From NCBI GenBank assembly GCA_947627515.1, contig CANQWI010000001.1, positions 1 through 63,826 on the forward strand: 63,826 bases of DNA, read 5' to 3'. Below the pieces are notes generated by a model that did not search any database, had not been told where the DNA came from, and saw only the letters and a list, made by a program, of their open reading frames with translations. This DNA is from an uncultured Clostridia bacterium (GTDB taxonomy: Bacteria > Bacillota > Clostridia > Christensenellales > Borkfalkiaceae). Each line of letters begins with the position of its first letter. The first letter of the stretch is position 1. The position numbers and the translations under genes were made by a program. This document shows, piece after piece, positions 1 to 63,826 of this stretch.

Positions 1-149
1 AGGAGACCCGCCTCATCTATGGCAATGAGGCCGCGCCCGATCTGAATTTTTCCCGCAAGCCCGCCCACGCCGAGCGTCTCACCGAGGCAAGGCGTGAGAA
101 AACGGTCCGCAAGGGCGCCAAAAAAATCAAAAAGTTACAGGAGCTCGCC

Positions 150-995
150 ATGACCGACGACGATCCCTCCACAAACTTTACCGAGATGGGGAATTCGGAG
201 TTTGACGTCCTCTTCGGTGCCCTCGACAGGGACAACGAGGTGCAGTTCCGTCTCCTCTTCACGCCGCTCGCGCAGAAGAACATGCTCGCCCTTCTCACGG
301 ACAGGGCGGGGTACGGCGACGATTTCTCGATGAAAAAGCGCGGCTGTCTCAATTTTATCCGTTCCGAGCACTCTGCCTCATGGGATCTCGACACAGACTA
401 CCGCCGCTACATGTCCCACAGCGCGGACCTCGCAAAACGAAAACTCATCGACTTCAACGCAGACTATTTCAAGCATCTCTACTTCGATCTCGCGCCCCTG
501 CTCTCCATCCCGCTGTATCAGCAGCACAAGCCGCAGGAGTTCCTCTATCCCGAGAGCTATCACCGCAACTACACGCCGTACGAGAGCGAATTTCTCGCAA
601 ATGAGGTCGGGCAGGAGGCCTTTTGCCATCCCAAATCAGGCACGCAGGCCATCCTGAAGACGGAATTTTTGGAAAAGGAGGGGGGATGCGACCGCATTCT
701 CGTCACGGCCTACTCCTTCCGCACCGAGGACAGGGTGGAGCTCGTTACCAAGCTCGGCGGCGACGGCAACCTGCACGCCGTTCCCGTCCATTGGGTGGAA
801 TACATCCCCGTGCAGCACAGTGAGACGGCGGTCATGAAGGAGCTCGGCCTCACGCGCAGGGAGTATGAGGGTGCGCTCGATACTATCAGGGAGGCCACGC
901 CAAACGCCGACTATCGCGGCTACAGGCACGGCATCCTCTGCTGCAGAACGACAGACGAGGGGAATTCTCTCGAAAATCTTAAATTCAAAAACTAA
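150..995 (+). CDS. hypothetical protein; the reading frame stays open back to window position 3, so it may be 5'-partial
   Basis: ORF of 281 aa with AGGAG 6 nt upstream of ATG150. The same frame has no stop from nt 3 and keeps a coding-like composition. It lies 13 nt upstream of the LemA-like gene. No family recognised. Confidence 0.6.
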   Translation: MTDDDPSTNFTEMGNSEFDVLFGALDRDNEVQFRLLFTPLAQKNMLALLTDRAGYGDDFSMKKRGCLNFIRSEHSASWDLDTDYRRYMSHSADLAKRKLIDFNADYFKHLYFDLAPLLSIPLYQQHKPQEFLYPESYHRNYTPYESEFLANEVGQEAFCHPKSGTQAILKTEFLEKEGGCDRILVTAYSFRTEDRVELVTKLGGDGNLHAVPVHWVEYIPVQHSETAVMKELGLTRREYEGALDTIREATPNADYRGYRHGILCCRTTDEGNSLENLKFKN

Positions 996-1008
996 ACGGA
1001 GGTAAATT

Positions 1009-1680
1009 ATGGCAAACGAACTCGACGAGCTCAGCGGTCCCACGATGGAGGAGGGACGCGATGTCAACGTCATTGCAAAGCAGCTCGAGGTGAAGGTGGG
1101 GGTCGGCTCCAAGATCTTCGACATCATGTGGTGGTTTCTCCCGCCCATCATCGGCGGCATTATTTGGACGGTGATGAAGGTAAAGGCAAAAAATCACTTC
1201 CAGCAGCTCCAGCAGAAGCTCCAGCACGACGCTTCCCAGATCGACAACTATCTCGAGCAGCGGGTGCAGATCCTCAAAAATTGCGCACGGCTCCTCGACA
1301 AGGCCATCGACCTCGACAAGGACACCTTTACGAGGATCGCAGAGTACCGCTCCTCGGCGGGCGCGACGGGGGACGCCGCGAGAAACGAGCTCGCCACGCA
1401 GATCGAGAACATCGGCCGCTCGGTGAACATCGCCTTTGAAAACTACCCCGACCTCAAGGCCCACCGCGAGCTTGCCGACGCGATGCAGCAGAACAGCTAC
1501 CTGCAGAGGGAGATCACTGCCGCCCGCGAGGTGTACAACGACACCGTGAACACATGGAACCGCGACGTCTTTGCTTGGCCGACCAAGCAGATCGTCGCCG
1601 CAAAGGCGGGCTACACGACGCGCATTCCCTTCATCGCCGACCGCGAGACCAAGGAGGCCGCCCGCGGGACCTTCTTTTAA
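1009..1680 (+). CDS. lemA: LemA family membrane protein with an N-terminal extension
   Basis: GGAGG RBS. One TM helix (IFDIMWWFLPPIIGGIIWTV). LemA-like core: NYPDLKAH...LQREITAAREVYNDTVNTWN...WP. Confidence 0.75.
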   Translation: MANELDELSGPTMEEGRDVNVIAKQLEVKVGVGSKIFDIMWWFLPPIIGGIIWTVMKVKAKNHFQQLQQKLQHDASQIDNYLEQRVQILKNCARLLDKAIDLDKDTFTRIAEYRSSAGATGDAARNELATQIENIGRSVNIAFENYPDLKAHRELADAMQQNSYLQREITAAREVYNDTVNTWNRDVFAWPTKQIVAAKAGYTTRIPFIADRETKEAARGTFF

Positions 1681-1702
1681 AAATTGTGCATATGTGCAAA
1701 AA

Positions 1703-1727
1703 ATGACGGCTCTGCCGTCATTTTTTA
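1703..1727 (+). terminator. rho-independent terminator after lemA
   Basis: Stem atgacggc / gccgtcat with a 3-nt loop, followed by a T6 tract. Confidence 0.7.
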
Positions 1728-1739
1728 TGTCTATTCCTT

Positions 1740-2040
1740 GGCTCCCCTCATAGGGGAGCTGTCGCTTTATGCGACTGAGGGGTTTGGGTGAAATGAGGAA
1801 GAGGCGGCGTCATGATGAGCAGCAATGTCCGAACAGAATCTACGGGAGGTCCGAAGCATCTCGTCGCGCCTGTTTACGGACCCGACGCGAGATTCTTCGG
1901 GTCAGGCCCCGTCCTCTCATCCTGCTCTGTTTCTCAGAATGACGCGGCGGCCCTTTTTCGACGGGCCATTCTGAACTGGTCATGGTGAGCACAGTCGAAC
2001 CATCACCTTATTTTTTAACCCTCCGTCGCACCCTCCCGTC
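1740..2040. repeat. intergenic cluster of REP-like hairpin modules (cluster C)
   Basis: Hairpins ctcccctcataggggag and ccgaag..cttcgg, plus one GTC-ATGGT-loop-ACCAT-CACC unit at 1979-2007. The same module types recur at 10.3-10.7 kb and 37.6-38.3 kb. Confidence 0.5.
1979..2007 (+). repeat. REP-like hairpin unit, copy 1 (stem ATGGT/ACCAT)
   Basis: gtcATGGTgagcacagtcgaACCATcacc. Confidence 0.6.
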
Positions 2041-2041
2041 C

Positions 2042-2683
2042 TCACCAAACAAACTTGGCGCGGGAGGACTCGCCGTTGTCGACAATGAGGTCCTGCGCGG
2101 TCATGGACTTGTTGACGACGGCAAGAAAATACACCCATTCGGCGATCTCCTCGGGGGTCGCCCATTTTTTGAGCGGCGTCTCGTCCATGATCTGCCCCCA
2201 CAGCGCGGGGTCGTTCATGACGCGGTCATTGAGCGCGGTCGTTACGCCCCCGGGGGAAAGGCTGTTCACCGTCCCGCCCCACTCCGCGGCACGGAGCGCG
2301 ACATTTTTCATGTACGCCACAACGCCGCCCTTGCTCGCGGCATAGGCCGGAAATTCAGCCCCCGTCGAGGCACTCGCCGAGGCGATGAAAACCACGCTTT
2401 TCGGCATATAAGTTAAATATTTTTCGGTCACGCGCATGGTGCCCTTGAGGTTGACCTCGATGTCTCGCCCGCTTTCCTGCACGCCCGCATTGTTGATGAG
2501 AATGTCGATTTTTTCCTCGGGCAGCGGCCCGTCAACAATGTCTGTCACAATGTGCCGATACCGCGGATGCGACAAAAATGGGGGTACCATGTCCAGACCC
2601 AGCACCTCATGTCCCATGTCGAGAAATTTCTCCGCGATTGCTTTTCCGATGCCCTTACTCGTCCCCGTGATCAGGATCCGCAT
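2042..2683 (-). CDS. SDR family oxidoreductase (short-chain dehydrogenase/reductase)
   Basis: N-terminal TGTSKGIGKAIA (TGxxxGIG cofactor motif), NNAG, and the catalytic YAASKGG (YxxxK). Confidence 0.85.
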   Translation of the reverse strand: MRILITGTSKGIGKAIAEKFLDMGHEVLGLDMVPPFLSHPRYRHIVTDIVDGPLPEEKIDILINNAGVQESGRDIEVNLKGTMRVTEKYLTYMPKSVVFIASASASTGAEFPAYAASKGGVVAYMKNVALRAAEWGGTVNSLSPGGVTTALNDRVMNDPALWGQIMDETPLKKWATPEEIAEWVYFLAVVNKSMTAQDLIVDNGESSRAKFVW

Positions 2684-3443
2684 CTGTTTTTCCCTCCGAT
2701 TTTTCCTCCGCGCGAAGCAGCTGGAAATACGCCTCGCCTACACCGTTTTTGCGCCATATGTTGCATATTTTATACCCGAGAGGGGAGAAAACCGCCTCGC
2801 ACAGCAGCTCTGCGACCATCCCCGTCAGGGCGCACGTCACGCACTGCAGCATCGTCCATCCGAAGAAGACATTCGACACGATCAGCGCGAAGATGAGATT
2901 GTCCGCAAACTGCCCGATCGCCGTCGAAACGTACGTCCTGCACGCATATGCCAAAAATCCGTCGGGCCGCTTTTTGAATATTTTTCCGACCCCCCAGTTT
3001 GTGAAGTTATTGACGACTGCCGACGCCAGAAACGCCACCGTGCTGCCGAGCAGGACATACCATGTCCCGCCGAACGTCCCGTCGAGCGCGGTATTGATCA
3101 CGGGCTCCTCGCCATAGTCGTAAAACGCGCCCCATGTGCCCGGGATAAGCGAGGAGAGGTAGAAGATGAGGCACATGCCGAGGTTGATGAGTACCGCCAG
3201 CACCGAGACCGTCGTTGCGGCCTTGGGCCCGAAGTGCTTGGTGAGAACGTCCATACATAAAAAAGACACCCACGACACGGTGATCCCGCAGTCGAGCGCA
3301 AGCCATTCGAGGGGAATGTTCAGGCTCTTGTTTGCGAGCAGGTTCATCGCGAATACGCTCAGAAGAAAGAGCGCGAGCGTGAGCGGGGGGACGTTGGAGA
3401 GGAGTGTTTTTGTCTCTTTGATGAAATTTTTCAGCGCTTGCAT
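2655..3443 (-). CDS. yhhQ: VUT family (DUF165 / YhhQ-like) queuosine-precursor transporter
   Basis: Polytopic membrane protein with the VUT-like motif TAIGQFADNLIF. Start chosen at MQALKNF (ATG 3443) with AAGGAGG 8 nt upstream, not at the longer track ORF (3545). A preQ1-I-like element lies immediately upstream. Confidence 0.8.
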   Translation of the reverse strand: MQALKNFIKETKTLLSNVPPLTLALFLLSVFAMNLLANKSLNIPLEWLALDCGITVSWVSFLCMDVLTKHFGPKAATTVSVLAVLINLGMCLIFYLSSLIPGTWGAFYDYGEEPVINTALDGTFGGTWYVLLGSTVAFLASAVVNNFTNWGVGKIFKKRPDGFLAYACRTYVSTAIGQFADNLIFALIVSNVFFGWTMLQCVTCALTGMVAELLCEAVFSPLGYKICNIWRKNGVGEAYFQLLRAEEKSEGKTDADPDHGDE

Positions 3444-3453
3444 GATCGCAAGA

Positions 3454-3492
3454 CCTCCTTGTTTTTTTCGGATGGTTTGGCAAGGAACATCC
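3454..3492 (-). promoter_or_regulatory. preQ1-I-type riboswitch candidate that sequesters the RBS
   Basis: The minus strand reads GGAUG-UUCCUUGCCAAAC-CAUCC-GAAAAAAACAAGGAGG. This is a 5-bp P1 stem, a loop, and an A-rich tail running into the SD. It has the same layout as the B. subtilis and T. tengcongensis preQ1-I aptamers and sits in front of a YhhQ-type transporter. Confidence 0.7.
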
Positions 3493-3501
3493 TGATTGCA
3501 C

Positions 3502-3530
3502 AGTATACACGATTTCGCCCCGTCTGTAAA
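3502..3530 (-). promoter_or_regulatory. sigma-70-type promoter for the riboswitch/yhhQ unit
   Basis: Minus strand: TTTACA, 17 nt, TATACT. It lies directly upstream of the aptamer. Confidence 0.55.
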
Positions 3531-3672
3531 GCGTTTTTTGCCCATTTTGCAGAAAAATCCGCGCTAACGGACACCCTTTCCATATAAGTAGACGCGAAGG
3601 GAAAACCGTTCTTTTTCGGGATTCTTATAAGAAAAGTTTTTGCATTCCTTGTAGTAAATTTTCAAAAGGATA

Positions 3673-3701
3673 TTGACAACGCTGTTTATATAATGTAGAA
3701 T
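3673..3701 (+). promoter_or_regulatory. sigma-70-type promoter for the 2150-aa surface protein gene
   Basis: TTGACA, 17 nt, TAGAAT. The -10 hexamer ends 59 nt upstream of ATG 3761. Confidence 0.5.
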
Positions 3702-3760
3702 AAGAATGATTTAATACAGTCCGTGCTCTGTGGGAAACGGGGTAGGACGAAGGAGACTAT

Positions 3761-6700
3761 ATGAAACAACAGCTCACGCTCAGGCGCACGTTGCTCTTTG
3801 TGTTGCCGCTTCTGCTCTGTGTGATGCTTGCCGCGGCCCTCGGGCTGGGCACCGCCACACGAGTCGACGCCGCTCCGACCGAGCAATCCGGCGAGCACGT
3901 ACATTCGACTCCTCCCGAAGAGTTGGAGGTCGTGTACCCCGCTACCTGCGTCGTCCCCGGCATCGGTATTTATACCTGTGAAGAATGCCAAGAAGTCGTC
4001 CCCGTCATTCTCCCCGCGGATGGGTATTCCCACGTCACGTCGAAGGATAGCGGTGGGAAATGCATTTATTGCGGCAAAACTCCTACCGCCGCCTATGCAC
4101 CCGTGACAGTGGATGGGACTCAAACCACCGAGGCCGAAGCCGACCACTACGAGGTGAAGGCTGAAGAGGCCGGCGATGAGACCCGTCTTGTCATTCCCGC
4201 GGAATACAAGGGCAAGGAGGTCCACGTCGCCGACGAGGCCTTCAAAGAGACAAACGACATGATCACCGAGCTTGTCGTCGCGGCACCTCAGATCGGCGCG
4301 AATGCCTTCACGGGGTTGACAAATCTTACCGAGGTCACCGTCGAAGAGACTGCCAAGACGATCGGCGCGGGTGCCTTTGAGAATTTGGCAAACCTCGAAG
4401 AGGTCACGCTCGGCGAAGGCCTCGAGAGCATCGGCGAGAATGCCTTTGCGGGCACCAAGTATATTGAGAACGCCGAGAACTGGGACGGCAACGCCCTTTA
4501 CAACGGCACATACCTTCTCAAGGTGAGCGAGGACGCTCCCGTCGCACCGAAGGCCCGCCGTGCCCGCGCAAGTGAGGAAGCTCTCACCGAGTTCACGGTT
4601 GCAGAGGGGACCACGGTGATCGCCGACGGCGCTTTCAAGGGTCTTAAAGATCTCACTAAGGTCACCCTTCCCGCGACAGGCCTTAAGACCATCGGAGAAA
4701 ACGCCTTCGACGGCACAGGCCTTAAGAGCATCTTCCTTCCGAAAGACATCGCAAATGTCGCAGGCTTGAATTTTAGTCTCAAAATTTACTACGACGGCCC
4801 CGCACCTGCAGAGGGCGTTTGGGAATACGAAGGCAAGCTCGGCAGCGCGACCGTCTACTTCTTCTCCGACAGCGAGCCCACGGTAGCGGGCAACTTCTGG
4901 CACCGCGACGCTGAAACTCAGGAGATCGTGGAGTGGGCCAAGCTCACAGAGCTCGAGCTCGCGGATTATCAGGAGGTCCTCTACAGGGGCAACGAATTCA
5001 CGACAGGCGAAAGCTTCAAGGTCAACGCCATTTATGACGACGGGACAAAGAGGGAGAGCGTCCTCGGCTACACGGTCGACTCCTCCGCTGTGAAAATGGA
5101 TACCGTCGGTACATATGAGGTCAAGGTCACCTATCTCTATGTAGAGGCGTCCTATACGGTCACAGTCCGCGAGGGCAATCACAAGGTCACGTTTGTCTTT
5201 GGCAACGGCACCCCCAATGATGTTCACGAAGAGATCCCCGACGGCAGCACCGTCACCCTTCCCGAGGCTCCCACTCGCGCGGGCTACACGTTCGCAGGCT
5301 GGCAGATCGGCGAGGACGGCGAAATCCGGCAAGAAGGCTCCGTCACAGTCACGAGCGACCTCACCGTCACGGCTCAGTGGACCCCGAAACAGCCCGCCAT
5401 CTCCTTCAGTTGGGCAGACGGCGAGACCCACGACGGCGTCACCGCAAATGCCGTGTTCGACGCAGAGGCTGAGACCTATACCGTCACGGTCGAAGGCGCA
5501 CCCACCAAGCTCGGCTACAAGCACACAGGCTACAAGGCCACCCTCAATGGCGGCACCGACGGCCTTACCGCGCAGGAGGACGGCAGCTTTACTTTCAAGA
5601 TCGCCGACGATATGGCCCTCGTCCTCACCCCGACGTGGGAGCAGCTCTACACCGTCAACGCTGCTGTAGCTTCCCACGCTAAGGTAACCTTCGAAGATCC
5701 TCAAGCCTATTATGCAAGCGGCGACTCCATCACCTTCACCGTAGCGGTTGATAAAGGCTACAAGCTCGTCTCCGTCAAGAACGGCGAGACCGATCTCATC
5801 GCAGGCGAAAACGGCACCTACACCGTCACGGTCGGAAACGCCAACATCCTTATCACCGTCGAGACCGCCGAGGTCACGGTCACGGTTACGTTTGTCGAGG
5901 CCGATGGCGTCACCTTCGGCAATGTCAAAGCAGAGATCACCTATGCCGACGACCGCACCACTGCCACGGTGAAATTGACAGGCGACCCCGTCAATGAGAA
6001 ACCGCACACCCGTTTCGACGGCTGGACCGTTTCGGGCTACACCTACGATCCCGAAAGCGGCCTCACGCTCGACCTCACCAACGCCGACCTCGAGCTCATC
6101 TTCTCTGCCAAATACACCCAGCTCTACACGGTGCAGACGAATATCGCTGAAGGCAACATCGTCACTGTCAGCTTTGACCCCGCCCTGCAGAAGGAGTACG
6201 AGAACGGTGCCACCGTCACCTTCACAGTCGAGCTTGTGGACGGCTATAAGCTCGTCTCCGTCAAGAGCAACGGCTCCGAACTCACCGCAGGCGACAAAGG
6301 CGTCTATACCGTCACCATCAACAACGAAAACATCACCATCACCGTCGAGACGAGACCCTTCGGCGATCCTCAGCTTCGGTCCTTCGACAAGGCAGAGCTC
6401 CGCAAGGATGGGGACGACAAGGTCTACCTCGTCCTCACCCTGACGATCGACGAGATCACCCTCGAGAACCTTCAGAAAACCACTTGGCTCGACAACAAGT
6501 TCCAGAATAACTCCAATCTGCAACGTTCCGTGGATGTGGAAAAGGTCGAGCGTCTCTCCGCAGGGAATCAGTTCGAGCTCTATTTCAACATCACCGCTTC
6601 CATTCCCGACGGCGAATGGGTCAGGGCACGTCAAATCACCATAAATGGCAAAGAGTATAGCGCGCTCCCGACAACGGTCGAATTCGGCGAGACAACGAAC

Positions 6701-9700
6701 ACCTCGACAGCCGACGGGACGACCTACACGCTGGCGAAAGAGGGAGACTCCTTTGTCTACTACCTCGTCACCAAACAGTACACCGTTACATTTAATTACG
6801 CCTATCCGAACGAGGAGGCGAAGAGCGAGAGCCTTAAGGTTACCCACTCCAAGGACCACACTCTGTCAGGCGACCTGCTGAATCCTGCCAAAGAGGGCTA
6901 CACCTTCCTTGGCTGGTTCAGAGATAACGCTGAGCCTGAGGAAAAAATCGAGGGCAACAAGATCACGAACGTCCAAGAGGATCGCTCCTACACTGCAAAG
7001 TGGCAGATCAATCAGAACAAGATCGATTTGACCCGCGGCGATGAGTATGGCGACACGGCAGGCTCTCTCACCTGGGAGCCCGTAGGCGAGACGATCGAAT
7101 CCTTCAAGGGTCTCACTCTCACGCTCACCGTCAACGAGGGCTACACCGCGACCGTCGTTGTCAACGGCGTACCCGTTGAATCATTGAAGGAAGTAGAACA
7201 AGGCACTCACACCTACACGATCGAGCGCGTCGTTTCCGACGTTAAGATCGAGCTTACCTTCACAAAGGTTGGCGCGGCGAAGGTCCGGCTTACCGTTGAA
7301 GCGGTAGCCGCAGGCACTGCCGTCAAAGAGGAGGAGCTCGGGACCGCCCTCACAGACATCAACGGACAGGGCGATGTGGAAGTTGGCACCTCCAAGACCG
7401 TCACCTTCGTTGTCAAGGACGGCTACGGCGTGGTCGAGATCAGCGGCACAGACGCAGAGCCTACGACCGAAGTCGTCGCAGGCGGCATCGAATACACCTT
7501 GAATGTTTCCGTCGGCGAAGAAGCCGTTACGATCCAAGTCAAGATCGGTAAGAGAATTAAGGTTAACGGCCCCGCAAAAGGTGTTTGGAGTTTGAATAAA
7601 AATAACTTCCAATTCGTTGAATACGATTGGGAATGGTATACCGATGGCCAAGTGACGACCCTCTATATCTACGATGTCGGCTCAATGAGCGAGGAACTCA
7701 TTCAGAGCACAGATTTCACAAACGTGAAACCTTATGCGACATATCAACTTAAAGCCTACGGCGATTTGAGTTGGGAGAAGATTGAGGGAGCAATCAACGC
7801 TGCTTTGGGCGATCCTCGACCGGAGAGCCTTACGCTTGCATTCGCATTGAAGAAAATGCCCAGCGCAGCAGAAGCAGAAGAAGGCTATATTGATACAGGT
7901 CTTTGCTTTGCGGTTAAAGTCGGGACCACGACCCGCGATACGAGAACATTTGAAATTAAGCCCGTTAAGCCGGACCCCAAGCTCACAAGCGTTTACAATT
8001 TGACGATTGTAGACACCACAATGGATTTCTACGCCAAGACGGAATACATGGATGCCACCACGATGAATGAGTCCAACACCTTCCTGAAGGTGGGGGACAG
8101 CGTCAGTATCAAGCTGAAGAGTGCTGAAAACTTTGATGGTAACACAAAGGTCCACTTCTACTTCGACCTGACGAATATCGACAAGGTCGGCAGCGGAGCC
8201 CTCTCCTTGGAGATCGCAGGCAAATCCTATCCCCTGACCGTTGACGGTACAGACGGCGATCCTTGGAACAAAGAAGTCACCGTCGGCAACTATAAGCTCA
8301 CCTTCACCGGCGACAAGGGCAGCCCCGCTTCCCTCACCATTGAGGATATCAAGTATTCCATCAAATTTAGTCAGGATGAGGACGCAACGGGATATCCGAC
8401 GGTTGAACCTGTAGCTAAGGGGAATCTCGTCAACCTTGATGAGCTTGCAACGCCCACAAAGAATGGCTTCAAGTTCTCCTATTGGTACTACCTCTCCGAA
8501 GGTGAAGAAGAAGAGACGAAGGTCAGCGGATCGATCGATCCTTCCGACCATGCCGCCAATGACAACGACGGCGACCCGTACACCCTTACCCTCTACGCCA
8601 AATTTGAAGCGGATGTGCAGGAGCAGGTCAGCGGCTCGTATACGATTACGATTGACAATGTTAAGAGTTATGGAACCAGTTATGCTAAATATGAATGGGA
8701 GATTTTGGACCAAGACAAAAAGACCGTGCTTATTGAAGGTAGTTTGTATGGTTCGGCAAGCACCCCGGTAGGTGGTGTAACCCAATTTATTCAGTTCTCT
8801 CGAGAGACAAAAAATGGTAAAAAGAGGTGGGCTTATTTCGTAAATAGTAAAGCGACGCCTGCTCCTATCACAGGAATTAGCATAACATATCAAATTTCAG
8901 GTACAAGTACGAATAAAATTCCCGAATGGAGTCTTATGACTTCCGATTCTGCTTACACAGTAAATGACAGCTCTAATCCGACTGTTTCCGGAAACTCTTC
9001 TTATGGCAAGAAAGCAATCACGGTATTTAATAATACAGCGGGTACAATCAAATGGGACAATTTTAGTGGAAGCGATAAATTCTTTGCACTATATCTCGAT
9101 GATGATATGATGACAGGTAAGAGTGCTGCGCAGGTCACGAGTATCACGATTGAGTACGGCGGTACCACGGGGGGGGGTGAGACTACTGATGCTGATCTTC
9201 AGAAGGCACAGCAGGCTCTTGATTCTCTCGTTTTAGTGGAAGCAGAAAGCGGAATCAGCGAAGAGGCATTGGTTGAGCTTATGACAGACAGCGAAGGCGT
9301 TACCTTCAATTGGACCCTTGATAATGAAGAGGAGCTTGGCGCAGTTGTAGAGTTTGAAGATGGAGGCCTCTTTGTATATCCTGATGCTCAAGAGCATGAC
9401 ATCAAGCTCAGCGTGACTGCAACTTATAACGGACAGACCACGGCTGCAAGACAGTTCACGATCCACGTTTCCGCAGTCTCCGGCGGCGAAGGCGGCGGTG
9501 ATGAACAGACCAAGACATGGCAGAAGCTGACAAATGTCTCTGATTTAGAGGATGGGATGCAGATTCTACTCACAGCTACCCTTAGTGGCACGAAATATTA
9601 CAGTGGATCATACACAGATAATAGAAATAGCAGTACGAAAAAAGGTTATTTTGCAGCAATAAAAGACGCAAATTGGAAAGAGGGCTCACAGGCCTTGCCT

Positions 9701-10213
9701 GCTAATGCTATGGCATTGACATTAAGAAAGCCAGCTGATGCAAGTGCAAAGGACTACTGGATTATTGAGTACAAATCAGGCGATACGGTACAATATTTAA
9801 GCATGAGCGGGAGTAGCAATCAAAATCTTGAACTTCTTTCTACAGCAGACTTTGAACTTCGTTCTTCGACTGACAAAGATAAGGCATATTGGAAGATTGA
9901 AGCAGACAGTATAGTTAATAAGAGCTTTAGTACCAATGGCTTAAGATTTAATATAGACCAGAAAGATCGTTTTTCCAACTATAAAACCAGCTATGGTACA
10001 ACCGCTACAATGGAAATCTATATTTTGAAATCTACCGCTTCCGATGTCGGAACGGAAGGACCTTCGATGGTGGCGTACACGGCGAGCATGAACGGCGGCG
10101 AGCAGGCCACCGAGCAAGGGGCATGGCTGTATGCTGTGCTTGGCGGCACTGCGATGCTTGCGTTGAGCGCGGTCGCAGTCGTCCTTCTTCTCCGTTCCCG
10201 CAAGCACGACTAA
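3761..10213 (+). CDS. giant cell-surface protein: signal peptide, BspA-type LRRs, bacterial Ig-like and Listeria-Bacteroides (InlB B) repeats, C-terminal TM anchor
   Basis: Signal peptide LLLCVMLAAALGLGTATRVDA. LRR segments (IGANAFTGLTNLTEVTV.., IGENAFAGT..). Several GYTFAGW / GYTFLGW Flg_new-type repeats. C-terminal LYAVLGGTAMLALSAVAVVLLLRSRKHD. A terminator follows. Confidence 0.85.
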   Translation: MKQQLTLRRTLLFVLPLLLCVMLAAALGLGTATRVDAAPTEQSGEHVHSTPPEELEVVYPATCVVPGIGIYTCEECQEVVPVILPADGYSHVTSKDSGGKCIYCGKTPTAAYAPVTVDGTQTTEAEADHYEVKAEEAGDETRLVIPAEYKGKEVHVADEAFKETNDMITELVVAAPQIGANAFTGLTNLTEVTVEETAKTIGAGAFENLANLEEVTLGEGLESIGENAFAGTKYIENAENWDGNALYNGTYLLKVSEDAPVAPKARRARASEEALTEFTVAEGTTVIADGAFKGLKDLTKVTLPATGLKTIGENAFDGTGLKSIFLPKDIANVAGLNFSLKIYYDGPAPAEGVWEYEGKLGSATVYFFSDSEPTVAGNFWHRDAETQEIVEWAKLTELELADYQEVLYRGNEFTTGESFKVNAIYDDGTKRESVLGYTVDSSAVKMDTVGTYEVKVTYLYVEASYTVTVREGNHKVTFVFGNGTPNDVHEEIPDGSTVTLPEAPTRAGYTFAGWQIGEDGEIRQEGSVTVTSDLTVTAQWTPKQPAISFSWADGETHDGVTANAVFDAEAETYTVTVEGAPTKLGYKHTGYKATLNGGTDGLTAQEDGSFTFKIADDMALVLTPTWEQLYTVNAAVASHAKVTFEDPQAYYASGDSITFTVAVDKGYKLVSVKNGETDLIAGENGTYTVTVGNANILITVETAEVTVTVTFVEADGVTFGNVKAEITYADDRTTATVKLTGDPVNEKPHTRFDGWTVSGYTYDPESGLTLDLTNADLELIFSAKYTQLYTVQTNIAEGNIVTVSFDPALQKEYENGATVTFTVELVDGYKLVSVKSNGSELTAGDKGVYTVTINNENITITVETRPFGDPQLRSFDKAELRKDGDDKVYLVLTLTIDEITLENLQKTTWLDNKFQNNSNLQRSVDVEKVERLSAGNQFELYFNITASIPDGEWVRARQITINGKEYSALPTTVEFGETTNTSTADGTTYTLAKEGDSFVYYLVTKQYTVTFNYAYPNEEAKSESLKVTHSKDHTLSGDLLNPAKEGYTFLGWFRDNAEPEEKIEGNKITNVQEDRSYTAKWQINQNKIDLTRGDEYGDTAGSLTWEPVGETIESFKGLTLTLTVNEGYTATVVVNGVPVESLKEVEQGTHTYTIERVVSDVKIELTFTKVGAAKVRLTVEAVAAGTAVKEEELGTALTDINGQGDVEVGTSKTVTFVVKDGYGVVEISGTDAEPTTEVVAGGIEYTLNVSVGEEAVTIQVKIGKRIKVNGPAKGVWSLNKNNFQFVEYDWEWYTDGQVTTLYIYDVGSMSEELIQSTDFTNVKPYATYQLKAYGDLSWEKIEGAINAALGDPRPESLTLAFALKKMPSAAEAEEGYIDTGLCFAVKVGTTTRDTRTFEIKPVKPDPKLTSVYNLTIVDTTMDFYAKTEYMDATTMNESNTFLKVGDSVSIKLKSAENFDGNTKVHFYFDLTNIDKVGSGALSLEIAGKSYPLTVDGTDGDPWNKEVTVGNYKLTFTGDKGSPASLTIEDIKYSIKFSQDEDATGYPTVEPVAKGNLVNLDELATPTKNGFKFSYWYYLSEGEEEETKVSGSIDPSDHAANDNDGDPYTLTLYAKFEADVQEQVSGSYTITIDNVKSYGTSYAKYEWEILDQDKKTVLIEGSLYGSASTPVGGVTQFIQFSRETKNGKKRWAYFVNSKATPAPITGISITYQISGTSTNKIPEWSLMTSDSAYTVNDSSNPTVSGNSSYGKKAITVFNNTAGTIKWDNFSGSDKFFALYLDDDMMTGKSAAQVTSITIEYGGTTGGGETTDADLQKAQQALDSLVLVEAESGISEEALVELMTDSEGVTFNWTLDNEEELGAVVEFEDGGLFVYPDAQEHDIKLSVTATYNGQTTAARQFTIHVSAVSGGEGGGDEQTKTWQKLTNVSDLEDGMQILLTATLSGTKYYSGSYTDNRNSSTKKGYFAAIKDANWKEGSQALPANAMALTLRKPADASAKDYWIIEYKSGDTVQYLSMSGSSNQNLELLSTADFELRSSTDKDKAYWKIEADSIVNKSFSTNGLRFNIDQKDRFSNYKTSYGTTATMEIYILKSTASDVGTEGPSMVAYTASMNGGEQATEQGAWLYAVLGGTAMLALSAVAVVLLLRSRKHD

Positions 10214-10230
10214 CACACACTCCAACCCAA

Positions 10231-10258
10231 AAAACCTCCCATCTCGGGAGGTTTTTTG
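10231..10258 (+). terminator. rho-independent terminator
   Basis: aacctccc..gggaggtt hairpin followed by a T-run, immediately after the stop of the 2150-aa gene. Confidence 0.75.
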
Positions 10259-10408
10259 ATGCTCTGATTTTGATGAGATCCGCTCGGCTTCGCCTCGTGA
10301 TGAGGGGAAGGGGCAGGATGAGGGGCATACAAATGGTCCCACATTCTAAAATTCAAGTCCCCGGCGGCCTTGCCCCCCGGGGACTTCATTATCTCGCGTT
10401 CTAATCAC

Positions 10409-10437
10409 GTCATCCTGAGCTCCGTCGAAGGATCACC
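10409..10437 (+). repeat. REP-like hairpin unit, copy 2 (stem ATCCT/AGGAT)
   Basis: gtcATCCTgagctccgtcgaAGGATcacc. Confidence 0.6.
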
Positions 10438-10449
10438 GCATTATAATAA

Positions 10450-10477
10450 GGTGATGGTTCGACAGGCTCACCATGAC
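10450..10477 (-). repeat. REP-like hairpin unit, copy 3 (stem ATGGT/ACCAT), inverted
   Basis: The reverse complement reads gtcATGGTgagcctgtcgaACCATcacc. Confidence 0.6.
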
Positions 10478-10530
10478 ATGATTGAGGATGCTGCCGTAGG
10501 ACAATGTTGCTCCGCCCGTTTGCTGGGATT

Positions 10531-10612
10531 CTTCGCTCCGCTACTTCGCACCAAGGGCGGTGCTCGTGCCGCGCTTAGTCACAAATAGAATGCGCGCGGG
10601 GCGGGATGAGGA
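10531..10612 (-). repeat. 82-nt repeat, copy A (inverted relative to 37987-38068)
   Basis: By eye, the reverse complement matches 37987-38068 at all but about 4 positions (tcctcatcccgccccgcgc.cattctatttgtgactaagcgcggcacgagcaccgcccttggtgcgaagtagcg..). Confidence 0.75.
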
Positions 10613-10672
10613 GTTGTAGTTGTATGAGGAGTTGGGGCGGGATGAGGGGAAGGGCGGGATGAGGGGAGAGAC

Positions 10673-11329
10673 TCAGATGCGGGTGTCGCGGCGGGCGAGG
10701 ACTTCACCCGATTCACTATCCAACAGGAGCGAGAGGGTCTCCCCGTCGCGGTCGATGATGCCGACGTAGTAGTAATTTTTGTCCCTTCTCAAGAGCCGCA
10801 CATGGAATTCGCCCAAAAACTGTCCGCTCTCCGTCATGCGCTCGATGCGGTCCTTTTCCGCGGAAACGGCGCAGTCGAGAGCCTCGGCGGGGGAGAGGGT
10901 GCTCTCATTTTTGACAGAGGTCGCCGTGATCTCGTGCACCTCTTCGTCCCGGCAGATGCGGACGGAGACGGAGCCGTTGGGGAAGGCAGTGACGCTTTCC
11001 GAGAAAAACCAATCCCCGAAGGCGTTGCGGAAGGACATTTCGCCGCCCTGCTCGCCCGCGTCCGTTGCAAAGTACGCGGAGTACTCGTTCCCCGGCACGG
11101 TGGGGACGAGGGAAATTTCCACGACGTCCGTTCTCGGGCAGGCGATGCCGTCCGCGGCAAAGGGGTACTCGCGGGAGACGCAGGTGAGTGTGAGGGAAAA
11201 CTCCTCGGTCTCGGCCTGAAAGATATCCGAGCGGAGCTCAGAGATGTGCGCGGAGTAGTCATACGACCCGCCGCACCCGCCGAGCGCGAGGGTCAAGAGA
11301 AGCAGGATGGGAAGAATTCGTTTTTTCAT
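10673..11329 (-). CDS. hypothetical lipoprotein
   Basis: Signal peptide with a lipobox (LLLLTLALGGCGG). No enzyme motif recognised. Confidence 0.7.
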   Translation of the reverse strand: MKKRILPILLLLTLALGGCGGSYDYSAHISELRSDIFQAETEEFSLTLTCVSREYPFAADGIACPRTDVVEISLVPTVPGNEYSAYFATDAGEQGGEMSFRNAFGDWFFSESVTAFPNGSVSVRICRDEEVHEITATSVKNESTLSPAEALDCAVSAEKDRIERMTESGQFLGEFHVRLLRRDKNYYYVGIIDRDGETLSLLLDSESGEVLARRDTRI

Positions 11330-11382
11330 GCTATATTCCTATGAAAAAAGGGGAAAGTTCATGACTTTTTGGGGCGATGTAG

Positions 11383-11411
11383 TTGCAATTTTTTTGCGTG
11401 TATGCTAAAAT
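11383..11411 (+). promoter_or_regulatory. sigma-70-type promoter upstream of the small membrane protein-guaB unit
   Basis: TTGCAA, 17 nt, TAAAAT. The -10 hexamer ends 29 nt upstream of ATG 11441. Confidence 0.5.
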
Positions 11412-11440
11412 AAATAAAATTACAGAATACGGAGGAGGGC

Positions 11441-13514
<2,074 letters not shown>

Positions 13515-13516
13515 TC

Positions 13517-13539
13517 AAACGCCCTTTTCGGGCGTTTTT
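13517..13539 (+). terminator. terminator-like hairpin between guaB and guaA
   Basis: aaacgccc-ttttc-gggcgttt followed by further Ts. It lies between the guaB stop (13514) and the guaA RBS. Confidence 0.5.
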
Positions 13540-13553
13540 CAAACGGAGGAGCT

Positions 13554-15086
13554 ATGCGCCATCAGAAAATTCTCGTGCTCGACTTCGGCGGGCAGTACAA
13601 TCAGCTCATCGCAAGGCGTGTCCGCGAGCTCAATGTCTACTCGGAGCTCAGGCCGTCGGAGCTGTCCGTCGAGGAAATCAAGCGGCTCGACCCCATCGGC
13701 ATCATTCTGACGGGCGGGCCCAGTAGCGTTTACGAAAAAAATGCACCTTATCTTGCGAAAGACGTCCTTGCGCTCGGTATTCCCGTGCTCGGCATCTGCT
13801 ACGGCTGCCAGCTCATCACCGTCCTGCTCGGGGGCGAGGTCGGCCGTGCGGAGCGGTCGGAATTCGGCAAAACGCAACTCACCGTCCACGCGGAGAGCCC
13901 GCTTTTTGACGGCATTCCGAAAAAGAGCGTCTGCTGGATGAGCCACACCGACCGCATCAGAACGCTCCCCGACGGCTTTACCGCGCTTGCCTCCACCGAC
14001 GGCTGTCCCGTGGCTGCTTACGGGGACGAGGAGAAAAGCATCTACGGCGTGCAGTTTCATCCCGAGGTCGTCCACACCGAATACGGCGGGCAGGTGCTGA
14101 AAAACTTCCTCCGCATCTGCGGCGCGAGAGGGGACTGGACGATGCACGGCTTTGTCGAGGAGAGCGTACTTTCTCTTAAGGAAAGGCTTGGGACGGGCAG
14201 GGTGCTCTCGGCGATGTCGGGCGGGGTGGATTCCGCAGTCGCCGCCGCGCTTGTCCACAGGGCGATCGGGGAGAGGCTGACCTGCGTCTTCGTCGACCAC
14301 GGCCTGCACAGGAAAGGGGAGCCCGAGGAGGTCATGCGGGTGTTCCGTGACGAGCTGCACATGAACCTCATCAGGGTGGACGCGAGGGAGCTCTTTCTCA
14401 ACGCCCTCCGCGGCGTCACCGACCCCGAGGAGAAGCGCAGGATCATCGGCAGGCTGTTTATCGAGGTGTTTGAGCGGCAGGCAAGGGCAATCGGAAGCGT
14501 CGATTATCTCGTGCAGGGGACCATTTACCCCGACGTCGTTGAGAGCGGAAGGGGCAAGAGTGCCGTCATTAAATCTCACCACAACGTGGGCGGCCTGCCC
14601 GACGTCATTGATTTTAAAGAGCTCGTCGAGCCGCTCAGGGACCTCTTTAAGGACGAGGTGAGAAGGGTGGGGACGGAGCTCGGCCTCGAGGAGAGGATCG
14701 TGTGGCGTCAGCCCTGCCCGGGGCCCGCGCTCGCCATCCGCATTATGGGCGAGGTCACCGAGGAAAAGCTTGAGATCGTCCGCGAGGCAGATGCGATTTT
14801 TACGGAGGAGCTCATGCGGGCGGGTCTTGAAAAGGACGTCTGGCAGTACTTTGCCGTGCTCACGGACAGCAAGACGGTGGGCGTGCAGGGGGACGCGAGG
14901 ACGTACGAAAACGTCATTGCGCTCCGTGCGGTCACGAGCGTGGACGCCATGACGGCCGACTGGGCCCGCATCCCCTATGAGGTGCTCGAGCGGGTGTCCG
15001 TCCGCATCACGGGGGAGGTCAGGCACGCCAACCGCGTCGTCTACGACATCACCTCCAAGCCTCCCGCAACCATCGAGTGGGAGTGA
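13554..15086 (+). CDS. guaA: GMP synthase (glutamine-hydrolysing)
   Basis: GATase N-terminus [25 protein letters not shown]; ATP-PPase SGGVDS; C-terminal PPATIEWE. Confidence 0.97.
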
Positions 15087-15187
15087 TTTGAAACCCATCG
15101 TGACGCAAAATGCCCCACCCATGTCCGTGACCCTATGCCTGCTTTTTTGCTGAGGCATAAAGAAGGGCCGCGGACGGGGCAGAGCAT

Positions 15188-16216
15188 TTACGCTTTAAAA
15201 AACTGTTTATTATAGAGGACCGACGGATGTGCGGGGGCGATCGCCTCCGTTTTTTTGTGCCAGTAAAACGCCTTTTCCCGCTCTCCGCACCGCCAGCAGC
15301 AGACGACAAGCTGCAGCATGGGTACGAGCGACCTGCACGCGGGCTCCTCAAAGTCACCCTCCTTAGTGTGGTCGCGGCAGGTGAGGGCGGTCTCATACCA
15401 AAAGGCCGCCTCGCGCAGTCTGTTCGCCTTGAAAAACAGCCGTCCGATCCCGCACAGCACATACGCCCGCGGCTCGCCGAGGGTCAGGCTGTGAAGGAGC
15501 GCAGAAAGAGCTTTTTCATCCTCCCCGCATTCCTCATAGCAGCGGGAGAGGACCTCGCACGCGGCGATCTTGTTGACATACCACCCGTCCGACGAGAGCA
15601 TTTTATTTAAAACCGTCTCTGCCTCCGCATACAGCCTGTGGTAGTAGAGCTCCCGCCCGTAATAAAAGAGGTCGCGCGGGGAGAGGGGTTCCTCTGCGGC
15701 CCAGCGCAAATAGATGTCGAGGTTGCGTCGGCCCCGCGCCTTTTCACTCGAAAGATGCCGCACCGTCATGGGGTAGTGCAGAATTTTCCCGCGCGGGGGA
15801 ACCGCCTCATGCACCCGCCCGACAAACCGAAAATTTTGCTCTCTCCTCAAAAACCGCTCCCGCTCATAGACGAGATCGCCCGCCGCATATGGGCAAAAGA
15901 GCATGTCGGGCCGCTCCCGCTCGAGAAGGGCAAGAAGTGTGTCTCTATCGACCGCCTCCACGACGTCGTCCGCGTCCAGCCAAAGGAGATACTCTCCCGT
16001 GGCATAAGAAAGGGCCGCATTCCGCGCATATGCAAAGTCCTCCCGCCAGACGAGGTCGAAGATCTTGTCGGTATATTCCCTCGCGATGTTCTTGGTGTTG
16101 TCCGCGGAGCCCGTATCGACGATGATGAGCTCATCATACAGCCCCTTTGCGCTCTCGAGACAGCGGGGGAGCGTCCGCTCCTCGTCCCGCACGATCATGC
16201 AGAGTGAAATTTTCAT
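15188..16216 (-). CDS. family 2 glycosyltransferase with a C-terminal TPR-like domain
   Basis: MKISLCMIVRDEE..IIVDTGSADNT..WLDADD (GT2 DxD). Start chosen at ATG 16216 with a GGAGGTG RBS, 12 codons inside the track ORF. Confidence 0.8.
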   Translation of the reverse strand: MKISLCMIVRDEERTLPRCLESAKGLYDELIIVDTGSADNTKNIAREYTDKIFDLVWREDFAYARNAALSYATGEYLLWLDADDVVEAVDRDTLLALLERERPDMLFCPYAAGDLVYERERFLRREQNFRFVGRVHEAVPPRGKILHYPMTVRHLSSEKARGRRNLDIYLRWAAEEPLSPRDLFYYGRELYYHRLYAEAETVLNKMLSSDGWYVNKIAACEVLSRCYEECGEDEKALSALLHSLTLGEPRAYVLCGIGRLFFKANRLREAAFWYETALTCRDHTKEGDFEEPACRSLVPMLQLVVCCWRCGEREKAFYWHKKTEAIAPAHPSVLYNKQFFKA

Positions 16217-16367
16217 CCGCACCTCCCATACCACTGTATGAGCGTCGCCCAAGGAGGGGTCACCGCGCTATACTTTTGTGACAATTTGTTCGTTCGTGCA
16301 CATTTTCGCACATTTATAGTCATTTTGCATTCCATACATGCTCGTTTTGCAAGATTACGAACATATA

Positions 16368-16396
16368 TTGACATTTTTCAGGAAAAATGTTATGCT
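16368..16396 (+). promoter_or_regulatory. sigma-70-type promoter of the ABC / glycan locus
   Basis: TTGACA, 17 nt, TATGCT with TGT immediately upstream (extended -10-like). It lies in an AT-rich spacer about 100 nt upstream of ATG 16495. Confidence 0.55.
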
Positions 16397-16494
16397 ACAT
16401 GTGTGAAAATAACTTTTTCTGAAAAAAATTGAAGCTTTTTAATGAAAAAAATGAACTTTTATCACATAATTATTTCAGAATTGGCGGGAAAAAG

Positions 16495-18708
16495 ATGCAG
16501 CTGACCAAAAAAGGAATCAAATTTCTCATCGGGGCCGTGGCGATGGCCGTCCTGTTCCTCGCCTCCGTAGTCGTATTCGCGGTCTCTGCCGTGCTGTCGA
16601 ACGGGGCGTCTGACCTCGGCTTTGACGTCACCGACCGCAGCGTCGTCAAAATGACGGTGGACGCAGAGGGAAACCGCATCGCAGGGACACAGAACGGCGG
16701 TATCTTTGCCTTCTCGGACGGAGGGCTGCTCTGGGACGTCGGGGCATTGCGCGACTGTGCGGTCCGTGACATTCTGTCGGACGGCGGGAGAGTGTATGTC
16801 GCCTATGCGGACGGGAGCGTCGTCTCCTTCCGTGAGGAGGACGCCCTCGCCTTCTGTGCGCCGCAGGAGAGTGCCGCCCCTTCCGCAGCGGAGCCGCTCT
16901 CCGAGGAGCTCCCCGTTGAAGAGACGGAGGCCGCTCCCGCGGAGACTACCGACGAAAGCGCGCCCCTCGCAGAGCCTGTTTCAGAGGCTCCCGCAGAGGC
17001 TCCTGCGGAGTCTATTTCGGAAATCGTTCCGATCGCGGAGGAGCAAAAATTCGAGGACTTCACCCTGACGCGGCTCGATTACACGATCTCGGGCGGCGTC
17101 TCCGAAACGCAGCTTCTTGCGGCAAACGGGGGCGTGTACCTCCGCGCCCGCTGCAACGACGGGAAGGACCGCAACTATCTCTTCCGCATCGAGGGAGAAA
17201 AGGTCTCCCGCGTCCGCAATCCGAGCTCCTTCCTCCTCGGTGGAATGACCCTTTTCAACGGAAAATTCTACTACAGCATGGGCACCCGTCTCTTTACGGA
17301 GAAGGGGGAGGAGCTTCTCAAATTCGACGAAAGCATCCTCGCCCTCTCGTCGGGGGAGGAGGGGATCTCCATGGTCACCGAGAGCGGACGGCTCGTCGTC
17401 TATGACGCGGAGAACAAAGAGACGGTCTATGACGGAGGCCTTGGCCTCGACATCGCGCCCATCGAAAATTCAGGCTCCTTCTACATCTTCTCGACGGGGG
17501 AGAACTTCCTCGCAAAGATCAGGGACGGCGGCGTGGCGTACATCGAGACGGTGCGGCGGGGAGTCACCCTCTCCATGGCGGCGGGAAACAACGCCAACTT
17601 CATCCTTTGGAATGACGACTGCTTCATGCTCCGTGACACCACCGACGTCACGCATCCCGTCATTACCTTCTATACCGTCGAGCATGCCCGCTCGGCCGCC
17701 ATGTTTGCGATCCTCGAGTGGGTGTTCCTCGCTCTTGCGCTCCTGTTTTTGGCCGCCGCGGTTATTCTCTTCCTCTGCATTTCCGAAAAGCTGCGGGAGA
17801 AGCTCAAAAAGGGCACTCTCTCCACGCTCAAGGCCATTTGGAGGGATCGGGCCATCTATCTTGCCTTGCTCATTCCCTTCCTGCTACTTATCACCTTCTA
17901 TTACGTGCCCATTGTGCTCGGCTTCTCCATCTCGTTCATGGACTATGTCCCGGGGCAAAAGGCGGTGTTCGAGGGCTTCAAATACTTCTCCATGGTCGTC
18001 AGGAGCAGTGACTTTTGGTCGAGCGCGGGGACGATGCTCCTGTTCCTTCTCGCCGACCTTGCCAAGGCGCTCATCCCGCCCTTTATCATCGCCGAGCTTC
18101 TCATCCTCTGCAAGCTGAAGAGATTCTCCCTTTGGATCAGGATCCTTCTCTTCCTGCCGGGCATCCTGCCGGGCGTCGCGGCGACCCTCGTCTGGCAGCA
18201 GGGCATCTTCGACTCCTCGACGAACAGCCTCGTCAATGCCTTTATCAAGCTGTTCGCGCCGACCTTTACGGGCCTCAACTGGATCTACAACCCGTCCTAT
18301 GCCGTCAGGGTGCTCACGATCATCTGCTTCGGGTTCCCGTGGGTGGGGAGCTACCTCATCTTCTTCGGAGCCCTCGGAGGGATCAATACCTCCATCTTCG
18401 AGGCGGCCAAGCTCGACGGCTGCCCTTGGATCACAAGGCTGTTCGCGATCGACATCCCGCTCATCGTTTCACAGATAAAATATGTGCTCATCACGACCTT
18501 TATCGCATCCGTGCAGAACTACGGGACGCTGTACATTCTCTACGGCACGGGGTCGGGAGACACCCTGCGGACGCCCGCACTCATGATGTACAGCGAGATC
18601 ATGGCGGGGAATTACAACGTCGCAGGCGTCATGGGCGTATTCCTCTTCCTCTTCCTCGCCGTTGTCACGGTGATCAACTTCCGCTCGCAGAAAGAGCAGA
18701 TCGAGTGA
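16495..18708 (+). CDS. carbohydrate ABC transporter permease (MalF-like) fused to a roughly 400-aa N-terminal extracytoplasmic domain
   Basis: TM1 (FLIGAVAMAVLFLASVVVFAV), a large ectodomain with an A/P/E-rich linker, a second TM, then a six-TM CUT1-type core with the EAA loop FEAAKLDGCPWITRLFAIDIPL. ATG 16495 is preferred over the TTG at 16429. Confidence 0.8.
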   Translation: MQLTKKGIKFLIGAVAMAVLFLASVVVFAVSAVLSNGASDLGFDVTDRSVVKMTVDAEGNRIAGTQNGGIFAFSDGGLLWDVGALRDCAVRDILSDGGRVYVAYADGSVVSFREEDALAFCAPQESAAPSAAEPLSEELPVEETEAAPAETTDESAPLAEPVSEAPAEAPAESISEIVPIAEEQKFEDFTLTRLDYTISGGVSETQLLAANGGVYLRARCNDGKDRNYLFRIEGEKVSRVRNPSSFLLGGMTLFNGKFYYSMGTRLFTEKGEELLKFDESILALSSGEEGISMVTESGRLVVYDAENKETVYDGGLGLDIAPIENSGSFYIFSTGENFLAKIRDGGVAYIETVRRGVTLSMAAGNNANFILWNDDCFMLRDTTDVTHPVITFYTVEHARSAAMFAILEWVFLALALLFLAAAVILFLCISEKLREKLKKGTLSTLKAIWRDRAIYLALLIPFLLLITFYYVPIVLGFSISFMDYVPGQKAVFEGFKYFSMVVRSSDFWSSAGTMLLFLLADLAKALIPPFIIAELLILCKLKRFSLWIRILLFLPGILPGVAATLVWQQGIFDSSTNSLVNAFIKLFAPTFTGLNWIYNPSYAVRVLTIICFGFPWVGSYLIFFGALGGINTSIFEAAKLDGCPWITRLFAIDIPLIVSQIKYVLITTFIASVQNYGTLYILYGTGSGDTLRTPALMMYSEIMAGNYNVAGVMGVFLFLFLAVVTVINFRSQKEQIE

Positions 18709-18718
18709 GGTGACGCAT

Positions 18719-19582
18719 ATGGCAAAATACAAAACCGGCTTACATATCCGCATCCTCGGCACAGACGGCGTCATTGTACAGACAATTATCACGATCTTCC
18801 TCGTCCTGACGCTCTTTTTGTGCATGCTGCCCGTGTTCGTCACGATCATCATGTCGCTGAAGTTCACGCAGGACATCAACGCCTATCCCATCTGGACCTT
18901 CCCGATCTCGGGCTGGGCCTTCTCCAACTATGCCTCGGCGTTTCGGGTGCTCTCCTCGCCGCTGCTCTGGACCCTGCTCATGGACCTCGGCGTCACCGTC
19001 GCGGTCATGCTCGGGAGCTGCTACATCGCCTTCCTCTTCCAATGGTACAGATTCAAGGGGAAAAAGCTCCTGTTCGCGCTCTTCATCCTGCCCATGCTCG
19101 TGCCCAACGTCGTGCTTTTGTCGCCCACCTACATCGTGGCGTACAACCTGCACATCACGGGCAGCTACTGGGGCGTCATTTTGCCCTATCTCGCGGGGAA
19201 TCAGATCGCGACGGTATTCATGCTCCGCGTCTTCATGCAGCAGCATCCCGTCTCTTTGTATGAGGCGGCACGTCTCGACGGAGCCAATAAGTTCGCACTC
19301 TTCATCTATGTGTGCCTCCCGCTCTCCTTCCCCATCATGATGGTGCAGGGCATCGGCATCTTCGCGGCCATCTACAACGATTACCTCTGGCCGCAGCTCA
19401 TCTTCTCGAACGACCCCGCCAAGGGCACCATCATGCCCTACCTCCGTCAGGCACTCGCGGGGCTCTCGCAGGGGGTGCAGTACGCAATGTATCTCGTCGC
19501 GGGCATCCCGCTCATCATCTCCACCGCGATCAGCATCAAATTCTTCGTCTCGGGCGATTTCGCGAGCGGGCTCAAGATGTAA
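18719..19582 (+). CDS. carbohydrate ABC transporter permease (MalG-like)
   Basis: EAA loop YEAARLDGANKFALFIYVCLPL. ATG 18719 has GAGG 8 nt upstream; the in-frame GTG 18710 is an alternative start. Confidence 0.85.
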   Translation: MAKYKTGLHIRILGTDGVIVQTIITIFLVLTLFLCMLPVFVTIIMSLKFTQDINAYPIWTFPISGWAFSNYASAFRVLSSPLLWTLLMDLGVTVAVMLGSCYIAFLFQWYRFKGKKLLFALFILPMLVPNVVLLSPTYIVAYNLHITGSYWGVILPYLAGNQIATVFMLRVFMQQHPVSLYEAARLDGANKFALFIYVCLPLSFPIMMVQGIGIFAAIYNDYLWPQLIFSNDPAKGTIMPYLRQALAGLSQGVQYAMYLVAGIPLIISTAISIKFFVSGDFASGLKM

Positions 19583-19716
19583 CGCCGTCAAAGACCGAGG
19601 CCCGAAAAAAGGGATATCCCTTTTGGCTTCTCTCACAAGAGAAGCCAAGCATCTTAAAAGCTTTCCCCATATCGGGGAAATCGATAAAATCGAAAATTCA
19701 GGAGGAAAACAAGAAA

Positions 19717-21588
19717 ATGAAAAAGAGGACCCTGATGCTTATTTCCGGTCTCGCTCTGAGCGCGTGCTTCTGCTTCACCGCTGCCTGCGGCGGCAACGGG
19801 AACGGCGGCAACACCTCGGGCGGCGGCAACGGTGGCGGTACCGGGAACGGCGGCAATCAAGGCGGCCACAACACTCCCATCACCGCGACCATCGACATGT
19901 ACACGGCCATCAACATCATCGAGCGGCAGGCTCTTGAGGCGACGGTGCAGGCGTATGAGGACTATCAGTTCGATCTCGGCAACAATATCGACGTCCAGCT
20001 CCACAACACCGACGACCCCGACAGCCTTCAGCGGACTCTGCGCAACCTCGTCTCGACGGGGGCGGTGAGAAATCCCACCATCGGCTCCGTCGCCACCCTT
20101 CCCGAATACCACGGGACGAACAAGCTCGTCGACCTCGACGGTTACCTCGACGAGGCAAATCCCTACAATCCCGACTACGACACATGGCGGGATTCCCTTG
20201 AGTCGGACGCCTACCGTCCCATCCGCGCGGGCGGCACCGTGACGACCCCCGGCGTCAGCTATTCCTCCAACTATGCCTGCATGTTCTACAACAAGAAGGC
20301 GATGAAGGAGGTCATGGCGGGCGACCCGCTCGTCGACGAGACGGGGACCATCGATACGGACAGCCCCGATTTTGATTGGGACTGGATGCTTGGTGCGCTC
20401 AAAAAGGCAAGCGAGCACTGGAAATACGCGCCCGATCCCTCAAATCCCAATGAGACCGTGAGCAATTTCCCGCTCGCCATCTCGAGAAACGAGAGCTCCT
20501 GCGGGCAGACCAACTTTAACCTCGTCACGACGATGGTCAACATGTATCTCGACCAGTACTTCCGCGACTTCACCGAGGAGGTGCACTCGCAGGACGGGGA
20601 CTACAGCTACATCAACAGCATCGACTCTGCCTGGCAGTACAACGCGGACGATCCGATGATCGACTATGAGGACAGATATTCCTACAATCTCAACCGCATC
20701 GTCGACGCCTACTTCAACCACAGCACCGAGTTCGGGCCCGAATCCGACCGCTACGGCGAGATGATGGAGAACCTCTACGATCTCATGCAGTATGCGAAAT
20801 CGACGGACGCCTACAATGACTGCTTCAACAACTTCAACCGCACGACGCTCCGCTACAGCAAGGGTAGCTACTACGGCAATGAGGACATGCGGCTCTTCTA
20901 TTTCGAAACGCTCGGCTACGTCAGGACCTTCCGCGACGCGCATAAATCGGACACGTCGAGCGGTACCGTCTATCCCTCTGCGCAGTGGATCGACGAAAAT
21001 CTCGGCTGGTTCCTTCTTCCCGCCATGCCCTCTGAATTAGAAGGCGTTGCGGATAACGTCCGTCCCGCGGGCGGCCCGCTCGAGAGCTACGGCGTCCTTT
21101 CCTCGGGCTCGACAGCGACCGACGAGATCGCCGTCGACTTCCTCCGCTGGCTCACCTCCCCGCTCGGACAGGAGCATGTCACGGCCGAATACATCGCACA
21201 GGACGCCCCTCAGATGATGCACCAGCTCGTCAAGGGCGTGGTCATCGACGAGAGAGTCGACTTCACGGCCGTCGCCGCCAAGGTAAAGGGAGACATCGGC
21301 TTCAGCCCCTACAATATCTTTGCAATGGGCAGCGGCATGTCCACCTGCAGAGTCACCGACGCGAGCGGCCAGCTCACCAACAACTACCTCCGTGACAGCG
21401 TGGGCAAGCTGCTTTCCGATTATCTCAAGGGCTCAAGCCGCGAATGGACGCTCGGAGGGCAGATGCTCGGATTCATCAAATCGGGTTTTGCAAGCTATGC
21501 GGACCAATATCAGCTCATCTACACCGACCCCGCCAAGGTCTCCGAGGTGACGGGCGGGCTCAAGAACAATCCGTTCAACGTGACCTGA
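19717..21588 (+). CDS. large extracellular solute-binding lipoprotein (sugar ABC transporter)
   Basis: AGGAGGA RBS. Lipobox LSACFCFTAACGG, followed by a G/N-rich linker. Its position directly after the two permeases supports the call. The track ORF start (19312) is rejected because it overlaps the permease. Confidence 0.75.
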   Translation: MKKRTLMLISGLALSACFCFTAACGGNGNGGNTSGGGNGGGTGNGGNQGGHNTPITATIDMYTAINIIERQALEATVQAYEDYQFDLGNNIDVQLHNTDDPDSLQRTLRNLVSTGAVRNPTIGSVATLPEYHGTNKLVDLDGYLDEANPYNPDYDTWRDSLESDAYRPIRAGGTVTTPGVSYSSNYACMFYNKKAMKEVMAGDPLVDETGTIDTDSPDFDWDWMLGALKKASEHWKYAPDPSNPNETVSNFPLAISRNESSCGQTNFNLVTTMVNMYLDQYFRDFTEEVHSQDGDYSYINSIDSAWQYNADDPMIDYEDRYSYNLNRIVDAYFNHSTEFGPESDRYGEMMENLYDLMQYAKSTDAYNDCFNNFNRTTLRYSKGSYYGNEDMRLFYFETLGYVRTFRDAHKSDTSSGTVYPSAQWIDENLGWFLLPAMPSELEGVADNVRPAGGPLESYGVLSSGSTATDEIAVDFLRWLTSPLGQEHVTAEYIAQDAPQMMHQLVKGVVIDERVDFTAVAAKVKGDIGFSPYNIFAMGSGMSTCRVTDASGQLTNNYLRDSVGKLLSDYLKGSSREWTLGGQMLGFIKSGFASYADQYQLIYTDPAKVSEVTGGLKNNPFNVT

Positions 21589-21598
21589 CGGAGGCTGC

Positions 21599-23467
21599 AT
21601 GAAAAAATTACTTTGTCTCGGCTTGAGTGCGCTCATGCTTGCGGCGGCCGTCGGCTGCGGCACAGGCTCGCAGGGCAGCGGCTCGCAGAACGGTGGAGGC
21701 GCGGCGGAGGAGCTTCAGATGAACGACCTCTCCTCGGGCTTTCTGCGCACCGCCGCAACGGACGATTACGGCCGCACCTTTTCCGCATCGGAGGGGTACA
21801 ACGACAGATATGTCGGGATCTTCTATTTCCTTTGGCTGAGTCAGGCAGACGTTGATAACACCGTTCAGAAATACATCGACGCGGGCAGGGGTGAGGAGAC
21901 GCTGACAAGTCAGGTGGGCTTCGGCAATCCCAAATTCACTTGGTGGGGTGAGCCCATGTACGGCTACTATCAGGTGGAGGATGAATGGGTGGTGCGCAAG
22001 CACGTGGAGCTCTTCATCAACGCGGGGCTCGACTTCATCTGCTTCGACACCACCAACAACGACCACTACTCCGCTGCCGCAAGGACGGTGCTCAATGTCC
22101 TTCTCGAGTACCAAAAGCTCGGCTACAGGGTCCCCAAGGCGATGTTCATGACAAATTCGGACTCCCCGGGGCGCATCAAGTCCATCTACAACGACTTCTA
22201 CCGCCGCGATACCTACGACAGCATTTGGTTCACGGGCGGTGGGGAAAAACCGTGGATCATCGGCCGGTCGCCCGCGACGGACGACACGATCATGGACCGC
22301 TTCTATTTCAAGCACTCCCAGTGGCCGAATGCCTCCATCAAGGAGGACGGCTTCCCGTGGATCTCATGGAAATGGCCGCAGGAGGAATACTACGACTTTG
22401 ACCATGATTTAAAGATCATGAGCGTCTCCGTCACCCAGCATGTGGGGGACGCGAGCGGAAGGGACTTCTCCCTCTCGGGCATCTGCTCCCCGTCCGTCCG
22501 CGGTACGCTCTCCTCCGACACGCTCGCAAGGCTCGGCGGCGAGGAACGGCTCGACTACTATTACAACAGCAACTGGGGCAGGGGATATTCGCACAAGACG
22601 GGCCGCAACGACGAGGCTCTCGCGCTCTCCAACATCAACTTCGAGGAGCAGTGGGAGAATGTCTACGAAAACGGCAACATCAACCTCGTGTTTGTGACGG
22701 GCTGGAACGAGTGGATCGCCCAGCGTCAGCCCGACGACCCCGTTTTGGGCGACCGCTACGGGCACTATATCGACACCTTCAACACCGAATTCTCCCGTGA
22801 CATCGAGATGATGGCGGGAGGGTATCTCGACAACTGCTTCCTTCAGCTCGTCAAAAACATCCGTGCTTACAAGACGCTGGGAGAGCCCGTGGCCTCCTTT
22901 GCGGACACCGCGCTGGACCTTACGAGACCGGAAAGCTGGCAGAGCATGCCCGCCTATGCGGACCTTGTCAGGGAGACGGAGCCCCGTGCGCACATGGGCG
23001 CGGGCGGCAACTTCTACACCAACACCACGGGCCGCAACGACATCCGCGAGGTGCGTGTCGCCACGACGGAAAAGGACATCTGCTTCCTCATCACGACAGA
23101 GAACGACATCACGGCACGAGAGGAGGGGGACACCCGCTTCATGAACCTTTGGCTGGGCGTCGAGGGGCAGACGGGCGGCTTCAACGGCCTGCAGTATGTC
23201 ATTAACCGCACGGTCGACGGCACTACCGCCTCCGTGGACAAAATTCAGGGCAGCTCCTTCACCCGCATCGGCGACGCGCAGGTGACTGTGCGCGGCAGAT
23301 ACATGTTTGTCACCGTACCAAAGAGCCTTGTCGGCGCAAGCGGAGGCTTTACCCTTCAGTTCAAGGTCACCGACAATCTGCAAAAGGACCTTGACATCAC
23401 CGACCTCTACACCAACGGCGACTGCGCTCCCATCGGCAGGATCAACTACAGCTACACCGCGAGGTGA
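21599..23467 (+). CDS. uncharacterised lipoprotein, putative glycan hydrolase (paralog 1)
   Basis: Lipobox LAAAVGCG. Motifs VGIFYFLW, YGYYQVEDEWVVRKHVELFINAGLDFICFDTTN and VTGWNEWIAQ recall GH99/WbsX-type TIM barrels. Clear paralog of 23474-25597. Confidence 0.55.
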   Translation: MKKLLCLGLSALMLAAAVGCGTGSQGSGSQNGGGAAEELQMNDLSSGFLRTAATDDYGRTFSASEGYNDRYVGIFYFLWLSQADVDNTVQKYIDAGRGEETLTSQVGFGNPKFTWWGEPMYGYYQVEDEWVVRKHVELFINAGLDFICFDTTNNDHYSAAARTVLNVLLEYQKLGYRVPKAMFMTNSDSPGRIKSIYNDFYRRDTYDSIWFTGGGEKPWIIGRSPATDDTIMDRFYFKHSQWPNASIKEDGFPWISWKWPQEEYYDFDHDLKIMSVSVTQHVGDASGRDFSLSGICSPSVRGTLSSDTLARLGGEERLDYYYNSNWGRGYSHKTGRNDEALALSNINFEEQWENVYENGNINLVFVTGWNEWIAQRQPDDPVLGDRYGHYIDTFNTEFSRDIEMMAGGYLDNCFLQLVKNIRAYKTLGEPVASFADTALDLTRPESWQSMPAYADLVRETEPRAHMGAGGNFYTNTTGRNDIREVRVATTEKDICFLITTENDITAREEGDTRFMNLWLGVEGQTGGFNGLQYVINRTVDGTTASVDKIQGSSFTRIGDAQVTVRGRYMFVTVPKSLVGASGGFTLQFKVTDNLQKDLDITDLYTNGDCAPIGRINYSYTAR

Positions 23468-23473
23468 GGGACT

Positions 23474-25597
23474 ATGCGATTGAAAAGAAAAATAGCGATC
23501 ATGATGAGCTCACTTATGCTGCTTACAGCCGCGGGCTGCAGCCTCGGCGGCACGGGCGGTACAGGCGGTACAGGCGGTTCGGGCGGTCATACGGGCGGCG
23601 GGAATACTCAGCCCCCGCAGGATCCCCCCGACGTCGTTTCGCCCGAGGAATATGTCTATGGCGACGAGCACGCCGATCCCTATGACGGCGATTACACCCG
23701 CTCGCTCCTCGCCCTCGGAGATCAGGCCTTTACCGTCTCCCAACTCAGCGGCCGCGACCTCTACATGCGGGACCGCACCCCCAATGCGGGCAACAGGGAG
23801 GGGAAATACGTCGGCATCTTCTATTTCCTTTGGCAAAAGGAGGGGAACGGCCTCTACGACATCTCCAAGCTTCTCGAGGAATACGGCACAGACAGCAAGG
23901 CGGGGCCCTTTTGGGCGGTCAAGGGGCAGGAGGCGTACGACAAGGACATCTCTCCCATGGGTGCCTTCCACTACTTTGAGGAGCCCCTCTACGGCTACTA
24001 TGCCTCCACCGACCCGTGGGTCATTCAAAAGCATCTTGAGCTTCTGACCTACGCGGGCATCGACTTTCTGTATCTCGACTACACCAACGCCAATTACGGC
24101 GACCCCGAGCCCGGGAACATCTACCCCGAGGCGACATATGCCCTTCTCGACTGCATCCTTGCGCTGCAGGCAAAGGGCATCGACTGCCCTAAGATCGTCC
24201 CCGTCGTCTGCAATCCCTACACGGGCGGGAAGGATCTCTCCCCCGACAGAAGGCGTGCGAGCGTCATCGAATGGGTGTATGAGAATTACTACGCAAAGGA
24301 TAATTTCAAATACAAGTCCTGCTGGTTTACCGCGGACAGGGAGCACAACCCCTCGGGCAAGCCGCTCCTCGTGAGCTACAAGGCAAACCGCGAGGAATTT
24401 GTCGACAAGGCCGCCTACGACGCCTTTTGGCACCGCAATGTCGTCTGGCCGACCAATCCGGAAAGCTTTGACGACGGCTTCCCGTGGATGGATTACAGCC
24501 TTCCGCAGAGAAATTACGGCGGGTTCATGAACGTCTCCGTCGCACAGCATCTCAATGGGTCATGGTCGTCCGAGGCGTTCGTCTCGGCACTCACCAACGG
24601 CACCTATCCCTACCGCGGACGGGGCGCGATCGGGGACGACCGCTACTCCTCGCAGAGTGCGGATCTCGAGGACGCCAACTACGGTCTCAACTTCAGCGAG
24701 CAGTGGCAGAACGCCCTCAACGCGACGGGGGACGCGGAGCCTTGGTGCATCAACGTGACGGGCTGGAACGAATGGACCGCCCAGAAGCTCGATCAGGGCT
24801 TGGGCCGCGCCGTGTTTGTGGACACCTTCTCCCGCGCCTTCTCCCGCGATACGGAGATGATGCGCGACAAGGGGGGATACTCCGACAACTATTACATGCT
24901 CCTCGCGGCCAATGCGGCAAAATTCAAGGCAAAGCTCTCACTGCGGAAATCAGACGCCGCGATGTGGCAAAAAAACACCCTCACGATCACAAATCTTACC
25001 GCATGGGAGGCGGTGAAGGCAAAGTACATCGCCCTCGGTGGCGACCTCTCCGTCCGCGACCATAACAGCGTCGGCAAGGTTTACCGCTACACCGACGACT
25101 CCGCCCGCAACGACATCGACTACCTCAAGCTTGCAAACGACGACGAGAACCTCTACATCCTTGTCAGTACCAAGGCGAGCATCACTCCGCATACAGAGGG
25201 GGACGAGGGCTGGATGAATGTGTACATTTCGACGGGCAAGCGCGGCTATCAGGGGTACAACTTTGTGATAAACCGCCGCCCCGACGGCAGCACGACCACG
25301 ATCGAGCTGCTCTCCGAGGACGAGGAGGGGCACATCGTCGCCACGGAGCTCAAGACGCGTGCGGAATATGCCGTGATGGATAACTTCATCGCCTATTCCA
25401 TCCCGCTCTCCGCGCTCGGCGTCACCTCGAGGGATGAGATCGGCGTCAAGGCGTGCGACAACATTTTCGGCGTGAAAAGGACAAAGGAAAACGACGGCGT
25501 CGGGGTGTACGGCTTCGGCGACATCGAGGCCTTCTACTGCGGCGGGGACTGCGCTCCCGTTGGCCGCCTCAACTATGCCTACCGTCTCGCCTATTGA
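23474..25597 (+). CDS. uncharacterised lipoprotein, putative glycan hydrolase (paralog 2)
   Basis: Lipobox LLTAAGCS plus a Gly-rich linker. Shares VGIFYFLW, YGYYASTDPWVIQKHLELLTYAGIDFLYLDYTN, VTGWNEWTAQ and the C-terminal GDCAPVGRLNYAY with paralog 1. Confidence 0.55.
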   Translation: MRLKRKIAIMMSSLMLLTAAGCSLGGTGGTGGTGGSGGHTGGGNTQPPQDPPDVVSPEEYVYGDEHADPYDGDYTRSLLALGDQAFTVSQLSGRDLYMRDRTPNAGNREGKYVGIFYFLWQKEGNGLYDISKLLEEYGTDSKAGPFWAVKGQEAYDKDISPMGAFHYFEEPLYGYYASTDPWVIQKHLELLTYAGIDFLYLDYTNANYGDPEPGNIYPEATYALLDCILALQAKGIDCPKIVPVVCNPYTGGKDLSPDRRRASVIEWVYENYYAKDNFKYKSCWFTADREHNPSGKPLLVSYKANREEFVDKAAYDAFWHRNVVWPTNPESFDDGFPWMDYSLPQRNYGGFMNVSVAQHLNGSWSSEAFVSALTNGTYPYRGRGAIGDDRYSSQSADLEDANYGLNFSEQWQNALNATGDAEPWCINVTGWNEWTAQKLDQGLGRAVFVDTFSRAFSRDTEMMRDKGGYSDNYYMLLAANAAKFKAKLSLRKSDAAMWQKNTLTITNLTAWEAVKAKYIALGGDLSVRDHNSVGKVYRYTDDSARNDIDYLKLANDDENLYILVSTKASITPHTEGDEGWMNVYISTGKRGYQGYNFVINRRPDGSTTTIELLSEDEEGHIVATELKTRAEYAVMDNFIAYSIPLSALGVTSRDEIGVKACDNIFGVKRTKENDGVGVYGFGDIEAFYCGGDCAPVGRLNYAYRLAY

Positions 25598-25639
25598 GCA
25601 CGGGGGATCATTCAAGAAAATCAAGGAGGAAATAACCTT

Positions 25640-28600
25640 ATGAAATTGACAAAGAAGTTCAGGTATGTATGCACATCGCTGCTTGCGGCATGCTGTCTCG
25701 GCGCCGCGGCGACGGGCTTTGCCGTCATGGGCGCGGTGCATGCGGACGCAGCCGCAGCGAACGGCTGGACGGGCGGCTCACGGGAGGGGGAGGTCACGGT
25801 CTGCACGGACGCGGTCTCTATCCGCAGTGAGGTCGACATCCTCAGCCTTCCCGGCAAAACGGGCATTTTCTACATGTACCAGTCGGACGGCAAGGAGTGG
25901 AGCGGCTTCTCTCTCCGCAACGGCAATGCAGGCGTAGGCTACTCATGGATCCTGATGGAGAATCAGGGCGGCGAGCAGGTCGCCTCGAGCAAGGAGACCT
26001 TCCCGTGGCACTCCCTGTGCTTTGACGGAACGAACAATCACATGATCCTTCAGGACAACCGCGAGTTCACGACGGGCGGCACCCTCGGCGGGCTCCACGG
26101 TACGGAGAAGGAGAACTTCCTCGACGGCATGATCCCCGTGGAGATCCACATCGGGGAGGGCACGGCAAAAAATGACCCTTCCTATGTGAAGATCGGCGGC
26201 GTCGAGCTCACGAACGAGGACAACGAAACAAATATCACCCAGCCGTGGACGAGAGGGGGCGGCACCTCGAAGGAGCTCGTCTCCACGATGTTCCCGCAGG
26301 GCTGCTATGTCGTGATCAACTACAACATCGGCAGCAATCCAACCCATGAGTTTGCCCTGTCCGACGTCGGCAGCATCACGTCCGCAAACGCGACGATGGA
26401 TAAGACGGCCACCTACCAGTACGGCGCATTCGGCAAGGACCTCAGCCTCGACATCTCCTCTCCCGAGGATGTATTCGACAGCGGGTATCAGGTCGTTGCA
26501 AAGGTCAACGGCAAGGCACTTCCCGCGGAGTCCGTCACCGTCGAGGTCAAGGACAATAAGTCTGCGACAGTCAGCATCCCCGAGGCGAAGCTGAACGCCA
26601 TTGCCAAGGAGGACCTCAAGGCCTCCACCTACTTCACCTTCCACGTTTCGAAGGGGGAGACGGAGTACGGCTATGCGGTCGTCTCCACGAACATCCGCTT
26701 CGAGGACGCACCTCAGTTTACCGAGCTCGATAAGACGCTCACCGAAAAGGCGTCCTTCAGCTACGAATTCACCTACAGCGGCAGCGAGGACCCGCTCAAC
26801 GGCATCGCGATCTCCTATGCGGTAGGGAAAACGGGCGGTACGCTCACCGCAGGGACGGATTTCACGGTCGCAAAGGTTGCCTCCGCAGACGACAAATACA
26901 CGATCACGATCACGCAATCGGGCGTCGACAAGATCTTCTTCAGCGGCCACACCACATCGACGGTCACCATCGCGCTGGGTCCCCACACCGTCCGCAGCTC
27001 CGTCTTTATCGACGGGCAGATCACAGAGGAGGGCATCCGCTTCCGTAGCGGGATCGACTATATCGACAACACTCTGCATATCGATGAATTCTACGCAAGC
27101 GCGACGATCAAAAAGCACAACCCCGAGACCCTCAGCTCCCGTATCTTCTACGAGAAGCCTGTCGACGTCTCCGAGCCCATCTTTATCGAATACGGCACGC
27201 TGGATCCCAGAGTGGACTGGCTGCTCATCTCGCTCATGTCCAGCCCCAAGATCTCCGAGACCTTCTCCAACGATACGGGCGTTGCGATGGGCAACATCGT
27301 CTCCTTCATCATGTTCGGCCTCGACAGACACAACATGATGGGCATGCAGGGCACCTTTGCAAACGGCTCCGCTGTTCCCGAATTTGAGCAGAACACCAAC
27401 ATGAAGAACAACGTCGTCGAGATCAAGCTCGGCGCGGAGAACGCTTCAGAGGGCTATATCAAGGTCAACGGCCAGCAGATCGACGCCGTTTTGACGAGAT
27501 CGCAGAAGGATTTCCCGAGCGGAAAGGCATACGTCGGCCTCTTCTTCAACAACACGACCGACTTCGACTTCACCTGCAACACCCATGTCAACGCCGTCGC
27601 GATCACCGCACCGCAGGCCGACAGCGCATATAAGATGGACCTCGGCAAGGCGCAGGACTTCACCCTCAGCATCGTCAACACGAGCGGCAAGCTCACCCTG
27701 ACCGATGAGAGCGGCAACGAGCTCCCCTCGACGCAGTTCGCCTATGACGGCAGCAAGGGCACCCTCACGATCAAGGCGGATTACTTCTCTGCCAAGACCT
27801 TCGTGAAGGATGGGCGCATCTTCATCTACGACAACGAGAGAAAGACGGGCACCGCCTTCAGAATGGCATACTCCAACAGCGACATGGGCAAGGGCAGCTT
27901 TGTCTTCGCGGCAAAAGGCGACCTCAAGGATGTGACCTTTGACCTCGGCGTCAGCTCCGTGACCGCCGTCATGCAGAACGGCGAGGCGATCTCTGCAGAC
28001 AGCTACACCTTCGCGGATGGCAAGCTCACCATTAAGGCCGCCGCGCTCAAGGATGAGGTAGGCTCCCAGCAGTTCCTCGTCAATGCGGGCGGGAAGCTGT
28101 ATCCCTGCTACGTGTATGTGGATGAATTTGTAAACGGCGTCGTGCTCGGCAGCGGCGCGACCGCGATCGAAAACGGCGTCTCCCTTGCAGGCAAGACCCG
28201 TTACTCCGAGGCCAAGGTGTACGACCTCACTGAGGGGCTGAAGCTCGGCTTCGATTTCAAGACGATCGACGGCTACTCCGAGAGAGGCACGAACGCCAAT
28301 GCGACCCGCTTCACCCTCAGGCTCTACGACCCTGCAAGCGGCAAGACGATCTTTGTCACCCTCTATCCGAACTATCCCGACGACAAGATCACGACCTCGA
28401 CGCAGGCACTGTATGTCTCCTACGGCCTTTTGAATGCGGAGGGCGGCAGGCTCCCCGGCGGCGACAACAGACCCGCCGCACCCGCCGACGGCAACAACAG
28501 CGCGTCGGGTCGGCACAACCTCGAGCTCAAATCGACCGCGGCAGGCGGGCTCACGCTCACCGTTGCGGGCCGTCCCTACAGCATCTCGCAGGATGTGCTC

Positions 28601-28909
28601 GACGACTTCAATCTGAGCGCGGCGATTTTGACCCTCACGACGGAGGATACCTCTCAAGGCTCGGTCGTTGAGCTCTGCTTCGGCGGCTACGGTGCCTCTG
28701 AAAATCCCGGCGAAAATCCCGGCACCACCCCCGGTGAGAACCCCGGCACGAATCCCGGCGAGAATCCCGGTACGAACCCCGGCGATACGGGTGAATCGAA
28801 CAGCGGCTGCGGCAGTGTGATCGGCGGCTACGGCTGGGCGATCGGCCTTCTCGTCCTTCTTCTCGGCGCAGGCATCGTTCTTATCGTCTCCAAAAAGAGA
28901 GAGAAATGA
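25640..28909 (+). CDS. surface protein with lectin-like and X2/Ig-like modules, an ENPG-repeat linker and a GCGSVIGG-TM-basic C-terminus
   Basis: AAGGAGG RBS and a signal peptide. X2-like segments (for example GKLTLTDESGNELPSTQFAYDGSKGTLTIKADYF). Tail: ENPGENPGTTPGENPGTNPGENPGTNPGD..SGCGSVIGGYGWAIGLLVLLLGAGIVLIVSKKREK. Confidence 0.7.
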   Translation: MKLTKKFRYVCTSLLAACCLGAAATGFAVMGAVHADAAAANGWTGGSREGEVTVCTDAVSIRSEVDILSLPGKTGIFYMYQSDGKEWSGFSLRNGNAGVGYSWILMENQGGEQVASSKETFPWHSLCFDGTNNHMILQDNREFTTGGTLGGLHGTEKENFLDGMIPVEIHIGEGTAKNDPSYVKIGGVELTNEDNETNITQPWTRGGGTSKELVSTMFPQGCYVVINYNIGSNPTHEFALSDVGSITSANATMDKTATYQYGAFGKDLSLDISSPEDVFDSGYQVVAKVNGKALPAESVTVEVKDNKSATVSIPEAKLNAIAKEDLKASTYFTFHVSKGETEYGYAVVSTNIRFEDAPQFTELDKTLTEKASFSYEFTYSGSEDPLNGIAISYAVGKTGGTLTAGTDFTVAKVASADDKYTITITQSGVDKIFFSGHTTSTVTIALGPHTVRSSVFIDGQITEEGIRFRSGIDYIDNTLHIDEFYASATIKKHNPETLSSRIFYEKPVDVSEPIFIEYGTLDPRVDWLLISLMSSPKISETFSNDTGVAMGNIVSFIMFGLDRHNMMGMQGTFANGSAVPEFEQNTNMKNNVVEIKLGAENASEGYIKVNGQQIDAVLTRSQKDFPSGKAYVGLFFNNTTDFDFTCNTHVNAVAITAPQADSAYKMDLGKAQDFTLSIVNTSGKLTLTDESGNELPSTQFAYDGSKGTLTIKADYFSAKTFVKDGRIFIYDNERKTGTAFRMAYSNSDMGKGSFVFAAKGDLKDVTFDLGVSSVTAVMQNGEAISADSYTFADGKLTIKAAALKDEVGSQQFLVNAGGKLYPCYVYVDEFVNGVVLGSGATAIENGVSLAGKTRYSEAKVYDLTEGLKLGFDFKTIDGYSERGTNANATRFTLRLYDPASGKTIFVTLYPNYPDDKITTSTQALYVSYGLLNAEGGRLPGGDNRPAAPADGNNSASGRHNLELKSTAAGGLTLTVAGRPYSISQDVLDDFNLSAAILTLTTEDTSQGSVVELCFGGYGASENPGENPGTTPGENPGTNPGENPGTNPGDTGESNSGCGSVIGGYGWAIGLLVLLLGAGIVLIVSKKREK

Positions 28910-28928
28910 TCTGATATCCGTAAGGCAG

Positions 28929-28956
28929 GCAGGATCCGTTCGGCGGGTCCTGCTTT
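28929..28956 (+). terminator. weak terminator-like hairpin
   Basis: gcaggatcc..gggtcctgc (one mismatch) followed by ttt. Possibly a partial terminator inside the locus. Confidence 0.35.
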
Positions 28957-28977
28957 GCCCCACGGTCGGAGGAAAGC

Positions 28978-30723
28978 ATGAAATTACGACAAGCGGCTCC
29001 GCTTCTTTTCGCATTGCTCTTTGTCGGTCCCGCCCTTGTGCCGTCTGTCTGTGCGTCGGCCGCAGGGGAGGTCTCGCTGAATAAGCCCGCGCTCGAGCTT
29101 GCCCTCGGCGAGTCGGAGCTTCTCACCGCCTCCGCGGACGTCACCTACACGAGTGCGGATGAGAGGGTCGCGACGGTCACAAACAGCGGCGTCGTCAAGG
29201 GCGTCGGCGTCGGCGACACGACGGTGACTGCGGCGCGGGAGGGGGCCTCCTGCACGATCCCCGTCCACGTCATTCCCGAGGAGAGGAGCTTTGACGAAAA
29301 TATCCTCATCTCCGTCTTTTGGCCTCCCACCGCGGAGTACATGAACGGGGGAGAGGGGGATACGCGCTGGGATGAGCAGTTTCAGCTGCTCTCCGACGCT
29401 CACATCGACTACCTCTGCAACGTCACGGGCAGGGACCGCCAGCAAAGCATCGGCTCCACGCCCCGTCAGGAGAACACCAAGGAGACCAATCTCAAGCTGG
29501 CCGCCTACGCCTACAAATACGGCATGCGGCTGAGCGTCGCGGACGAGCGTTTTTCAGCCTTCAGCACCATGAGCGAGGCAGAGATCCAGAGCATCATCGA
29601 CGAATACCGCAATGTCCCGGGCGTGGGGGGATATTACATCCTCGACGAGCCCTTTGACCCCATGCCCTATGCCCCCGTGCACGAGGCGATCAAGCTCGCC
29701 GACCCGACGGGGTACACCCATCTGAACTTCCAGCCCATCCACGCCTACGGCAGCACGGTCGGCTCCCTCGACGAGACGGCACAGGAACGCTACCGCAGGG
29801 TGCTGAGGTCTTGGCTGCAGGCAGGCGAGGACTGCGGCTTCCCGCAGGACTATCTCATGTTCGACTTCTATCCCTTTACGGGAACGGAGGGAGGAATGGA
29901 GCGGGACATCTACTTCTCCAACCTCGCCGCCGTCAGGGAGGTCGGACTGGAATTTCACGTAAAGACGGCCAACTACCTGCAGACGGTCAGCTCTGTCCTG
30001 CAGGCAAGCGGTGCGCTCGCCTTCCGAAGCGCGACTCCCGCAGAGATCCGCTACGAGGCCATGCTCTCCCTTGCATATGGCTGTAAGCAGCTCTCCTATT
30101 TCACATGGTTCCTTCCCACCAACCGCAACGGCGAGACCTTCTCAAGGGCGATCGTCGGCGACGACGGCGTTCCCGATCCCGAGTACTATCCCTTTGTCAC
30201 CGCGCTCAACAGCGAGCTCCACGCCCTCGGCAAAACGCTCATCGGGCTGGACGCGGTGGAGGTCTGTCTCAACGGGACGCTGTGGGGCGGGCAGGAGAGC
30301 ATTCCGACAAATTTCGTCCTTCAGCCTACCGACAGCAAAAATTACACCGTCTCCCTTCTCGAGGATAAGACGGGACAGCAATATCTCATGCTCGTCAACA
30401 ACGACTACACCGCTCCGCTTTCAACGACGGTCAAGCTCAGGGGCCTCTCCTCGGTGCAGCATATCCGCGCAGAGGACGGGGAGAGAGAAACGCTCCCGCT
30501 CGGGCAGGACGGCGCACTCTCCGTCACCCTGAACGCGGGGGACGGAATGCTTCTGTGCCTCGCGGAGGAGCCTGAGGAGCTCCCTTCTGACCCTCCCGAG
30601 GAGGAAAAGAGGGGCTGCGGCGGTATCATCGGCGGCGCGGGCGGCGGGGCGGCGGCTCTCCTGCTTTGCACAGGGCTCCTCTGCATCCGCAAAAAATCTC
30701 ATAGTCAAGAGGGAAAACAATGA
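28978..30723 (+). CDS. surface-anchored Big_2 + TIM-barrel-like putative glycoside hydrolase with a GCGGIIGG-TM-basic C-terminus
   Basis: Signal peptide. Big_2-like segment (VATVTNSGVVKGVGVGDTTVTAA). Catalytic-domain-like region with GGYYILDEP. Tail: KRGCGGIIGGAGGGAAALLLCTGLLCIRKK. Confidence 0.65.
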   Translation: MKLRQAAPLLFALLFVGPALVPSVCASAAGEVSLNKPALELALGESELLTASADVTYTSADERVATVTNSGVVKGVGVGDTTVTAAREGASCTIPVHVIPEERSFDENILISVFWPPTAEYMNGGEGDTRWDEQFQLLSDAHIDYLCNVTGRDRQQSIGSTPRQENTKETNLKLAAYAYKYGMRLSVADERFSAFSTMSEAEIQSIIDEYRNVPGVGGYYILDEPFDPMPYAPVHEAIKLADPTGYTHLNFQPIHAYGSTVGSLDETAQERYRRVLRSWLQAGEDCGFPQDYLMFDFYPFTGTEGGMERDIYFSNLAAVREVGLEFHVKTANYLQTVSSVLQASGALAFRSATPAEIRYEAMLSLAYGCKQLSYFTWFLPTNRNGETFSRAIVGDDGVPDPEYYPFVTALNSELHALGKTLIGLDAVEVCLNGTLWGGQESIPTNFVLQPTDSKNYTVSLLEDKTGQQYLMLVNNDYTAPLSTTVKLRGLSSVQHIRAEDGERETLPLGQDGALSVTLNAGDGMLLCLAEEPEELPSDPPEEEKRGCGGIIGGAGGGAAALLLCTGLLCIRKKSHSQEGKQ

Positions 30724-33262
30724 ACAAGCTACGTAACCGTATCTGCATCCTTGCGGCGGCCCTTGCGGGAGTCCTGCTCCTTTGCGGCCTGCTTATGATC
30801 AAGCCCGTCTCGGCCTCTGCCGCGGAGGATGCCGCCGCGTCCTACTGCCCCGCGGGCTCCTCGAACATCTCGCTCCACAGGCCCGTGACGGCCTCCTCGA
30901 CCTATGAGGCGCAGGGGGAGGGCTGGAGCACCGTCTTTCTGACGGACGGCAGGACGGCACTCCCGGGGCGCAGCCCCCCAACGGCTGGACGACGATGCCG
31001 CACGAGACGGAGGACGCAAGCACTCCCGCATGGGCAAAAATCGACCTGCAGGGAGAATACGAGCTCACCCGCATCGTGCTCTTTCCCCGCAACGACCATG
31101 CGGACAACTACGGCGAATGCTTCCCTGTGGACTTTCAGCTGCAGGTCTCCGCGACAGGGGAGGAGAATGCATGGGAGACCGTCAAGAGCTTCGAGGGGGT
31201 CGCAAAGCCCACCGAGCCCTTCAGCGCGGACATTGCAGGCTCCCCCAAGGCAAGCTATGTGCGCCTGTATGTGACAAAGCGCACGGGGGAGGATAACCTT
31301 TCGGGCGGGGGCGGCGGCAACGACGGAAAGCTCGTCCAGCTCTCTGAGATGGCCGTGTTCGGCAGAGTCGTCCGCTCGGCGGCAAAGCTCAACAAGACCG
31401 CGCTCGAGCTCAAGCTCGGTAGCTCTGAGAGGGTCGGCCTCACCCTTACGGAGGGGGTCCCCACGCTCAGTTGGACGAGCGACGACAGCAGCATCGCTGC
31501 CGTCTCACAGGACGGCACGATCACGGCAAAGGGCGTCGGCAGCACGACGGTGCGTGCAAGCGGCGAGGGCTTTGCGGAGCAGACCGTTTCCGTCTCCGTC
31601 GTCGAAAAGAAATATGACTTTGACGAAAACATCACGCTCTCCGTCTTTTGGCTCCCCACCAAGACCTATCTCAACGGCGGCGAGGGGGATGAACGGTGGG
31701 ATGAGCAGTTCAAGCTCCTTCAGGACGCCGATATCGACTGGCTCGCCCACGTCACCGACAACGAGAACACGGGCATGCTGCTCACCTCTAAGGAGGACAA
31801 TCTCAAGGCGGCGCAGTATGCCGCAAAATACGGCATGCACCTCACCGTCGCGGACACCCGCTTCGGGCAGAATCTTCTGCACATGACCGAGGAGGAGATC
31901 GTGGCTCTCATCGAGGAATACCGCAATATCCCGGGCGTCGGCGGCTACTATCTTTGGGATGAGCCGGGGCCCGACGTCAACTTCGAAAGGGTCGACTTCA
32001 CCTCAAGCTATGCGCAGGTGTATGCGGCGATGAAAAAGACAGACCCCGACGCGTATACCCATCTCAATTTCCTTCCCATGTTTGCCTATGCGGACAACGA
32101 GACCGCCTACCGCAACCACATCTCCGCTTGGCTGGATGCGACGGAGAAGGAGGGGGTCGCGCAGGACTACATCATGTACGACTTTTACCCCTACACGGGC
32201 TTCGGGACGGACATGGACCGAGAGCATTTCTTCTCCAACCTCGATGCCATGCGCAAGATCGGCCTCGATTACGGCGTAAAGACGGCGACCTACCTCCAAT
32301 CCAACGGCGGCCCGTCCAAGCGTTCGCCCTCGCCCGCAGAGATCCGCTATCAGGCGATGGTCTCCCTTGCCTACGGCTATAAGCAGCTCTCCTACTTCAC
32401 ATGGTTTTTGCCTACGAATCGCGGCGGGGAAAGCTTTCAGGGCTCCATCGTGAACGATCAGGGCGTCCCCAATCCGAATACGTACGAGGCCGTCTCCAAG
32501 CTCAACAGAGAGATCCACAGCCTCGGCAAAACGCTTGCGGGGCTCGACAGTCTCGAGGTGTACCTCAACGGAAAGCAGTACGGCGGCCAGCTCCCTGTCC
32601 CCGAGGCCTTTCCTCTCCTCTCCATGGACAACACGGAGTACACCGTTTCCCTTCTCAAGGATAAAAAGACTGGCCGCAACTATGTGATGCTCGTCAACAA
32701 CGACTTCACGCGATCCATGCAGACCTCCGTCTATCTCAATTACGGCATCCGCTCGCTCGCGCAGGTCAGCCCCGTTGACGGGACGCTCAAGGGGGTCGAT
32801 GTGCCCTCCGACGGCATTCTTACCATCTCGCTCGAGGCGGGGGACGCCGTGCTCTATGCCCTTCCCGAGGGGATGGACTATACCGCAGAGCAGCTGACGG
32901 ACAAGACGCAGGCAAACGCCATCCTCACCCGCGCAAGTGCCGAGAGGGGAACGCTCTCCGCAGCCGATGTCGCCCTTCTCGATGCGGCGACGGAGGAGCT
33001 CAGGGCCGCGATGCAGGACGTGCACACGACGCAGGCCCGTCTCGACGCCCTCACGGAAAGGGTGAAGGACATTCTCGACAATGCCCAAAGGCTTCCCGAC
33101 GACCCCGCGCCTCCCTCGGGGGGAACGGACGACCCCGCGCCCCCTCCCAAGGAGGAAAAGAAGGGCTGCGGCGGCGTGATCGGCGGGACCCTCGGCGGGG
33201 CATGCGCGGCAGGACTGCTGCTCCTTGCGCTTCTTCTCATCAAAAAGAAAAGGAGAGAATGA
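30720..33262 (+). pseudogene. frameshifted paralog: signal peptide, discoidin (F5/8 type C)-like domain, Big_2, TIM-barrel-like domain, GCGGVIGG-TM-basic tail
   Basis: ORF 30720-31274 supplies the signal peptide and the start of a discoidin-like domain. The domain continues in the -1 frame (..AQPPNGWTTMPHETEDASTPAWAKIDLQGEYELTRIVLFPR..), which the track calls as ORF 30995-33262. One extra G in the G4 run at 30965-30968 would join the two frames. The ATGA start overlaps the upstream stop. Confidence 0.7.
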
Positions 33263-33288
33263 TCTCTCCTTTTACCCTCACGGGGTGG

Positions 33289-34032
33289 TTAAACAATGAC
33301 AGGCAGGCCCTTGAGCGCGGCGCGGCGGGAGCGTGAAAGCTCGTCAAAGATGAGCATGTCAAACGCCGTGAACGGCTCAAGCAGGTAGGTCCCCGACTGC
33401 TCGAACTTGCTCTGATCTGCGACGAGGACGCGGAACACCGACCGCTGGAACACCGTCCGCTTGATCTCACGCTGGTCGAGGGAGGTCTCATACGTCCCCG
33501 TGCTGTCGAGCGCGGAACAGGACGTCAGCATGAGGTCAAAGTGGAACTCCGACATCAGCTTGGTCGTCCAGCTGCCCGTGATGGCATGCCCGTGCGGGGA
33601 GACCGTTCCCCCCGGGATGATGAGGTTGATGCCGCGGATGCGCGAGAGCACCGCGACCGCCTGCAGGGAGTTCGTGATCACCGTCTTTTCGGAAAGGGTC
33701 ATCTGCTGGGCGACCGCGAGCACGGTGGACGAATTGTCCAAAAACACCGTCTTGAAGTCGGTGGGGATGTGCTCGATGGCCTTCCGCGCGATCTGCACCT
33801 TGGACTCCGCGTTCTCGGTCATACGTACAAGGATGGAGACCTCGTCAGCCGCCTCCAGAAGCACGGCCCCGCCGTGGCTCCTTCTCAAAAGCCCCAGATC
33901 CTGCAGATCGATGAGGTCGCGCCGTATGGTCGCCTCGCTCACATACAGCTTTTTGGCGAGCTCGCTGACGGTCGCCGACCCCTGCTTCCTCAAAACAGAG
34001 AGGATCTCTTCCTTTCTTGTGTCATTTAACAT
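33289..34032 (-). CDS. DeoR/GlpR family transcriptional regulator (probable rhamnose regulator)
   Basis: N-terminal HTH ILSVLRKQGSATVSELAKKLYVSEATIRRDL and a C-terminal DeoR sugar-phosphate-binding domain. Divergent from rhaBAD. Confidence 0.9.
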   Translation of the reverse strand: MLNDTRKEEILSVLRKQGSATVSELAKKLYVSEATIRRDLIDLQDLGLLRRSHGGAVLLEAADEVSILVRMTENAESKVQIARKAIEHIPTDFKTVFLDNSSTVLAVAQQMTLSEKTVITNSLQAVAVLSRIRGINLIIPGGTVSPHGHAITGSWTTKLMSEFHFDLMLTSCSALDSTGTYETSLDQREIKRTVFQRSVFRVLVADQSKFEQSGTYLLEPFTAFDMLIFDELSRSRRAALKGLPVIV

Positions 34033-34109
34033 TTTTCACTTCCGAATTTGCTCGTTTGTGCTCGTATTATAGCATATTTCTGAAGTTTTGTCAACATTTC
34101 AAACTTACA

Positions 34110-34138
34110 TAGACAAAATTTTCATTTTATGGTATCAT
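34110..34138 (+). promoter_or_regulatory. candidate rhaBAD promoter
   Basis: TAGACA, 17 nt, TATCAT with TGG immediately upstream. The -10 hexamer ends 17 nt before ATG 34156, so the leader would be very short. Confidence 0.4.
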
Positions 34139-34155
34139 AAATGTGAGGTTGAAAC

Positions 34156-35523
34156 ATGAAAACGTTTCTTTCGATCGATATCGGAGCCTCTTCGGGACGG
34201 CACATTCTCGGCTCGGTGAAGGACGGCGTCCTCACCGTCGAGGAGATCTACCGCTTCCCCAATTCTCCCATTCTCAGGGACGGCTCCCTCGTCTGGGACG
34301 TCGAACGGCTGCGGCGCGAGGTGATCCTCGGCATGAAGAAGGCGGGGGAGCTCGGCAGGATCCCCGAGAGCGTCGGCATCGACACATGGGCGGTCGACTA
34401 TGCCCTTCTCGACGGCGACAAAAATCTCGTCGGCCCCGTCCATGCCTACCGTTCCCCCCGCACTCAGTCGGTGATCTCCTCGGTGCATGCAAGGATCCCC
34501 TTTGACGCGCTCTATCAGCGGACGGGCATCCAGTTCCAGCCCTTCAACACCGTCTATCAGCTCGCCGCAGACCAACAGAGCGGCGTCCTCGCACAGGCAC
34601 GCTACATGCTCATGCTCCCCGATTATCTCAACTTCTGTCTCACGGGAAAAATGAGCCGCGAATACACCAACGCCACCTCGACGGGCCTTGTCGCCTGCGC
34701 AGGGCATACATGGGACGAGGGCATCCTCGACGCTCTCGGCTATCCAAAACGGCTTTTCCCGCCGCTCACCCAACCGGGGGCGGTGCTCGGAGGCCTCTGC
34801 AGGGAGGTCCGTGAGGAGGTCGGGTACGACACGCTCGTCGTCCTTCCCGCCACGCATGACACGGCCAGCGCCGTCGTCTCCTCGCTCGCGGGGAAGGGGG
34901 CGTATCTCTCGAGCGGGACATGGTCCCTGCTCGGCACCCTGCAGCCGACCGCACACACGGACGAAAAGACCCGCGCCTTCAACTATTCCAACGAGGGACA
35001 TCTCTTCTGTAAATTCAGATTGCAGAAGAACATCATGGGTCTCTGGATCATCCAGCGTCTGCGCGAGGAGGAGGCTCCGCACCTTTCCTTCCCGCAGCTC
35101 ATGGCCCTTGCCGAGGGGAACGTCAACGACTGCGAGATCGACGTCAACGATACGACCTACCTCGCCCCGCAGAATATGAAGGAGCGGATGGAGGCTGAGG
35201 CGGGCAGGAGACTCTCCCTCGGCGAGGCACTGTATGCGGCGTTCAGGGGACTTGCCGTCTGCTACCGCGACGCGCTCACCGAGCTCTCCTCCGTCACGGG
35301 GGAGCAGTACAGGGAGCTGAATATCTTCGGCGGCGGGAGTAAAAATCGCCTTCTCAACACGCTCACCGCACAGCTCGCGCGGGTCAGAGTCACGGCGGGC
35401 CCCGCAGAGGCGACCGCCATCGGCAATCTTCTCGTCCAGATGGACGCAATGGGGGAAAGCTCCTTAAAGGACGCCCCCGCAATCGTAAAAGCATCCTTTG
35501 AAACGGAGGAATTCACATCATGA
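34156..35523 (+). CDS. rhaB: rhamnulokinase (FGGY family)
   Basis: N-terminus LSIDIGASSGRHILG, FGGY layout with GGGSKN near the C-terminus, and operon context with rhaA and rhaD. Confidence 0.88.
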   Translation: MKTFLSIDIGASSGRHILGSVKDGVLTVEEIYRFPNSPILRDGSLVWDVERLRREVILGMKKAGELGRIPESVGIDTWAVDYALLDGDKNLVGPVHAYRSPRTQSVISSVHARIPFDALYQRTGIQFQPFNTVYQLAADQQSGVLAQARYMLMLPDYLNFCLTGKMSREYTNATSTGLVACAGHTWDEGILDALGYPKRLFPPLTQPGAVLGGLCREVREEVGYDTLVVLPATHDTASAVVSSLAGKGAYLSSGTWSLLGTLQPTAHTDEKTRAFNYSNEGHLFCKFRLQKNIMGLWIIQRLREEEAPHLSFPQLMALAEGNVNDCEIDVNDTTYLAPQNMKERMEAEAGRRLSLGEALYAAFRGLAVCYRDALTELSSVTGEQYRELNIFGGGSKNRLLNTLTAQLARVRVTAGPAEATAIGNLLVQMDAMGESSLKDAPAIVKASFETEEFTS

Positions 35524-36755
35524 CCGATCATCGTTCGGCCTATGCCGCATTCGGCGTCGATACGGAGGCCGCGCTCTCAAGGCTCGCCTCCATTCCCGTC
35601 AGCATCCACTGCTGGCAAGGAGACGACGTCATAGGGTTCGACGGGGCGGGAAGCCTCTCGGGCGGCATTCAGACAACGGGCAATTATATGGGCCGCGCCC
35701 GCAATTTCGAAGAGCTCAAATCGGACATCAGGGAGGCCTTTTCCCTCATGCCCGGGAAAAAACGGCTCAACCTTCACGCCAGCTACGCCATTTTGGGCGA
35801 GGACGCGGGGAGGGTGGACCGTGACGGGTATACATTCAAACATTTTATCCCGTGGGTGGAATTTGCCAAAGAGCTTGACCTCGACGGCATCGATTTCAAC
35901 CCGACATTTTTCGCCCACCCCAATATGAAGGACGGACTCACTCTCTCCTCCCCCCAAGAGAGCGTCCGTTCCTTCTGGGTGGAGCACGGCAGACGCTGCA
36001 TGGAGATCGCCGCGGAGCTTGGAAAGGCCTTCGGGAAGCCCTGCCTCGTCAACATCTGGATCCCCGACGGGTTCAAGGATGTCCCCGCCGACCGTCTCGG
36101 CCCCCGCCTCAGGTTAAAGAGGTCCCTCGACGAAATTCTTGAAAATTACGACAGAGAATGGGTGATTCCCGCCGTCGAGAGCAAGGTCTTCGGCATCGGC
36201 GTCGAGAGCTACACCGTCGGCTCCAACGAATTTTATCAGAACTATGCCGCAAAGAGAGGCATCTGCTGCCTCCTCGACAACGGCCACTATCATCCGCTCG
36301 AATATGTCTCCGACAAGATCCCCGCGCTCCTCTCCTTCTATGACAGGGTCGCCCTACATGTCACCCGCGGCGTCCGCTGGGACAGCGACCATGTCGTGCT
36401 CTTTGAGGATGAGCTCAAGGAGATCGCCAAGGAGATCGTCAGAAACGATGCGACGGAAAAGGTCCTCATCGGGCTCGACTACTTCGACGCAAGCATCAAC
36501 CGCATCTTCGCTTGGGTCACGGGGCAGCGGTCCATGCAGAAGGCCCTCCTCTACGCCCTCCTTCTTCCCAATGAGGAGATGAAACGGCTACAGGACGCAG
36601 GCGACTTCACCGCCCTCATGGACCTTCAGGAGAGGGTCAAGACGCTTCCCTTCGGGGCAGTTTGGGAGGAATATCTCACACGTCAGGGTCTCACGGACGA
36701 CGTTCTTTCCCGCATCCGCAGCTACGAACGGACAGTATTAAAGGAGAGAGTATGA
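35520..36755 (+). CDS. rhaA: L-rhamnose isomerase
   Basis: Characteristic SIHCWQGDDVIGF, with length and context as expected. ATGA overlap with rhaB. Confidence 0.9.
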   Translation: MTDHRSAYAAFGVDTEAALSRLASIPVSIHCWQGDDVIGFDGAGSLSGGIQTTGNYMGRARNFEELKSDIREAFSLMPGKKRLNLHASYAILGEDAGRVDRDGYTFKHFIPWVEFAKELDLDGIDFNPTFFAHPNMKDGLTLSSPQESVRSFWVEHGRRCMEIAAELGKAFGKPCLVNIWIPDGFKDVPADRLGPRLRLKRSLDEILENYDREWVIPAVESKVFGIGVESYTVGSNEFYQNYAAKRGICCLLDNGHYHPLEYVSDKIPALLSFYDRVALHVTRGVRWDSDHVVLFEDELKEIAKEIVRNDATEKVLIGLDYFDASINRIFAWVTGQRSMQKALLYALLLPNEEMKRLQDAGDFTALMDLQERVKTLPFGAVWEEYLTRQGLTDDVLSRIRSYERTVLKERV

Positions 36756-37564
36756 AGGACATTTTATCTGCCTCTTTTTTGAAGGCATTCTCTAAGGTGA
36801 CGAGCAATATGTACCGCCTCGGCTGGGACGAGCGCAACGGCGGCAACCTCTCCCTTCTCCTTGAAGAGGAGGAGGTCGCTCCCTATCTTGACCTGAAGGA
36901 CGTCAAGCGTCGTTTTTTCCTCGGGTTTGACGCGCAGGCTCTTGCGGGCAAGTACTTTCTCGTCACGGGCACACAGAAGTATTTCAAAAACGTGGAGGGG
37001 GATGAGGAAAACAACCTCGGCCTCTTCCGCATCTCCGCGGACGGCACAGAGGGGGAGCTCCTTTGGGGCTATGCGGATGGGGGAAGGCCCACAAGCGAGC
37101 TTCCCGCACATCTCATGAGCCATATCGCCCGCCGCTCTGTCGACCCCATGAATCGCGTTGTCATGCACACGCATCCCACCAATCTGCTCGCCATGACCTA
37201 TGTGCACGAGCTGGAGACAAGGCAGTTTACTCATACGCTGTGGCAAATGTCGACCGAGTGCATTGTCGTCTTTCCCGACGGCGTCGAGGTGCTCCCGTGG
37301 ATGCTCTGCGGCACCAATGAGATCGGCGAGGCCACTGCGGAGCGCATGAAAAAGGCCCGCGTCGTCGTTTGGTCCATGCACGGCATCTATGGCGCAGGAA
37401 AGACGCTCGACGAGACGTTCGGCCTCGTGGAGACCGTCGAAAAGGCCGCCACCGTCTACATGCTCACGGCTGGACTCAAGCGCGTCAATACAATTCAGGA
37501 CGAGGAGCTCAAGGTCCTCGCCAACTACTTCGGCGTCGAGTATCGGAAGGGGATAATAGACTGA
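36752..37564 (+). CDS. rhaD: rhamnulose-1-phosphate aldolase (class II aldolase/adducin family)
   Basis: Start at MKDILSASF (ATG 36752, ATGA overlap with rhaA, AAGGAGAG RBS). Motifs ERNGGNLS, HTHPTN and MHGIY. Confidence 0.88.
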   Translation: MKDILSASFLKAFSKVTSNMYRLGWDERNGGNLSLLLEEEEVAPYLDLKDVKRRFFLGFDAQALAGKYFLVTGTQKYFKNVEGDEENNLGLFRISADGTEGELLWGYADGGRPTSELPAHLMSHIARRSVDPMNRVVMHTHPTNLLAMTYVHELETRQFTHTLWQMSTECIVVFPDGVEVLPWMLCGTNEIGEATAERMKKARVVVWSMHGIYGAGKTLDETFGLVETVEKAATVYMLTAGLKRVNTIQDEELKVLANYFGVEYRKGIID

Positions 37565-37569
37565 TTGTT

Positions 37570-37639
37570 TCGAAGGTTTTTTTGCTCGGTTCCCTGCCCG
37601 CCGTTGGCGGCCATGGTCCCTTCGAAAAAAAACCTTCGA
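37570..37639. terminator. long symmetric hairpin (tcgaaggT7 ... A8ccttcga), possibly a bidirectional terminator
   Basis: 14-bp outer stem with a T-run on one arm and an A-run on the other, enclosing an inner ccgcc/ggcgg hairpin. It starts 6 nt after the rhaD stop. Confidence 0.5.
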
Positions 37640-37812
37640 GCGAACCTTCCTTGTTCATCAATTAAGTTGGCTGCGGAAGCGTTATATGCATGGACAACAA
37701 GCGCGAGGTATCGCGCAAATTGAGTGCGCTTAGGCGGGGCAACCCCGCCACGCGCCGTAAGCTTGAATGAAGGGACCGCCGCGTCATTATTCTACGGACC
37801 ATTCCAACTCAC

Positions 37813-37841
37813 GTCATGGTGAGCTCCGTCGAACCATCACC
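37813..37841 (+). repeat. REP-like hairpin unit, copy 4 (stem ATGGT/ACCAT)
   Basis: gtcATGGTgagctccgtcgaACCATcacc. Confidence 0.6.
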
Positions 37842-37866
37842 GCTTTACGGAAGCATCCCCAATCAC

Positions 37867-37894
37867 GTCATGCTGAGCTTGTCGAAGCATCACC
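37867..37894 (+). repeat. REP-like hairpin unit, copy 5 (stem ATGCT/AGCAT)
   Basis: gtcATGCTgagcttgtcgaAGCATcacc. Confidence 0.6.
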
Positions 37895-37895
37895 A

Positions 37896-37929
37896 CAATT
37901 TTTAATTTTTAATTTTAAATTTTAAATTC
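37896..37929 (+). repeat. AT-rich short-period tract (aattttt-like), copy 1
   Basis: caatttttaatttttaattttaaattttaaattc. The first 23 nt (caatttttaatttttaatttt) are repeated at 38241. Confidence 0.55.
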
Positions 37930-37986
37930 AGAATTCGCTCGCTGCCCCTGTAGGGGAAGTGGCCTATAGGCCAAAGGGGTTTAAAG

Positions 37987-38068
37987 TCCTCATCCCGCCC
38001 CGCGCACATTCTATTTGTGACTAAGCGCGGCACGAGCACCGCCCTTGGTGCGAAGTAGCGCAGCGAGT
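37987..38068 (+). repeat. 82-nt repeat, copy B (inverted relative to 10531-10612)
   Basis: See copy A. The two copies are near-identical by eye. Confidence 0.75.
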
Positions 38069-38160
38069 GGATCTCATCAAAACCTACGGACTCAATAATC
38101 TCGCCCTCCCCCTCATACTTGAGGGGGAGGGGTAGGGGAGGGGGTGATTCAAAATGATAA

Positions 38161-38189
38161 GGTGATGGTTCGACGGGGCTCACCATGAC
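38161..38189 (-). repeat. REP-like hairpin unit, copy 6 (stem ATGGT/ACCAT), inverted
   Basis: The reverse complement reads gtcATGGTgagccccgtcgaACCATcacc. Confidence 0.6.
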
Positions 38190-38240
38190 AAAATTGGAAT
38201 GACCCGTAGGTATCAAGCCTTCATTCTCACTCTCTCACCG

Positions 38241-38279
38241 CAATTTTTAATTTTTAATTTTCAATTTTTAATTTTCAAC
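38241..38279 (+). repeat. AT-rich short-period tract, copy 2
   Basis: caatttttaatttttaattttcaatttttaattttcaac. Confidence 0.55.
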
Positions 38280-38341
38280 GGTCCTATCCGTGGAAGACAC
38301 GGTAAGAATAAAGGATAAGGGAAATTTTAAGGAGGAGAACT

Positions 38342-41300
38342 ATGAAACAGACAAAGACAAGAAGCGTATTGCTGCTTCTCACGATCGCAATGCTCGTACT
38401 GACCTTGGGTCTCGGGCTTGTATTCATGCAGAAGAGCAATCACGCCAGCGCGGATGAGCCGTCCCCCGAGCTCGTCCCGCTCGCCGACGCCGAGCTGCTG
38501 AACTCGACGGCTTTCAAGTCGCCCAATGGGAGAGGGATCTTCTGGGACGACAATCATTCCCAAATGCGTCTTTTCTACAAAGTCAACAACGGAACTCCTA
38601 CAAAGCTTGGACAGGCTCCTGCAGGGAAATACCGTGAAAGCACTTTGCTTGAAATAACAAATGGGGGCACAACGAAGGATATCAAGGATTGGGCCGAGGT
38701 CGCTTGGGCCTCAAACATGGGGCAACATAACGGCGATGATAAGGTCGGCGAGATTTGGATCAATTCTACATCCTCTGCTTGGCTCGAAGGCATTACGGAA
38801 GTCCACTATAAAATAGGCTTTTCCGAGTTGACCGAAGATGGAAATGAAACCGATGTTAAAACCACCAAGGATTATACCCTGTGGAACGGCGGCGACCACG
38901 GCTGGCTGACACGTGTAGACAATACGAAGGAGCTTGAGGTCACTTACTCCGGCGGCAATATCGCATGGGGCGGCAAGCTCGACGAGAGCAAGCTTGAAGT
39001 CAAGGCGACCCCCAAGGGCGCACAGGACCCCGTCAAGATCGATGCAGGCTGCTATACGCTTGAATACGATTCCACAAAATCGGGACAGATCACTGTTACC
39101 GTCAAATATCAGGATTTGACGCCTAAGACCTTCAACGTCACCGTCGAAGCAAATGACACCTCGAAGGGGCTGAAGGTCCTTCACGACTACAGCAATGCGC
39201 AATACAAAACCGATTGGGGCGGGCAGGGTAGTTCAAATTCCCAGCTGCTTGTTTACTTCGATCTTTTCGGCGAAGTAACGCCTCCCGCAGTTGGCGCAAG
39301 CAACCTTCCTTTTACTGCAGGCTCACATGTATTTGATAGTATCTATATCAATGGTCAACCCTATGCGCAGTGGAATACCGCATTTTCCTCGGGCGCGGGT
39401 GCTTGGGTCGGCTCCTTTGATGCCGTAACACCGTTCTCAAGCTATAACGCGTATGTGCTTTGGTTCAATGCGGGCAATAATGATTGGAGAAATACAGTAG
39501 AGACCGTTACGATCAAAGCAGGCTTCCAGTGGGTAGACGCAAACGGTGATGTTGCCGATGCAATTGTCAAAGAGGACTACACCCTCTACAATGCGCATGA
39601 TGCAGGCTGGCAGCGTGCGGTAGACAGCATTTCCGCGGAATACACGGGCGGGGAGGTAGAGGTCGGCAGCTCGCTTGACCTTTCCAAGCTCACCGTGACG
39701 GGCAAATTTACCGACAAGAGTGCCGACGCGAAAATCGACAACTCCAAGCTCACGATCGGCGCACTGCCGAGCGAGGCGGGACAGGGCAAGGTCGACATCA
39801 CCTATCAGGGCAAGACCTGCCAGCTCGATGTCACGATGAAGGCCTCGAAGACCCTCACAGGCGTCACCGTTGAGGGGACAGAGGGCGCGACCGCAGAGCA
39901 GTGGACATATCCCACCTTCGACGGCATCACCGTAAAGGCGCAGTTCGAGGGAGCGGAGGAGGAAACGCTCGAGAAGGGCCAGTACACGATCACCTGTGAC
40001 GCATGGACGCTCGGCCAGCAGACCGCGACCGTCTCCTACACCTACGCAGGCAAGACCGAGACTACGACCTTCAGCTTCAACGTCACGGCAAACACCGCAA
40101 CAGATAAGTATTTTGAAATTCTGGAAGAAACGCGCAGCACAAATGTTGCCTTCCCCGGGTATTTCAATTACGCCTTGACCTACAAGGTCAACTTTGTCGA
40201 CGTAGATATCAAAGGGCTCAATCTCAGTGTAGCGAACTACTACTTTGACAAGGTGAAGGGCATCCACCTCACCGACTATATCGAATTTATCTACGGTGGA
40301 GAAACGAAGTCGGCGAAGGAGCTCTTTGCAAGCGGCGAATTGGAGCACATCGGATTCTCGGACAGCGGCAGATTGGTTATTTGCTTCAAGGATGAGGCCT
40401 CGCGCAGCAAGGTCACGCAGACTGCATTCAAGGCAGGCATGGAAATTGCGTCTAACCAAAATGCGTTTGACTTCAATGCTGCTCAAAGTACGCTTGATTC
40501 GACCGCGATTTTCCTCGCGAACGGCGTGCTCAAAAAGGACTATGTGTTCTTCAACGGCGGCGGGCAGGGCTGGCTCAAGGCGGTCGAAACGCTCACAGCG
40601 ACCTACGAGGGTACCGTCCTTCAGAACGGCGAGCTCAACAGGGAGAATCTCACCGTCAACGCAACCTATTACGGCGAGGAGCAAGCGACCAAGCTCGGCA
40701 ATAACGACTACACCGTAGAATTCTCCTCCGCAGAGGCCGGAGACGAGATCGAGGGCACCGTCACCTACCGCGGTAAGACGGCGACCTTCACCGTCAAGGT
40801 CGAGGCTCCCACCAAGACGCTTGAAAGAATCGAGGTCTCGGGCACGACGGAATTCACGGGCAAACGCTTCGGCACCGCGCCCGCACTTGACGGCCTTGTT
40901 GTCACGGCCTACTTCGAGGGCGAGGATGAGGGCACAGTCCTTCAGACAGGCGATTACACCGTCGGCGCATTGGATATGTGGGACACGGAAGGCGATCACA
41001 AGATCCAAATCTCCTACCTCTATGGCACGACGACCAAGACCGCCGAGATCACCCTCAAAATCACCGCTCCCGACGATACCGTCCACTTTGACTTCATCGA
41101 AGGCGGCTCTCACAACGGATATGTCGACGATGATACCGCATGGGGCAAGCAGGGACAGGGCAAGGGCGGCACGCGCTTCGTATGGCAGGGCAGATATTGC
41201 CTGACCTTCCCGATCACGTACACGGGTGTTGCAGACAACTATCCGAAGAACGTCAATGCCATTCATCTCGAGTGGACAAACGGCATTCATCTTGGCGAAT

Positions 41301-42529
41301 ATGTGAAGCTGACCTATGACGGGCAGGTAAAGACGCTTGCAGAGCTCTTGACGGATACGACGGTCAAGTCGGTTGGTCTCTCCGATAACGGGCACCTCAT
41401 CATTTGGTTTACGGAACCTGACAACTGCATGAAAGTGACCGACGTCACCTTCCTCGCAGGTATGCAGCTTCCGAAGATCACCTCCGAAGGGATCGCTTGG
41501 TCTGATACCGCAACCCGCGACCAGCTGAATCAGAGCGTCGAGCTCGTTCCCGGGCTTGTCCTGCTTCAGGATATCTGCCTCTGGAACGGCGATGCGGCAG
41601 GCTGGCAGCTCCGCGCAGACAGCATTGAGGCGGCGGCAAAGGCAGACGCCAAGTTCATGCAGGGCACTGCCGACATCAAGTCGCTCCTCGAGGTCAAGGC
41701 CGTTTACGGCGCCGAAAAGAAGGCCATCACCGACTTCACGATTACAAATTACAACAAGGACACGCTCGGACAGCAGACCATCACCGTCACCTATCAGGAC
41801 CGCACGGCGACCGTTCAGATCACAGTCGAGAAGCAAGCGGAGCCCGAGCCTACCGAATACACCGTCACCTTTGCGATCGGCGACCACGCGGCGGCAAACG
41901 AGAAGGCTCCCAATGAGCAGAAGGCAGTGGAGAACGGCAAGATCACGCTTCCCGCAGCTCCCAAGGCGGCAGAGGGGTATGAGTTCGACGGCTGGTACGA
42001 CGGCGCGACCAAGGCAGGCGATGCAAACGCGCAGTACACCGTGACCAAGAACGTCACCCTTACCGCACACTGGAAGGAGGTGACAAAGCCCGAGCCCGAG
42101 CCCGAGAAGGTGACCGTCACCTTTAACCTGAACGGCGCAACGGGCACGGCTCCCGCAGAGCAGACCATCGACAAGGGCGCAAAGGCCACGAGACCCGCGA
42201 CAGACCCGACCCGCGAGGGCTACACGTTCGGCGGCTGGTATACGGATTCTGCCTGCACGAAGGAGTTCAAGTTTGACGAGGCCGTCAACGAGGACACCAT
42301 GGTTTACGCCAAGTGGACGAAGAACGCCGAGGAGAACCCCGGCACCCAGCCCGGCGACCGGCCCGACCGGCCCGATCAGCCCGGTAACCGGCCCGAGGAT
42401 CCCAATCAAACGGGTGAAGCGGACAACGGCTGCGGCAGTGTGATCGGCGGCGTGGGCATCGCGCTCGCGGTCATGGTCATGCTCGGCACGGCGCTCATCG
42501 TGCTTCTCAAGCGCAAAAAGAACAACTAA
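38342..42529 (+). CDS. large surface protein: repeated bacterial Ig-like modules, two Listeria-Bacteroides repeats, a P/D/N-rich linker and a GCGSVIGG-TM-basic C-terminus
   Basis: AAGGAGGAG RBS and a signal/TM segment. Recurrent Big_3-like units (..YTLEYDSTKSGQITVTVKYQDLTPKTFNVTV..). EGYEFDGWY and EGYTFGGWY repeats. Tail: DNGCGSVIGGVGIALAVMVMLGTALIVLLKRKKNN. Confidence 0.8.
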   Translation: MKQTKTRSVLLLLTIAMLVLTLGLGLVFMQKSNHASADEPSPELVPLADAELLNSTAFKSPNGRGIFWDDNHSQMRLFYKVNNGTPTKLGQAPAGKYRESTLLEITNGGTTKDIKDWAEVAWASNMGQHNGDDKVGEIWINSTSSAWLEGITEVHYKIGFSELTEDGNETDVKTTKDYTLWNGGDHGWLTRVDNTKELEVTYSGGNIAWGGKLDESKLEVKATPKGAQDPVKIDAGCYTLEYDSTKSGQITVTVKYQDLTPKTFNVTVEANDTSKGLKVLHDYSNAQYKTDWGGQGSSNSQLLVYFDLFGEVTPPAVGASNLPFTAGSHVFDSIYINGQPYAQWNTAFSSGAGAWVGSFDAVTPFSSYNAYVLWFNAGNNDWRNTVETVTIKAGFQWVDANGDVADAIVKEDYTLYNAHDAGWQRAVDSISAEYTGGEVEVGSSLDLSKLTVTGKFTDKSADAKIDNSKLTIGALPSEAGQGKVDITYQGKTCQLDVTMKASKTLTGVTVEGTEGATAEQWTYPTFDGITVKAQFEGAEEETLEKGQYTITCDAWTLGQQTATVSYTYAGKTETTTFSFNVTANTATDKYFEILEETRSTNVAFPGYFNYALTYKVNFVDVDIKGLNLSVANYYFDKVKGIHLTDYIEFIYGGETKSAKELFASGELEHIGFSDSGRLVICFKDEASRSKVTQTAFKAGMEIASNQNAFDFNAAQSTLDSTAIFLANGVLKKDYVFFNGGGQGWLKAVETLTATYEGTVLQNGELNRENLTVNATYYGEEQATKLGNNDYTVEFSSAEAGDEIEGTVTYRGKTATFTVKVEAPTKTLERIEVSGTTEFTGKRFGTAPALDGLVVTAYFEGEDEGTVLQTGDYTVGALDMWDTEGDHKIQISYLYGTTTKTAEITLKITAPDDTVHFDFIEGGSHNGYVDDDTAWGKQGQGKGGTRFVWQGRYCLTFPITYTGVADNYPKNVNAIHLEWTNGIHLGEYVKLTYDGQVKTLAELLTDTTVKSVGLSDNGHLIIWFTEPDNCMKVTDVTFLAGMQLPKITSEGIAWSDTATRDQLNQSVELVPGLVLLQDICLWNGDAAGWQLRADSIEAAAKADAKFMQGTADIKSLLEVKAVYGAEKKAITDFTITNYNKDTLGQQTITVTYQDRTATVQITVEKQAEPEPTEYTVTFAIGDHAAANEKAPNEQKAVENGKITLPAAPKAAEGYEFDGWYDGATKAGDANAQYTVTKNVTLTAHWKEVTKPEPEPEKVTVTFNLNGATGTAPAEQTIDKGAKATRPATDPTREGYTFGGWYTDSACTKEFKFDEAVNEDTMVYAKWTKNAEENPGTQPGDRPDRPDQPGNRPEDPNQTGEADNGCGSVIGGVGIALAVMVMLGTALIVLLKRKKNN

Positions 42530-42550
42530 CCCCCATCTTCCTCCGACAAA

Positions 42551-42572
42551 GGGGCGTCCGTAAGGACGCCCC
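42551..42572 (+). terminator. terminator-like GC hairpin without a clear U-tract
   Basis: ggggcgtcc-gtaa-ggacgcccc, starting 21 nt after the stop. Confidence 0.4.
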
Positions 42573-42643
42573 GAAGCGGGGGATAAGCAGCTGAAAACAA
42601 CAAGCGGAAGAGCATTCTTCCGCGTTTTCGTAGAAGGTAAATT

Positions 42644-45595
42644 ATGGGAATTTACAACATCAGCTCTCCGAAGTACAGGGCGCGGCCCTTTTGGGCGCTC
42701 AACGGTGCCCTTGACGAAGAGGAGCTCAAATTTCAGATAGCGATCATGCGAAAAATGGGTTTCGGCGGTGCCTATTTGCATTCGAGAACAGGCCTTTCCA
42801 CCGAATATCTCTCCGATGAATGGTTTCGCTTGATGAACGTCTGCGCGGACGAGCTTGAAAAAAACGGCATGACCGCCTACCTCTATGACGAGGACCGCTA
42901 CCCCTCGGGCGTGGCGGGCGGCTATGTCCCCATGCATAAGGAGTATCGCGGAAAATACATCACCGTGCGCATCCTTCCCTCTGCGGAGTACACCGAGGAG
43001 GAGGGGGACATCGGGGCCTTTTCCGTGAAATTCAAGGGCGAGAGACTGCTCTCCTACCGTCCCTACACGGGGCAGGCAGGGCAGGTCGCGGTCTTTTCGG
43101 TCAGGGAGCGGGAAGCGCAGGACGTCTACAACGGCTATCCCTACTTTGACGCCCTCAACAGGGACGCGACGGAGGAATTTCTGCACGTCACGCTCGACCG
43201 TTATGCGGAAAAAATGGGAGACAGGCTCGGGAGAAGCGTCAAGGGCGTCTTCACCGACGAGCCCAACCGCGGGGCGGTCTTTAACGGCTTTGCCCACATC
43301 GGCGCGGATGCCGAGCGGCGGGTGCCCTACACCGAGGCACTCTTTCCCGCCTATCTCAAAAGGTGGGGGGAGCGGCTGGAGGAAAAGCTGCCCGAGCTCT
43401 ACTTCCGCGGCCTCAAGCCCTTCTCCCGCACCGCCTGGCGGTACATGGAGACGCTGACGACGCTCTTTCTCGACAACTTCGCGCGGCCGTACGCGGCATG
43501 GTGCAGGGCGCACGGCGTGGATTTTACAGGCCACATCCTGCATGAGGACAATCTCTCGGCCATGACGACCCTCTGCGGCAGTCCGATGCGCTTTTACGAG
43601 CTCATGGACGTGCCGGGGGTGGATAATTTGACCGCAAACAGCACCAACATCGCCGTGCCCGCCATGTGCGCTTCCGTTGCACGGCAGTGCGGGAAAAAGC
43701 GCGTGCTCTCCGAGATGTACGCCGTGATCGGCTGGCAGGCGGATTTTCAGACCTACAAGCGCATCGGCGACTGGCATGCCTTCTTCGGCGTCAACGACCG
43801 CTGCACACACCTGAGCATGTACACGATGGCGGGCATCGCAAAGCGCGACTACCCCGCGAGCATTCTCTATCAGAGCGTCTGGTGGAAGGACTACCACTTC
43901 GTGGAGGACTACTTCTGCCGCCTCAGCCTCTTTTTCGCCAACGGAAAGCGTCAGGTCGACCTTCTTTGGGTGCATCCCGTCGAATCGGCGTGGGGCATGG
44001 GCCGCATGGAGGGGTACATAAATTGCTTTGTTCCCAAGGATTCCGCATATTTTTCCATCGAAACGGACTACTGGCGGGTCTCCAACCTGCTTGCGGAGAA
44101 CGGCATCGCCTTTGACTTCGGCGACGAGGAGATGATGTCCCGCCTCTCCGCTGTGGAAAAGCGCGGGGACAAAATTTACCTCCGCGTCGGCAGGGTGCGT
44201 TACAGCCGCGTGCTCCTCGCGGGGAACGTTACGCTCAGGACCTCCACCGTGAGGCTTTTGCATGAATTCCTCAAGCAGGGCGGGGAGGTGCTTGTCTTCG
44301 GCGAGCTTCCAAAGTACCGTGACGGCGAGCCCTTTCACGCGGAAAACCGTCTTGCGGGGGCGAGAAAGGTGACCGAGGAGGAGCTTGCCTCTCTTCCCCG
44401 CCCCTTCGGCATGGAGGGGGGAAAAGCATACACCCGCTACGCGACGGGAGAGGGCAGGATCTACTTTGCGGCAGTCTCCATCGAGCAGGAGAAAAAGAGG
44501 TTCACCTTCTCCTTTGAGGGAAAATACAACGCCCGCCGTCTCAACCCCCGCTGGAAGCGCGAGCTGCCCCTTTTGACGGAATTTGACGGTACCATGACCA
44601 AGGTCATCCTCGATTTGGACGTGGGGGAGGAGGCTCTCATTGTTTTATCCGAAAATGAGGCAGCCATGCCCGTTTCTAAGCCTATTATCACGGACATGGT
44701 AGGGGCAAAACCCGTCTCAGAGGTGGCCGAATACAAGCTCAAGCAGCCCAACGTTTGCGTGCTCGACCGCGTCAGCTTTTCATGCGAGGACGTCGAGGGC
44801 GAGGATGAGATCCTGCGGGCAGACTGTCGGATCAGGACCGCGCTTTCTCTTCCGCTTCGCACCCCCGAGGCGATCCAGCCTTGGTTCAGGGAGAAGTTTT
44901 CTTTGCGTCGCCCGTGCGGAAAGCTCACCCGCCTTGTTTATCACTTTGACGTCGAGGTGCTCCCGCATGCCGTTGACCTCGTTTTTGAGCAGATCAAGGA
45001 CGCCTCTCTTTTCCTCAACGGCGTTCCGCTGGATGCGCCCATCAAAAGGAGCGCATGGGACAGCTGCTTTTCGCAAATCGCTCTGCCCGTCTCCGCGCTG
45101 AAAAAGGGGGAGAACAGTATCGAGGTCGTATTCCCGATGGAGGAGGAGACGCCCATCGAGGCCATGTATCTCACGGGCCTCTTCGGCGTGCGCGTGGACG
45201 GCTGCAGGGTCACGCTGACCCGCCTTCCCGAGACGCTGAGGGTGGGGGACATCGCAGAGCAGGGGCTTCCCTTCTACTGCGGCGAGCTTCTCTACCGCTT
45301 CCCCCTTCCCAAGGGGAGATATCGGGTAAAGCTCCCGTCCTTCGGCGGCGCACTCGTCAAGATGCACAAGCATATTTTACCCTTTGCCCCCTTTGAGGCG
45401 GAGATCAACTCGCGCGGCATGCTCAACGTCACGGTCACGATCACCCAGCGCAATAAATTCGGCCCCCTGCACTATCGCGGGGAGAGCCGCGGCGCGTTCG
45501 GTGAATTCTGTCCCACGGACGAGGACTTCTGCGAGGAGCTCCGTCTCGTCAGGCAGGGCCTCTTCGCCCCGCCCCTTGTCAAAGAGATACCATGA
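42644..45595 (+). CDS. cytoplasmic putative glycoside hydrolase (possibly GH106-like alpha-L-rhamnosidase / YetA-like)
   Basis: No signal peptide. The N-terminus RARPFWALNGALDEEELKFQIAIMRKMGFGGAYLHSRTGL is typical, from memory, of the glycosylhydrolase-like jelly-roll / GH106 group. The family assignment is unverified. Confidence 0.55.
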   Translation: MGIYNISSPKYRARPFWALNGALDEEELKFQIAIMRKMGFGGAYLHSRTGLSTEYLSDEWFRLMNVCADELEKNGMTAYLYDEDRYPSGVAGGYVPMHKEYRGKYITVRILPSAEYTEEEGDIGAFSVKFKGERLLSYRPYTGQAGQVAVFSVREREAQDVYNGYPYFDALNRDATEEFLHVTLDRYAEKMGDRLGRSVKGVFTDEPNRGAVFNGFAHIGADAERRVPYTEALFPAYLKRWGERLEEKLPELYFRGLKPFSRTAWRYMETLTTLFLDNFARPYAAWCRAHGVDFTGHILHEDNLSAMTTLCGSPMRFYELMDVPGVDNLTANSTNIAVPAMCASVARQCGKKRVLSEMYAVIGWQADFQTYKRIGDWHAFFGVNDRCTHLSMYTMAGIAKRDYPASILYQSVWWKDYHFVEDYFCRLSLFFANGKRQVDLLWVHPVESAWGMGRMEGYINCFVPKDSAYFSIETDYWRVSNLLAENGIAFDFGDEEMMSRLSAVEKRGDKIYLRVGRVRYSRVLLAGNVTLRTSTVRLLHEFLKQGGEVLVFGELPKYRDGEPFHAENRLAGARKVTEEELASLPRPFGMEGGKAYTRYATGEGRIYFAAVSIEQEKKRFTFSFEGKYNARRLNPRWKRELPLLTEFDGTMTKVILDLDVGEEALIVLSENEAAMPVSKPIITDMVGAKPVSEVAEYKLKQPNVCVLDRVSFSCEDVEGEDEILRADCRIRTALSLPLRTPEAIQPWFREKFSLRRPCGKLTRLVYHFDVEVLPHAVDLVFEQIKDASLFLNGVPLDAPIKRSAWDSCFSQIALPVSALKKGENSIEVVFPMEEETPIEAMYLTGLFGVRVDGCRVTLTRLPETLRVGDIAEQGLPFYCGELLYRFPLPKGRYRVKLPSFGGALVKMHKHILPFAPFEAEINSRGMLNVTVTITQRNKFGPLHYRGESRGAFGEFCPTDEDFCEELRLVRQGLFAPPLVKEIP

Positions 45596-47190
45596 AGATC
45601 TATCATGTCCTGCCCGAGCGCATTGTTTTTTCCTCGGGCGTTGAAAATGCATCCCGCCTGCTCCGTCCCGCCCCCATGCAGATCGGCATCGGCAGGGAGG
45701 AGACGGCAACCCTTGCCCCGCACAGCGTTCTTATCCTCGACTACGGCAGGGAGATCGTCGGCGGCGTCAGAATTTTGTCCTATTTCTCGGAAAAGACCGT
45801 TCCCGTGCGGCTTCGCTTCGGCGAGTCTGTCGCGGAGGTGTGCGCGGAACTCGGCGAGAAAAACGCCACCAACGACCACGCCCTCCGTGATTTTCGCATC
45901 GGCATCCCGCAGCTCTCGGACGGCGTCTATGGAGATACGGGCTTCCGCTTTTTGCGCATCGACGTCGAGGAAAGGCTCTCTCTCACCGCCCTTTGCGCCG
46001 TGGATAAGCGGTGCGAGCTCCCGCTCGTCGGCAGCTTCTCCTGCAATGACCCGCGGGTGAATGAGATCTACGAGACGGCGAGGGAGACCCTGCTTTGCTG
46101 TGTGCAGAACGGCTACATCTGGGACGGCGTCAAGCGCGACCGCCTCGTCTGGATCGGGGATCTGCATCCCGAGATGATGGGCCTGCTCGCGACCGTCGGC
46201 GGGTGCGAGGCCATCGAAAACTGCCTGCGCCTTTCCAAGGAGCAGACCCCGCTCCCCGGCTGGATCAACGGCATCCCCTCCTACTCGCTGTGGTGGATCG
46301 TCGATCTGCACGACTACTACGCCTACACGGGGGACGTCGCTCTTTTGAGGGAGCACGCGGAGTACCTTCAGGGCATTTTGCAGCAGGTGGAGCCCCTTGT
46401 CTCGGAAAAAGGAGAGACGGCCTTTCCCTATGATTTCCTCGACTGGCCGACGCATGGCACCGAGGACGAGCTCGCGGGACAGGCAGGCCTTCTTGCCCTC
46501 GCGATGAGAAGGGCCGTCCGTCTTTCGTCCATCCTCGGGCTCAGGACCCCCGCCGAGGCCATCCTTGAACGGGTGCTTCGCCGCCGCGACCGTGTCAAGG
46601 AAAGCAAGCAGTCGCAGGCCATCCGTGCGCTTGCGGGACTTGCGGAGGAGGATGAGACGCGCACACTGCTTTTAAGGAACGGTGCGCACGGCATCTCTAC
46701 CTTCATGAGTTACTATATCCTCCGTGCCCTTGCGCAGTGCGGCAGGGGAGCGGACGCGCTTACTTTTATGAAGGAGTACTACGGCGGCATGCTCGACGCG
46801 GGCGCAAGGACGTTTTGGGAGGACTTTTCTCTCGACTGGAGGGGGAGCCCCATCGATCGGCTCCCGACCCCCGGGGAAGGGGACATCCACGGCGACAACG
46901 GGACCTTTTGCTATCAGGGCTTCCGTCACAGCCTCTGCCACGGCTGGTCATGCGGCCCCATTCCCTTCCTCATGCACACCGTCCTCGGCGTCGGGCTCGT
47001 GCAGGACGGATGTAAAAGGCTCACCGTTCGTCCGAGCCTTTGCGGCCTCACGCGGGCCGAGGGCAGCTATCCGACCCCCCTTGGCCCCGTCCGCATCCTT
47101 CATGAAAAAAGAGGGGAGAAAATCGTCACAAGCATCGACGCCCCCGACGGCGTCACTGTCGTTCCCGACGGCGTCTCCCTGCTCTCATAA
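45592..47190 (+). CDS. six-hairpin glycosidase related to GH78 alpha-L-rhamnosidases
   Basis: ATGA overlap with the upstream gene. The motif IWDGVKRDRLVWIGD resembles the GH78 DCPxRDERxGWxGD. C-terminal ..SLCHGWSCGPIPFLMHTVLGV. No signal peptide. Confidence 0.55.
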   Translation: MKIYHVLPERIVFSSGVENASRLLRPAPMQIGIGREETATLAPHSVLILDYGREIVGGVRILSYFSEKTVPVRLRFGESVAEVCAELGEKNATNDHALRDFRIGIPQLSDGVYGDTGFRFLRIDVEERLSLTALCAVDKRCELPLVGSFSCNDPRVNEIYETARETLLCCVQNGYIWDGVKRDRLVWIGDLHPEMMGLLATVGGCEAIENCLRLSKEQTPLPGWINGIPSYSLWWIVDLHDYYAYTGDVALLREHAEYLQGILQQVEPLVSEKGETAFPYDFLDWPTHGTEDELAGQAGLLALAMRRAVRLSSILGLRTPAEAILERVLRRRDRVKESKQSQAIRALAGLAEEDETRTLLLRNGAHGISTFMSYYILRALAQCGRGADALTFMKEYYGGMLDAGARTFWEDFSLDWRGSPIDRLPTPGEGDIHGDNGTFCYQGFRHSLCHGWSCGPIPFLMHTVLGVGLVQDGCKRLTVRPSLCGLTRAEGSYPTPLGPVRILHEKRGEKIVTSIDAPDGVTVVPDGVSLLS

Positions 47191-47211
47191 TTGATCCTCA
47201 GGAGAATTTGT

Positions 47212-48525
47212 ATGAAAAAAATTACGGCGTTGCTTCTTGCGGCGATCCTTTGCCTCGGTCTCTGCGCAGTCGGCTGTGATAAGGGCAGCTCTGCGGGCTC
47301 CGATGGCGATCCCACGCAGACAGGCGGCAATCACAACAATAACAATAACGACGACAACAACGACAATAATGACGACAATCACGGCAACGGCGATGAGCAA
47401 AAGCCCGAGGAGCCTCTCATGGAGTATCGGAAGTATGATTTAAAGACCTATCTCACCCCCTTTTGGGAGGGGACCGTCGTCTACAACGAGACCCTCTGGT
47501 TTGCGGGCGAGGACGACTTTACCGCGCCGCTCATGTATGCCCCCGACGAGATCGTCTCCGTCATGAGCTACGACCTTACCAAGACCTATCGGGAAGGCGT
47601 GGATTATGTTTGGGAAAAGGGCAGCAAGACCATCCGTCTCCCCGAGGGCTCCTCCATCCCGCACATGACCTATCGGGAGTACTATACGGGTGCCATGACG
47701 AGTATCGACGGGAACGGGCTCTACTTTGCGGAGGGGAGCGATATCTGCAGCCGTCAGGTCGCCGTCACCTATCGCCACAGCGACACCGCAGAATGGACGC
47801 TGCCCCGCCTCGAGAGGGAGAATTTCCCCAAGACGTTTGAAAAATTGGAAAACGGCGAGAGCATCAATGTCGTCTTTTACGGCGACTCCATCACCGTCGG
47901 CGCCAACTCGAGCGACTATGTCGACTATGGACCCCACGCGGAGAGCTACCCCGAGATGGTGCGCTCCTATATGCAGAAACGCTACCCCGCGGCGACCGTC
48001 AATTACATCAATACCGCAGTCGGCGGCGTCGATTCCAACTGGGGCAATGACGGCAAAATGGGACATGAGCTCGACAGCATGGACGGCGGCGCACACTTTA
48101 AAACACGCGTGCTCGACAAAGCGCCCGACCTGCTCTTCATCGCCTTCGGCATGAACGACGGCCCGTCCGACGCAAATTACAAGGCCAACATCAAATCGAT
48201 GATCGACCGCGTCCGTGCGGAGTATCCCGAGGTCGAGATCATGCTTGTCTCGGGCATGACCGCAAACTTCGAGGCGGCGGGCTTTTACAATAAGGACTAT
48301 GAAAAATTCCAGCAGGCACTCATAGAGCTTGCAGAGGCCTACGAGGGGATCGGCGTCTCCACCGTCTTAAACACCGTGCGCAGCCTCGAGGGTAGAACGC
48401 TCGGCAAACGCTTCCGCGACTGGACGGGCAACAACGTCAATCATCCCAACGACTTTATGGCCCGCGTCTATGCGCAGACCATCCTCTATACCCTCTTCGG
48501 CTCCGATTATATCAAGTACATCTGA
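47212..48525 (+). CDS. SGNH/GDSL-family esterase lipoprotein (carbohydrate acetylesterase-like)
   Basis: AGGAGAA RBS. Lipobox LGLCAVGCD and an N/D-rich linker. SGNH blocks: VVFYGDSITVG (block I), FIAFGMNDG (block III), NHPND (block V-like). Confidence 0.8.
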   Translation: MKKITALLLAAILCLGLCAVGCDKGSSAGSDGDPTQTGGNHNNNNNDDNNDNNDDNHGNGDEQKPEEPLMEYRKYDLKTYLTPFWEGTVVYNETLWFAGEDDFTAPLMYAPDEIVSVMSYDLTKTYREGVDYVWEKGSKTIRLPEGSSIPHMTYREYYTGAMTSIDGNGLYFAEGSDICSRQVAVTYRHSDTAEWTLPRLERENFPKTFEKLENGESINVVFYGDSITVGANSSDYVDYGPHAESYPEMVRSYMQKRYPAATVNYINTAVGGVDSNWGNDGKMGHELDSMDGGAHFKTRVLDKAPDLLFIAFGMNDGPSDANYKANIKSMIDRVRAEYPEVEIMLVSGMTANFEAAGFYNKDYEKFQQALIELAEAYEGIGVSTVLNTVRSLEGRTLGKRFRDWTGNNVNHPNDFMARVYAQTILYTLFGSDYIKYI

Positions 48526-48578
48526 CAAGCTCCCATTGAAAGCAAGCCTACGAAGGGTACGCATTCGAAATGTCTCCC

Positions 48579-48604
48579 GCCCGTCCACCGACGGGCATTT
48601 TTTG
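48579..48604 (+). terminator. rho-independent terminator
   Basis: gcccgt-ccaccg-acgggc followed by attttttg. Confidence 0.75.
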
Positions 48605-48747
48605 TACAAAAACCCCGCCGTCTCCTCAACGATTTTCTTATCATGAGAAAAGTCAACCTTGTGCCCGAAAAGCCCTTCTCTTGGGTAAAAAATAGGACAC
48701 GATCCTCCCTCGCAGCCCGCTTCTCTCTGAATGTCCCTCTGTCCTTC

Positions 48748-48776
48748 TTGCTTTTTCCCGCCTCGTGTGATATAAT
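48748..48776 (+). promoter_or_regulatory. sigma-70-type promoter of the DUF2779 gene
   Basis: TTGCTT, 17 nt, TATAAT. About 115-nt leader to ATG 48893. Confidence 0.5.
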
Positions 48777-48892
48777 TCAGAAAAACTGCGTATTGCGGAG
48801 CGAGGGTATTCGCTATTCGAGGGCGCATGTCCTGCAAAAGCATTTCCCCCTCGGCTCCGACGCGGAGGGCGTACAACACAGGAGAAGATACG

Positions 48893-50407
48893 ATGTTTTA
48901 TTTCAGCAAGTCGAAATACTGTGATTTCAGGCAGTGTCCAAAAATTCCGTGGCTGAAAAAGTACAAGCCCGAGGAGTATGTCGTCGATGAGGCAACGCAG
49001 GCGCGGTTTACCACTGGCAACGAGGTGGGGGACCTTGCCATGGGGCTCTTCGGAGAGTTTGTCGAGGTCACCTCCTACAAGGAGGACGGCAGCCTTGATT
49101 TGAACAGGATGAAGGAGCTCACGCGGCAATATATCGCCGAGGGGCGAGACAACGTCTGCGAGGCGTCCTTCGATTATCAAGGGCTGTACTGCGCCGTGGA
49201 TATTTTGAGGAAAAACGGCAACGGCTACGACATCTACGAGGTCAAGAGCAGTGCCTCGCCCGAGAACCCCGTGTATATCATCGATACCTCTTATCAGAAG
49301 TATGTTCTGGAAAGGTGCGGCGTGACGGTCAACAGGGTCTTTCTCGTCACCGTCGACACGAGCTATGTCTTTGACGGCGTCCTCGATCTTCAAAAATATT
49401 TCAGGGTCACCGAGGTCACCCCGCTTGTCGACGAGGAAATGAAGGGGGTGGAGGAGCACCTCAGGGCGGCCGAGAAGGTCATGGCCTCCTATAAGGAGCC
49501 CGCCGTCGACCTCTCCTGCTCCTGCGATAAGCCCTACCCGTGCGCCTTCTTCGGCTATTGCACAAGGGATCTGCCCGCGCCCTCGGTGTTCGGACTCTAT
49601 GGCCTGTCCTTCAAAAAGGCTCTCGCGCTCTACGAGGAGGGCGTCGTCTCCTTTGAGGACGTTCTCGGGGACGGACGCGCACTTGATACGGGAAAGCAGC
49701 AGGGGAATCTGCGCCGCCGTCAGGTGGAGTATGCGCTTGAGGAGCTTGGGACCTATGTCGATAAAGCGGGCATCGCAGCCTTTCTCTCTACCCTTACCTT
49801 TCCGCTGTATTTTTTCGATTTCGAAACGGTCCAGCTCGCCGTTCCGCGCTATGTCGGCACAAAGCCTTACCAGCAGATCCCCGTACAGTATTCTTTACAT
49901 ATCTTAAGAAATGAGGGCGGGACCTTAGAGCACAGGGAATTTCTTGGCCGTCCAGAGGAGGACCCGAGAAGGGCACTTGCCGAGCGGCTTATCGCCGACA
50001 TTCCCGACGACGTCTGCGTGCTAGCCTATAACAAGAGCTTTGAGTGCACGCGCATCAGGGAGCTTGCAAACGTCTTCCCCGACCTGAGCGAGCACCTCCT
50101 CAAAATACAGGAAAATATCAAGGACCTTTTGGACCCCTTCCAAAAAGGCTACTACTACAACCGCGACATGGGTGGGTCATTTTCCATCAAGAGCGTGCTT
50201 ACCGCCCTCTATCCCGACGAACCCGAACTCAACTATCACAGCCTCGAGGGGGTGCACAACGGCAGCGAGGCGATGGCCCTCTTCCCGCGGCTCAAGGACC
50301 TTCCCGCGGACGAGAGGAAAAAGGCCGAGGAGGATCTTTTGAAGTACTGCGCCCTCGACACCTACGCCCTTTTCAAGGTTTACGAAAAGCTCCGCTCCGT
50401 TCTTTGA
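48893..50407 (+). CDS. DUF2779-type protein: Cas4-like PD-(D/E)xK nuclease N-domain plus RNase H-fold exonuclease-like C-domain
   Basis: Start at MFYFSKSKYCDFRQCPK (AGGAGAAG RBS). DIYEVKSS and a Cys cluster CSCDKPYPCAFFGYC (Cas4/AddB-like). C-domain FFDFET, AYNKSFE, YCALDT. Confidence 0.7.
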   Translation: MFYFSKSKYCDFRQCPKIPWLKKYKPEEYVVDEATQARFTTGNEVGDLAMGLFGEFVEVTSYKEDGSLDLNRMKELTRQYIAEGRDNVCEASFDYQGLYCAVDILRKNGNGYDIYEVKSSASPENPVYIIDTSYQKYVLERCGVTVNRVFLVTVDTSYVFDGVLDLQKYFRVTEVTPLVDEEMKGVEEHLRAAEKVMASYKEPAVDLSCSCDKPYPCAFFGYCTRDLPAPSVFGLYGLSFKKALALYEEGVVSFEDVLGDGRALDTGKQQGNLRRRQVEYALEELGTYVDKAGIAAFLSTLTFPLYFFDFETVQLAVPRYVGTKPYQQIPVQYSLHILRNEGGTLEHREFLGRPEEDPRRALAERLIADIPDDVCVLAYNKSFECTRIRELANVFPDLSEHLLKIQENIKDLLDPFQKGYYYNRDMGGSFSIKSVLTALYPDEPELNYHSLEGVHNGSEAMALFPRLKDLPADERKKAEEDLLKYCALDTYALFKVYEKLRSVL

Positions 50408-50487
50408 TTCAATCATATTATTTATCAAATTAAATTATTTGATGAAAATTCTAAATCCAAAAATCAGAGTGGGGGAGCCTTTCTTCT

Positions 50488-50530
50488 CCAAAGAGAGCCC
50501 GTGCGGCATTGCCGCACGGGCTCTCTTTGG
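50488..50530. terminator. perfect 20-bp hairpin between convergent genes (bidirectional terminator candidate)
   Basis: ccaaagagagcccgtgcggc-att-gccgcacgggctctctttgg. Confidence 0.65.
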
Positions 50531-50648
50531 AGGTATCTATTATGATCAATAAAATAAATCATCGGTATCCTTAACAGCTCTTAAAACCACCTCCCCGATG
50601 GAGAAATTTTTTGCATGACAGACATTCAGCTCCGCTCCCTTACCGCGC

Positions 50649-51584
50649 TCACAGGATCAGAATGTGTCGGAGAAAGCATTTCGCGCACCCGCTGCAGTCG
50701 CCGCAGTCGGGATCGTATTTAAGGTCGTAGCGGAGGATGTACTCATCCGGCAGGAGCTGGCGTGCGATCGGGCAATTTTTGGCGATGAGCTCTGCAAGCG
50801 CGGGCTCGAGGTCCCTCGGTCGGATCAGGCCTGCAAGGAAGTGATACTCATACGCCAATTCGTTTTGCCGTTTGACGGGAAATACGCGGAGAATGGGCGC
50901 CGACTTTTTGCGATAGTCGAGGAAAAAGGAGAGAAAGCCCTCACGGATGTCCTCTTCGCCGAGGTTCCCTTCGACGAGGAAGCTGTTGCATTTCAAAAAG
51001 AGGGCTGCATAGGCGTCGTCGTGGCTGTCGGCGCATGCGTCGATCACCTCGAGGCACTTGAAGGCCGTCACGACAAACAGGGAATCGTCTGTCGTCAGTC
51101 TGTATTTTTCGCGGACGTGTTCATCCGCTTTTTTGTCGCGGGAAAGGCGGTCGTACCAGTATTCAAAGAGGGGGTCGGCGAGGTTGAAGCCCTTCCCGAT
51201 CGCCTTTGAGACGAGCCCTTCGTTGTAATTTTTATCGGTAAACCTGACGGTCTCACACATCCTCGTGCCGCCGAGGAGGGTAAGGACCTCGACATCGTCC
51301 GTAAAGCTGCCGAGCACCTCGGGATAGTCCCTTGGGATCCCGTTCAAAAAGAGCTCGCTGTTCTCCGTGCGGAGGATGGATGAGGCCCGATATTCATGCG
51401 TCCTTGAGGCTCTCCTCTTTTCCTCGAGTATCGCGTTGTTGTAGGCAGAGATGTATTCCTCGTTGCTTTTGATAAAGGCAATGGCGACGTCGCGGTCCCT
51501 CTGCAGTGCTTCGGGAAGAAAGCGGTAAACGGCGGGGGTCTTTTTGACAAGGCAGATCGCCTCCTCTTTCTTGATGCTTTTCAT
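50649..51584 (-). CDS. hypothetical protein (DUF4116-like N-terminal motif, Cys-rich C-terminus)
   Basis: AAGGAGAGG RBS. LPEALQRDRDVAIAFIKSN resembles DUF4116 repeats. C-terminus DPDCGDCSGCAKC. Lies 10 nt downstream of the preceding gene, so probably in the same operon. Confidence 0.55.
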   Translation of the reverse strand: MKSIKKEEAICLVKKTPAVYRFLPEALQRDRDVAIAFIKSNEEYISAYNNAILEEKRRASRTHEYRASSILRTENSELFLNGIPRDYPEVLGSFTDDVEVLTLLGGTRMCETVRFTDKNYNEGLVSKAIGKGFNLADPLFEYWYDRLSRDKKADEHVREKYRLTTDDSLFVVTAFKCLEVIDACADSHDDAYAALFLKCNSFLVEGNLGEEDIREGFLSFFLDYRKKSAPILRVFPVKRQNELAYEYHFLAGLIRPRDLEPALAELIAKNCPIARQLLPDEYILRYDLKYDPDCGDCSGCAKCFLRHILIL

Positions 51585-51594
51585 ATGCCTCTCC

Positions 51595-52338
51595 TTATTT
51601 GCCGTATTTGATGCGAAGGCCGATGCTCATGCCGCAGTCGAGCATCTTCCATGATTTGGGAGCCTCATCGGTGATTTCAAGTGCGACGCGGAGCCCGTAC
51701 TTTTCGAGCATTTCAAGTTCAAATCCGCTTAACCACCAGCATTGAACGAGGAACAGGTCTCCCTCGGCTCCGTCGATCACGACGATTTCCTGCCCGTCCG
51801 TTAGGATCTTTCCGTTCTCGATATGCCAAACGATTTCGTTGGCGTTATTGCCAAGAAGTTTCGTGAAGTGCTCGTAAAACGGGTAGAGATTATACAGCTT
51901 GAAGTATAAGGCCGCATCGTTCGCCTCGGAGAAGACGCGGAGCTTTTCGATGAATTCTGCCGTGTCGCTGTTCGGCTCGATATCCGCAACGATCATGCCG
52001 TCCTCAGGCATCTCGTCGAGATCCTCGCTGTCCATGTCGAGCTCTTGCGACCAATAGCTCACCTCGCCGAACAAGTTCTGTTTTTGAAACTCCCGCATAA
52101 TATCCGCAAGCGTCTTTTTATCGGTGACGATCTGCCAGTAGGGAAGCGGGCTGTCGTCCTCGAACCTGCGCCAGAAGTCCTCGAAGGACGTTTTCCCGCC
52201 GATAAATTCCTCATCGATGGCGGGGGTGACCTCTTCGACGAACTCTGCAAGCTCCTCATACGTCTCCACCTCAAAGGAAAGGCCGAGCTTTTCCGCGATG
52301 CGATTTCCGAGTTCTTTTGCGCTTGTGATGTTTTTCAT
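51595..52338 (-). CDS. hypothetical acidic protein
   Basis: Start at MKNITSAKEL (AAAGGAG RBS), inside the longer track ORF. No recognisable motif. Confidence 0.55.
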   Translation of the reverse strand: MKNITSAKELGNRIAEKLGLSFEVETYEELAEFVEEVTPAIDEEFIGGKTSFEDFWRRFEDDSPLPYWQIVTDKKTLADIMREFQKQNLFGEVSYWSQELDMDSEDLDEMPEDGMIVADIEPNSDTAEFIEKLRVFSEANDAALYFKLYNLYPFYEHFTKLLGNNANEIVWHIENGKILTDGQEIVVIDGAEGDLFLVQCWWLSGFELEMLEKYGLRVALEITDEAPKSWKMLDCGMSIGLRIKYGK

Positions 52339-52381
52339 GATCAAAATCTCCTTTCGTTGTTTTGTGCCTCTATCATAGCAC

Positions 52382-52415
52382 AAAAAAAGCACCCGAGGCT
52401 GTCAAAAAGGGGTGC
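52382..52415 (-). terminator. terminator after the WYL regulator gene
   Basis: Minus strand: GCACCC, 15-nt loop, GGGTGC, then T7. Confidence 0.45.
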
Positions 52416-52439
52416 GTAAAAAAATTCTGAAAAAATTTT

Positions 52440-53108
52440 TTATTCGGGTTCGATATCGATGATATCGCGGAGGGGAATATCGTATTTCGTGACGTCGTTG
52501 AGGTCGAAGGATACGAGAATGCCGCCTCGTGTAAAATTGATCTGACGCGGGCAGATAACGCACCTTTCCGAGAATTTGTATCCTCCTTCGCGGGAGAGGA
52601 TCAATTTACAGGAGACCTTCCCCGCTCTTTTCTTTGCCTCGAGAAGCACGGCAAGATAGTGGATCTGTTTTGATACGGGGTTATGGTGTTCTTCCACAAT
52701 AGAGGTATGCATTTTGACGTACCCCTTTGCCTTTTTATGGGCACGCATGCAAAGAAGCTTATTCGATAGTACCTCCGCTTCCTCTGCGCCGAGGTCGGGA
52801 CTGCTCTTTATCATGCAGGCGAGAAAGAGGAGCTCTTCCCTCGTAAGACGGTCCTCGTCGAGGTAGTACCGCGTCGTCTTTCCCTTGGTGCGCTTGATGG
52901 GAAAGCCCGCAGCCTCGATCTCGTCTATTTTAACGTAGAAGGTCTTCTCTTGGAGATCTTTTTCATCGTCGTCTCTGTATTTTTCGGCGTGTAGCTCGAT
53001 GAGCTCCCGTTTGCTTAAAAGATGATTTTTGTCCGTATTCTCCTCAAGGACCTTCAGAAGTTCCAAGGCGATCTCCTTGGATCTTCCGCGTTTTTTCTGT
53101 TCTTCCAT
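52440..53108 (-). CDS. putative transcriptional regulator, winged-HTH plus WYL-like domain
   Basis: N-terminal wHTH-like segment (IALELLKVLEENTDKNHLLSKRELIEL). The C-terminal segment ERCVICPRQINFTRGGILVSFDLNDVTKYDIPLRDIIDIE fits the WYL-domain pattern (R.V.P..L......WYL......R.F.L.RI). Assigned from memory of the motif only. Confidence 0.55.
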   Translation of the reverse strand: MEEQKKRGRSKEIALELLKVLEENTDKNHLLSKRELIELHAEKYRDDDEKDLQEKTFYVKIDEIEAAGFPIKRTKGKTTRYYLDEDRLTREELLFLACMIKSSPDLGAEEAEVLSNKLLCMRAHKKAKGYVKMHTSIVEEHHNPVSKQIHYLAVLLEAKKRAGKVSCKLILSREGGYKFSERCVICPRQINFTRGGILVSFDLNDVTKYDIPLRDIIDIEPE

Positions 53109-53139
53109 TGCGCTGCCTCATGCGTGATGTTTGTACAGT

Positions 53140-53168
53140 ATCATAGCACATATGCGCGTAAATGGCAA
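53140..53168 (-). promoter_or_regulatory. promoter of the WYL regulator gene
   Basis: Minus strand: TTGCCA, 17 nt, TATGAT with TGC immediately upstream (extended -10). Confidence 0.5.
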
Positions 53169-53189
53169 GAGTTTTTTTGAAAAAGGGGG

Positions 53190-53218
53190 TTGAATTTCTT
53201 CCGCATTCGTGATATGAT
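53190..53218 (+). promoter_or_regulatory. candidate divergent promoter for 53311-56069
   Basis: TTGAAT, 17 nt, TATGAT. An alternative extended -10 (TGCTACGAT) lies at 53273-53281. Confidence 0.4.
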
Positions 53219-53310
53219 TTGAACAAATAATTTTCTTGCACACCCCTTTTTGACACACTGCAAGCGCAGGAGATGTGCTACGATGAAAAAAACGATAAGG
53301 AGAAAAAATT

Positions 53311-55245
53311 ATGGCAGACTTGATGCAGCTCGCAGAAAAAGCATGCAGAAATAAGAAGCTCGACATCCCCGAGCTCAAGACGGCAGAGGGTGCCGTCGCA
53401 CTCTCCGCGTGCATGGACAGCATGACAGGACGCGAGGGGGAGGGCTGTGGCTATGAGAGGGCGGGCTATGCCGCCGTGGAGCTCATAAAATGGACGGATA
53501 CCCTTCCGCTCGAGGTGTTTCGGAGGGACAGCGTCGGAATTCCCGTGATCCTCGAGCGCATCCGTAAAATTTACAACGGCGGCTTCTTTTTGGAGGGGCA
53601 TCAGTTCCCGCTCACGTATGCCGATTACTATGGGTGCGCCTCGCACTCGTTTGTAAGGCTTATCAGTGAGCGGTCGGACGCATGGGGGCTTCCCTATGAC
53701 TACAAAAAGCTCAGGGCGTTGAAGGATAACGGCTATTCGTTCGATTGGTATTCGTACCCCTCAAACGCCATCGAAACGCATCCGGATGCTTCATGGTGCG
53801 AGCATCTTCGTCTTTTTCCGCAAAAATCGGAATCTTTGGTCTATGATGCGATCCATACAAAGCGACGGGATATCCTCGAATGTATGAAAGAGCTGAACGC
53901 TCTTTCGGACGCGAAAGTTTTGGAGATCATGAGCTCGTCGTCGGAGGAGACACGCGAATTCTTCCGCTCGGTATGGTACGAAGAGAGGGAGGAGGCACCC
54001 GAAATATCCATGGTCGAAAATCTTCTTTCGGAAGCCGATAAGCTCGCCGTCAAAACGGAGGCATTTCTGCGGCTCACCCGCGAGGAACGGTTAAAAAGTC
54101 GCTTCGATTACAGGGGCAGCAATGAAAAGCTATGCAAATTAAGGGGAAATATTTACAAGATCGTTAGCGGGTCCCCTGATGCGTTTTGCGGGAAACGGGA
54201 GCTCATGAAGCGTGCGCTCGTCCATGCGCCGTACATTCTTCTGTCGGGAGAATGGAGGAACAATAAGGAGTTCTATGAGATCGCCTTCGATCGGGCAGAG
54301 CAGGGCTACATTTTGAAAGAGGACGGGAATTGGTGCTCGACCTATCTTGCCGAAAGCAGCAAAAAGGAGGATAAGGAGGCCAGGCTGAATGCCTTCAAGC
54401 TCCTTTATCCGTCGGACGACGAAAAGCGGGCGTTCCTGAAGGCGCATCCCACCTGTGCGATTTTAGGCGGATTCCATGGCACCTGCTCCAAAAAGGTCAG
54501 AGAGGATTTTGCATTTTGGACAGATATCTATGCCCACACCGTCTATCTGGATGTTCGCGGCATTCTTCCCTCTGCGCTGAAAAAGAGCCAGGCGTTCCTT
54601 AAAATGTGCGAGCCCGTCAAGCATATCGCGGATTTTGAGAAATTCTTCATCTATGAAACGGCAGACGATCTGGAGCTTGTATTGGCTCAGAAAAGGACGG
54701 AGATCGATATGTCTAAGATCCCCGACTCGTTGAGGACCCGCGAAAACATCTACCGCATTTTGGAGCATGAATCGTACAACACGTTCCGCTTGAAGGATTG
54801 TATCGAAAAGCTCGACGTCACTCTCTTTTCGGATGAAGAATTTGTTGTCGGGGCGGCGGCTTATGAGATCGATGCGAAGGAATTTTTCCTTCGCATCGAT
54901 AAGCCCCTGCGCAAGACCGAGCGCGTATGGAGGGCATGGGCGACGAGGGAGCGCATCGCGAGCATCTCGAGTGACCTTCCCATGGTCGTCAAGGGTTCAA
55001 GGAGCTTTGCCGAGCATCTCCTCGCGATTGGAGCGGGCGTGAGCTTCGAAGGCCCCGTGTTCGCGGAGCTGGTGAAGAAGTACCCCGACCTTTCCGATGC
55101 CCTCGTGGACGCATACGTCAAGGAATTGAGCTGCGGAGACGAAATATACGGCCGTCAGCTGCAGCAGTGGGAGCAAAAACGCCACGTCGACGAAATTCCC
55201 GATGAACAGCTTCGCGAGCTCGTCTCTCAAAAATTATTCGGTTGA
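53311..55245 (+). CDS. hypothetical protein (644 aa)
   Basis: AAGGAG RBS. Helical-repeat-like composition with DUF4116-like stretches. No catalytic motif recognised. Confidence 0.55.
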   Translation: MADLMQLAEKACRNKKLDIPELKTAEGAVALSACMDSMTGREGEGCGYERAGYAAVELIKWTDTLPLEVFRRDSVGIPVILERIRKIYNGGFFLEGHQFPLTYADYYGCASHSFVRLISERSDAWGLPYDYKKLRALKDNGYSFDWYSYPSNAIETHPDASWCEHLRLFPQKSESLVYDAIHTKRRDILECMKELNALSDAKVLEIMSSSSEETREFFRSVWYEEREEAPEISMVENLLSEADKLAVKTEAFLRLTREERLKSRFDYRGSNEKLCKLRGNIYKIVSGSPDAFCGKRELMKRALVHAPYILLSGEWRNNKEFYEIAFDRAEQGYILKEDGNWCSTYLAESSKKEDKEARLNAFKLLYPSDDEKRAFLKAHPTCAILGGFHGTCSKKVREDFAFWTDIYAHTVYLDVRGILPSALKKSQAFLKMCEPVKHIADFEKFFIYETADDLELVLAQKRTEIDMSKIPDSLRTRENIYRILEHESYNTFRLKDCIEKLDVTLFSDEEFVVGAAAYEIDAKEFFLRIDKPLRKTERVWRAWATRERIASISSDLPMVVKGSRSFAEHLLAIGAGVSFEGPVFAELVKKYPDLSDALVDAYVKELSCGDEIYGRQLQQWEQKRHVDEIPDEQLRELVSQKLFG

Positions 55246-55316
55246 CGAAAATCCGTCGCGCTGCAGCTCATATCTGACGGCTCGCAGGCATTTTCGGCGC
55301 AACAGGAGAGGGGAAT

Positions 55317-56069
55317 ATGCAAAAAAACACACGGGAAACGCAGACCGCCGTTTCAGAGTATTGTAAAAGGCTGCGGGACAAGCTCGGGCTTCAGCTCGCA
55401 GAGTACGATTTTGACCCTTGGAAAAATATTCAGATCTATGACGGTGCAAAATTTTTCTGCAACGATACGGAGACCGCGTACGCATTGTATGGGTTCAATG
55501 ACGAGCTTTCCCCCGAATGCGCAAGACGGCTCGGCGCTTGCCGTTTAAAGCGCGTCTGGAACGAATATCTCGCGGGCGTTTGGTTCAACTGCTACGCCAA
55601 TGAACGGGATATCCTGAGGCACATGCACGGGGAGAGGAGCGCGCCGCCCGAGATTTATGCCAATTGCTTCAAGCTCATCCCCATCAAGCGGGAAATTTTC
55701 CGCACCATGGATATCAATGAGGACGGCATGCTCGAGCTCGAGCTCACGCCGTATGCGAGCGGCCGCTTTGAGCCCGATGAGGAGGAGCTCCCGCGGAGAG
55801 AGGGGTGCCTCGCGATTTTTCCCCTGCGCCTCCGTCTGAGCGGCGAAATGCCCGTAGACCCCGTGAAATTCTCCGTCAGCGAGGCCAAATACAGCCGCCT
55901 CGTGGAGCTCGATTGCGGAAAGGAGTCCTATCGCTTCTACACGGGGGTCAGCTATCAGAAGCCGCTCGTCGAGATAAAAAAATATCGCGCCCGCACCGAT
56001 GCGGAGGGCGCATACCTTGACATCCTTCTGAAAATGACCTTTCAGAAAAATTACGGCGATTGGGAGTGA
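55317..56069 (+). CDS. hypothetical protein (250 aa)
   Basis: GGAGAGGGG RBS. No recognisable motif. A terminator follows. Confidence 0.55.
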   Translation: MQKNTRETQTAVSEYCKRLRDKLGLQLAEYDFDPWKNIQIYDGAKFFCNDTETAYALYGFNDELSPECARRLGACRLKRVWNEYLAGVWFNCYANERDILRHMHGERSAPPEIYANCFKLIPIKREIFRTMDINEDGMLELELTPYASGRFEPDEEELPRREGCLAIFPLRLRLSGEMPVDPVKFSVSEAKYSRLVELDCGKESYRFYTGVSYQKPLVEIKKYRARTDAEGAYLDILLKMTFQKNYGDWE

Positions 56070-56154
56070 GCGGAGGACCGCAGGAGAGCTTTACGGAGGG
56101 CCCGGGCACCGCGACGGCTCGCAGTCAAGCGATGTTATGAATATCAATGCAAAG

Positions 56155-56181
56155 GCGTATACGAGGGTATACGCTTTTTTT
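56155..56181 (+). terminator. rho-independent terminator
   Basis: gcgtatac-gagg-gtatacgc followed by T7. Confidence 0.75.
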
Positions 56182-56266
56182 GTCCAAAATTTGACACAGG
56201 TGGAGAAAAGTCGGGGAGAAAATAAAATTTTTTCTGAAAATCAGGCAAAAAAGTTTTTCAATATTG

Positions 56267-56295
56267 TTGACAATGGGGGGGGGGCGTGGTATAAT
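56267..56295 (+). promoter_or_regulatory. consensus sigma-70 promoter of the giant adhesin gene
   Basis: TTGACA, 17 nt, TATAAT with TGG immediately upstream (extended -10). An AAGGAG RBS lies 7 nt before ATG 56338. Confidence 0.7.
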
Positions 56296-56337
56296 AGCGA
56301 CGGTAAAAAAGAGTATTTTAACAGAAGGAGTTTGGAT

Positions 56338-59300
56338 ATGAGTATAAGAAAAAAATTGATAGGCGTTCTGATCGCCTGCATGGTCGCACTCCTCGCTGTG
56401 GGCATCAGCGTGCCCTTTATGGTCGACGCCCGCGGCGAATCCACCCCCGCGGAGTTTATTATTGCGAATTTTGAGGACGACGACGGTAACGCTTATTCAG
56501 ATGATGGCTACATGCCGTGGTCATATGACATCCTTCAGGATCGCTTCAATGCCAAGGCGACAGATGCTTTCATGGACGTTGTTGAAAATTTGACGTTCAC
56601 CAAGGGCGGCACCTTCACCGCAACTTTTTCCGCAGATTTTGCGGAGTCTCGTACCGCGCTTATCGTCAAATATGACGGCGAGGAGCAAAAACGTTGGACG
56701 GGCACAGATTTTCAAAATGAAGAATTTTCCTTGACTGTGGAGGCGGGAAAAACACTGACGGTGACATTGTCTCCTTATATAGGTGGCGACACGAGCACTG
56801 CGTCGTTTTCGGTCGAGGGCTACAAGCCGCCTGTAGCGGATTATACAATGCACGAGACGTGGTTTGATACATATAACGGTTATTCGAATGATGCGTTTTA
56901 TTATGATTTGGACAGCAACACTTGGTCGGGGTACATAAAGGGAGATTATCCTTATGTTACAATGTCGTTGACAGACATCTCCGAGGCAGGACTTATCAAT
57001 TTTAATTTGAATGGTGAGTTCGAACGCAGCGCGAAGTTGATAATCAGCGCGGCAAAGGGGAGCGAGGCCATTCCTCTCTATACGCTGAACTATGGTTTTA
57101 ACTATCGTGAGATTGACTTCAATGTCACATTCGACGCTGCCATGATCCATACTTTAGACTGCGATGCGCTCGTTTTTGAATTTATCTTTGATCTTGATAG
57201 TTATTATTACTATGACGAAGAAACTGAAGAGGAAGAGTTTTATGAAGGGTATGATTACAAATCCCGTGTTGGTATTTCCGGCTTAAAGGAGCCGGAGAAA
57301 GGGGAAGTCCTCTGCATTGAAGACAGCCTCAATGAAAGCGGCCCCAATAAAGATGCTTTTGACTATGATCCCGATACGGGGGAATATATTTGCAATTATA
57401 ACCGTTTTGGAAGTAGTGCGTATCTGACTTTTCGGGTGATCAAGTCGGGATATATCACGATTACACTTGATCTCGATATGTACAATATAGAAGTAGATCT
57501 CTATAGCGGGTCAAAATTTTATGATGCCTTTTTATTTAATTGGTCATGGGATGAGTTTGAGACTACCTATGGCAAAGGCGAACGCATAACAGGCGAAAGA
57601 CAGGTGTCTTTCTATATGACGGAAGGGGAAGAGTTTTATTTTGGCATATGTTGGTTCGATCGCGGTTATGATACCCCCGAGGGTCAAATCACCGTCAAAG
57701 AGCTTCCCGAGGTAGCTCTTGTTTCTGCCTCTGTAAATGACGTCGAGGGCGGCAGCATTCAGTTGAACGAGGATGAACTGAGCGAAGGATTTACGGATCA
57801 ACATTGCAGTACTCAAGAACCCGTTACGCTCACGGCGATCCCCAATGATGAATACGAGTTCCTCTATTGGTACGACGTGACCAACGGCGAGATTGTCAGT
57901 GAGGAGGAAACCTTTACAGTCAAGCACCCGAATGCCGAGCTGGAATATGTCGCCTATTTCGGTTATCATGGCGTTTTGGAGACGCTGAATCCCGATACGG
58001 AAGTGGAATATTGGGAAAAGAGCGGCTCGGGCGAAGAGGCTGTCTATTCGGTCGATATTGTGAAAAAAGCTTCCACGACGAAATGGACGGCCACTATGAC
58101 CTTTGAATTTGAGGGGGAAAAATGGATCCAATTCGAATACGCCTATTTGACGAATAGTTGGAAGAACATATTCAGCGTTTTGGTGGATGACGTAGAACAG
58201 GTAAAAGATACTTCTTATCCCTTATCCTCGTCGTCCAAAGACAAAGACGAGAGTTTTAAGCCGACTACAGTCCATGCCATGGGAGATGGCTACCATAAAG
58301 TAACTTTCCAGTTATATTTAGATACATATACTCTTTCATCAACATATACATATTTCTGCGAAGTCAAGAACCTGCGCTTCAGCACAAGTGAGGACGCAGA
58401 CGCCGTTATACATTATACGTTGGAATATGACGATCGCTTGGGCGAGGTCTACCTTGAAGAGCAGCTTGTTACCTCCGGGCAACAATTGAGTGCCATGGAG
58501 GGCTACTACGGGCATTTCGAATTCAAGGCGAAGGAGAAGGTCCAATCGACCGCCGATCCTACCCGTCAGACAAGCGCCGTGTTCGGCTATTTGAGAAGCG
58601 GCGACGACAAGTACATGGTGGGCACCGGGAACAGGGGGAAACAATCGGCCACCGCGACCGTCAAATTCACTTCGACGGGCATCAGCAACGGCGAATACGA
58701 ATCCACTAACCACAATCTCAAGGTGGAATTCCAGGAGGTGCTGCTTCCCATCACTGAGCTCTCTCTCACCAAGACGATAGCGGGGCAGGATGAGGAAAGC
58801 GGAATTAAAATCGAAGACGGGAACGAGATCCATATTCCCTTTGCGACGGCGAATACGCTTGCCTTCACATTCATGCAATTCAAGCCCGCATCGGACGACA
58901 TCGAAGTGAAATATACCGTCAAAGTGAACGGCACAACCAAAGCCTCCGATGCCATGGAAGGCGATACGGGCGATATCGTCGGCGATACGCGCGGGTTTGC
59001 TCTCGAAAATGTCGCAATCGATACAAAAGTGGTCATTTCGACCTATATCAAGGGCTATTACACCGAGCCGACGCTCACATTTAATATCATCATCGACGAG
59101 CCCGGGACCGACGCGGAGATCGCCGGGATGAACAACCTCAAGACAGCGGACAGCGAGCCCTTTACGCTCTCGCATGATAAAGTAAATCAATGGCAGTTTG
59201 CGCCCGAGCATTCCACACCCGAGACCTTTGTCTATAAGGCGTTTACGGGTAACAATTCCGTCTCGCAAATCCAATTCACGTTTGACAAAGCGGGTTCGAT

Positions 59301-62300
59301 CACCTTTGAAGTGCATTTATACGGCAGGTTCTTCAAGGATTCGCAGAGTGACGAGGTCCGCTACAGCAGACTTCTCTACAGCTTCAAGGATTGGATCCCC
59401 ACAGACGAAAAGACGCCCGGCTTTAAACAATATATCTATGGCAGAGATGTCAACACCTACATCAGAAACGGAACATTTACACAACTCGCTGCGGGAAACG
59501 ATTCCGAATATAATGTCCATGTAACTCCGTCTTACAACGCACAATACGTCACCGTACTTGACGACGGCTGGCTGAGGTGTCAAGTCCCTGTCTCGGGGGC
59601 AGGCAATATGTGGCTTGCCTTCTGCGCGGATTCGGCGAGCGAGCACTGCTACATCCGAAATATCGGGTTCTATTCGGGTGCCTCGACTGTCACATTTGAG
59701 GTCAAGGATTACGACAACAAGGTCTCAGGGACATCGATCACCGCAACAAGCGGCTCAAAAACCGTTAATAACAATGATAGTGTGACAATGGGCGACCTTG
59801 TCACGCTCAAGCTCAACGGGCTGACCTCTTCCTATCAGTTCTACGGCTGGGTCATGAACGACAAGCTGATGTCCACCGCCACGACATGGTCCTTTACCGC
59901 CAGCAAGAACAACGCACCCATCTACGCATGGGTCGCCCCCAAGGAGACCTACCTCGCTCGCAATGAGGGCAAGTTCTATGCGACCGTGGAGGCGGCTTGC
60001 GAGGATGCCAAGGCCGACGAAACGGTCTACATCATCAAGAACGGCGGCACGATTACGCGGAGCTTCACCATCCCCGCTAAGGTCAATCTCATCCTGCCGA
60101 TGAACGCTTCGGGCAGCTACTATGCGCAGGGCGGCAAGACCTCTCAGATGGCATGGTACGGCGCGAATGAGAACACGTACAAATACCGCACGCTCACCAT
60201 CGCAGAGAACGTGAAGATCACAGTGCTTGGCAACTTCTACATCGGCGGCACTCTGCACCGCAGTGACCGCTCCGCACAGGCGCACACCTCGGGCGCGTAT
60301 TCGCATCTTGTGAATAACGGCACAATCGAGGTGAAAGACGGCGGCGTCATGGACGTTTACGGACGTGTCACCGGGAAAGGCGAGATCGATGTCCTCTCGG
60401 GTGGGTATCTCTATCAACCTTTCCTCATTCTCGACTACGCGGGTGGCTCGAACACGCAGGACCTTTTCAACAAGCATCAGGTCCCGTTCAAACGCTACGC
60501 CATGATCAACATCGAATGCACCTATACAATTCATTATGGCGGCATTCTCTACGGCCACGCGAGCCTTTACTTCTGGAGCAGCATCCACACGATGGATGAG
60601 CCATTCATCTCCTATCCCACTGCCAATTACAGCGACAGAGGCGCGATCCTCCTTTTGACAAAAGAGGGCTCCTACGCAAGAATGGAGTATGACGCCGAGA
60701 AGGTGATCCCCACTATCCACAACCCGCTTGCGGAGACGGTCGGCACGGCTGAGTGCTGGGGCACGGAGAGCGTCGGCCTCACGAAAATGACTCTCAGCGG
60801 CGGTGCGCAGCTGAATTACATGGAGTTCCCGCTCGGTATCAACACCGCGGAGGTCGCCTTTGCCATTCCCTACAACTTTGCCGTCACGCTGAAAAACGGC
60901 GCCTTTGACATCAACTATGCCTACAAGCTCATGCCGGGCGCGATTTTGAGGGTAAATCAGGGCGCGACCCTGAATCTCAACAGCGATTTCTACGTCTATG
61001 ACGGTATCATCCAGCACTCCATGAGCGGCGGCATTTACCCGCAGGTGAATGACCTCACGTCCGCGGGCTATTCCGCGACCGCAAATCTTATCGTCGACGG
61101 CACGCTGAATATCGGTATGAAAGGGGCGAGCGTGACCTTCCTCGGCGTCATTCAGACCACAGGCACGGGCGAAATCAACATCGGCGATAACGTCACCCTG
61201 AGCGGCACAATTGTAGACGGCGGCCGCGGCACCTATGACTGCAACTACGCGACCTTCAACTCGAGTGCGCGCGTTTGGGATGCGGTCAATGGGGTGCTTG
61301 CTCAGCTCGAGGCCGGCCACAGCTACACAGCAACGGGCAATGCAACCTTTGACCTTCCCGCGCTCTCCATCTCCTTTGAGGCAGGCACCCATACAAGCGG
61401 GGATGCGCATAAGGATCTGAAAACGGTGGAGCTTCCCGCCGTCTCGAATCTCACAGGCAGCTGGAAAATTGTTCACGAGACGCATGTATTTGAGGGGTGG
61501 GATGCGTATAACCCCACGGCCGAGAACCGTATCATAGAGGCCGGCGGCACCTGCACGGCGCTTGGGTGCAACGAGACGGAGACCTCGTACCTTCTCTACA
61601 CGCCTACCTCGCTCGGTGCACTCACCTTCCGCAATGAAGCCTTTACGAGCGGGGACGTCGTTGAGCTCTTTAAGACATACTTTAAAGGCCTCAATGAGAC
61701 TGTCAAAGTCACCGCCAAGCTTAACGCAGACACTCCCAAAAACGCAGGGGAGTACAACGTCACGATCACGCTGGAGGGTGCGTACTTTAAGACAGGGGAG
61801 AGCTACGCGAAGGAGTCCACCTTCAGCTGGACAATTTCTCCTGCCGCAATAGATTCTCTTGAAATCGTCGGAAAGTACATATATAACGGCACTGCGCAGA
61901 CTCCCACGGTCACTGTCAAAGCGGGCGGGCTCACTCTTGGAGACGGGGATTACGCGCTCACCGCAACAGACAACACAAACGCAGGTCAGGCCTCCGTCAC
62001 AGTCACTGCAAACAAGGGTAACTACACGGGTACCCTTACAGAGACCTTCACAATTGCCCGCAAGTCCATCACGGTCACGCTGAAGGAGCAGACTGCAGAA
62101 TACAGCGGCAAGACTCCCGCAGTTTCCTCCGCAAACGGCACCGCCTGGACGGCGGAGAGCTTGGAAGGGGAGGACACCTATGAAGATCTTCAGATCACGC
62201 TCTCCATTGCAGAGGGTGTCAAGGATGCAGCCAAGTACGAGATCAGCGGCACCTGCGGGAATGAGAATTATGATGTAGAATTCACAGAGGCATACTTCAC

Positions 62301-63826
62301 GATCACGCCGAAGAAGATCACGGTGCAGGCCACGGGCGGCACATCCATTTACGGAGAATCCGTCCCCGCTCCCACAGACTGGACAATTGCAGACGGTGAG
62401 CTTGTAGAGGGGGACGATAAGAGCCTTCTCACCGTCACGCTCAGCTGGAAAGACGGCGTTACTCCCAAGAATGCGGGAGACTATACCATCACAGGCACAG
62501 GCACTGCGAAAAACTACGAGATCACGGTAAAGGACGGAACCTACACCATCACCAAGAAGTCCATCACGGTCACGGCCGAGGACAAGAACTCCACATACGG
62601 AGAATCTCTTCTCCCGCTCACCTGGACCATTGCAGACGGTGAGCTTGTGGAGGGGGACGATAAGGGCGTTCTCACCGTCATCCTGCAGCGCAGCAGCTCC
62701 TCCTTGAATGCAGACACCTATACCATCACAGGTACAGGCGAAGCAGAAAACTACGAGATCACGGTAAAGGACGGAACCTACACCATCAAGGCGAAGTCCA
62801 TCACCATTACGCTCAAGAATCAGCAGGTGACATACAACGGCAACGAGCAGCATGCATCGAGTGTGGAAGAATTTTGGTCTGTAGAGGATGCGCTTGCCTA
62901 TGAGGACAAAGCGTCGGATCTTAATATCACGCTTTCGGCTTCGGGCACAAATCAAGGCAGCTACGCCATTGAAGGCACCATCGCCAACAATAACTATACG
63001 GCAAACTTCACTCAAGCATTCCTCGTGATCGATCCGCTCTCTATTGAGACAGGGAAGGTCAGCGGCATTCCCGAGAGCGGTGTGGTATACAATGGGGAGG
63101 ATCAAACCCTTGCCCTCACAGTGGAGGTAGACGGCCTTAGCGCAACCTTTAGCGCAGACTATCAAGACAACCGTAACGCAGGTCAAACCACCGTCACGCT
63201 CACGGGCACGGGCAACTTTGAAGGCAAGCTCGAGAGGACCTTTGAAATCACCAAAAAGAGCATCACCGTCACCATTGAGGACCGGTCCAAGACCTATGAC
63301 GGGAAGGACGGCGTTCTGGACGGGGACGCATGGACCTATCCCGAGGACGCTCTGTGCGGAGGTGACACCAAGGAGGACCTCAAGGTCACGCTCTCTGCAG
63401 AGCTCGGCAAGGATGCGGGCAGCTACAATATCACGGGCAACAGCAATTCCGCAAACTACGCCGTGACCTTCCTTGGGAAAGACGGGCAGGACCATGGCGT
63501 CTACACCGTCAACAAGGCGGAAGCGACGCTCAGGATCGATCCCGTGACGCGGCAATACGGCGAGGAGAATGAGCTCACCTTCTCGGTAGAAGGGCTTATC
63601 GACGGTGAAAGCATCAATAGCGCGATCACGCTCGAAGCAACCGCAGACCAATGGAGCAATGTCGGGGAGTATGAGATCACGGCAGTAATCAACGAAAAGG
63701 ATGCGGTCGCGAAGAATTACAATGTCCATTGGGAGAAGGCCACGCTCAAGGTCACGGAGCGGGAGATCACCGTCACGCTCGGTGAACAGACCGCACCCTA
63801 TTCAGGCGGAACACCCTCTGTCAACA
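56338..63826 (+). CDS. giant surface adhesin, 3'-partial (more than 2496 codons): N-terminal signal/anchor, novel N-terminal modules, beta-helix-like region, tandem MBG-type repeats
   Basis: This frame was translated by hand at many points (57121-57600, 58081-58380, 59281-59800, 62340-62820, 63781-63826) and showed no stop. N-terminus MSIRKKLIGVLIACMVALLAVGISVPF. The C-terminal part has repeated ..YNGTAQTP.., ..KKSITVTAEDKNSTYGE.. and ..NAGDYTITGTG..NYEITVKDGTYTI.. (MBG-like). It is not in the track because it has no stop inside the window. Confidence 0.85.
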   Translation, partial: MSIRKKLIGVLIACMVALLAVGISVPFMVDARGESTPAEFIIANFEDDDGNAYSDDGYMPWSYDILQDRFNAKATDAFMDVVENLTFTKGGTFTATFSADFAESRTALIVKYDGEEQKRWTGTDFQNEEFSLTVEAGKTLTVTLSPYIGGDTSTASFSVEGYKPPVADYTMHETWFDTYNGYSNDAFYYDLDSNTWSGYIKGDYPYVTMSLTDISEAGLINFNLNGEFERSAKLIISAAKGSEAIPLYTLNYGFNYREIDFNVTFDAAMIHTLDCDALVFEFIFDLDSYYYYDEETEEEEFYEGYDYKSRVGISGLKEPEKGEVLCIEDSLNESGPNKDAFDYDPDTGEYICNYNRFGSSAYLTFRVIKSGYITITLDLDMYNIEVDLYSGSKFYDAFLFNWSWDEFETTYGKGERITGERQVSFYMTEGEEFYFGICWFDRGYDTPEGQITVKELPEVALVSASVNDVEGGSIQLNEDELSEGFTDQHCSTQEPVTLTAIPNDEYEFLYWYDVTNGEIVSEEETFTVKHPNAELEYVAYFGYHGVLETLNPDTEVEYWEKSGSGEEAVYSVDIVKKASTTKWTATMTFEFEGEKWIQFEYAYLTNSWKNIFSVLVDDVEQVKDTSYPLSSSSKDKDESFKPTTVHAMGDGYHKVTFQLYLDTYTLSSTYTYFCEVKNLRFSTSEDADAVIHYTLEYDDRLGEVYLEEQLVTSGQQLSAMEGYYGHFEFKAKEKVQSTADPTRQTSAVFGYLRSGDDKYMVGTGNRGKQSATATVKFTSTGISNGEYESTNHNLKVEFQEVLLPITELSLTKTIAGQDEESGIKIEDGNEIHIPFATANTLAFTFMQFKPASDDIEVKYTVKVNGTTKASDAMEGDTGDIVGDTRGFALENVAIDTKVVISTYIKGYYTEPTLTFNIIIDEPGTDAEIAGMNNLKTADSEPFTLSHDKVNQWQFAPEHSTPETFVYKAFTGNNSVSQIQFTFDKAGSITFEVHLYGRFFKDSQSDEVRYSRLLYSFKDWIPTDEKTPGFKQYIYGRDVNTYIRNGTFTQLAAGNDSEYNVHVTPSYNAQYVTVLDDGWLRCQVPVSGAGNMWLAFCADSASEHCYIRNIGFYSGASTVTFEVKDYDNKVSGTSITATSGSKTVNNNDSVTMGDLVTLKLNGLTSSYQFYGWVMNDKLMSTATTWSFTASKNNAPIYAWVAPKETYLARNEGKFYATVEAACEDAKADETVYIIKNGGTITRSFTIPAKVNLILPMNASGSYYAQGGKTSQMAWYGANENTYKYRTLTIAENVKITVLGNFYIGGTLHRSDRSAQAHTSGAYSHLVNNGTIEVKDGGVMDVYGRVTGKGEIDVLSGGYLYQPFLILDYAGGSNTQDLFNKHQVPFKRYAMINIECTYTIHYGGILYGHASLYFWSSIHTMDEPFISYPTANYSDRGAILLLTKEGSYARMEYDAEKVIPTIHNPLAETVGTAECWGTESVGLTKMTLSGGAQLNYMEFPLGINTAEVAFAIPYNFAVTLKNGAFDINYAYKLMPGAILRVNQGATLNLNSDFYVYDGIIQHSMSGGIYPQVNDLTSAGYSATANLIVDGTLNIGMKGASVTFLGVIQTTGTGEINIGDNVTLSGTIVDGGRGTYDCNYATFNSSARVWDAVNGVLAQLEAGHSYTATGNATFDLPALSISFEAGTHTSGDAHKDLKTVELPAVSNLTGSWKIVHETHVFEGWDAYNPTAENRIIEAGGTCTALGCNETETSYLLYTPTSLGALTFRNEAFTSGDVVELFKTYFKGLNETVKVTAKLNADTPKNAGEYNVTITLEGAYFKTGESYAKESTFSWTISPAAIDSLEIVGKYIYNGTAQTPTVTVKAGGLTLGDGDYALTATDNTNAGQASVTVTANKGNYTGTLTETFTIARKSITVTLKEQTAEYSGKTPAVSSANGTAWTAESLEGEDTYEDLQITLSIAEGVKDAAKYEISGTCGNENYDVEFTEAYFTITPKKITVQATGGTSIYGESVPAPTDWTIADGELVEGDDKSLLTVTLSWKDGVTPKNAGDYTITGTGTAKNYEITVKDGTYTITKKSITVTAEDKNSTYGESLLPLTWTIADGELVEGDDKGVLTVILQRSSSSLNADTYTITGTGEAENYEITVKDGTYTIKAKSITITLKNQQVTYNGNEQHASSVEEFWSVEDALAYEDKASDLNITLSASGTNQGSYAIEGTIANNNYTANFTQAFLVIDPLSIETGKVSGIPESGVVYNGEDQTLALTVEVDGLSATFSADYQDNRNAGQTTVTLTGTGNFEGKLERTFEITKKSITVTIEDRSKTYDGKDGVLDGDAWTYPEDALCGGDTKEDLKVTLSAELGKDAGSYNITGNSNSANYAVTFLGKDGQDHGVYTVNKAEATLRIDPVTRQYGEENELTFSVEGLIDGESINSAITLEATADQWSNVGEYEITAVINEKDAVAKNYNVHWEKATLKVTEREITVTLGEQTAPYSGGTPSVN

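Follow-up and report, generated by a model that had tools for sequence, protein, structure and literature searches.

In Cys-containing tripartite sorting signals, a signature motif whose Cys never varies is combined with a single membrane helix and a cluster of basic residues in the cytoplasm. For MYXO-CTERM (TIGR03901/TIGR03382 'GC_trans_RRR'; MrtX, MrtC and MrtP), Cys-dependent cleavage by the CPBP protease MrtX has been shown experimentally and Lgt-like lipidation has been proposed (PMC11980579; bioRxiv 10.1101/2023.06.07.544157). GCGC is the generic motif of this signal (PMC11980579), its enzyme is never encoded in an operon with the targets, and as curated by Haft it is restricted to Myxococcota and Bradymonadales (bioRxiv 10.1101/2023.06.07.544157). 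In Synerg-CTERM (TIGR04564, MrtS), the signal of the diderm Synergistota, an invariant Pro lies inside a Leu-rich helix and occurrence co-varies with that of a type II secretion system.

Here, a 64-kb stretch of clostridial DNA (the window; 63,826 nucleotides) was analysed. Translation of four plus-strand genes confirmed an earlier, sequence-only reading in which each protein ends with G-C-G-[SG]-[VI]-I-G-G, a hydrophobic span and a Lys/Arg cluster, followed directly by the stop codon (Table 1). A six-frame scan of the window located GCG..[IVL]GG at these four places only. That the carriers are secreted, and that a low-complexity linker rich in Pro, Glu, Asn, Gly and Asp precedes each tail, also held: N-terminal signal peptides were present on 4/4 carriers, for carrier 3 only on the assumption of a one-base frameshift near 30960-30975. 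Orthologues of carrier 3 (P0044, P0045 and P0047; 831-868 aa) are intact, and the sequence ...PGVQPPNGW... runs uninterrupted across the frameshift site.

Table 1. Features of the window, with the tail-bearing carriers and comparator proteins
Feature	Position	Strand	Description
2150-aa surface protein	3761..10213	+	BspA LRR, Listeria-Bacteroides repeats; plain C-terminal helix and RSRKHD, no Gly-Cys motif, no Cys
Two secreted proteins with classical N-terminal lipoprotein signals	21599..25597	+	…AAAVGC|GTGS and …LTAAGC|SLGG (N-termini read directly)
Carrier 1 (1089 aa)	25640..28909	+	signal peptide, passenger mostly without recognised fold, ENPGT-type linker, tail GCGSVIGGYGWAIGLLVLLLGAGIVLIVSKKREK at 28805-28906
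Most conserved DNA of the module	28760..28828 (carrier 1), paired with 42383-42451 (carrier 4)	+	codes for T-G-E-x-x-x-G-C-G-S-V-I-G-G; holds the identical 25-nt string
Carrier 2 (581 aa)	28978..30723	+	signal peptide, Big_2, GH42-like barrel region, PPEEEKR linker, tail GCGGIIGGAGGGAAALLLCTGLLCIRKKSHSQEGKQ at 30613-30720
Carrier 3 (paralogue of carrier 2)	30720..33262	+	F5/8 type C, Big_2, GH42-like; tail GCGGVIGGTLGGACAAGLLLLALLLIKKKRRE at 33164-33259
Carrier 3, 5' part	30720-31274	+	signal peptide and start of F5/8 type C domain
Carrier 3, 3' part	30995-33262	+	remainder, including Big_2 and GH42-like
Carrier 4 (1395 aa)	38342..42529	+	signal peptide, Big_3, Listeria-Bacteroides repeats, ENPGT/PDRPD linker, tail GCGSVIGGVGIALAVMVMLGTALIVLLKRKKNN at 42428-42526

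The passenger domains first proposed were retained in part. Pfam analysis supported Big_2 in carriers 2 and 3 and a barrel, GH42-like, in carrier 3, to which an F5/8 type C domain was added; in place of the lectin/X2 modules first read, carrier 1 gave one weak Shr-like HID match, and carrier 4, described as having Ig repeats, gave Big_3 and Listeria-Bacteroides repeats. In the window, the tail serves a rhamnose and rhamnoside utilisation locus, in the surface display of glycoside-hydrolase-like and binding proteins. The 25-nt string cggctgcggcagtgtgatcggcggc, noted as common to the first and fourth genes, occurs in the window at 28804 and 42427 only. Around the motif the DNA columns of carriers 1 and 4 are near-identical, with few mismatches 5' of the exact string, and the helix-coding DNA is much more diverged than the motif DNA; the same pattern was observed between carriers 2 and 3. 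Against a tail profile built without window sequences, the tails of carriers 1 to 4 scored 29.6, 22.1, 27.2 and 40.9 bits, respectively, compared with ≤20.3 bits for motif-selected controls. The carrier 1 orthologue P0002 keeps the tail, and the carrier 4 relatives P0001 and P0003 keep EADNGCGSVIGG.

Profile searches, a genome scan and a homologue search all yielded further tails in related genomes. The scan applied IUPAC DNA patterns of the tail to a sample with one genome per species; 11 of its 119 matches were true C-terminal tails, each of them in a MAG of Clostridia, Eubacteriales or Lachnospiraceae, outside the taxonomic range of MYXO-CTERM. A general Gly-Cys-tail pattern identified 4 ORFs in the window, 10 in 126 kb of clostridial loci and none in 755 kb of non-clostridial control DNA, counts that exclude chance as the origin of the tails. 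Given that the tail occurs well beyond the window in related genomes, local domain shuffling confined to these genes, which had been raised as an explanation, fails. When a profile of the four tails was compared with 1.84 billion representative proteins, only 3 matches were obtained at E ≤0.001, each a relative of carrier 1 or 4 that ends in this tail; the number is small because 36 profile positions are too few for significance in a library that large. A word-index search with the tail profile returned short ORFs and fragments only and is uninformative on family size.

The homologue search started from carrier 2 and retrieved 35 proteins through the enzyme (passenger) domain rather than the tail, two of them being carriers 2 and 3 of the window. 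The Gly-Cys tail ends 27 of the 35. Gly at position -1 and Cys were found in 27/27 of these tails, which upholds the proposed invariance of the Cys, and Gly at +1 in 24/27, while the sequence of the helix varies freely. The octamer shared by the four window tails is reduced across relatives to a Gly-Cys-Gly core. Positions -3 and -2 are occupied by Glu, Lys, Gly, Asp or Asn. The distance from the Cys to the first Lys or Arg is 20-33 residues (median 23) without a spacer, and the 2-7 basic residues at the end are mostly Lys, often finishing as KKKED or KKKNN; the tails of two relatives carry the double-Cys motifs GCGC and GCGGCG.

Unrelated passengers bear the module, and in the mini-proteins P0013, P0025 and P0029 there is only a lipoprotein signal, joined to the tail by a linker. 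Two homologues show exchanged anchors: P0039 has an N-terminal lipobox and no tail, and the actinobacterial P0061 has LANTG, a helix and RRRR at the position of the tail. The anchor is interchangeable. The tail is a conserved, portable module at the C termini of unrelated secreted passengers, and is lineage-wide, lineage-specific and common in uncultured gut and rumen Clostridia. IMPDH shares 83-90% identity with proteins of MAGs labelled 'Clostridia bacterium' and 'Bacillota bacterium', and the sporulation gene YqfD adjoins a carrier in locus L133, suggesting a monoderm, spore-forming clostridial host. The string GCGSVIGG was not found in the literature, nor was any paper linking CTERM sorting to Clostridia.

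Comparison with curated C-terminal sorting models gave a divided answer. The window tails reached the cut-off of no such model, marginal LPXTG_anchor matches aside; their best MYXO-CTERM score was 12.4 bits on TIGR03382 (cut-off 15.85), with no TIGR03901 match. By contrast, the tail of relative P0048 scored 29.2 on TIGR03901.2 (cut-off 20) and 16.5 on TIGR03382, and that of P0037 scored 17.0 on TIGR03382, so the tail family straddles the boundary of the MYXO-CTERM models. In three scans of 28 tail sequences with E up to 10, Synerg-CTERM gave 7-12 bits (≤11.7 against a cut-off of 22.5), JDVT-CTERM gave 12.9 against 27, and CGP-CTERM and Firmicu-CTERM gave no match. With Synerg-CTERM the tails nevertheless share a short Ser/Gly-rich signature, a single invariant Cys abutting the helix without a spacer, and confinement to one lineage.

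The likeness to MYXO-CTERM is closer. Both are C-terminal tags, about 30-40 residues long, in which an invariant Gly-Cys precedes one uncharged helix and a basic cluster near the C terminus, with an occasional double Cys (GCGC). Both occur on many carriers per genome with unrelated passengers, follow a disordered linker and lack an enzyme gene beside the targets. They differ in that the clostridial host is monoderm, without an outer membrane or a type II secretion step, in the predominance of Lys in the basic cluster, and in the missing spacer between Cys and helix, which lie about 14 residues apart in TraA (from the peptide in PMC11980579); moreover, a cognate enzyme is known for MYXO-CTERM only. 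Given the MYXO-CTERM layout and the two relatives above its cut-offs, a new kind of signal was set aside, and the most fitting view of the tail is that of a clostridial variant within the known Cys-containing tripartite class.

The marginal LPXTG_anchor score of isolated window tails (16.2 against 15.9 bits) raises the idea of a divergent sortase signal in which GCGS replaces LPXTG or NPXTG and the protein is linked to peptidoglycan. Position, linker-helix-charged-end layout and surface enzyme or adhesin carriers are shared with such signals; the helix and KKKED end resemble Ruminococcus NPXTG proteins (Rumino_NPXTG, NF033846; 21.8 against 23.5 bits), and LANTG stands at the same position in the actinobacterial homologue. 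The alignments, however, cover only profile positions 11-34 of LPXTG_anchor (TIGR01167 being the corresponding LPXTG model) and 5-30 of Rumino_NPXTG, the helix and charged end and never the motif, and a sortase reading of the LPXTG_anchor matches was rejected because only the helix and basic part align. The signature is Gly-Cys-Gly, the tails have no Pro or Thr-Gly, the four window tails have no LPXTG-type pentapeptide before the helix (as had been remarked from the sequence), no sortase gene lies in the window, and the predicted attachment is to a membrane lipid. A sortase signal is consequently the most improbable of the readings weighed here.

Cleavage by a rhomboid, in the manner of rhombosortase, would make the Gly-rich, helix-destabilising start of the span the determinant, as in GlyGly-CTERM, and the Cys secondary. 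GG or a Gly-rich stretch follows the motif in most tails, and two Arg-rich relatives exceed the GlyGly_CTERM cut-off (TIGR03501, 15.5 bits), P0034 with 25.0 and P0036 with 15.9. Those matches are confined to the helix and Arg cluster (profile positions 2-22 and 1-22, respectively), and the window tails gave none. Furthermore, the Cys is not invariant in GlyGly-CTERM but is invariant here, no rhomboid gene was found in the window or near carriers, and GlyGly-CTERM belongs to proteobacterial hosts with rhombosortase, not to a clostridial MAG, so that this route is judged quite improbable.

A further parallel is the N-terminal lipobox (Lgt/Lsp). In both signals the Cys would lie at the outer interface among small residues, the tails having G-C-G-S and the window lipoproteins G-C-G-T and G-C-S-L, and P0039 uses a lipobox in place of the tail. 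The likeness is limited to Gly at -1 and Gly-Ser at +1/+2. The tails do not conform to the classical L-[ASTVI]-[GAS]-C: the signal is C-terminal, its topology is inverted relative to Lgt substrates, with the Cys before and not after the helix, and charged residues (Glu or Lys) rather than hydrophobic Leu or Ala occur at -3/-2, which argues against lipidation. The N-terminal lipoprotein signals of the two window proteins at 21599..25597 suggest that the organism makes Cys-lipidated proteins, and a lipoprotein pathway is presumably present in the host. No support was obtained for thioester chemistry, the alternative role offered for the Cys.

With a probability of about 0.5, the tail is the counterpart, in monoderm Clostridia, of the Cys-containing tripartite sorting signals; lipidation of its Cys would be probable and cleavage possible. 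The signal peptides imply Sec export of the carriers. The C-terminal helix would then stop transfer with the Lys/Arg cluster in the cytoplasm and, on the basis of the Cys-to-basic distance and the missing spacer, the Gly-Cys at the outer membrane-water interface, while the Pro/Glu/Asn/Thr-rich linker may form a stalk through the cell wall. By analogy with MYXO-CTERM, we infer cleavage, lipidation and a dedicated enzyme: the Cys thiol would be lipidated by a membrane acyltransferase, for which Lgt-like enzymes are the obvious candidates, and the helix would probably then be removed by an intramembrane protease encoded elsewhere in the genome, most likely of a CPBP/Rce1, 'myxosortase-like' type. 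The enzyme or binding protein would finally be held by a C-terminal lipid on the outer face of the cytoplasmic membrane. The sorting-signal reading is favoured by the occurrence of the tail on unrelated passengers and mini-proteins and by the invariance of Gly-Cys in a set selected by passenger, as well as by the wide spread of the tail within one lineage, the scores on the window-free profile, the relatives above MYXO-CTERM cut-offs, the double-Cys variants and the exchange of anchors among homologues.

Counting against it, beside the sub-threshold scores of the window's own tails, is the search for an enzyme. Pfam scans of the larger ORFs found no sortase, exosortase, rhomboid or CPBP protease in the window, in agreement with the sequence-only reading; no CPBP protease (cognate myxosortase, NF040914 core), sortase or rhomboid was found beside about 20 other carriers, nor any exosortase beside other carriers, which is why processing is put forward by analogy, and a regular expression for CPBP motifs, applied to the window and 12 loci, returned nothing relevant. 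By Pfam, multi-helix neighbours of carriers were VTT, MFS, Na/Ala symporter, PAP2, DUF1538 and YqfD only, and the gene contexts of the mini-proteins P0025 and P0006 were uninformative on the enzyme. The missing linked gene does fit MYXO-CTERM, in which enzyme and targets are never in one operon. In addition, MYXO-CTERM processing serves onward transport to the outer membrane, a rationale missing in a monoderm cell, where a plain helix would anchor equally well.

The present data in fact fit both a processed signal and a membrane anchor that is retained and conserves a Cys at the interface. In the latter, the helix would be an uncleaved stop-transfer segment and G-C-G-S-V-I-G-G a juxtamembrane or helix-packing motif (G-x-x-x-G within GSVIG), with the Cys perhaps S-acylated or forming an interchain link, or the motif might act in oligomerisation or positioning of surface enzymes. 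The span of 20-33 residues suffices for a stable helix, its VIGG part combines hydrophobicity with a high Gly content, and helices that begin with many Gly residues are seen repeatedly. Monoderm cells have no need to free proteins from the membrane, none of the carriers examined had a protease nearby, and the 2150-aa neighbour, as first described, has a plain helix anchor. Yet G-x-x-x-G is lost in many tails (GCGAVLP, GCGAYLS, GCASSLG and GCKSSLG), packing hardly explains an invariant Cys at the outer membrane face of a strict anaerobe, relatives reach the curated cut-offs of a signal known to be cleaved, and the tail-only and signal-plus-tail mini-proteins suggest that the tail itself is the recognised unit. 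A retained anchor is considered unlikely, if far less so than a rhomboid or sortase signal.

A broader proposal, which we hold tentatively and at somewhat less than even odds, is an undescribed 'C-terminal lipoprotein' pathway in monoderm gut and rumen Clostridia. Each genome would encode dozens of surface glycoside hydrolases and binding proteins that receive a lipid on the invariant Gly-Cys at the start of the C-terminal helix and are then cut free of that helix by a not yet recognised housekeeping intramembrane protease, a clostridial analogue of myxosortase. If true, this would bring the number of Cys-containing sorting systems to five and give Gram-positive bacteria their first.

Surface display decides the binding and degradation of plant and host glycans by gut and rumen Clostridia. 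In the uncultured lineages concerned, annotation does not tell how most surface enzymes are anchored. The Gly-Cys tail is a simple predictor of cell-surface proteins in clostridial MAGs and a reason to extend the myxosortase paradigm from diderm Myxococcota to monoderm Bacillota, where the rationale must differ. A profile HMM of the tail offers a handle for phylogenetic profiling, by which one or more of the missing enzymes might be traced, the presumed MYXO-CTERM acyltransferase among them. MYXO-CTERM models can fire on clostridial proteins, and such matches call for caution.

Conserved tail-only peptides of 38-39 aa were also observed and, if the C-terminal lipoprotein pathway is real, could be further substrates or regulators of it. 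One of them, a 39-aa ORF, precedes leuA, and its role as an ilv/leu leader peptide was rejected: a complete T-box leader lies between the ORF and leuA, so that no attenuating leader peptide has to be assumed, and the invariant GCGSVIGGG argues for a real small membrane protein.

Translation of the window genes placed four Gly-Cys tails exactly where the sequence-only reading had claimed them, and a six-frame scan for the octamer G-C-G-x-x-[IVL]-G-G found just these four sites in the window, each 32-36 codons upstream of a stop. The 25-nt string said to be identical in the first and fourth tail-bearing genes (carriers 1 and 4) occurred in the window only at 28804 and 42427. As described, a Pro/Glu/Asn/Gly/Asp-rich linker precedes the tail in all four carriers. 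By Pfam analysis the passengers upstream differ in each, and all four proteins have N-terminal signal peptides for secretion, carrier 3 only when a frameshift is bridged. This one-base frameshift lies near a C-run (30960-30975) in a short homopolymeric stretch of C/G; upstream, ORF 30720-31274 encodes the signal peptide and the beginning of the F5/8 type C domain, and the remainder is read from the downstream ORF (30995-33262). Given that the orthologues of carrier 3 are intact and read uninterrupted across this site, the frameshift was taken to reflect either a mistake in sequencing or assembly or recent pseudogene formation. For the 2150-aa neighbour (3761-10213), noted earlier as having a plain TM anchor without the motif, the C-terminus proved to be a helix followed by RSRKHD, with no Cys.

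Tail carriers, their genomic setting and tail-only ORFs of related loci (Pfam assignments for window ORFs)
Feature	Position	Strand	Description
Carrier 1	25640-28909	+	1089 aa; signal peptide; weak Shr-like HID match; tail at 28805-28906
Carrier 2	28978-30723	+	581 aa; signal peptide; Big_2; tail at 30613-30720
Carrier 3	30720/30995-33262	+	F5/8 type C, Big_2, GH42-like barrel; signal peptide if frameshift bridged; tail at 33164-33259
Carrier 4	38342-42529	+	1395 aa; signal peptide; Big_3, Listeria-Bacteroides repeats; tail at 42428-42526
ABC permease and binding proteins	16429-25597		rhamnose locus
DeoR regulator	33289-34032	-	rhamnose locus
FGGY kinase, L-rhamnose isomerase, class II aldolase	34156-37564		rhamnose locus
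Rhamnosidase-like genes	42644-47190		rhamnose locus
GDSL esterase	47191-48525		rhamnose locus
Tail-only ORF, L001	10001-10120		GCA_045612895.1, JAZKZY010000075.1
Tail-only ORFs, L002-L005			
Tail-only ORF, L016	about 1195-1310	-	
Tail-only ORF proteins			P0005, P0007, P0009, P0010, P0014, P0019, P0020, P0027

Carriers 1 and 4 agreed in nearly every DNA column of the motif region; their helix-coding DNA was far more diverged, and carriers 2 and 3 displayed the same pattern of conserved motif region and diverged helix-coding part. The pattern is what a strongly constrained motif, a recent exchange of modules, or the two combined would leave. In all, 35 homologues of carrier 2 (including carriers 2 and 3 themselves) were retrieved through the enzyme domain, and their C-termini thus constitute an unbiased sample. 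The tail was present at the C-terminus of 27 of the 35. Counting from the Cys, Gly(-1) and the Cys itself were found in 27/27 tails, Gly(+1) in 24/27 and Ser, Gly, Ala or Thr at +2 in 26/27; +3 and +4 were mainly Val/Ile and Ile/Leu, the three residues ahead of Gly(-1) were chiefly Glu, Lys or Gly, and the helix sequence was free to vary. Across 49 tails, the first basic residue followed the Cys by 20-33 residues (median of 23) and the C-terminus by 25-41, the end cluster containing 2-7 basic residues; by these distances the Cys is at the outer boundary of the membrane span, and no spacer intervenes. A double Cys was seen in two tails, as GCGC (P0048) and GCGGCG (P0042). Among the tail-less homologues, P0039 carries an N-terminal lipoprotein signal in place of the tail, and the actinobacterial P0061 has a sortase signal (LANTG, helix, RRRR) at the tail's position; no anchor was seen in two further actinobacterial homologues.

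Profile searching and a DNA-pattern scan both found the tail outside the window too, in other genomes. Against 1.84 billion representative proteins, a profile of the four tails had just three significant matches; all three proteins are related to carriers 1 and 4 and have EADNGCGSVIGG, then a helix, then a basic end. A degenerate DNA pattern for GCG[ST]VIGG, scanned against one genome per species, yielded at least 119 matches. Of the 119 listed, 11 were true tails, in which a hydrophobic stretch and then a K/R cluster follow the motif and a stop codon comes within 26-32 codons, and all 11 of these listed tails were in MAGs labelled Clostridia, Clostridiales, Eubacteriales or Lachnospiraceae; in the remaining 108, from many phyla, nothing resembling the tail followed the motif. 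A looser Gly-Cys-tail pattern matched four ORFs in the window, 10 in 126 kb of clostridial loci and none in 755 kb of other loci. On metagenome contigs a stricter pattern matched seven times; three of these matches were clear tails, the ORFs being 633 to 2033 codons long. An independent profile of 44 tails, none from the window, scored the window tails at 40.9, 29.6, 27.2 and 22.1 bits, against 20.3 for the best of the controls, which were themselves chosen for having the octamer. In some loci the carriers are adjacent paralogues. The pairs in L044 (4731-5702 and 5930-7306, minus strand; GCGTVIGG with GCGNVIGG) and L045 (1145-3130 and 4599-7898, minus strand; GCGSVIGG with GCGSVLPFG), both from other clostridial MAGs, parallel the clustering of carriers in the window.

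A word-index search with the tail profile recovered carrier fragments, mini-proteins and tail-only ORFs. The last form a conserved family of stand-alone ORFs of 38-39 aa (e.g. MGAVAGGCGSVIGGGFAILMIAALVIGSLVLSKRKSNNQ) in which GCGSVIGGG is invariant, and each may encode a genuine small membrane protein or else a substrate of the proposed tail pathway. On one side of the P0019 gene is a gene for a class IV aminotransferase, and on the other a complete T-box leader (L001 10152-10385, 93.8 bits), downstream of which lies leuA-ilvB-ilvN-ilvC-ilvD; given the T-box, a leader-peptide role for P0019 seems unnecessary. The mini-proteins P0013 (86 aa), P0025 (74 aa; L125 491-715) and P0029 (76 aa) comprise an N-terminal lipoprotein-type signal, an acidic/Pro/Thr linker of 30-50 residues and KKGCGSVIG-helix-KKKD, with no passenger domain, and would be tethered by both ends.

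Window proteins and isolated tails were scored against NCBIfam release 20. Neither reached any C-terminal sorting model except, marginally, LPXTG_anchor (16.2 versus a cut-off of 15.9), where only the helix and basic end aligned; on the MYXO-CTERM model TIGR03382 the best score was 12.4 bits, short of the cut-off of 15.85. Likewise, no model was reached by another ten tails, taken from other genomes, the nearest miss being Rumino_NPXTG (21.8 versus 23.5) on the helix and KKKE end. Arg-rich tails of relatives did exceed the curated cut-offs of MYXO-CTERM and GlyGly-CTERM models. With a cut-off of 20, the P0048 tail reached 29.2 bits on TIGR03901.2, aligning over profile positions 3-33 of 34; on TIGR03382 it scored 16.5 and P0037 17.0; P0034 and P0036 reached 25.0 and 15.9 bits on GlyGly-CTERM (cut-off 15.5), through the helix and Arg part only. 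According to Haft's curation, true MYXO-CTERM is confined to Myxococcota and Bradymonadales, and other Cys-containing signals that score similarly need to be separated from it (bioRxiv 10.1101/2023.06.07.544157). The recent model NF058595 ('invert_tail', 'lipo-invert putative C-terminal anchoring domain') is a different C-terminal, lipobox-like anchoring idea already under curation; it does not match the tails described here, its weak score on P0025 (15.9 bits versus 37) arising from the N-terminal lipoprotein signal only. The papers searched held neither the motif nor a description of such a signal in Clostridia.

The comparative evidence supports a role for the tail as a sorting or anchoring signal. 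From sequence, the carriers would be exported by Sec and the tail helix would act as a stop-transfer segment; the linker would form a stalk spanning the cell wall. The MYXO-CTERM tag is cut by the CPBP protease MrtX in a manner dependent on conserved Cys residues, and is likewise cut in E. coli cells co-expressing MrtX (PMC11980579); Lgt-like lipidation of the Cys before cleavage has been proposed (PMC11980579; bioRxiv 10.1101/2023.06.07.544157). By analogy, we infer that the interfacial Cys of the tail would be lipidated and that an intramembrane protease encoded elsewhere probably cuts off the helix. Two N-terminal lipoproteins of the window (AAVGC-GTGS at 21599 and TAAGC-SLGG at 23474) present their Cys in the same small-residue setting, which is suggestive. 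The main alternative is a retained helix anchor in which the interfacial Cys serves some other role, and it gains from the fact that shedding the helix would be of no obvious use to a monoderm cell. Pfam scans of the larger window ORFs agreed with the sequence-only reading in matching no sortase, exosortase, rhomboid or CPBP family, and the multi-helix ORFs were transporters or had no significant family match. This lack of a linked protease resembles MYXO-CTERM, whose enzyme and targets never share an operon (bioRxiv 10.1101/2023.06.07.544157). The sole membrane lipid enzyme observed adjoining a carrier was a PAP2-family phosphatase, encoded directly 3' of the carrier in two related Eubacteriales MAG loci (L108 405-1175, plus strand; L119 787-1503, minus strand; PF01569, E 4.8e-12 for L119), probably merely shared synteny. 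The tail has no curated model, literature or known enzyme. Among Gram-positive bacteria it would represent the first member of its class.

The locus around the carriers is one of rhamnose and rhamnoside utilisation. Directly upstream of its ABC permease gene, a 759-aa protein (16429-18708, plus strand) has ∼8 predicted helices, with an extensive extracytoplasmic region at its N-terminus; it gave no significant Pfam match (PQQ_2 was sub-threshold, 17.3 bits versus 27.6) and may be an unusual fused permease for rhamnoside uptake. The window G+C is 56%. Its IMP dehydrogenase shares 83-90% identity with proteins labelled 'MAG: Clostridia bacterium' or 'Bacillota bacterium', and the host was accordingly placed among the uncultured Clostridia. 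A 1633-aa antisense ORF (39437-44338, minus strand) overlaps carrier 4 and the following gene; given its low third-position G+C (0.56 versus 0.75-0.85 in neighbouring plus-strand genes, a set that excludes carrier 4) and the Pfam domains in carrier 4, it was taken to be a shadow ORF. The minus-strand ORFs at 56521-57150, 57544-58131, 58339-59316 and 59755-63729 are probably shadow ORFs too. The plus-strand ORF 56338-63826 is absent from the ORF list because it continues past the window end, so that its C-terminus, and hence its anchor type, falls outside; it encodes at least 2496 aa, rich in Thr/Gly/Ala/Glu, with a signal peptide beginning MSIRKKLIGVLIACMVALLA.

Follow-up and report, generated by a model that had tools for sequence, protein, structure and literature searches.

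The locus analysed here is part of a 63,826-nucleotide stretch of DNA from an uncultured Clostridia bacterium, referred to below as the window. It comprises six genes, g1 to g6, whose order and strands were as described in the initial annotation (Table 1). The positions of its gene models also held, except for two start codons that were moved after alignment with orthologues, that of g1 to 48893 (protein start MFYFSKSKYC) and that of g3 to 52338 (MKNITSAK). The intrinsic terminator described 3' of the GDSL lipase gene was found at 48579-48596, followed by a T-run. As had been proposed, g4 looks monocistronic, and g3-g2 and g5-g6 form two separate two-gene units. We conclude that the unit proper consists of five genes, g2 to g6 (50649-56069), which make up an accessory cassette that is self-contained and governed by a single regulator. 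In the window it is flanked by glycoside hydrolase, lipase and guaBA genes and by genes for giant surface proteins (three giant genes in 64 kb). The cassette is rare and was found again in a few rabbit-gut bacteria; related loci are designated below by L numbers and individual related proteins by P numbers.

Table 1. Features of the locus, with their position in the window, strand and the evidence for each
Feature	Position	Strand	Evidence
g1, DUF2779 protein, 504 aa	48893..50407	+	Pfam PF11074 4e-48; PADLOC Cas4 2.3e-8
23-bp perfect palindrome, bidirectional terminator between convergent g1 and g2	50486..50532	.	inverted repeat 100% complementary; terminator scan
g2, 311-aa cytosolic helical protein	50649..51584	-	Pfam DUF4116 2.6e-4, below gathering score; invariant Cys
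g3, 247-aa acidic alpha/beta protein, g2 partner	51595..52338	-	orthologues; g3-g2 fusions
Extended -10 element TGTGCTATGAT, g3-g2 promoter	52372..52382	-	conserved in 13 aligned upstream regions
Box copy 1 (AATTTTTTTACGCACCCCTTTTTGACA), 22 nt upstream of g3 -10 element	52400..52426	-	motif search, alignment
g4, 222 aa, wHTH-linker-WYL-like regulator without WCX	52440..53108	-	hhalign; PADLOC WYL 5e-4
g4 promoter, canonical sigma-A-type, TTGCCA-17-TATGAT plus TG motif	53140..53168	-	promoter scan, 10/12 matches
P1, canonical promoter TTGAAT-17-TATGAT plus TG motif, towards g5	53190..53218	+	promoter scan; conserved
Box copy 2 (AATTTTCTTGCACACCCCTTTTTGACA), 23 nt upstream of g5 -10 element	53229..53255	+	motif search, alignment
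Extended -10 element TGTGCTACGAT, box-linked g5-g6 promoter	53274..53284	+	upstream alignments
g5, 644-aa cytosolic all-alpha solenoid (predicted)	53311..55245	+	AF2, Foldseek, cluster search
g6, 250-aa cytosolic domain protein	55317..56069	+	cluster search; LRR_5 fusions
g5-g6 operon intrinsic terminator (GCGTATAC-GAGG-GTATACGC plus T7)	56155..56181	+	sequence read; hairpin scan

The product of g1 had been read as a DUF2779 protein with a Cas4-like half, and this was borne out. Its match to PF11074 reached 163.3 bits (Pfam gathering score 23.3), and the PADLOC Cas4 match spanned residues 27-247. The protein has a Cas4-like PD-(D/E)xK N-terminal half and an RNase_H_2-like, 3'-5' exonuclease-like C-terminal half; with both halves present, it is a clear member of the solo Cas4-exonuclease fusions described for DUF2779 (PMC13621843, PMC3985635). 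DUF2779 proteins are widespread, and the one encoded by the minimal cell JCVI-syn3.0 is quasi-essential (PMC13621843). The inclusion of g1 in the same island as g2 to g6 did not hold up. A DUF2779 gene is missing from the contexts L002, L011-13, L015, L019 and L020, lies on the strand opposite to g2 in L003, and is separated from the cassette by four other genes in L007. Because of this variable linkage, of the lack of the conserved box (see below) at g1 and of the 23-bp palindrome terminator between g1 and g2, we place g1 outside the unit, as a frequent but dispensable neighbour and not a component.

A relationship of g4, the proposed WYL-type regulator, to wHTH-WYL factors was supported. In hhalign comparisons, a g4 family profile matched the canonical WYL protein of L015 (97.6% probability, E 3e-12, residues 10-169) and P0027, a protein with WYL plus WCX according to Pfam (96.5%, E 8.7e-10), which indicated that the N-terminal winged HTH is homologous to that of WYL regulators. 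The match to P0027, a single alignment of 191 columns, includes the WYL region, where residues 158-221 of g4 align with residues 142-216 at low confidence. The PADLOC WYL profile covered residues 53-160, i.e., the HTH-linker part. The Pfam WYL profile (PF13280) gave no match at E up to 0.1, meaning that with this model the putative WYL domain does fail HMM detection, and no sequence match of g4 to any solved WYL protein or to BrxR was detectable. WCX is absent, since in g4 as in all 19 relatives the chain stops straight after the WYL-like segment, around residue 200-224. A conserved counterpart of the g4 promoter was visible in L002, L006 and L007.

Both cargo promoters are preceded by a conserved box (consensus TTTTTCTTGCRCACCCCTTTTTGACA), which is asymmetric, about 21-27 bp long and shows no obvious dyad symmetry. 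In both cases it has the same orientation and is followed, 22-23 nt downstream, by an extended -10 element (TGTGGTATGAT), and the box-linked promoters have no -35 element. Across 13 aligned promoters, the box and the -10 element were conserved, while the remaining spacer sequence had diverged. Wherever both operons are present, in the window as in the relatives, the box was found ahead of each of them; L003, L006 and L007-L010 have it twice, at equivalent positions. The loci without the divergent operon (L015, L019, L020) had a single copy, before g3. The presence of the conserved box ahead of both operons points to a two-promoter regulon. As exactly two matches occurred in the window, versus 0.07 expected by chance, this regulon appears confined to adjacent genes. 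The g5 leader showed no significant RNA fold (z -0.6), which favours a DNA element. Upstream of g5, P1 was kept as GGGGTTGAA(T/G)-N17-(T/A)TGATATAAT in L002, L005, L006 and L007 and as a variant in L003, and box copy 2 begins about 10 nt past its -10 element. The GCACCC of box copy 1 is also the left arm of a terminator-like hairpin 3' of g4 (GGGTGC plus T7).

We propose that g4 acts as a short wHTH-WYL-like transcription factor that would be expressed from its own constitutive-looking promoter and, as the conservation of the box suggests, would bind this element at both cargo promoters. WYL factors sense single-stranded DNA (PMC11662680, PMC11804915), and by analogy with BrxR, CapW, PafBC and DriD, the WYL-like domain of g4 may respond to a nucleic-acid-type signal, e.g., single-stranded DNA from damage or infection. 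Signal-bound g4 would then switch the g3-g2 and g5-g6 operons together, presumably either as a repressor or as an activator. The position of the box, just past the conserved promoter P1, is compatible with a roadblock model. Activation in the manner of PafBC is compatible with the absence of a -35 element from the box-linked promoters, a trait also of PafBC promoters (PMC8635444).

This arrangement resembles that of BrxR, a wHTH-WYL-WCX repressor of BREX and defence islands, for which two R-boxes have been described in a defence island (PMC9122601). In both cases a small regulator of the HTH-WYL type heads an accessory gene set, and there are two related boxes, one near the regulator's own gene and one ahead of a cargo promoter; in addition, one cassette relative physically adjoins BREX. 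Unlike BrxR, g4 lacks WCX (dimerisation) and has no detectable similarity to BrxR or solved WYL proteins, and its cargo consists of uncharacterised proteins, not BREX genes. Furthermore, the operators of BrxR and CapW are inverted repeats or dyads, whereas the cassette box is asymmetric. CapW, the CBASS WYL repressor that senses single-stranded DNA (PMC11662680), may be comparable in that a nucleic-acid cue would release a neighbouring operon, but the cassette has no CBASS components, no recognisable effector enzyme and no WCX. With the DNA-damage activators PafBC and DriD (PMC8635444, PMC9186387), the cassette shares promoters with a good -10 element and no canonically spaced -35, a factor-specific upstream element and more than one promoter per factor. 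It differs from them in that the box, at about -35 to -55, lies upstream of where PafBC has its -26 element, and in that g4 is a single short protein with a regulon that appears limited to its neighbours.

As the initial annotation had noted for the four orphan cargo proteins (g2, g3, g5 and g6), no catalytic motif was found in any of them. Searches of Pfam, NCBIfam, PHROGs and PADLOC gave no above-threshold match for these four proteins. All four families are very rare (6-20 clusters among billions), and no hydrophobic segment was found in the cargo proteins, which indicates that they are cytosolic. g2 carries a DUF4116-like repeat at its N-terminus (20.9 bits with PF13475, under the Pfam gathering score of 24.9) and a CxxCxxC cluster at its C-terminus, which is probably metal-binding. 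Its invariant residues are C271, C297, C300 and C303; the fourth Cys of the cluster is found at varying position and a Cys-Pro is nearly conserved. For g3, there was no family match and no PDB match, and orthologues were present at every related locus whose contig reaches far enough past g4. g3 and g2 occur naturally fused in proteins of 572 and 575 aa (P0028, P0029 and the L020 protein, the latter of 575 aa); a structure model of the fusion was unreliable (pLDDT 55.6).

According to its AF2 model (pLDDT 81.3), g5 is a novel alpha-solenoid. No specific fold relative was found with Foldseek, the best matches having an E-value of 0.011 in PDB (TM at most 0.2) and of 0.055 in BFVD, and its relatives formed only 5 other clusters among 5.8e9. 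DUF4116 was weakly matched in 2 of 6 members of the g5 family (best E 0.015), so that g5 shares with g2, though more weakly, DUF4116-like repeats below the Pfam threshold. The g6 family comprised 8 representative clusters among 1.84e9, and its invariant residues are structural only. In relatives, the g6 domain forms the C-terminus of BspA-type LRR_5 proteins (P0035, P0037 and a 404-aa protein of L011). Cassette relatives encode one to three LRR_5 proteins, the genes being interleaved with g5 and g6 in L004 and L007, whereas the cassette of the window has no LRR_5 gene. Typical BspA proteins are surface proteins; by contrast, the cassette-associated LRR_5 proteins have no signal peptide. Taken together, the cytosolic location, the non-enzymatic appearance, the fusions, the solenoid and the Cys cluster suggest that the cargo is a binding or sensor-scaffold set and not a set of enzymes. 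Several results speak against a role in genetic conflict. Searches of PADLOC-DB 2.0 with g2, g3, g5, g6, the g3-g2 fusion and the LRR_5 proteins that accompany the cassette gave no significant match, PADLOC identified no known defence system in the window, and no cassette component was matched by PHROGs or NCBIfam models. There was no nuclease, NTPase, protease, TIR, Sir2 or membrane effector among the cassette proteins, and thus no evident killing or restriction activity.

LRR and solenoid repeat proteins are common immunity-type folds. A giant MBG-domain gene begins 270 nt past g6 in the window, g5 lies between two giant genes in L001, and a giant gene is found upstream in L011. The cargo might thus represent immunity or accessory proteins for adjacent giant surface or polymorphic proteins, similar to the repeat-type immunity of polymorphic toxin loci. 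We consider this highly improbable. Giant genes are abundant in these genomes, which makes adjacency weak evidence, and there are none in the sequence around the cassette in L002, L007, L015, L019 and L020. Moreover, a toxin domain was not found, and promoters and terminators of its own set the cassette apart from the giant gene, which has a separate perfect promoter.

The region had also been described as a lower-GC island with AT-rich spacers. The compositional shift was confirmed (GC 0.522 in the region versus 0.588 for 10.6-48.5 kb), as were the spacers (GC 0.41 for 50408-50648, 0.37 for 52339-52439 and 0.40 for 53109-53310). GC3 amounted to 0.61-0.74 in g1-g6, compared with 0.69-0.85 (mostly 0.73-0.85) in the other sizeable ORFs of the window, giant surface genes left out. 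Codon position 2 carried part of the shift (GC2 0.30-0.38 versus 0.38-0.47), because the proteins are rich in E, K and L and poor in G, T and V. The boundary proposed at 56337 was not retained, as the dip runs into the next giant gene; the first 1.5 kb of this gene (GC 0.456), like the 3' end of a giant gene at 8.2-10.2 kb (GC 0.465), is below any part of the 'island', the edges of which therefore do not match those of the dip. Orthologous loci also showed a GC deficit of 4-6 points relative to their flanks, in hosts with a GC of 0.37 to 0.60. As it is repeated at every orthologous locus, the deficit is a property of the cassette and no proof of recent transfer into this genome, and the dip looks inherent in these genes.

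If the cassette were what is left of a mobile element or prophage, or the cargo of one, stranded in the chromosome and encoding host-interaction or anti-defence LRR/solenoid proteins, the lower GC and the AT-rich spacers would be consistent with that. So would the variable neighbourhoods, the occurrence in hosts of very different GC, and the fragment of a microvirus-like replication initiator that adjoins g4 in L019. This origin appears improbable, though, since the unit is equipped with a regulator and terminators of its own and no relatives of the cassette were found in IMG/VR, 50,697 phage records or 72,556 plasmids, nor any match in PHROGs. The hallmarks of a mobile island were also missing from the window: no integrase or recombinase domain was found among its ORFs, none of which was a recombinase-sized match to an integrase, no tRNA gene was found, and flanking direct repeats did not exceed chance-level short matches; the initial annotation had likewise seen neither integrase nor repeats. 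Among the contigs recovered, none combined the flanks of the window with a missing cassette.

The same genes were found with different flanks in L002, L003, L006, L007-L010, L017 and L018. Versions of the cassette with low GC occur in L015, L019 and L020, and distant ones in L011-13 (identity 37% for g4, 34% for g2, 29% for g3 and 28% for g6). Identity across relatives was 59-86% for g4, 47-70% for g6 and 41-73% for g5; compared with g4, the cargo is fast-evolving and variable in its gene content. The flanks differed at nearly every locus, and the linkage to DUF2779 was variable. The conserved gene set and the hhalign results for g4 support the proposal of a regulator-headed accessory cassette made of proteins without annotated function.

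The suggested association with defence islands was found for several relatives. In L015, PglX-PglZ-BrxL (BREX), an AAA+ gene and a canonical WYL gene are followed directly by g4, and L020 overlaps this junction through the last 42 residues of an L015-type canonical WYL protein. In L020, a Schlafen AlbA_2 gene comes after the cassette, and in L012 a PDC-S57 T5orf172 gene (5.6e-99) is located downstream, two HTH genes away. A lone g5 lies between RelE and PIN/MazE toxin-antitoxin modules in L001. As a raw count, strong defence neighbours occurred in only 2 of about 7 independent contexts, and there were none at the window, L002 and L003. Among BrxR homologues, 48% are followed by known defence systems in the 50 kb downstream of them (PMC9122601).

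We favour the view, with a probability of about 0.5, that the cassette is a regulator-controlled accessory module for genetic conflict or stress. Its role would most likely lie in defence against phages or mobile elements or in a branch of the damage response. That it represents a new defence or stress module is plausible, but unproven, the link with defence being one of association only.

A more doubtful interpretation is that the cassette is a physiological regulon peculiar to one lineage, which plays no part in defence and has passed mostly by vertical descent within a small group of gut anaerobes. It could be a stress or damage branch like the PafBC, DriD and SiwR regulons, or a scaffold for a cytosolic process. 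WYL factors also run DNA-damage regulons and colonisation traits (PMC8635444, PMC9186387, PMC10693628, PMC11880434), and the cassette has no mobility genes or known defence components. Also in its favour, the window and L007 differ about as much in their cassette proteins (65-83% identity) as in the adjacent DUF2779 gene (73%). All hosts show the same GC deficit, which is hence intrinsic, and in L011 a rhamnosidase gene (43% identity) has been kept on the upstream side of the cassette, at 1 kb from g4. Such a regulon is, however, difficult to reconcile with flanking genes that differ at nearly every locus, with a highly variable cargo in which g5 or LRR genes are gained, lost or fused, and with hosts whose GC ranges from 0.37 to 0.59 and which include a MAG labelled Gastranaerophilales. 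The g4 identities in low-GC hosts were no lower than inside the high-GC group, and the BREX, Schlafen and PDC-S57 neighbours agree better with the module for genetic conflict or stress.

A rhamnosidase gene is also present upstream in the window, but there the GDSL lipase and DUF2779 genes intervene and the cassette is entered from its g2 end.

The six ORFs that the initial annotation had placed in a lower-GC island at 48526-56337 (a DUF2779 nuclease gene, g1; a WYL-type regulator gene, g4; and four orphans, g2, g3, g5 and g6) were all recovered, with the starts of g1 and g3 relocated on the basis of their orthologues. The terminator downstream of the GDSL lipoprotein gene was confirmed, as were the AT-rich spacers (GC 0.37-0.41). 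We consider it well supported that g2 to g6 (the cassette, 50649-56069) form a five-gene, two-promoter regulon under a minimal WYL-like factor, with the DUF2779 gene outside it.

Features of the cassette region (window coordinates)
Feature	Position	Strand	Remark
g1	48893-50407	+	ORF (DUF2779 protein); start moved to orthologue-conserved position
g2	50649-51584	-	ORF
g3	51595-52338	-	ORF; start moved to orthologue-conserved position
g4	52440-53108	-	ORF (WYL-like regulator)
g5	53311-55245	+	ORF
g6	55317-56069	+	ORF
Box motif CACCCCTTTTTGACA	within 52400-52426 and 53229-53255		27-bp boxes
g4 promoter	53168-53140		canonical; own promoter of g4
P1	53190-53218		second canonical promoter, towards g5; conserved in relatives; box at roughly +5 to +30

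The two operons share a 27-nt box, which a repeat search first listed as an 'inverted repeat'. Read in gene orientation, the two copies turned out to be one sequence in equal orientation, upstream of g3 and g5. The window contains two occurrences of the pattern GCRCACCCCTTTTTGACA, versus 0.07 expected by chance. Among the related contigs carrying cassette homologues (L001-L020), CCCCTTTTTGACA was found exactly twice, each time at equivalent places, in L003, L006 and L007-L010, the second copy in L007 preceding the first gene of the divergent operon, LRR_5(907). L015, L019 and L020 lack a divergent operon and have a single copy, ahead of g3. Thirteen aligned upstream regions contained two conserved blocks, TTTTTCTTGCRCACCCCTTTTTGACA and TGTGGTATGAT, the remainder being divergent. 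TGTGGTATGAT is an extended -10 element located 22-23 nt downstream of TTTTTCTTGCRCACCCCTTTTTGACA. This spacing ruled out the TTGACA of the box as a -35 element, and the box-linked promoters therefore look like the extended -10 type, the factor site falling around -35 to -55. A sigma-54 type promoter was also discarded, as there is no TGGCAC upstream of TTGC when compared with the consensus known from the literature. The g5 leader folds no better than shuffled sequences (z -0.6) and has no Rfam match, which excluded an RNA element; the box is thus best read as a DNA site. On the 3' side of the g4 stop, GCACCC of the box pairs with a GGGTGC that leads into T7, which gives a terminator-like hairpin. 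Members of the high-GC group retain this hairpin; in L002 an A-U pair is replaced by U-G.

We estimate at about three in four the probability that a single factor, probably g4, co-regulates both operons through the box, and we infer that g4 is the box-binding protein. The two boxes are reminiscent of the two R-boxes of the WYL regulator BrxR (PMC9122601), and the box-linked promoters resemble PafBC-dependent promoters in having no -35 element (PMC8635444). If this regulatory model holds, the cassette offers a compact and tractable WYL-type factor, devoid of the C-terminal dimerisation extension (WCX) of canonical WYL factors and acting on two promoters through an asymmetric box that lies upstream of extended -10 elements. 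It would then inform how WYL factors activate or repress transcription. The exact promoter and box coordinates are now defined, and the constant and variable parts of the cassette can be distinguished.

The designation of g4 as a WYL-type regulator had to be qualified. The protein has no match in Pfam, and its match to the PADLOC WYL profile is weak (E 5e-4) and confined to the HTH-linker part. Its wHTH-WYL kinship emerged from profile-profile alignment (hhalign) with a profile of 20 family members. This profile aligned with P0027, a relative's protein that Pfam identifies as WYL plus WCX, at 96.5% probability (E 8.7e-10) over 191 columns that include the WYL segment of P0027, and with the HTH and linker of the canonical 325-aa WYL protein of L015 at 97.6% probability. 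Since every family member stops right after the WYL-like segment, WCX is absent from g4. Sequence searches returned no match of g4 to solved WYL proteins. In sequence terms, g4 thus appears to be a divergent, minimal wHTH-WYL-like factor, not an established member of the BrxR or CapW families proper.

The inclusion of the DUF2779 gene in the module was not borne out. DUF2779 is a widespread Cas4-exonuclease family (PMC13621843, PMC3985635). Its gene adjoins the cassette in the window and in L003 (on the opposite strand relative to g2), is four genes off in L007, and is absent from L002, L011-13, L015, L019 and L020. In the window, the convergent g1 and g2 are separated by a perfect palindrome of 23 bp (50486-50532; loop of 1 nt). 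The variable linkage, the absence at several loci and the palindrome before g2 led us to reject DUF2779 as a cassette component; we treat it as a neighbour, and the unit comprises five genes rather than six. The palindrome is unusually long for a terminator and has no other copy in the window.

The window is a segment of bacterial chromosome, with guaB, guaA, a GT2 glycosyltransferase gene, sugar-binding and glycoside-hydrolase genes and three giant surface-protein genes. The compositional drop that had suggested an island is real: GC is 0.522 in the region versus 0.588 for 10.6-48.5 kb, and GC3 is 0.61-0.74 versus 0.69-0.85 (for the most part 0.73-0.85) in the remaining ORFs of some size, leaving aside the giant surface genes. 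The border at 56337, however, did not stand, as the first 1.5 kb of the next giant gene has a GC of 0.456. A GC of 0.465 was also found at 8.2-10.2 kb, the 3' end of another giant gene. Codon position 2 holds part of the deficit, which mirrors proteins rich in E, K and L and poor in G, T and V, and orthologous cassettes lie 4-6 GC points under their own flanks in every host, be the host GC 0.60 or 0.42. The island reading is tempered by these three observations: the dip beyond 56337, the share of codon position 2 and the same deficit in all hosts. The region showed neither a tRNA gene nor an integrase or flanking repeat, in agreement with the earlier remark on integrases and direct repeats. 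Exact-sequence look-ups of g5 and g1 did not find a second copy of this genome region.

Comparison of the related contigs indicated which genes recur. In L002, L003, L006, L017 and L018, g4-g3-g2 lie on one strand and g5-g6 are divergent. The divergent operon is LRR_5(907)-g5-LRR_5(475)-g6 in L007-L010 and g5-LRR_5-g6 in L004. L011-13 have a distant, collinear version (g4-g3-g2-86 aa-LRR_5(570)-LRR_5(770)-LRR_5::g6), and L019 and L020 a low-GC version with g4, a g3-g2 fusion and then two LRR_5 genes. These recurring gene sets make g4, g3 and g2 the constant core. The box is a further constant part, and the variable cargo is drawn from g5, g6 and BspA-type LRR_5 proteins without signal peptide; the window carries the LRR-less variant. 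L001 has g5 by itself between two toxin-antitoxin pairs. In the stretch 8935-13251, this solitary homologue (53% identity), which comes without g4 or box, sits among a RelE-like/HTH pair, a gene for a Tag-type adenine glycosylase and a PIN/MazE pair, and two giant surface genes flank the whole. In L018, whose g4 is identical to that of the window, the g2 call (2051-2653) is only 200 aa long although the contig runs on; it may be frameshifted or truncated, in a sister strain. Small DUF4357-like ORFs or fragments occur in or beside the cassette in two lineages (L011 12406-12666, a weak match with E 0.0077; L007 2443-2535, a precomputed Pfam match on a 30-aa product).

The cassette family is very rare and so far found only in rabbit-gut metagenomes. 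Homologues of g5 form only five clusters among 5.8 billion, the g6 family eight representative clusters among 1.84 billion, and the g4 family about 20 clusters. The named genome records with homologues are rabbit-gut ('Lapin') MAGs of uncultured Clostridia and one Candidatus Gastranaerophilales, the remaining carriers being ENA and Logan assemblies. No relative was found in the JGI metagenome collection with g2 and g4 profiles or in IMG/VR with g4 and g5 profiles, and neither the g3-g2 fusion nor g5 had a tblastn match in phage and plasmid collections. Host GC spans 0.37 to 0.59, and the identity of g4 to that of the window is alike in low-GC hosts (60-62%) and in high-GC L003 (59%), which suggests that the cassette has spread between lineages.

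The description of the four orphans as lacking a recognisable enzymatic motif proved accurate: no catalytic motif is evident in g2, g3, g5 or g6, and they are true orphans without predicted chemistry. Hydrophobic segments are lacking from all of g1 to g6 (KD19 at most 1.52, versus 2.6-2.8 for the lipoprotein and giant protein). PDB profile searches with g2 to g6 returned nothing but the LRR part of fused g6 relatives. The predicted model of g5 is confident (pLDDT 81.3) and shows an all-alpha solenoid, with no specific structural relative (best PDB E 0.011 with TM <=0.2; best viral E 0.055). A DUF4116-like repeat in g2 falls slightly below the Pfam threshold, and the extreme C-terminus of this protein carries an invariant C297-x2-C300-x2-C303; a fourth Cys shifts position and C271-P is nearly conserved. 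This Cys cluster is a probable metal site. Because g3 and g2 are fused as a single polypeptide in relatives (P0028, P0029 and L020), which is classic evidence, they are expected to work together. A single protein search with concatenated g3, g2 and g6 returned only two natural g3-g2 fusions. The AlphaFold2 model of the fusion had a pLDDT of 55.6, and its best Foldseek matches, to PII-like domains (E 2.4 or worse), were set aside as not significant. The invariant residues of g6 across 13 relatives are structural only, and in P0035, P0037 and L011 it is joined to LRR_5 proteins as their C-terminal domain. Paralogy of g3 with g6 and of g2 with g5 was ruled out by hhalign. A small beta-rich domain, e.g. 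VLVKFDDNTKAYFNSEIPLAVGNAVIAGGKTGVV, is common to the LRR_5 proteins linked to the cassette (L007 3655-5082 and 7045-9768; L011 12726-14438); it is N-terminal in the 475-aa protein and C-terminal in the 907- and 570-aa proteins, with a weak match to PADLOC PDC-S70 (E 0.0016). The LRR_5 proteins of the low-GC version (L020 2819-8173; L019 4256-6334) all finish with the conserved tail ...VWGYKGE and have no signal peptide.

Neighbouring genes provided the indications on function. In L015 the genes that run straight into the cassette are those of PglX, PglZ and BrxL (PADLOC E 1e-133 to 1e-282), followed by genes for a double AAA+ protein and a canonical WYL regulator. This segment (352-9864) is of type-1 BREX (PglX C-terminus, PglZ, BrxL), with an IetA-like double AAA+ ATPase and a 325-aa WYL-WCX protein; the MAG is labelled Candidatus Gastranaerophilales and has two WYL-type genes in tandem there. 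L020 overlaps the L015 junction: its opening stretch (1-129) encodes the final 42 residues of a near-identical WYL protein (38/42 identical), and beyond the cassette the contig reaches a Schlafen AlbA_2/HATPase_c_4 gene. L012 encodes a T5orf172 protein (match to defence candidate PDC-S57, 5.6e-99), which lies downstream at a distance of two HTH genes from the cassette. In L007, genes for ASCH, metallophosphatase and, on our reading of the motif, putative PD-(D/E)xK-like proteins separate the cassette from DUF2779; their PADLOC matches are all weak. A microvirus-like replication-initiator fragment adjoins g4 in L019; this 226-aa ORF (221-901, minus strand; tblastn 6e-11 to bajarodino virus 39, Pfam REP_ORF2-G2P 3.5e-4) may be the remnant of an integrated microvirus. 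By raw count, defence-type associations occur in two or three of about seven contexts, and the neighbours in the window are ordinary genes.

The unit is a WYL-controlled accessory cassette. From the proposal of an accessory or defence module, the accessory regulon was retained, with re-drawn boundaries, but defence is indicated by association only. These associations, together with what is known of WYL regulators, make a conflict or defence role plausible, though, taken by itself, somewhat less likely than not; the strongest alternative is a stress or physiological regulon without a defence function. The orphan cargo makes the cassette unusual among WYL-linked modules and also hard to interpret. 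If the cargo acts in defence, the system would consist of repeat and scaffold proteins only, with the cytosolic LRR proteins as likely recognition modules. We know of no catalogued bacterial system of such a design. It is improbable, in our opinion, that the family represents a previously unrecognised immune or conflict system, in which the minimal WYL regulator would switch on cytosolic sensors (BspA-type LRR_5 proteins, the g5 solenoid and the g6 adaptor domain) acting together with the g3-g2 metal-binding pair as output module. If true, bacteria would have an LRR-based form of intracellular recognition that works with no known NTPase or nuclease effector. The general impact of the cassette is uncertain because the family is so rare, restricted so far to rabbit-gut metagenomes, and without predictable activity.

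Two homopolymers were noticed in or near giant surface genes of the window. The giant MBG-domain gene starting at 56338 is preceded by a perfect TTGACA-17-TATAAT promoter (56267-56295), with a G10 run (56275-56284) in its spacer. Slippage in this run could alter the spacer length, making this promoter a candidate for phase variation. A G9 run (9169-9177) lies within another giant surface-protein ORF (3746-10210), whose 3' part (GC 0.465) is more AT-rich than any other coding stretch in the window, and is a possible site of frameshift-type phase variation.
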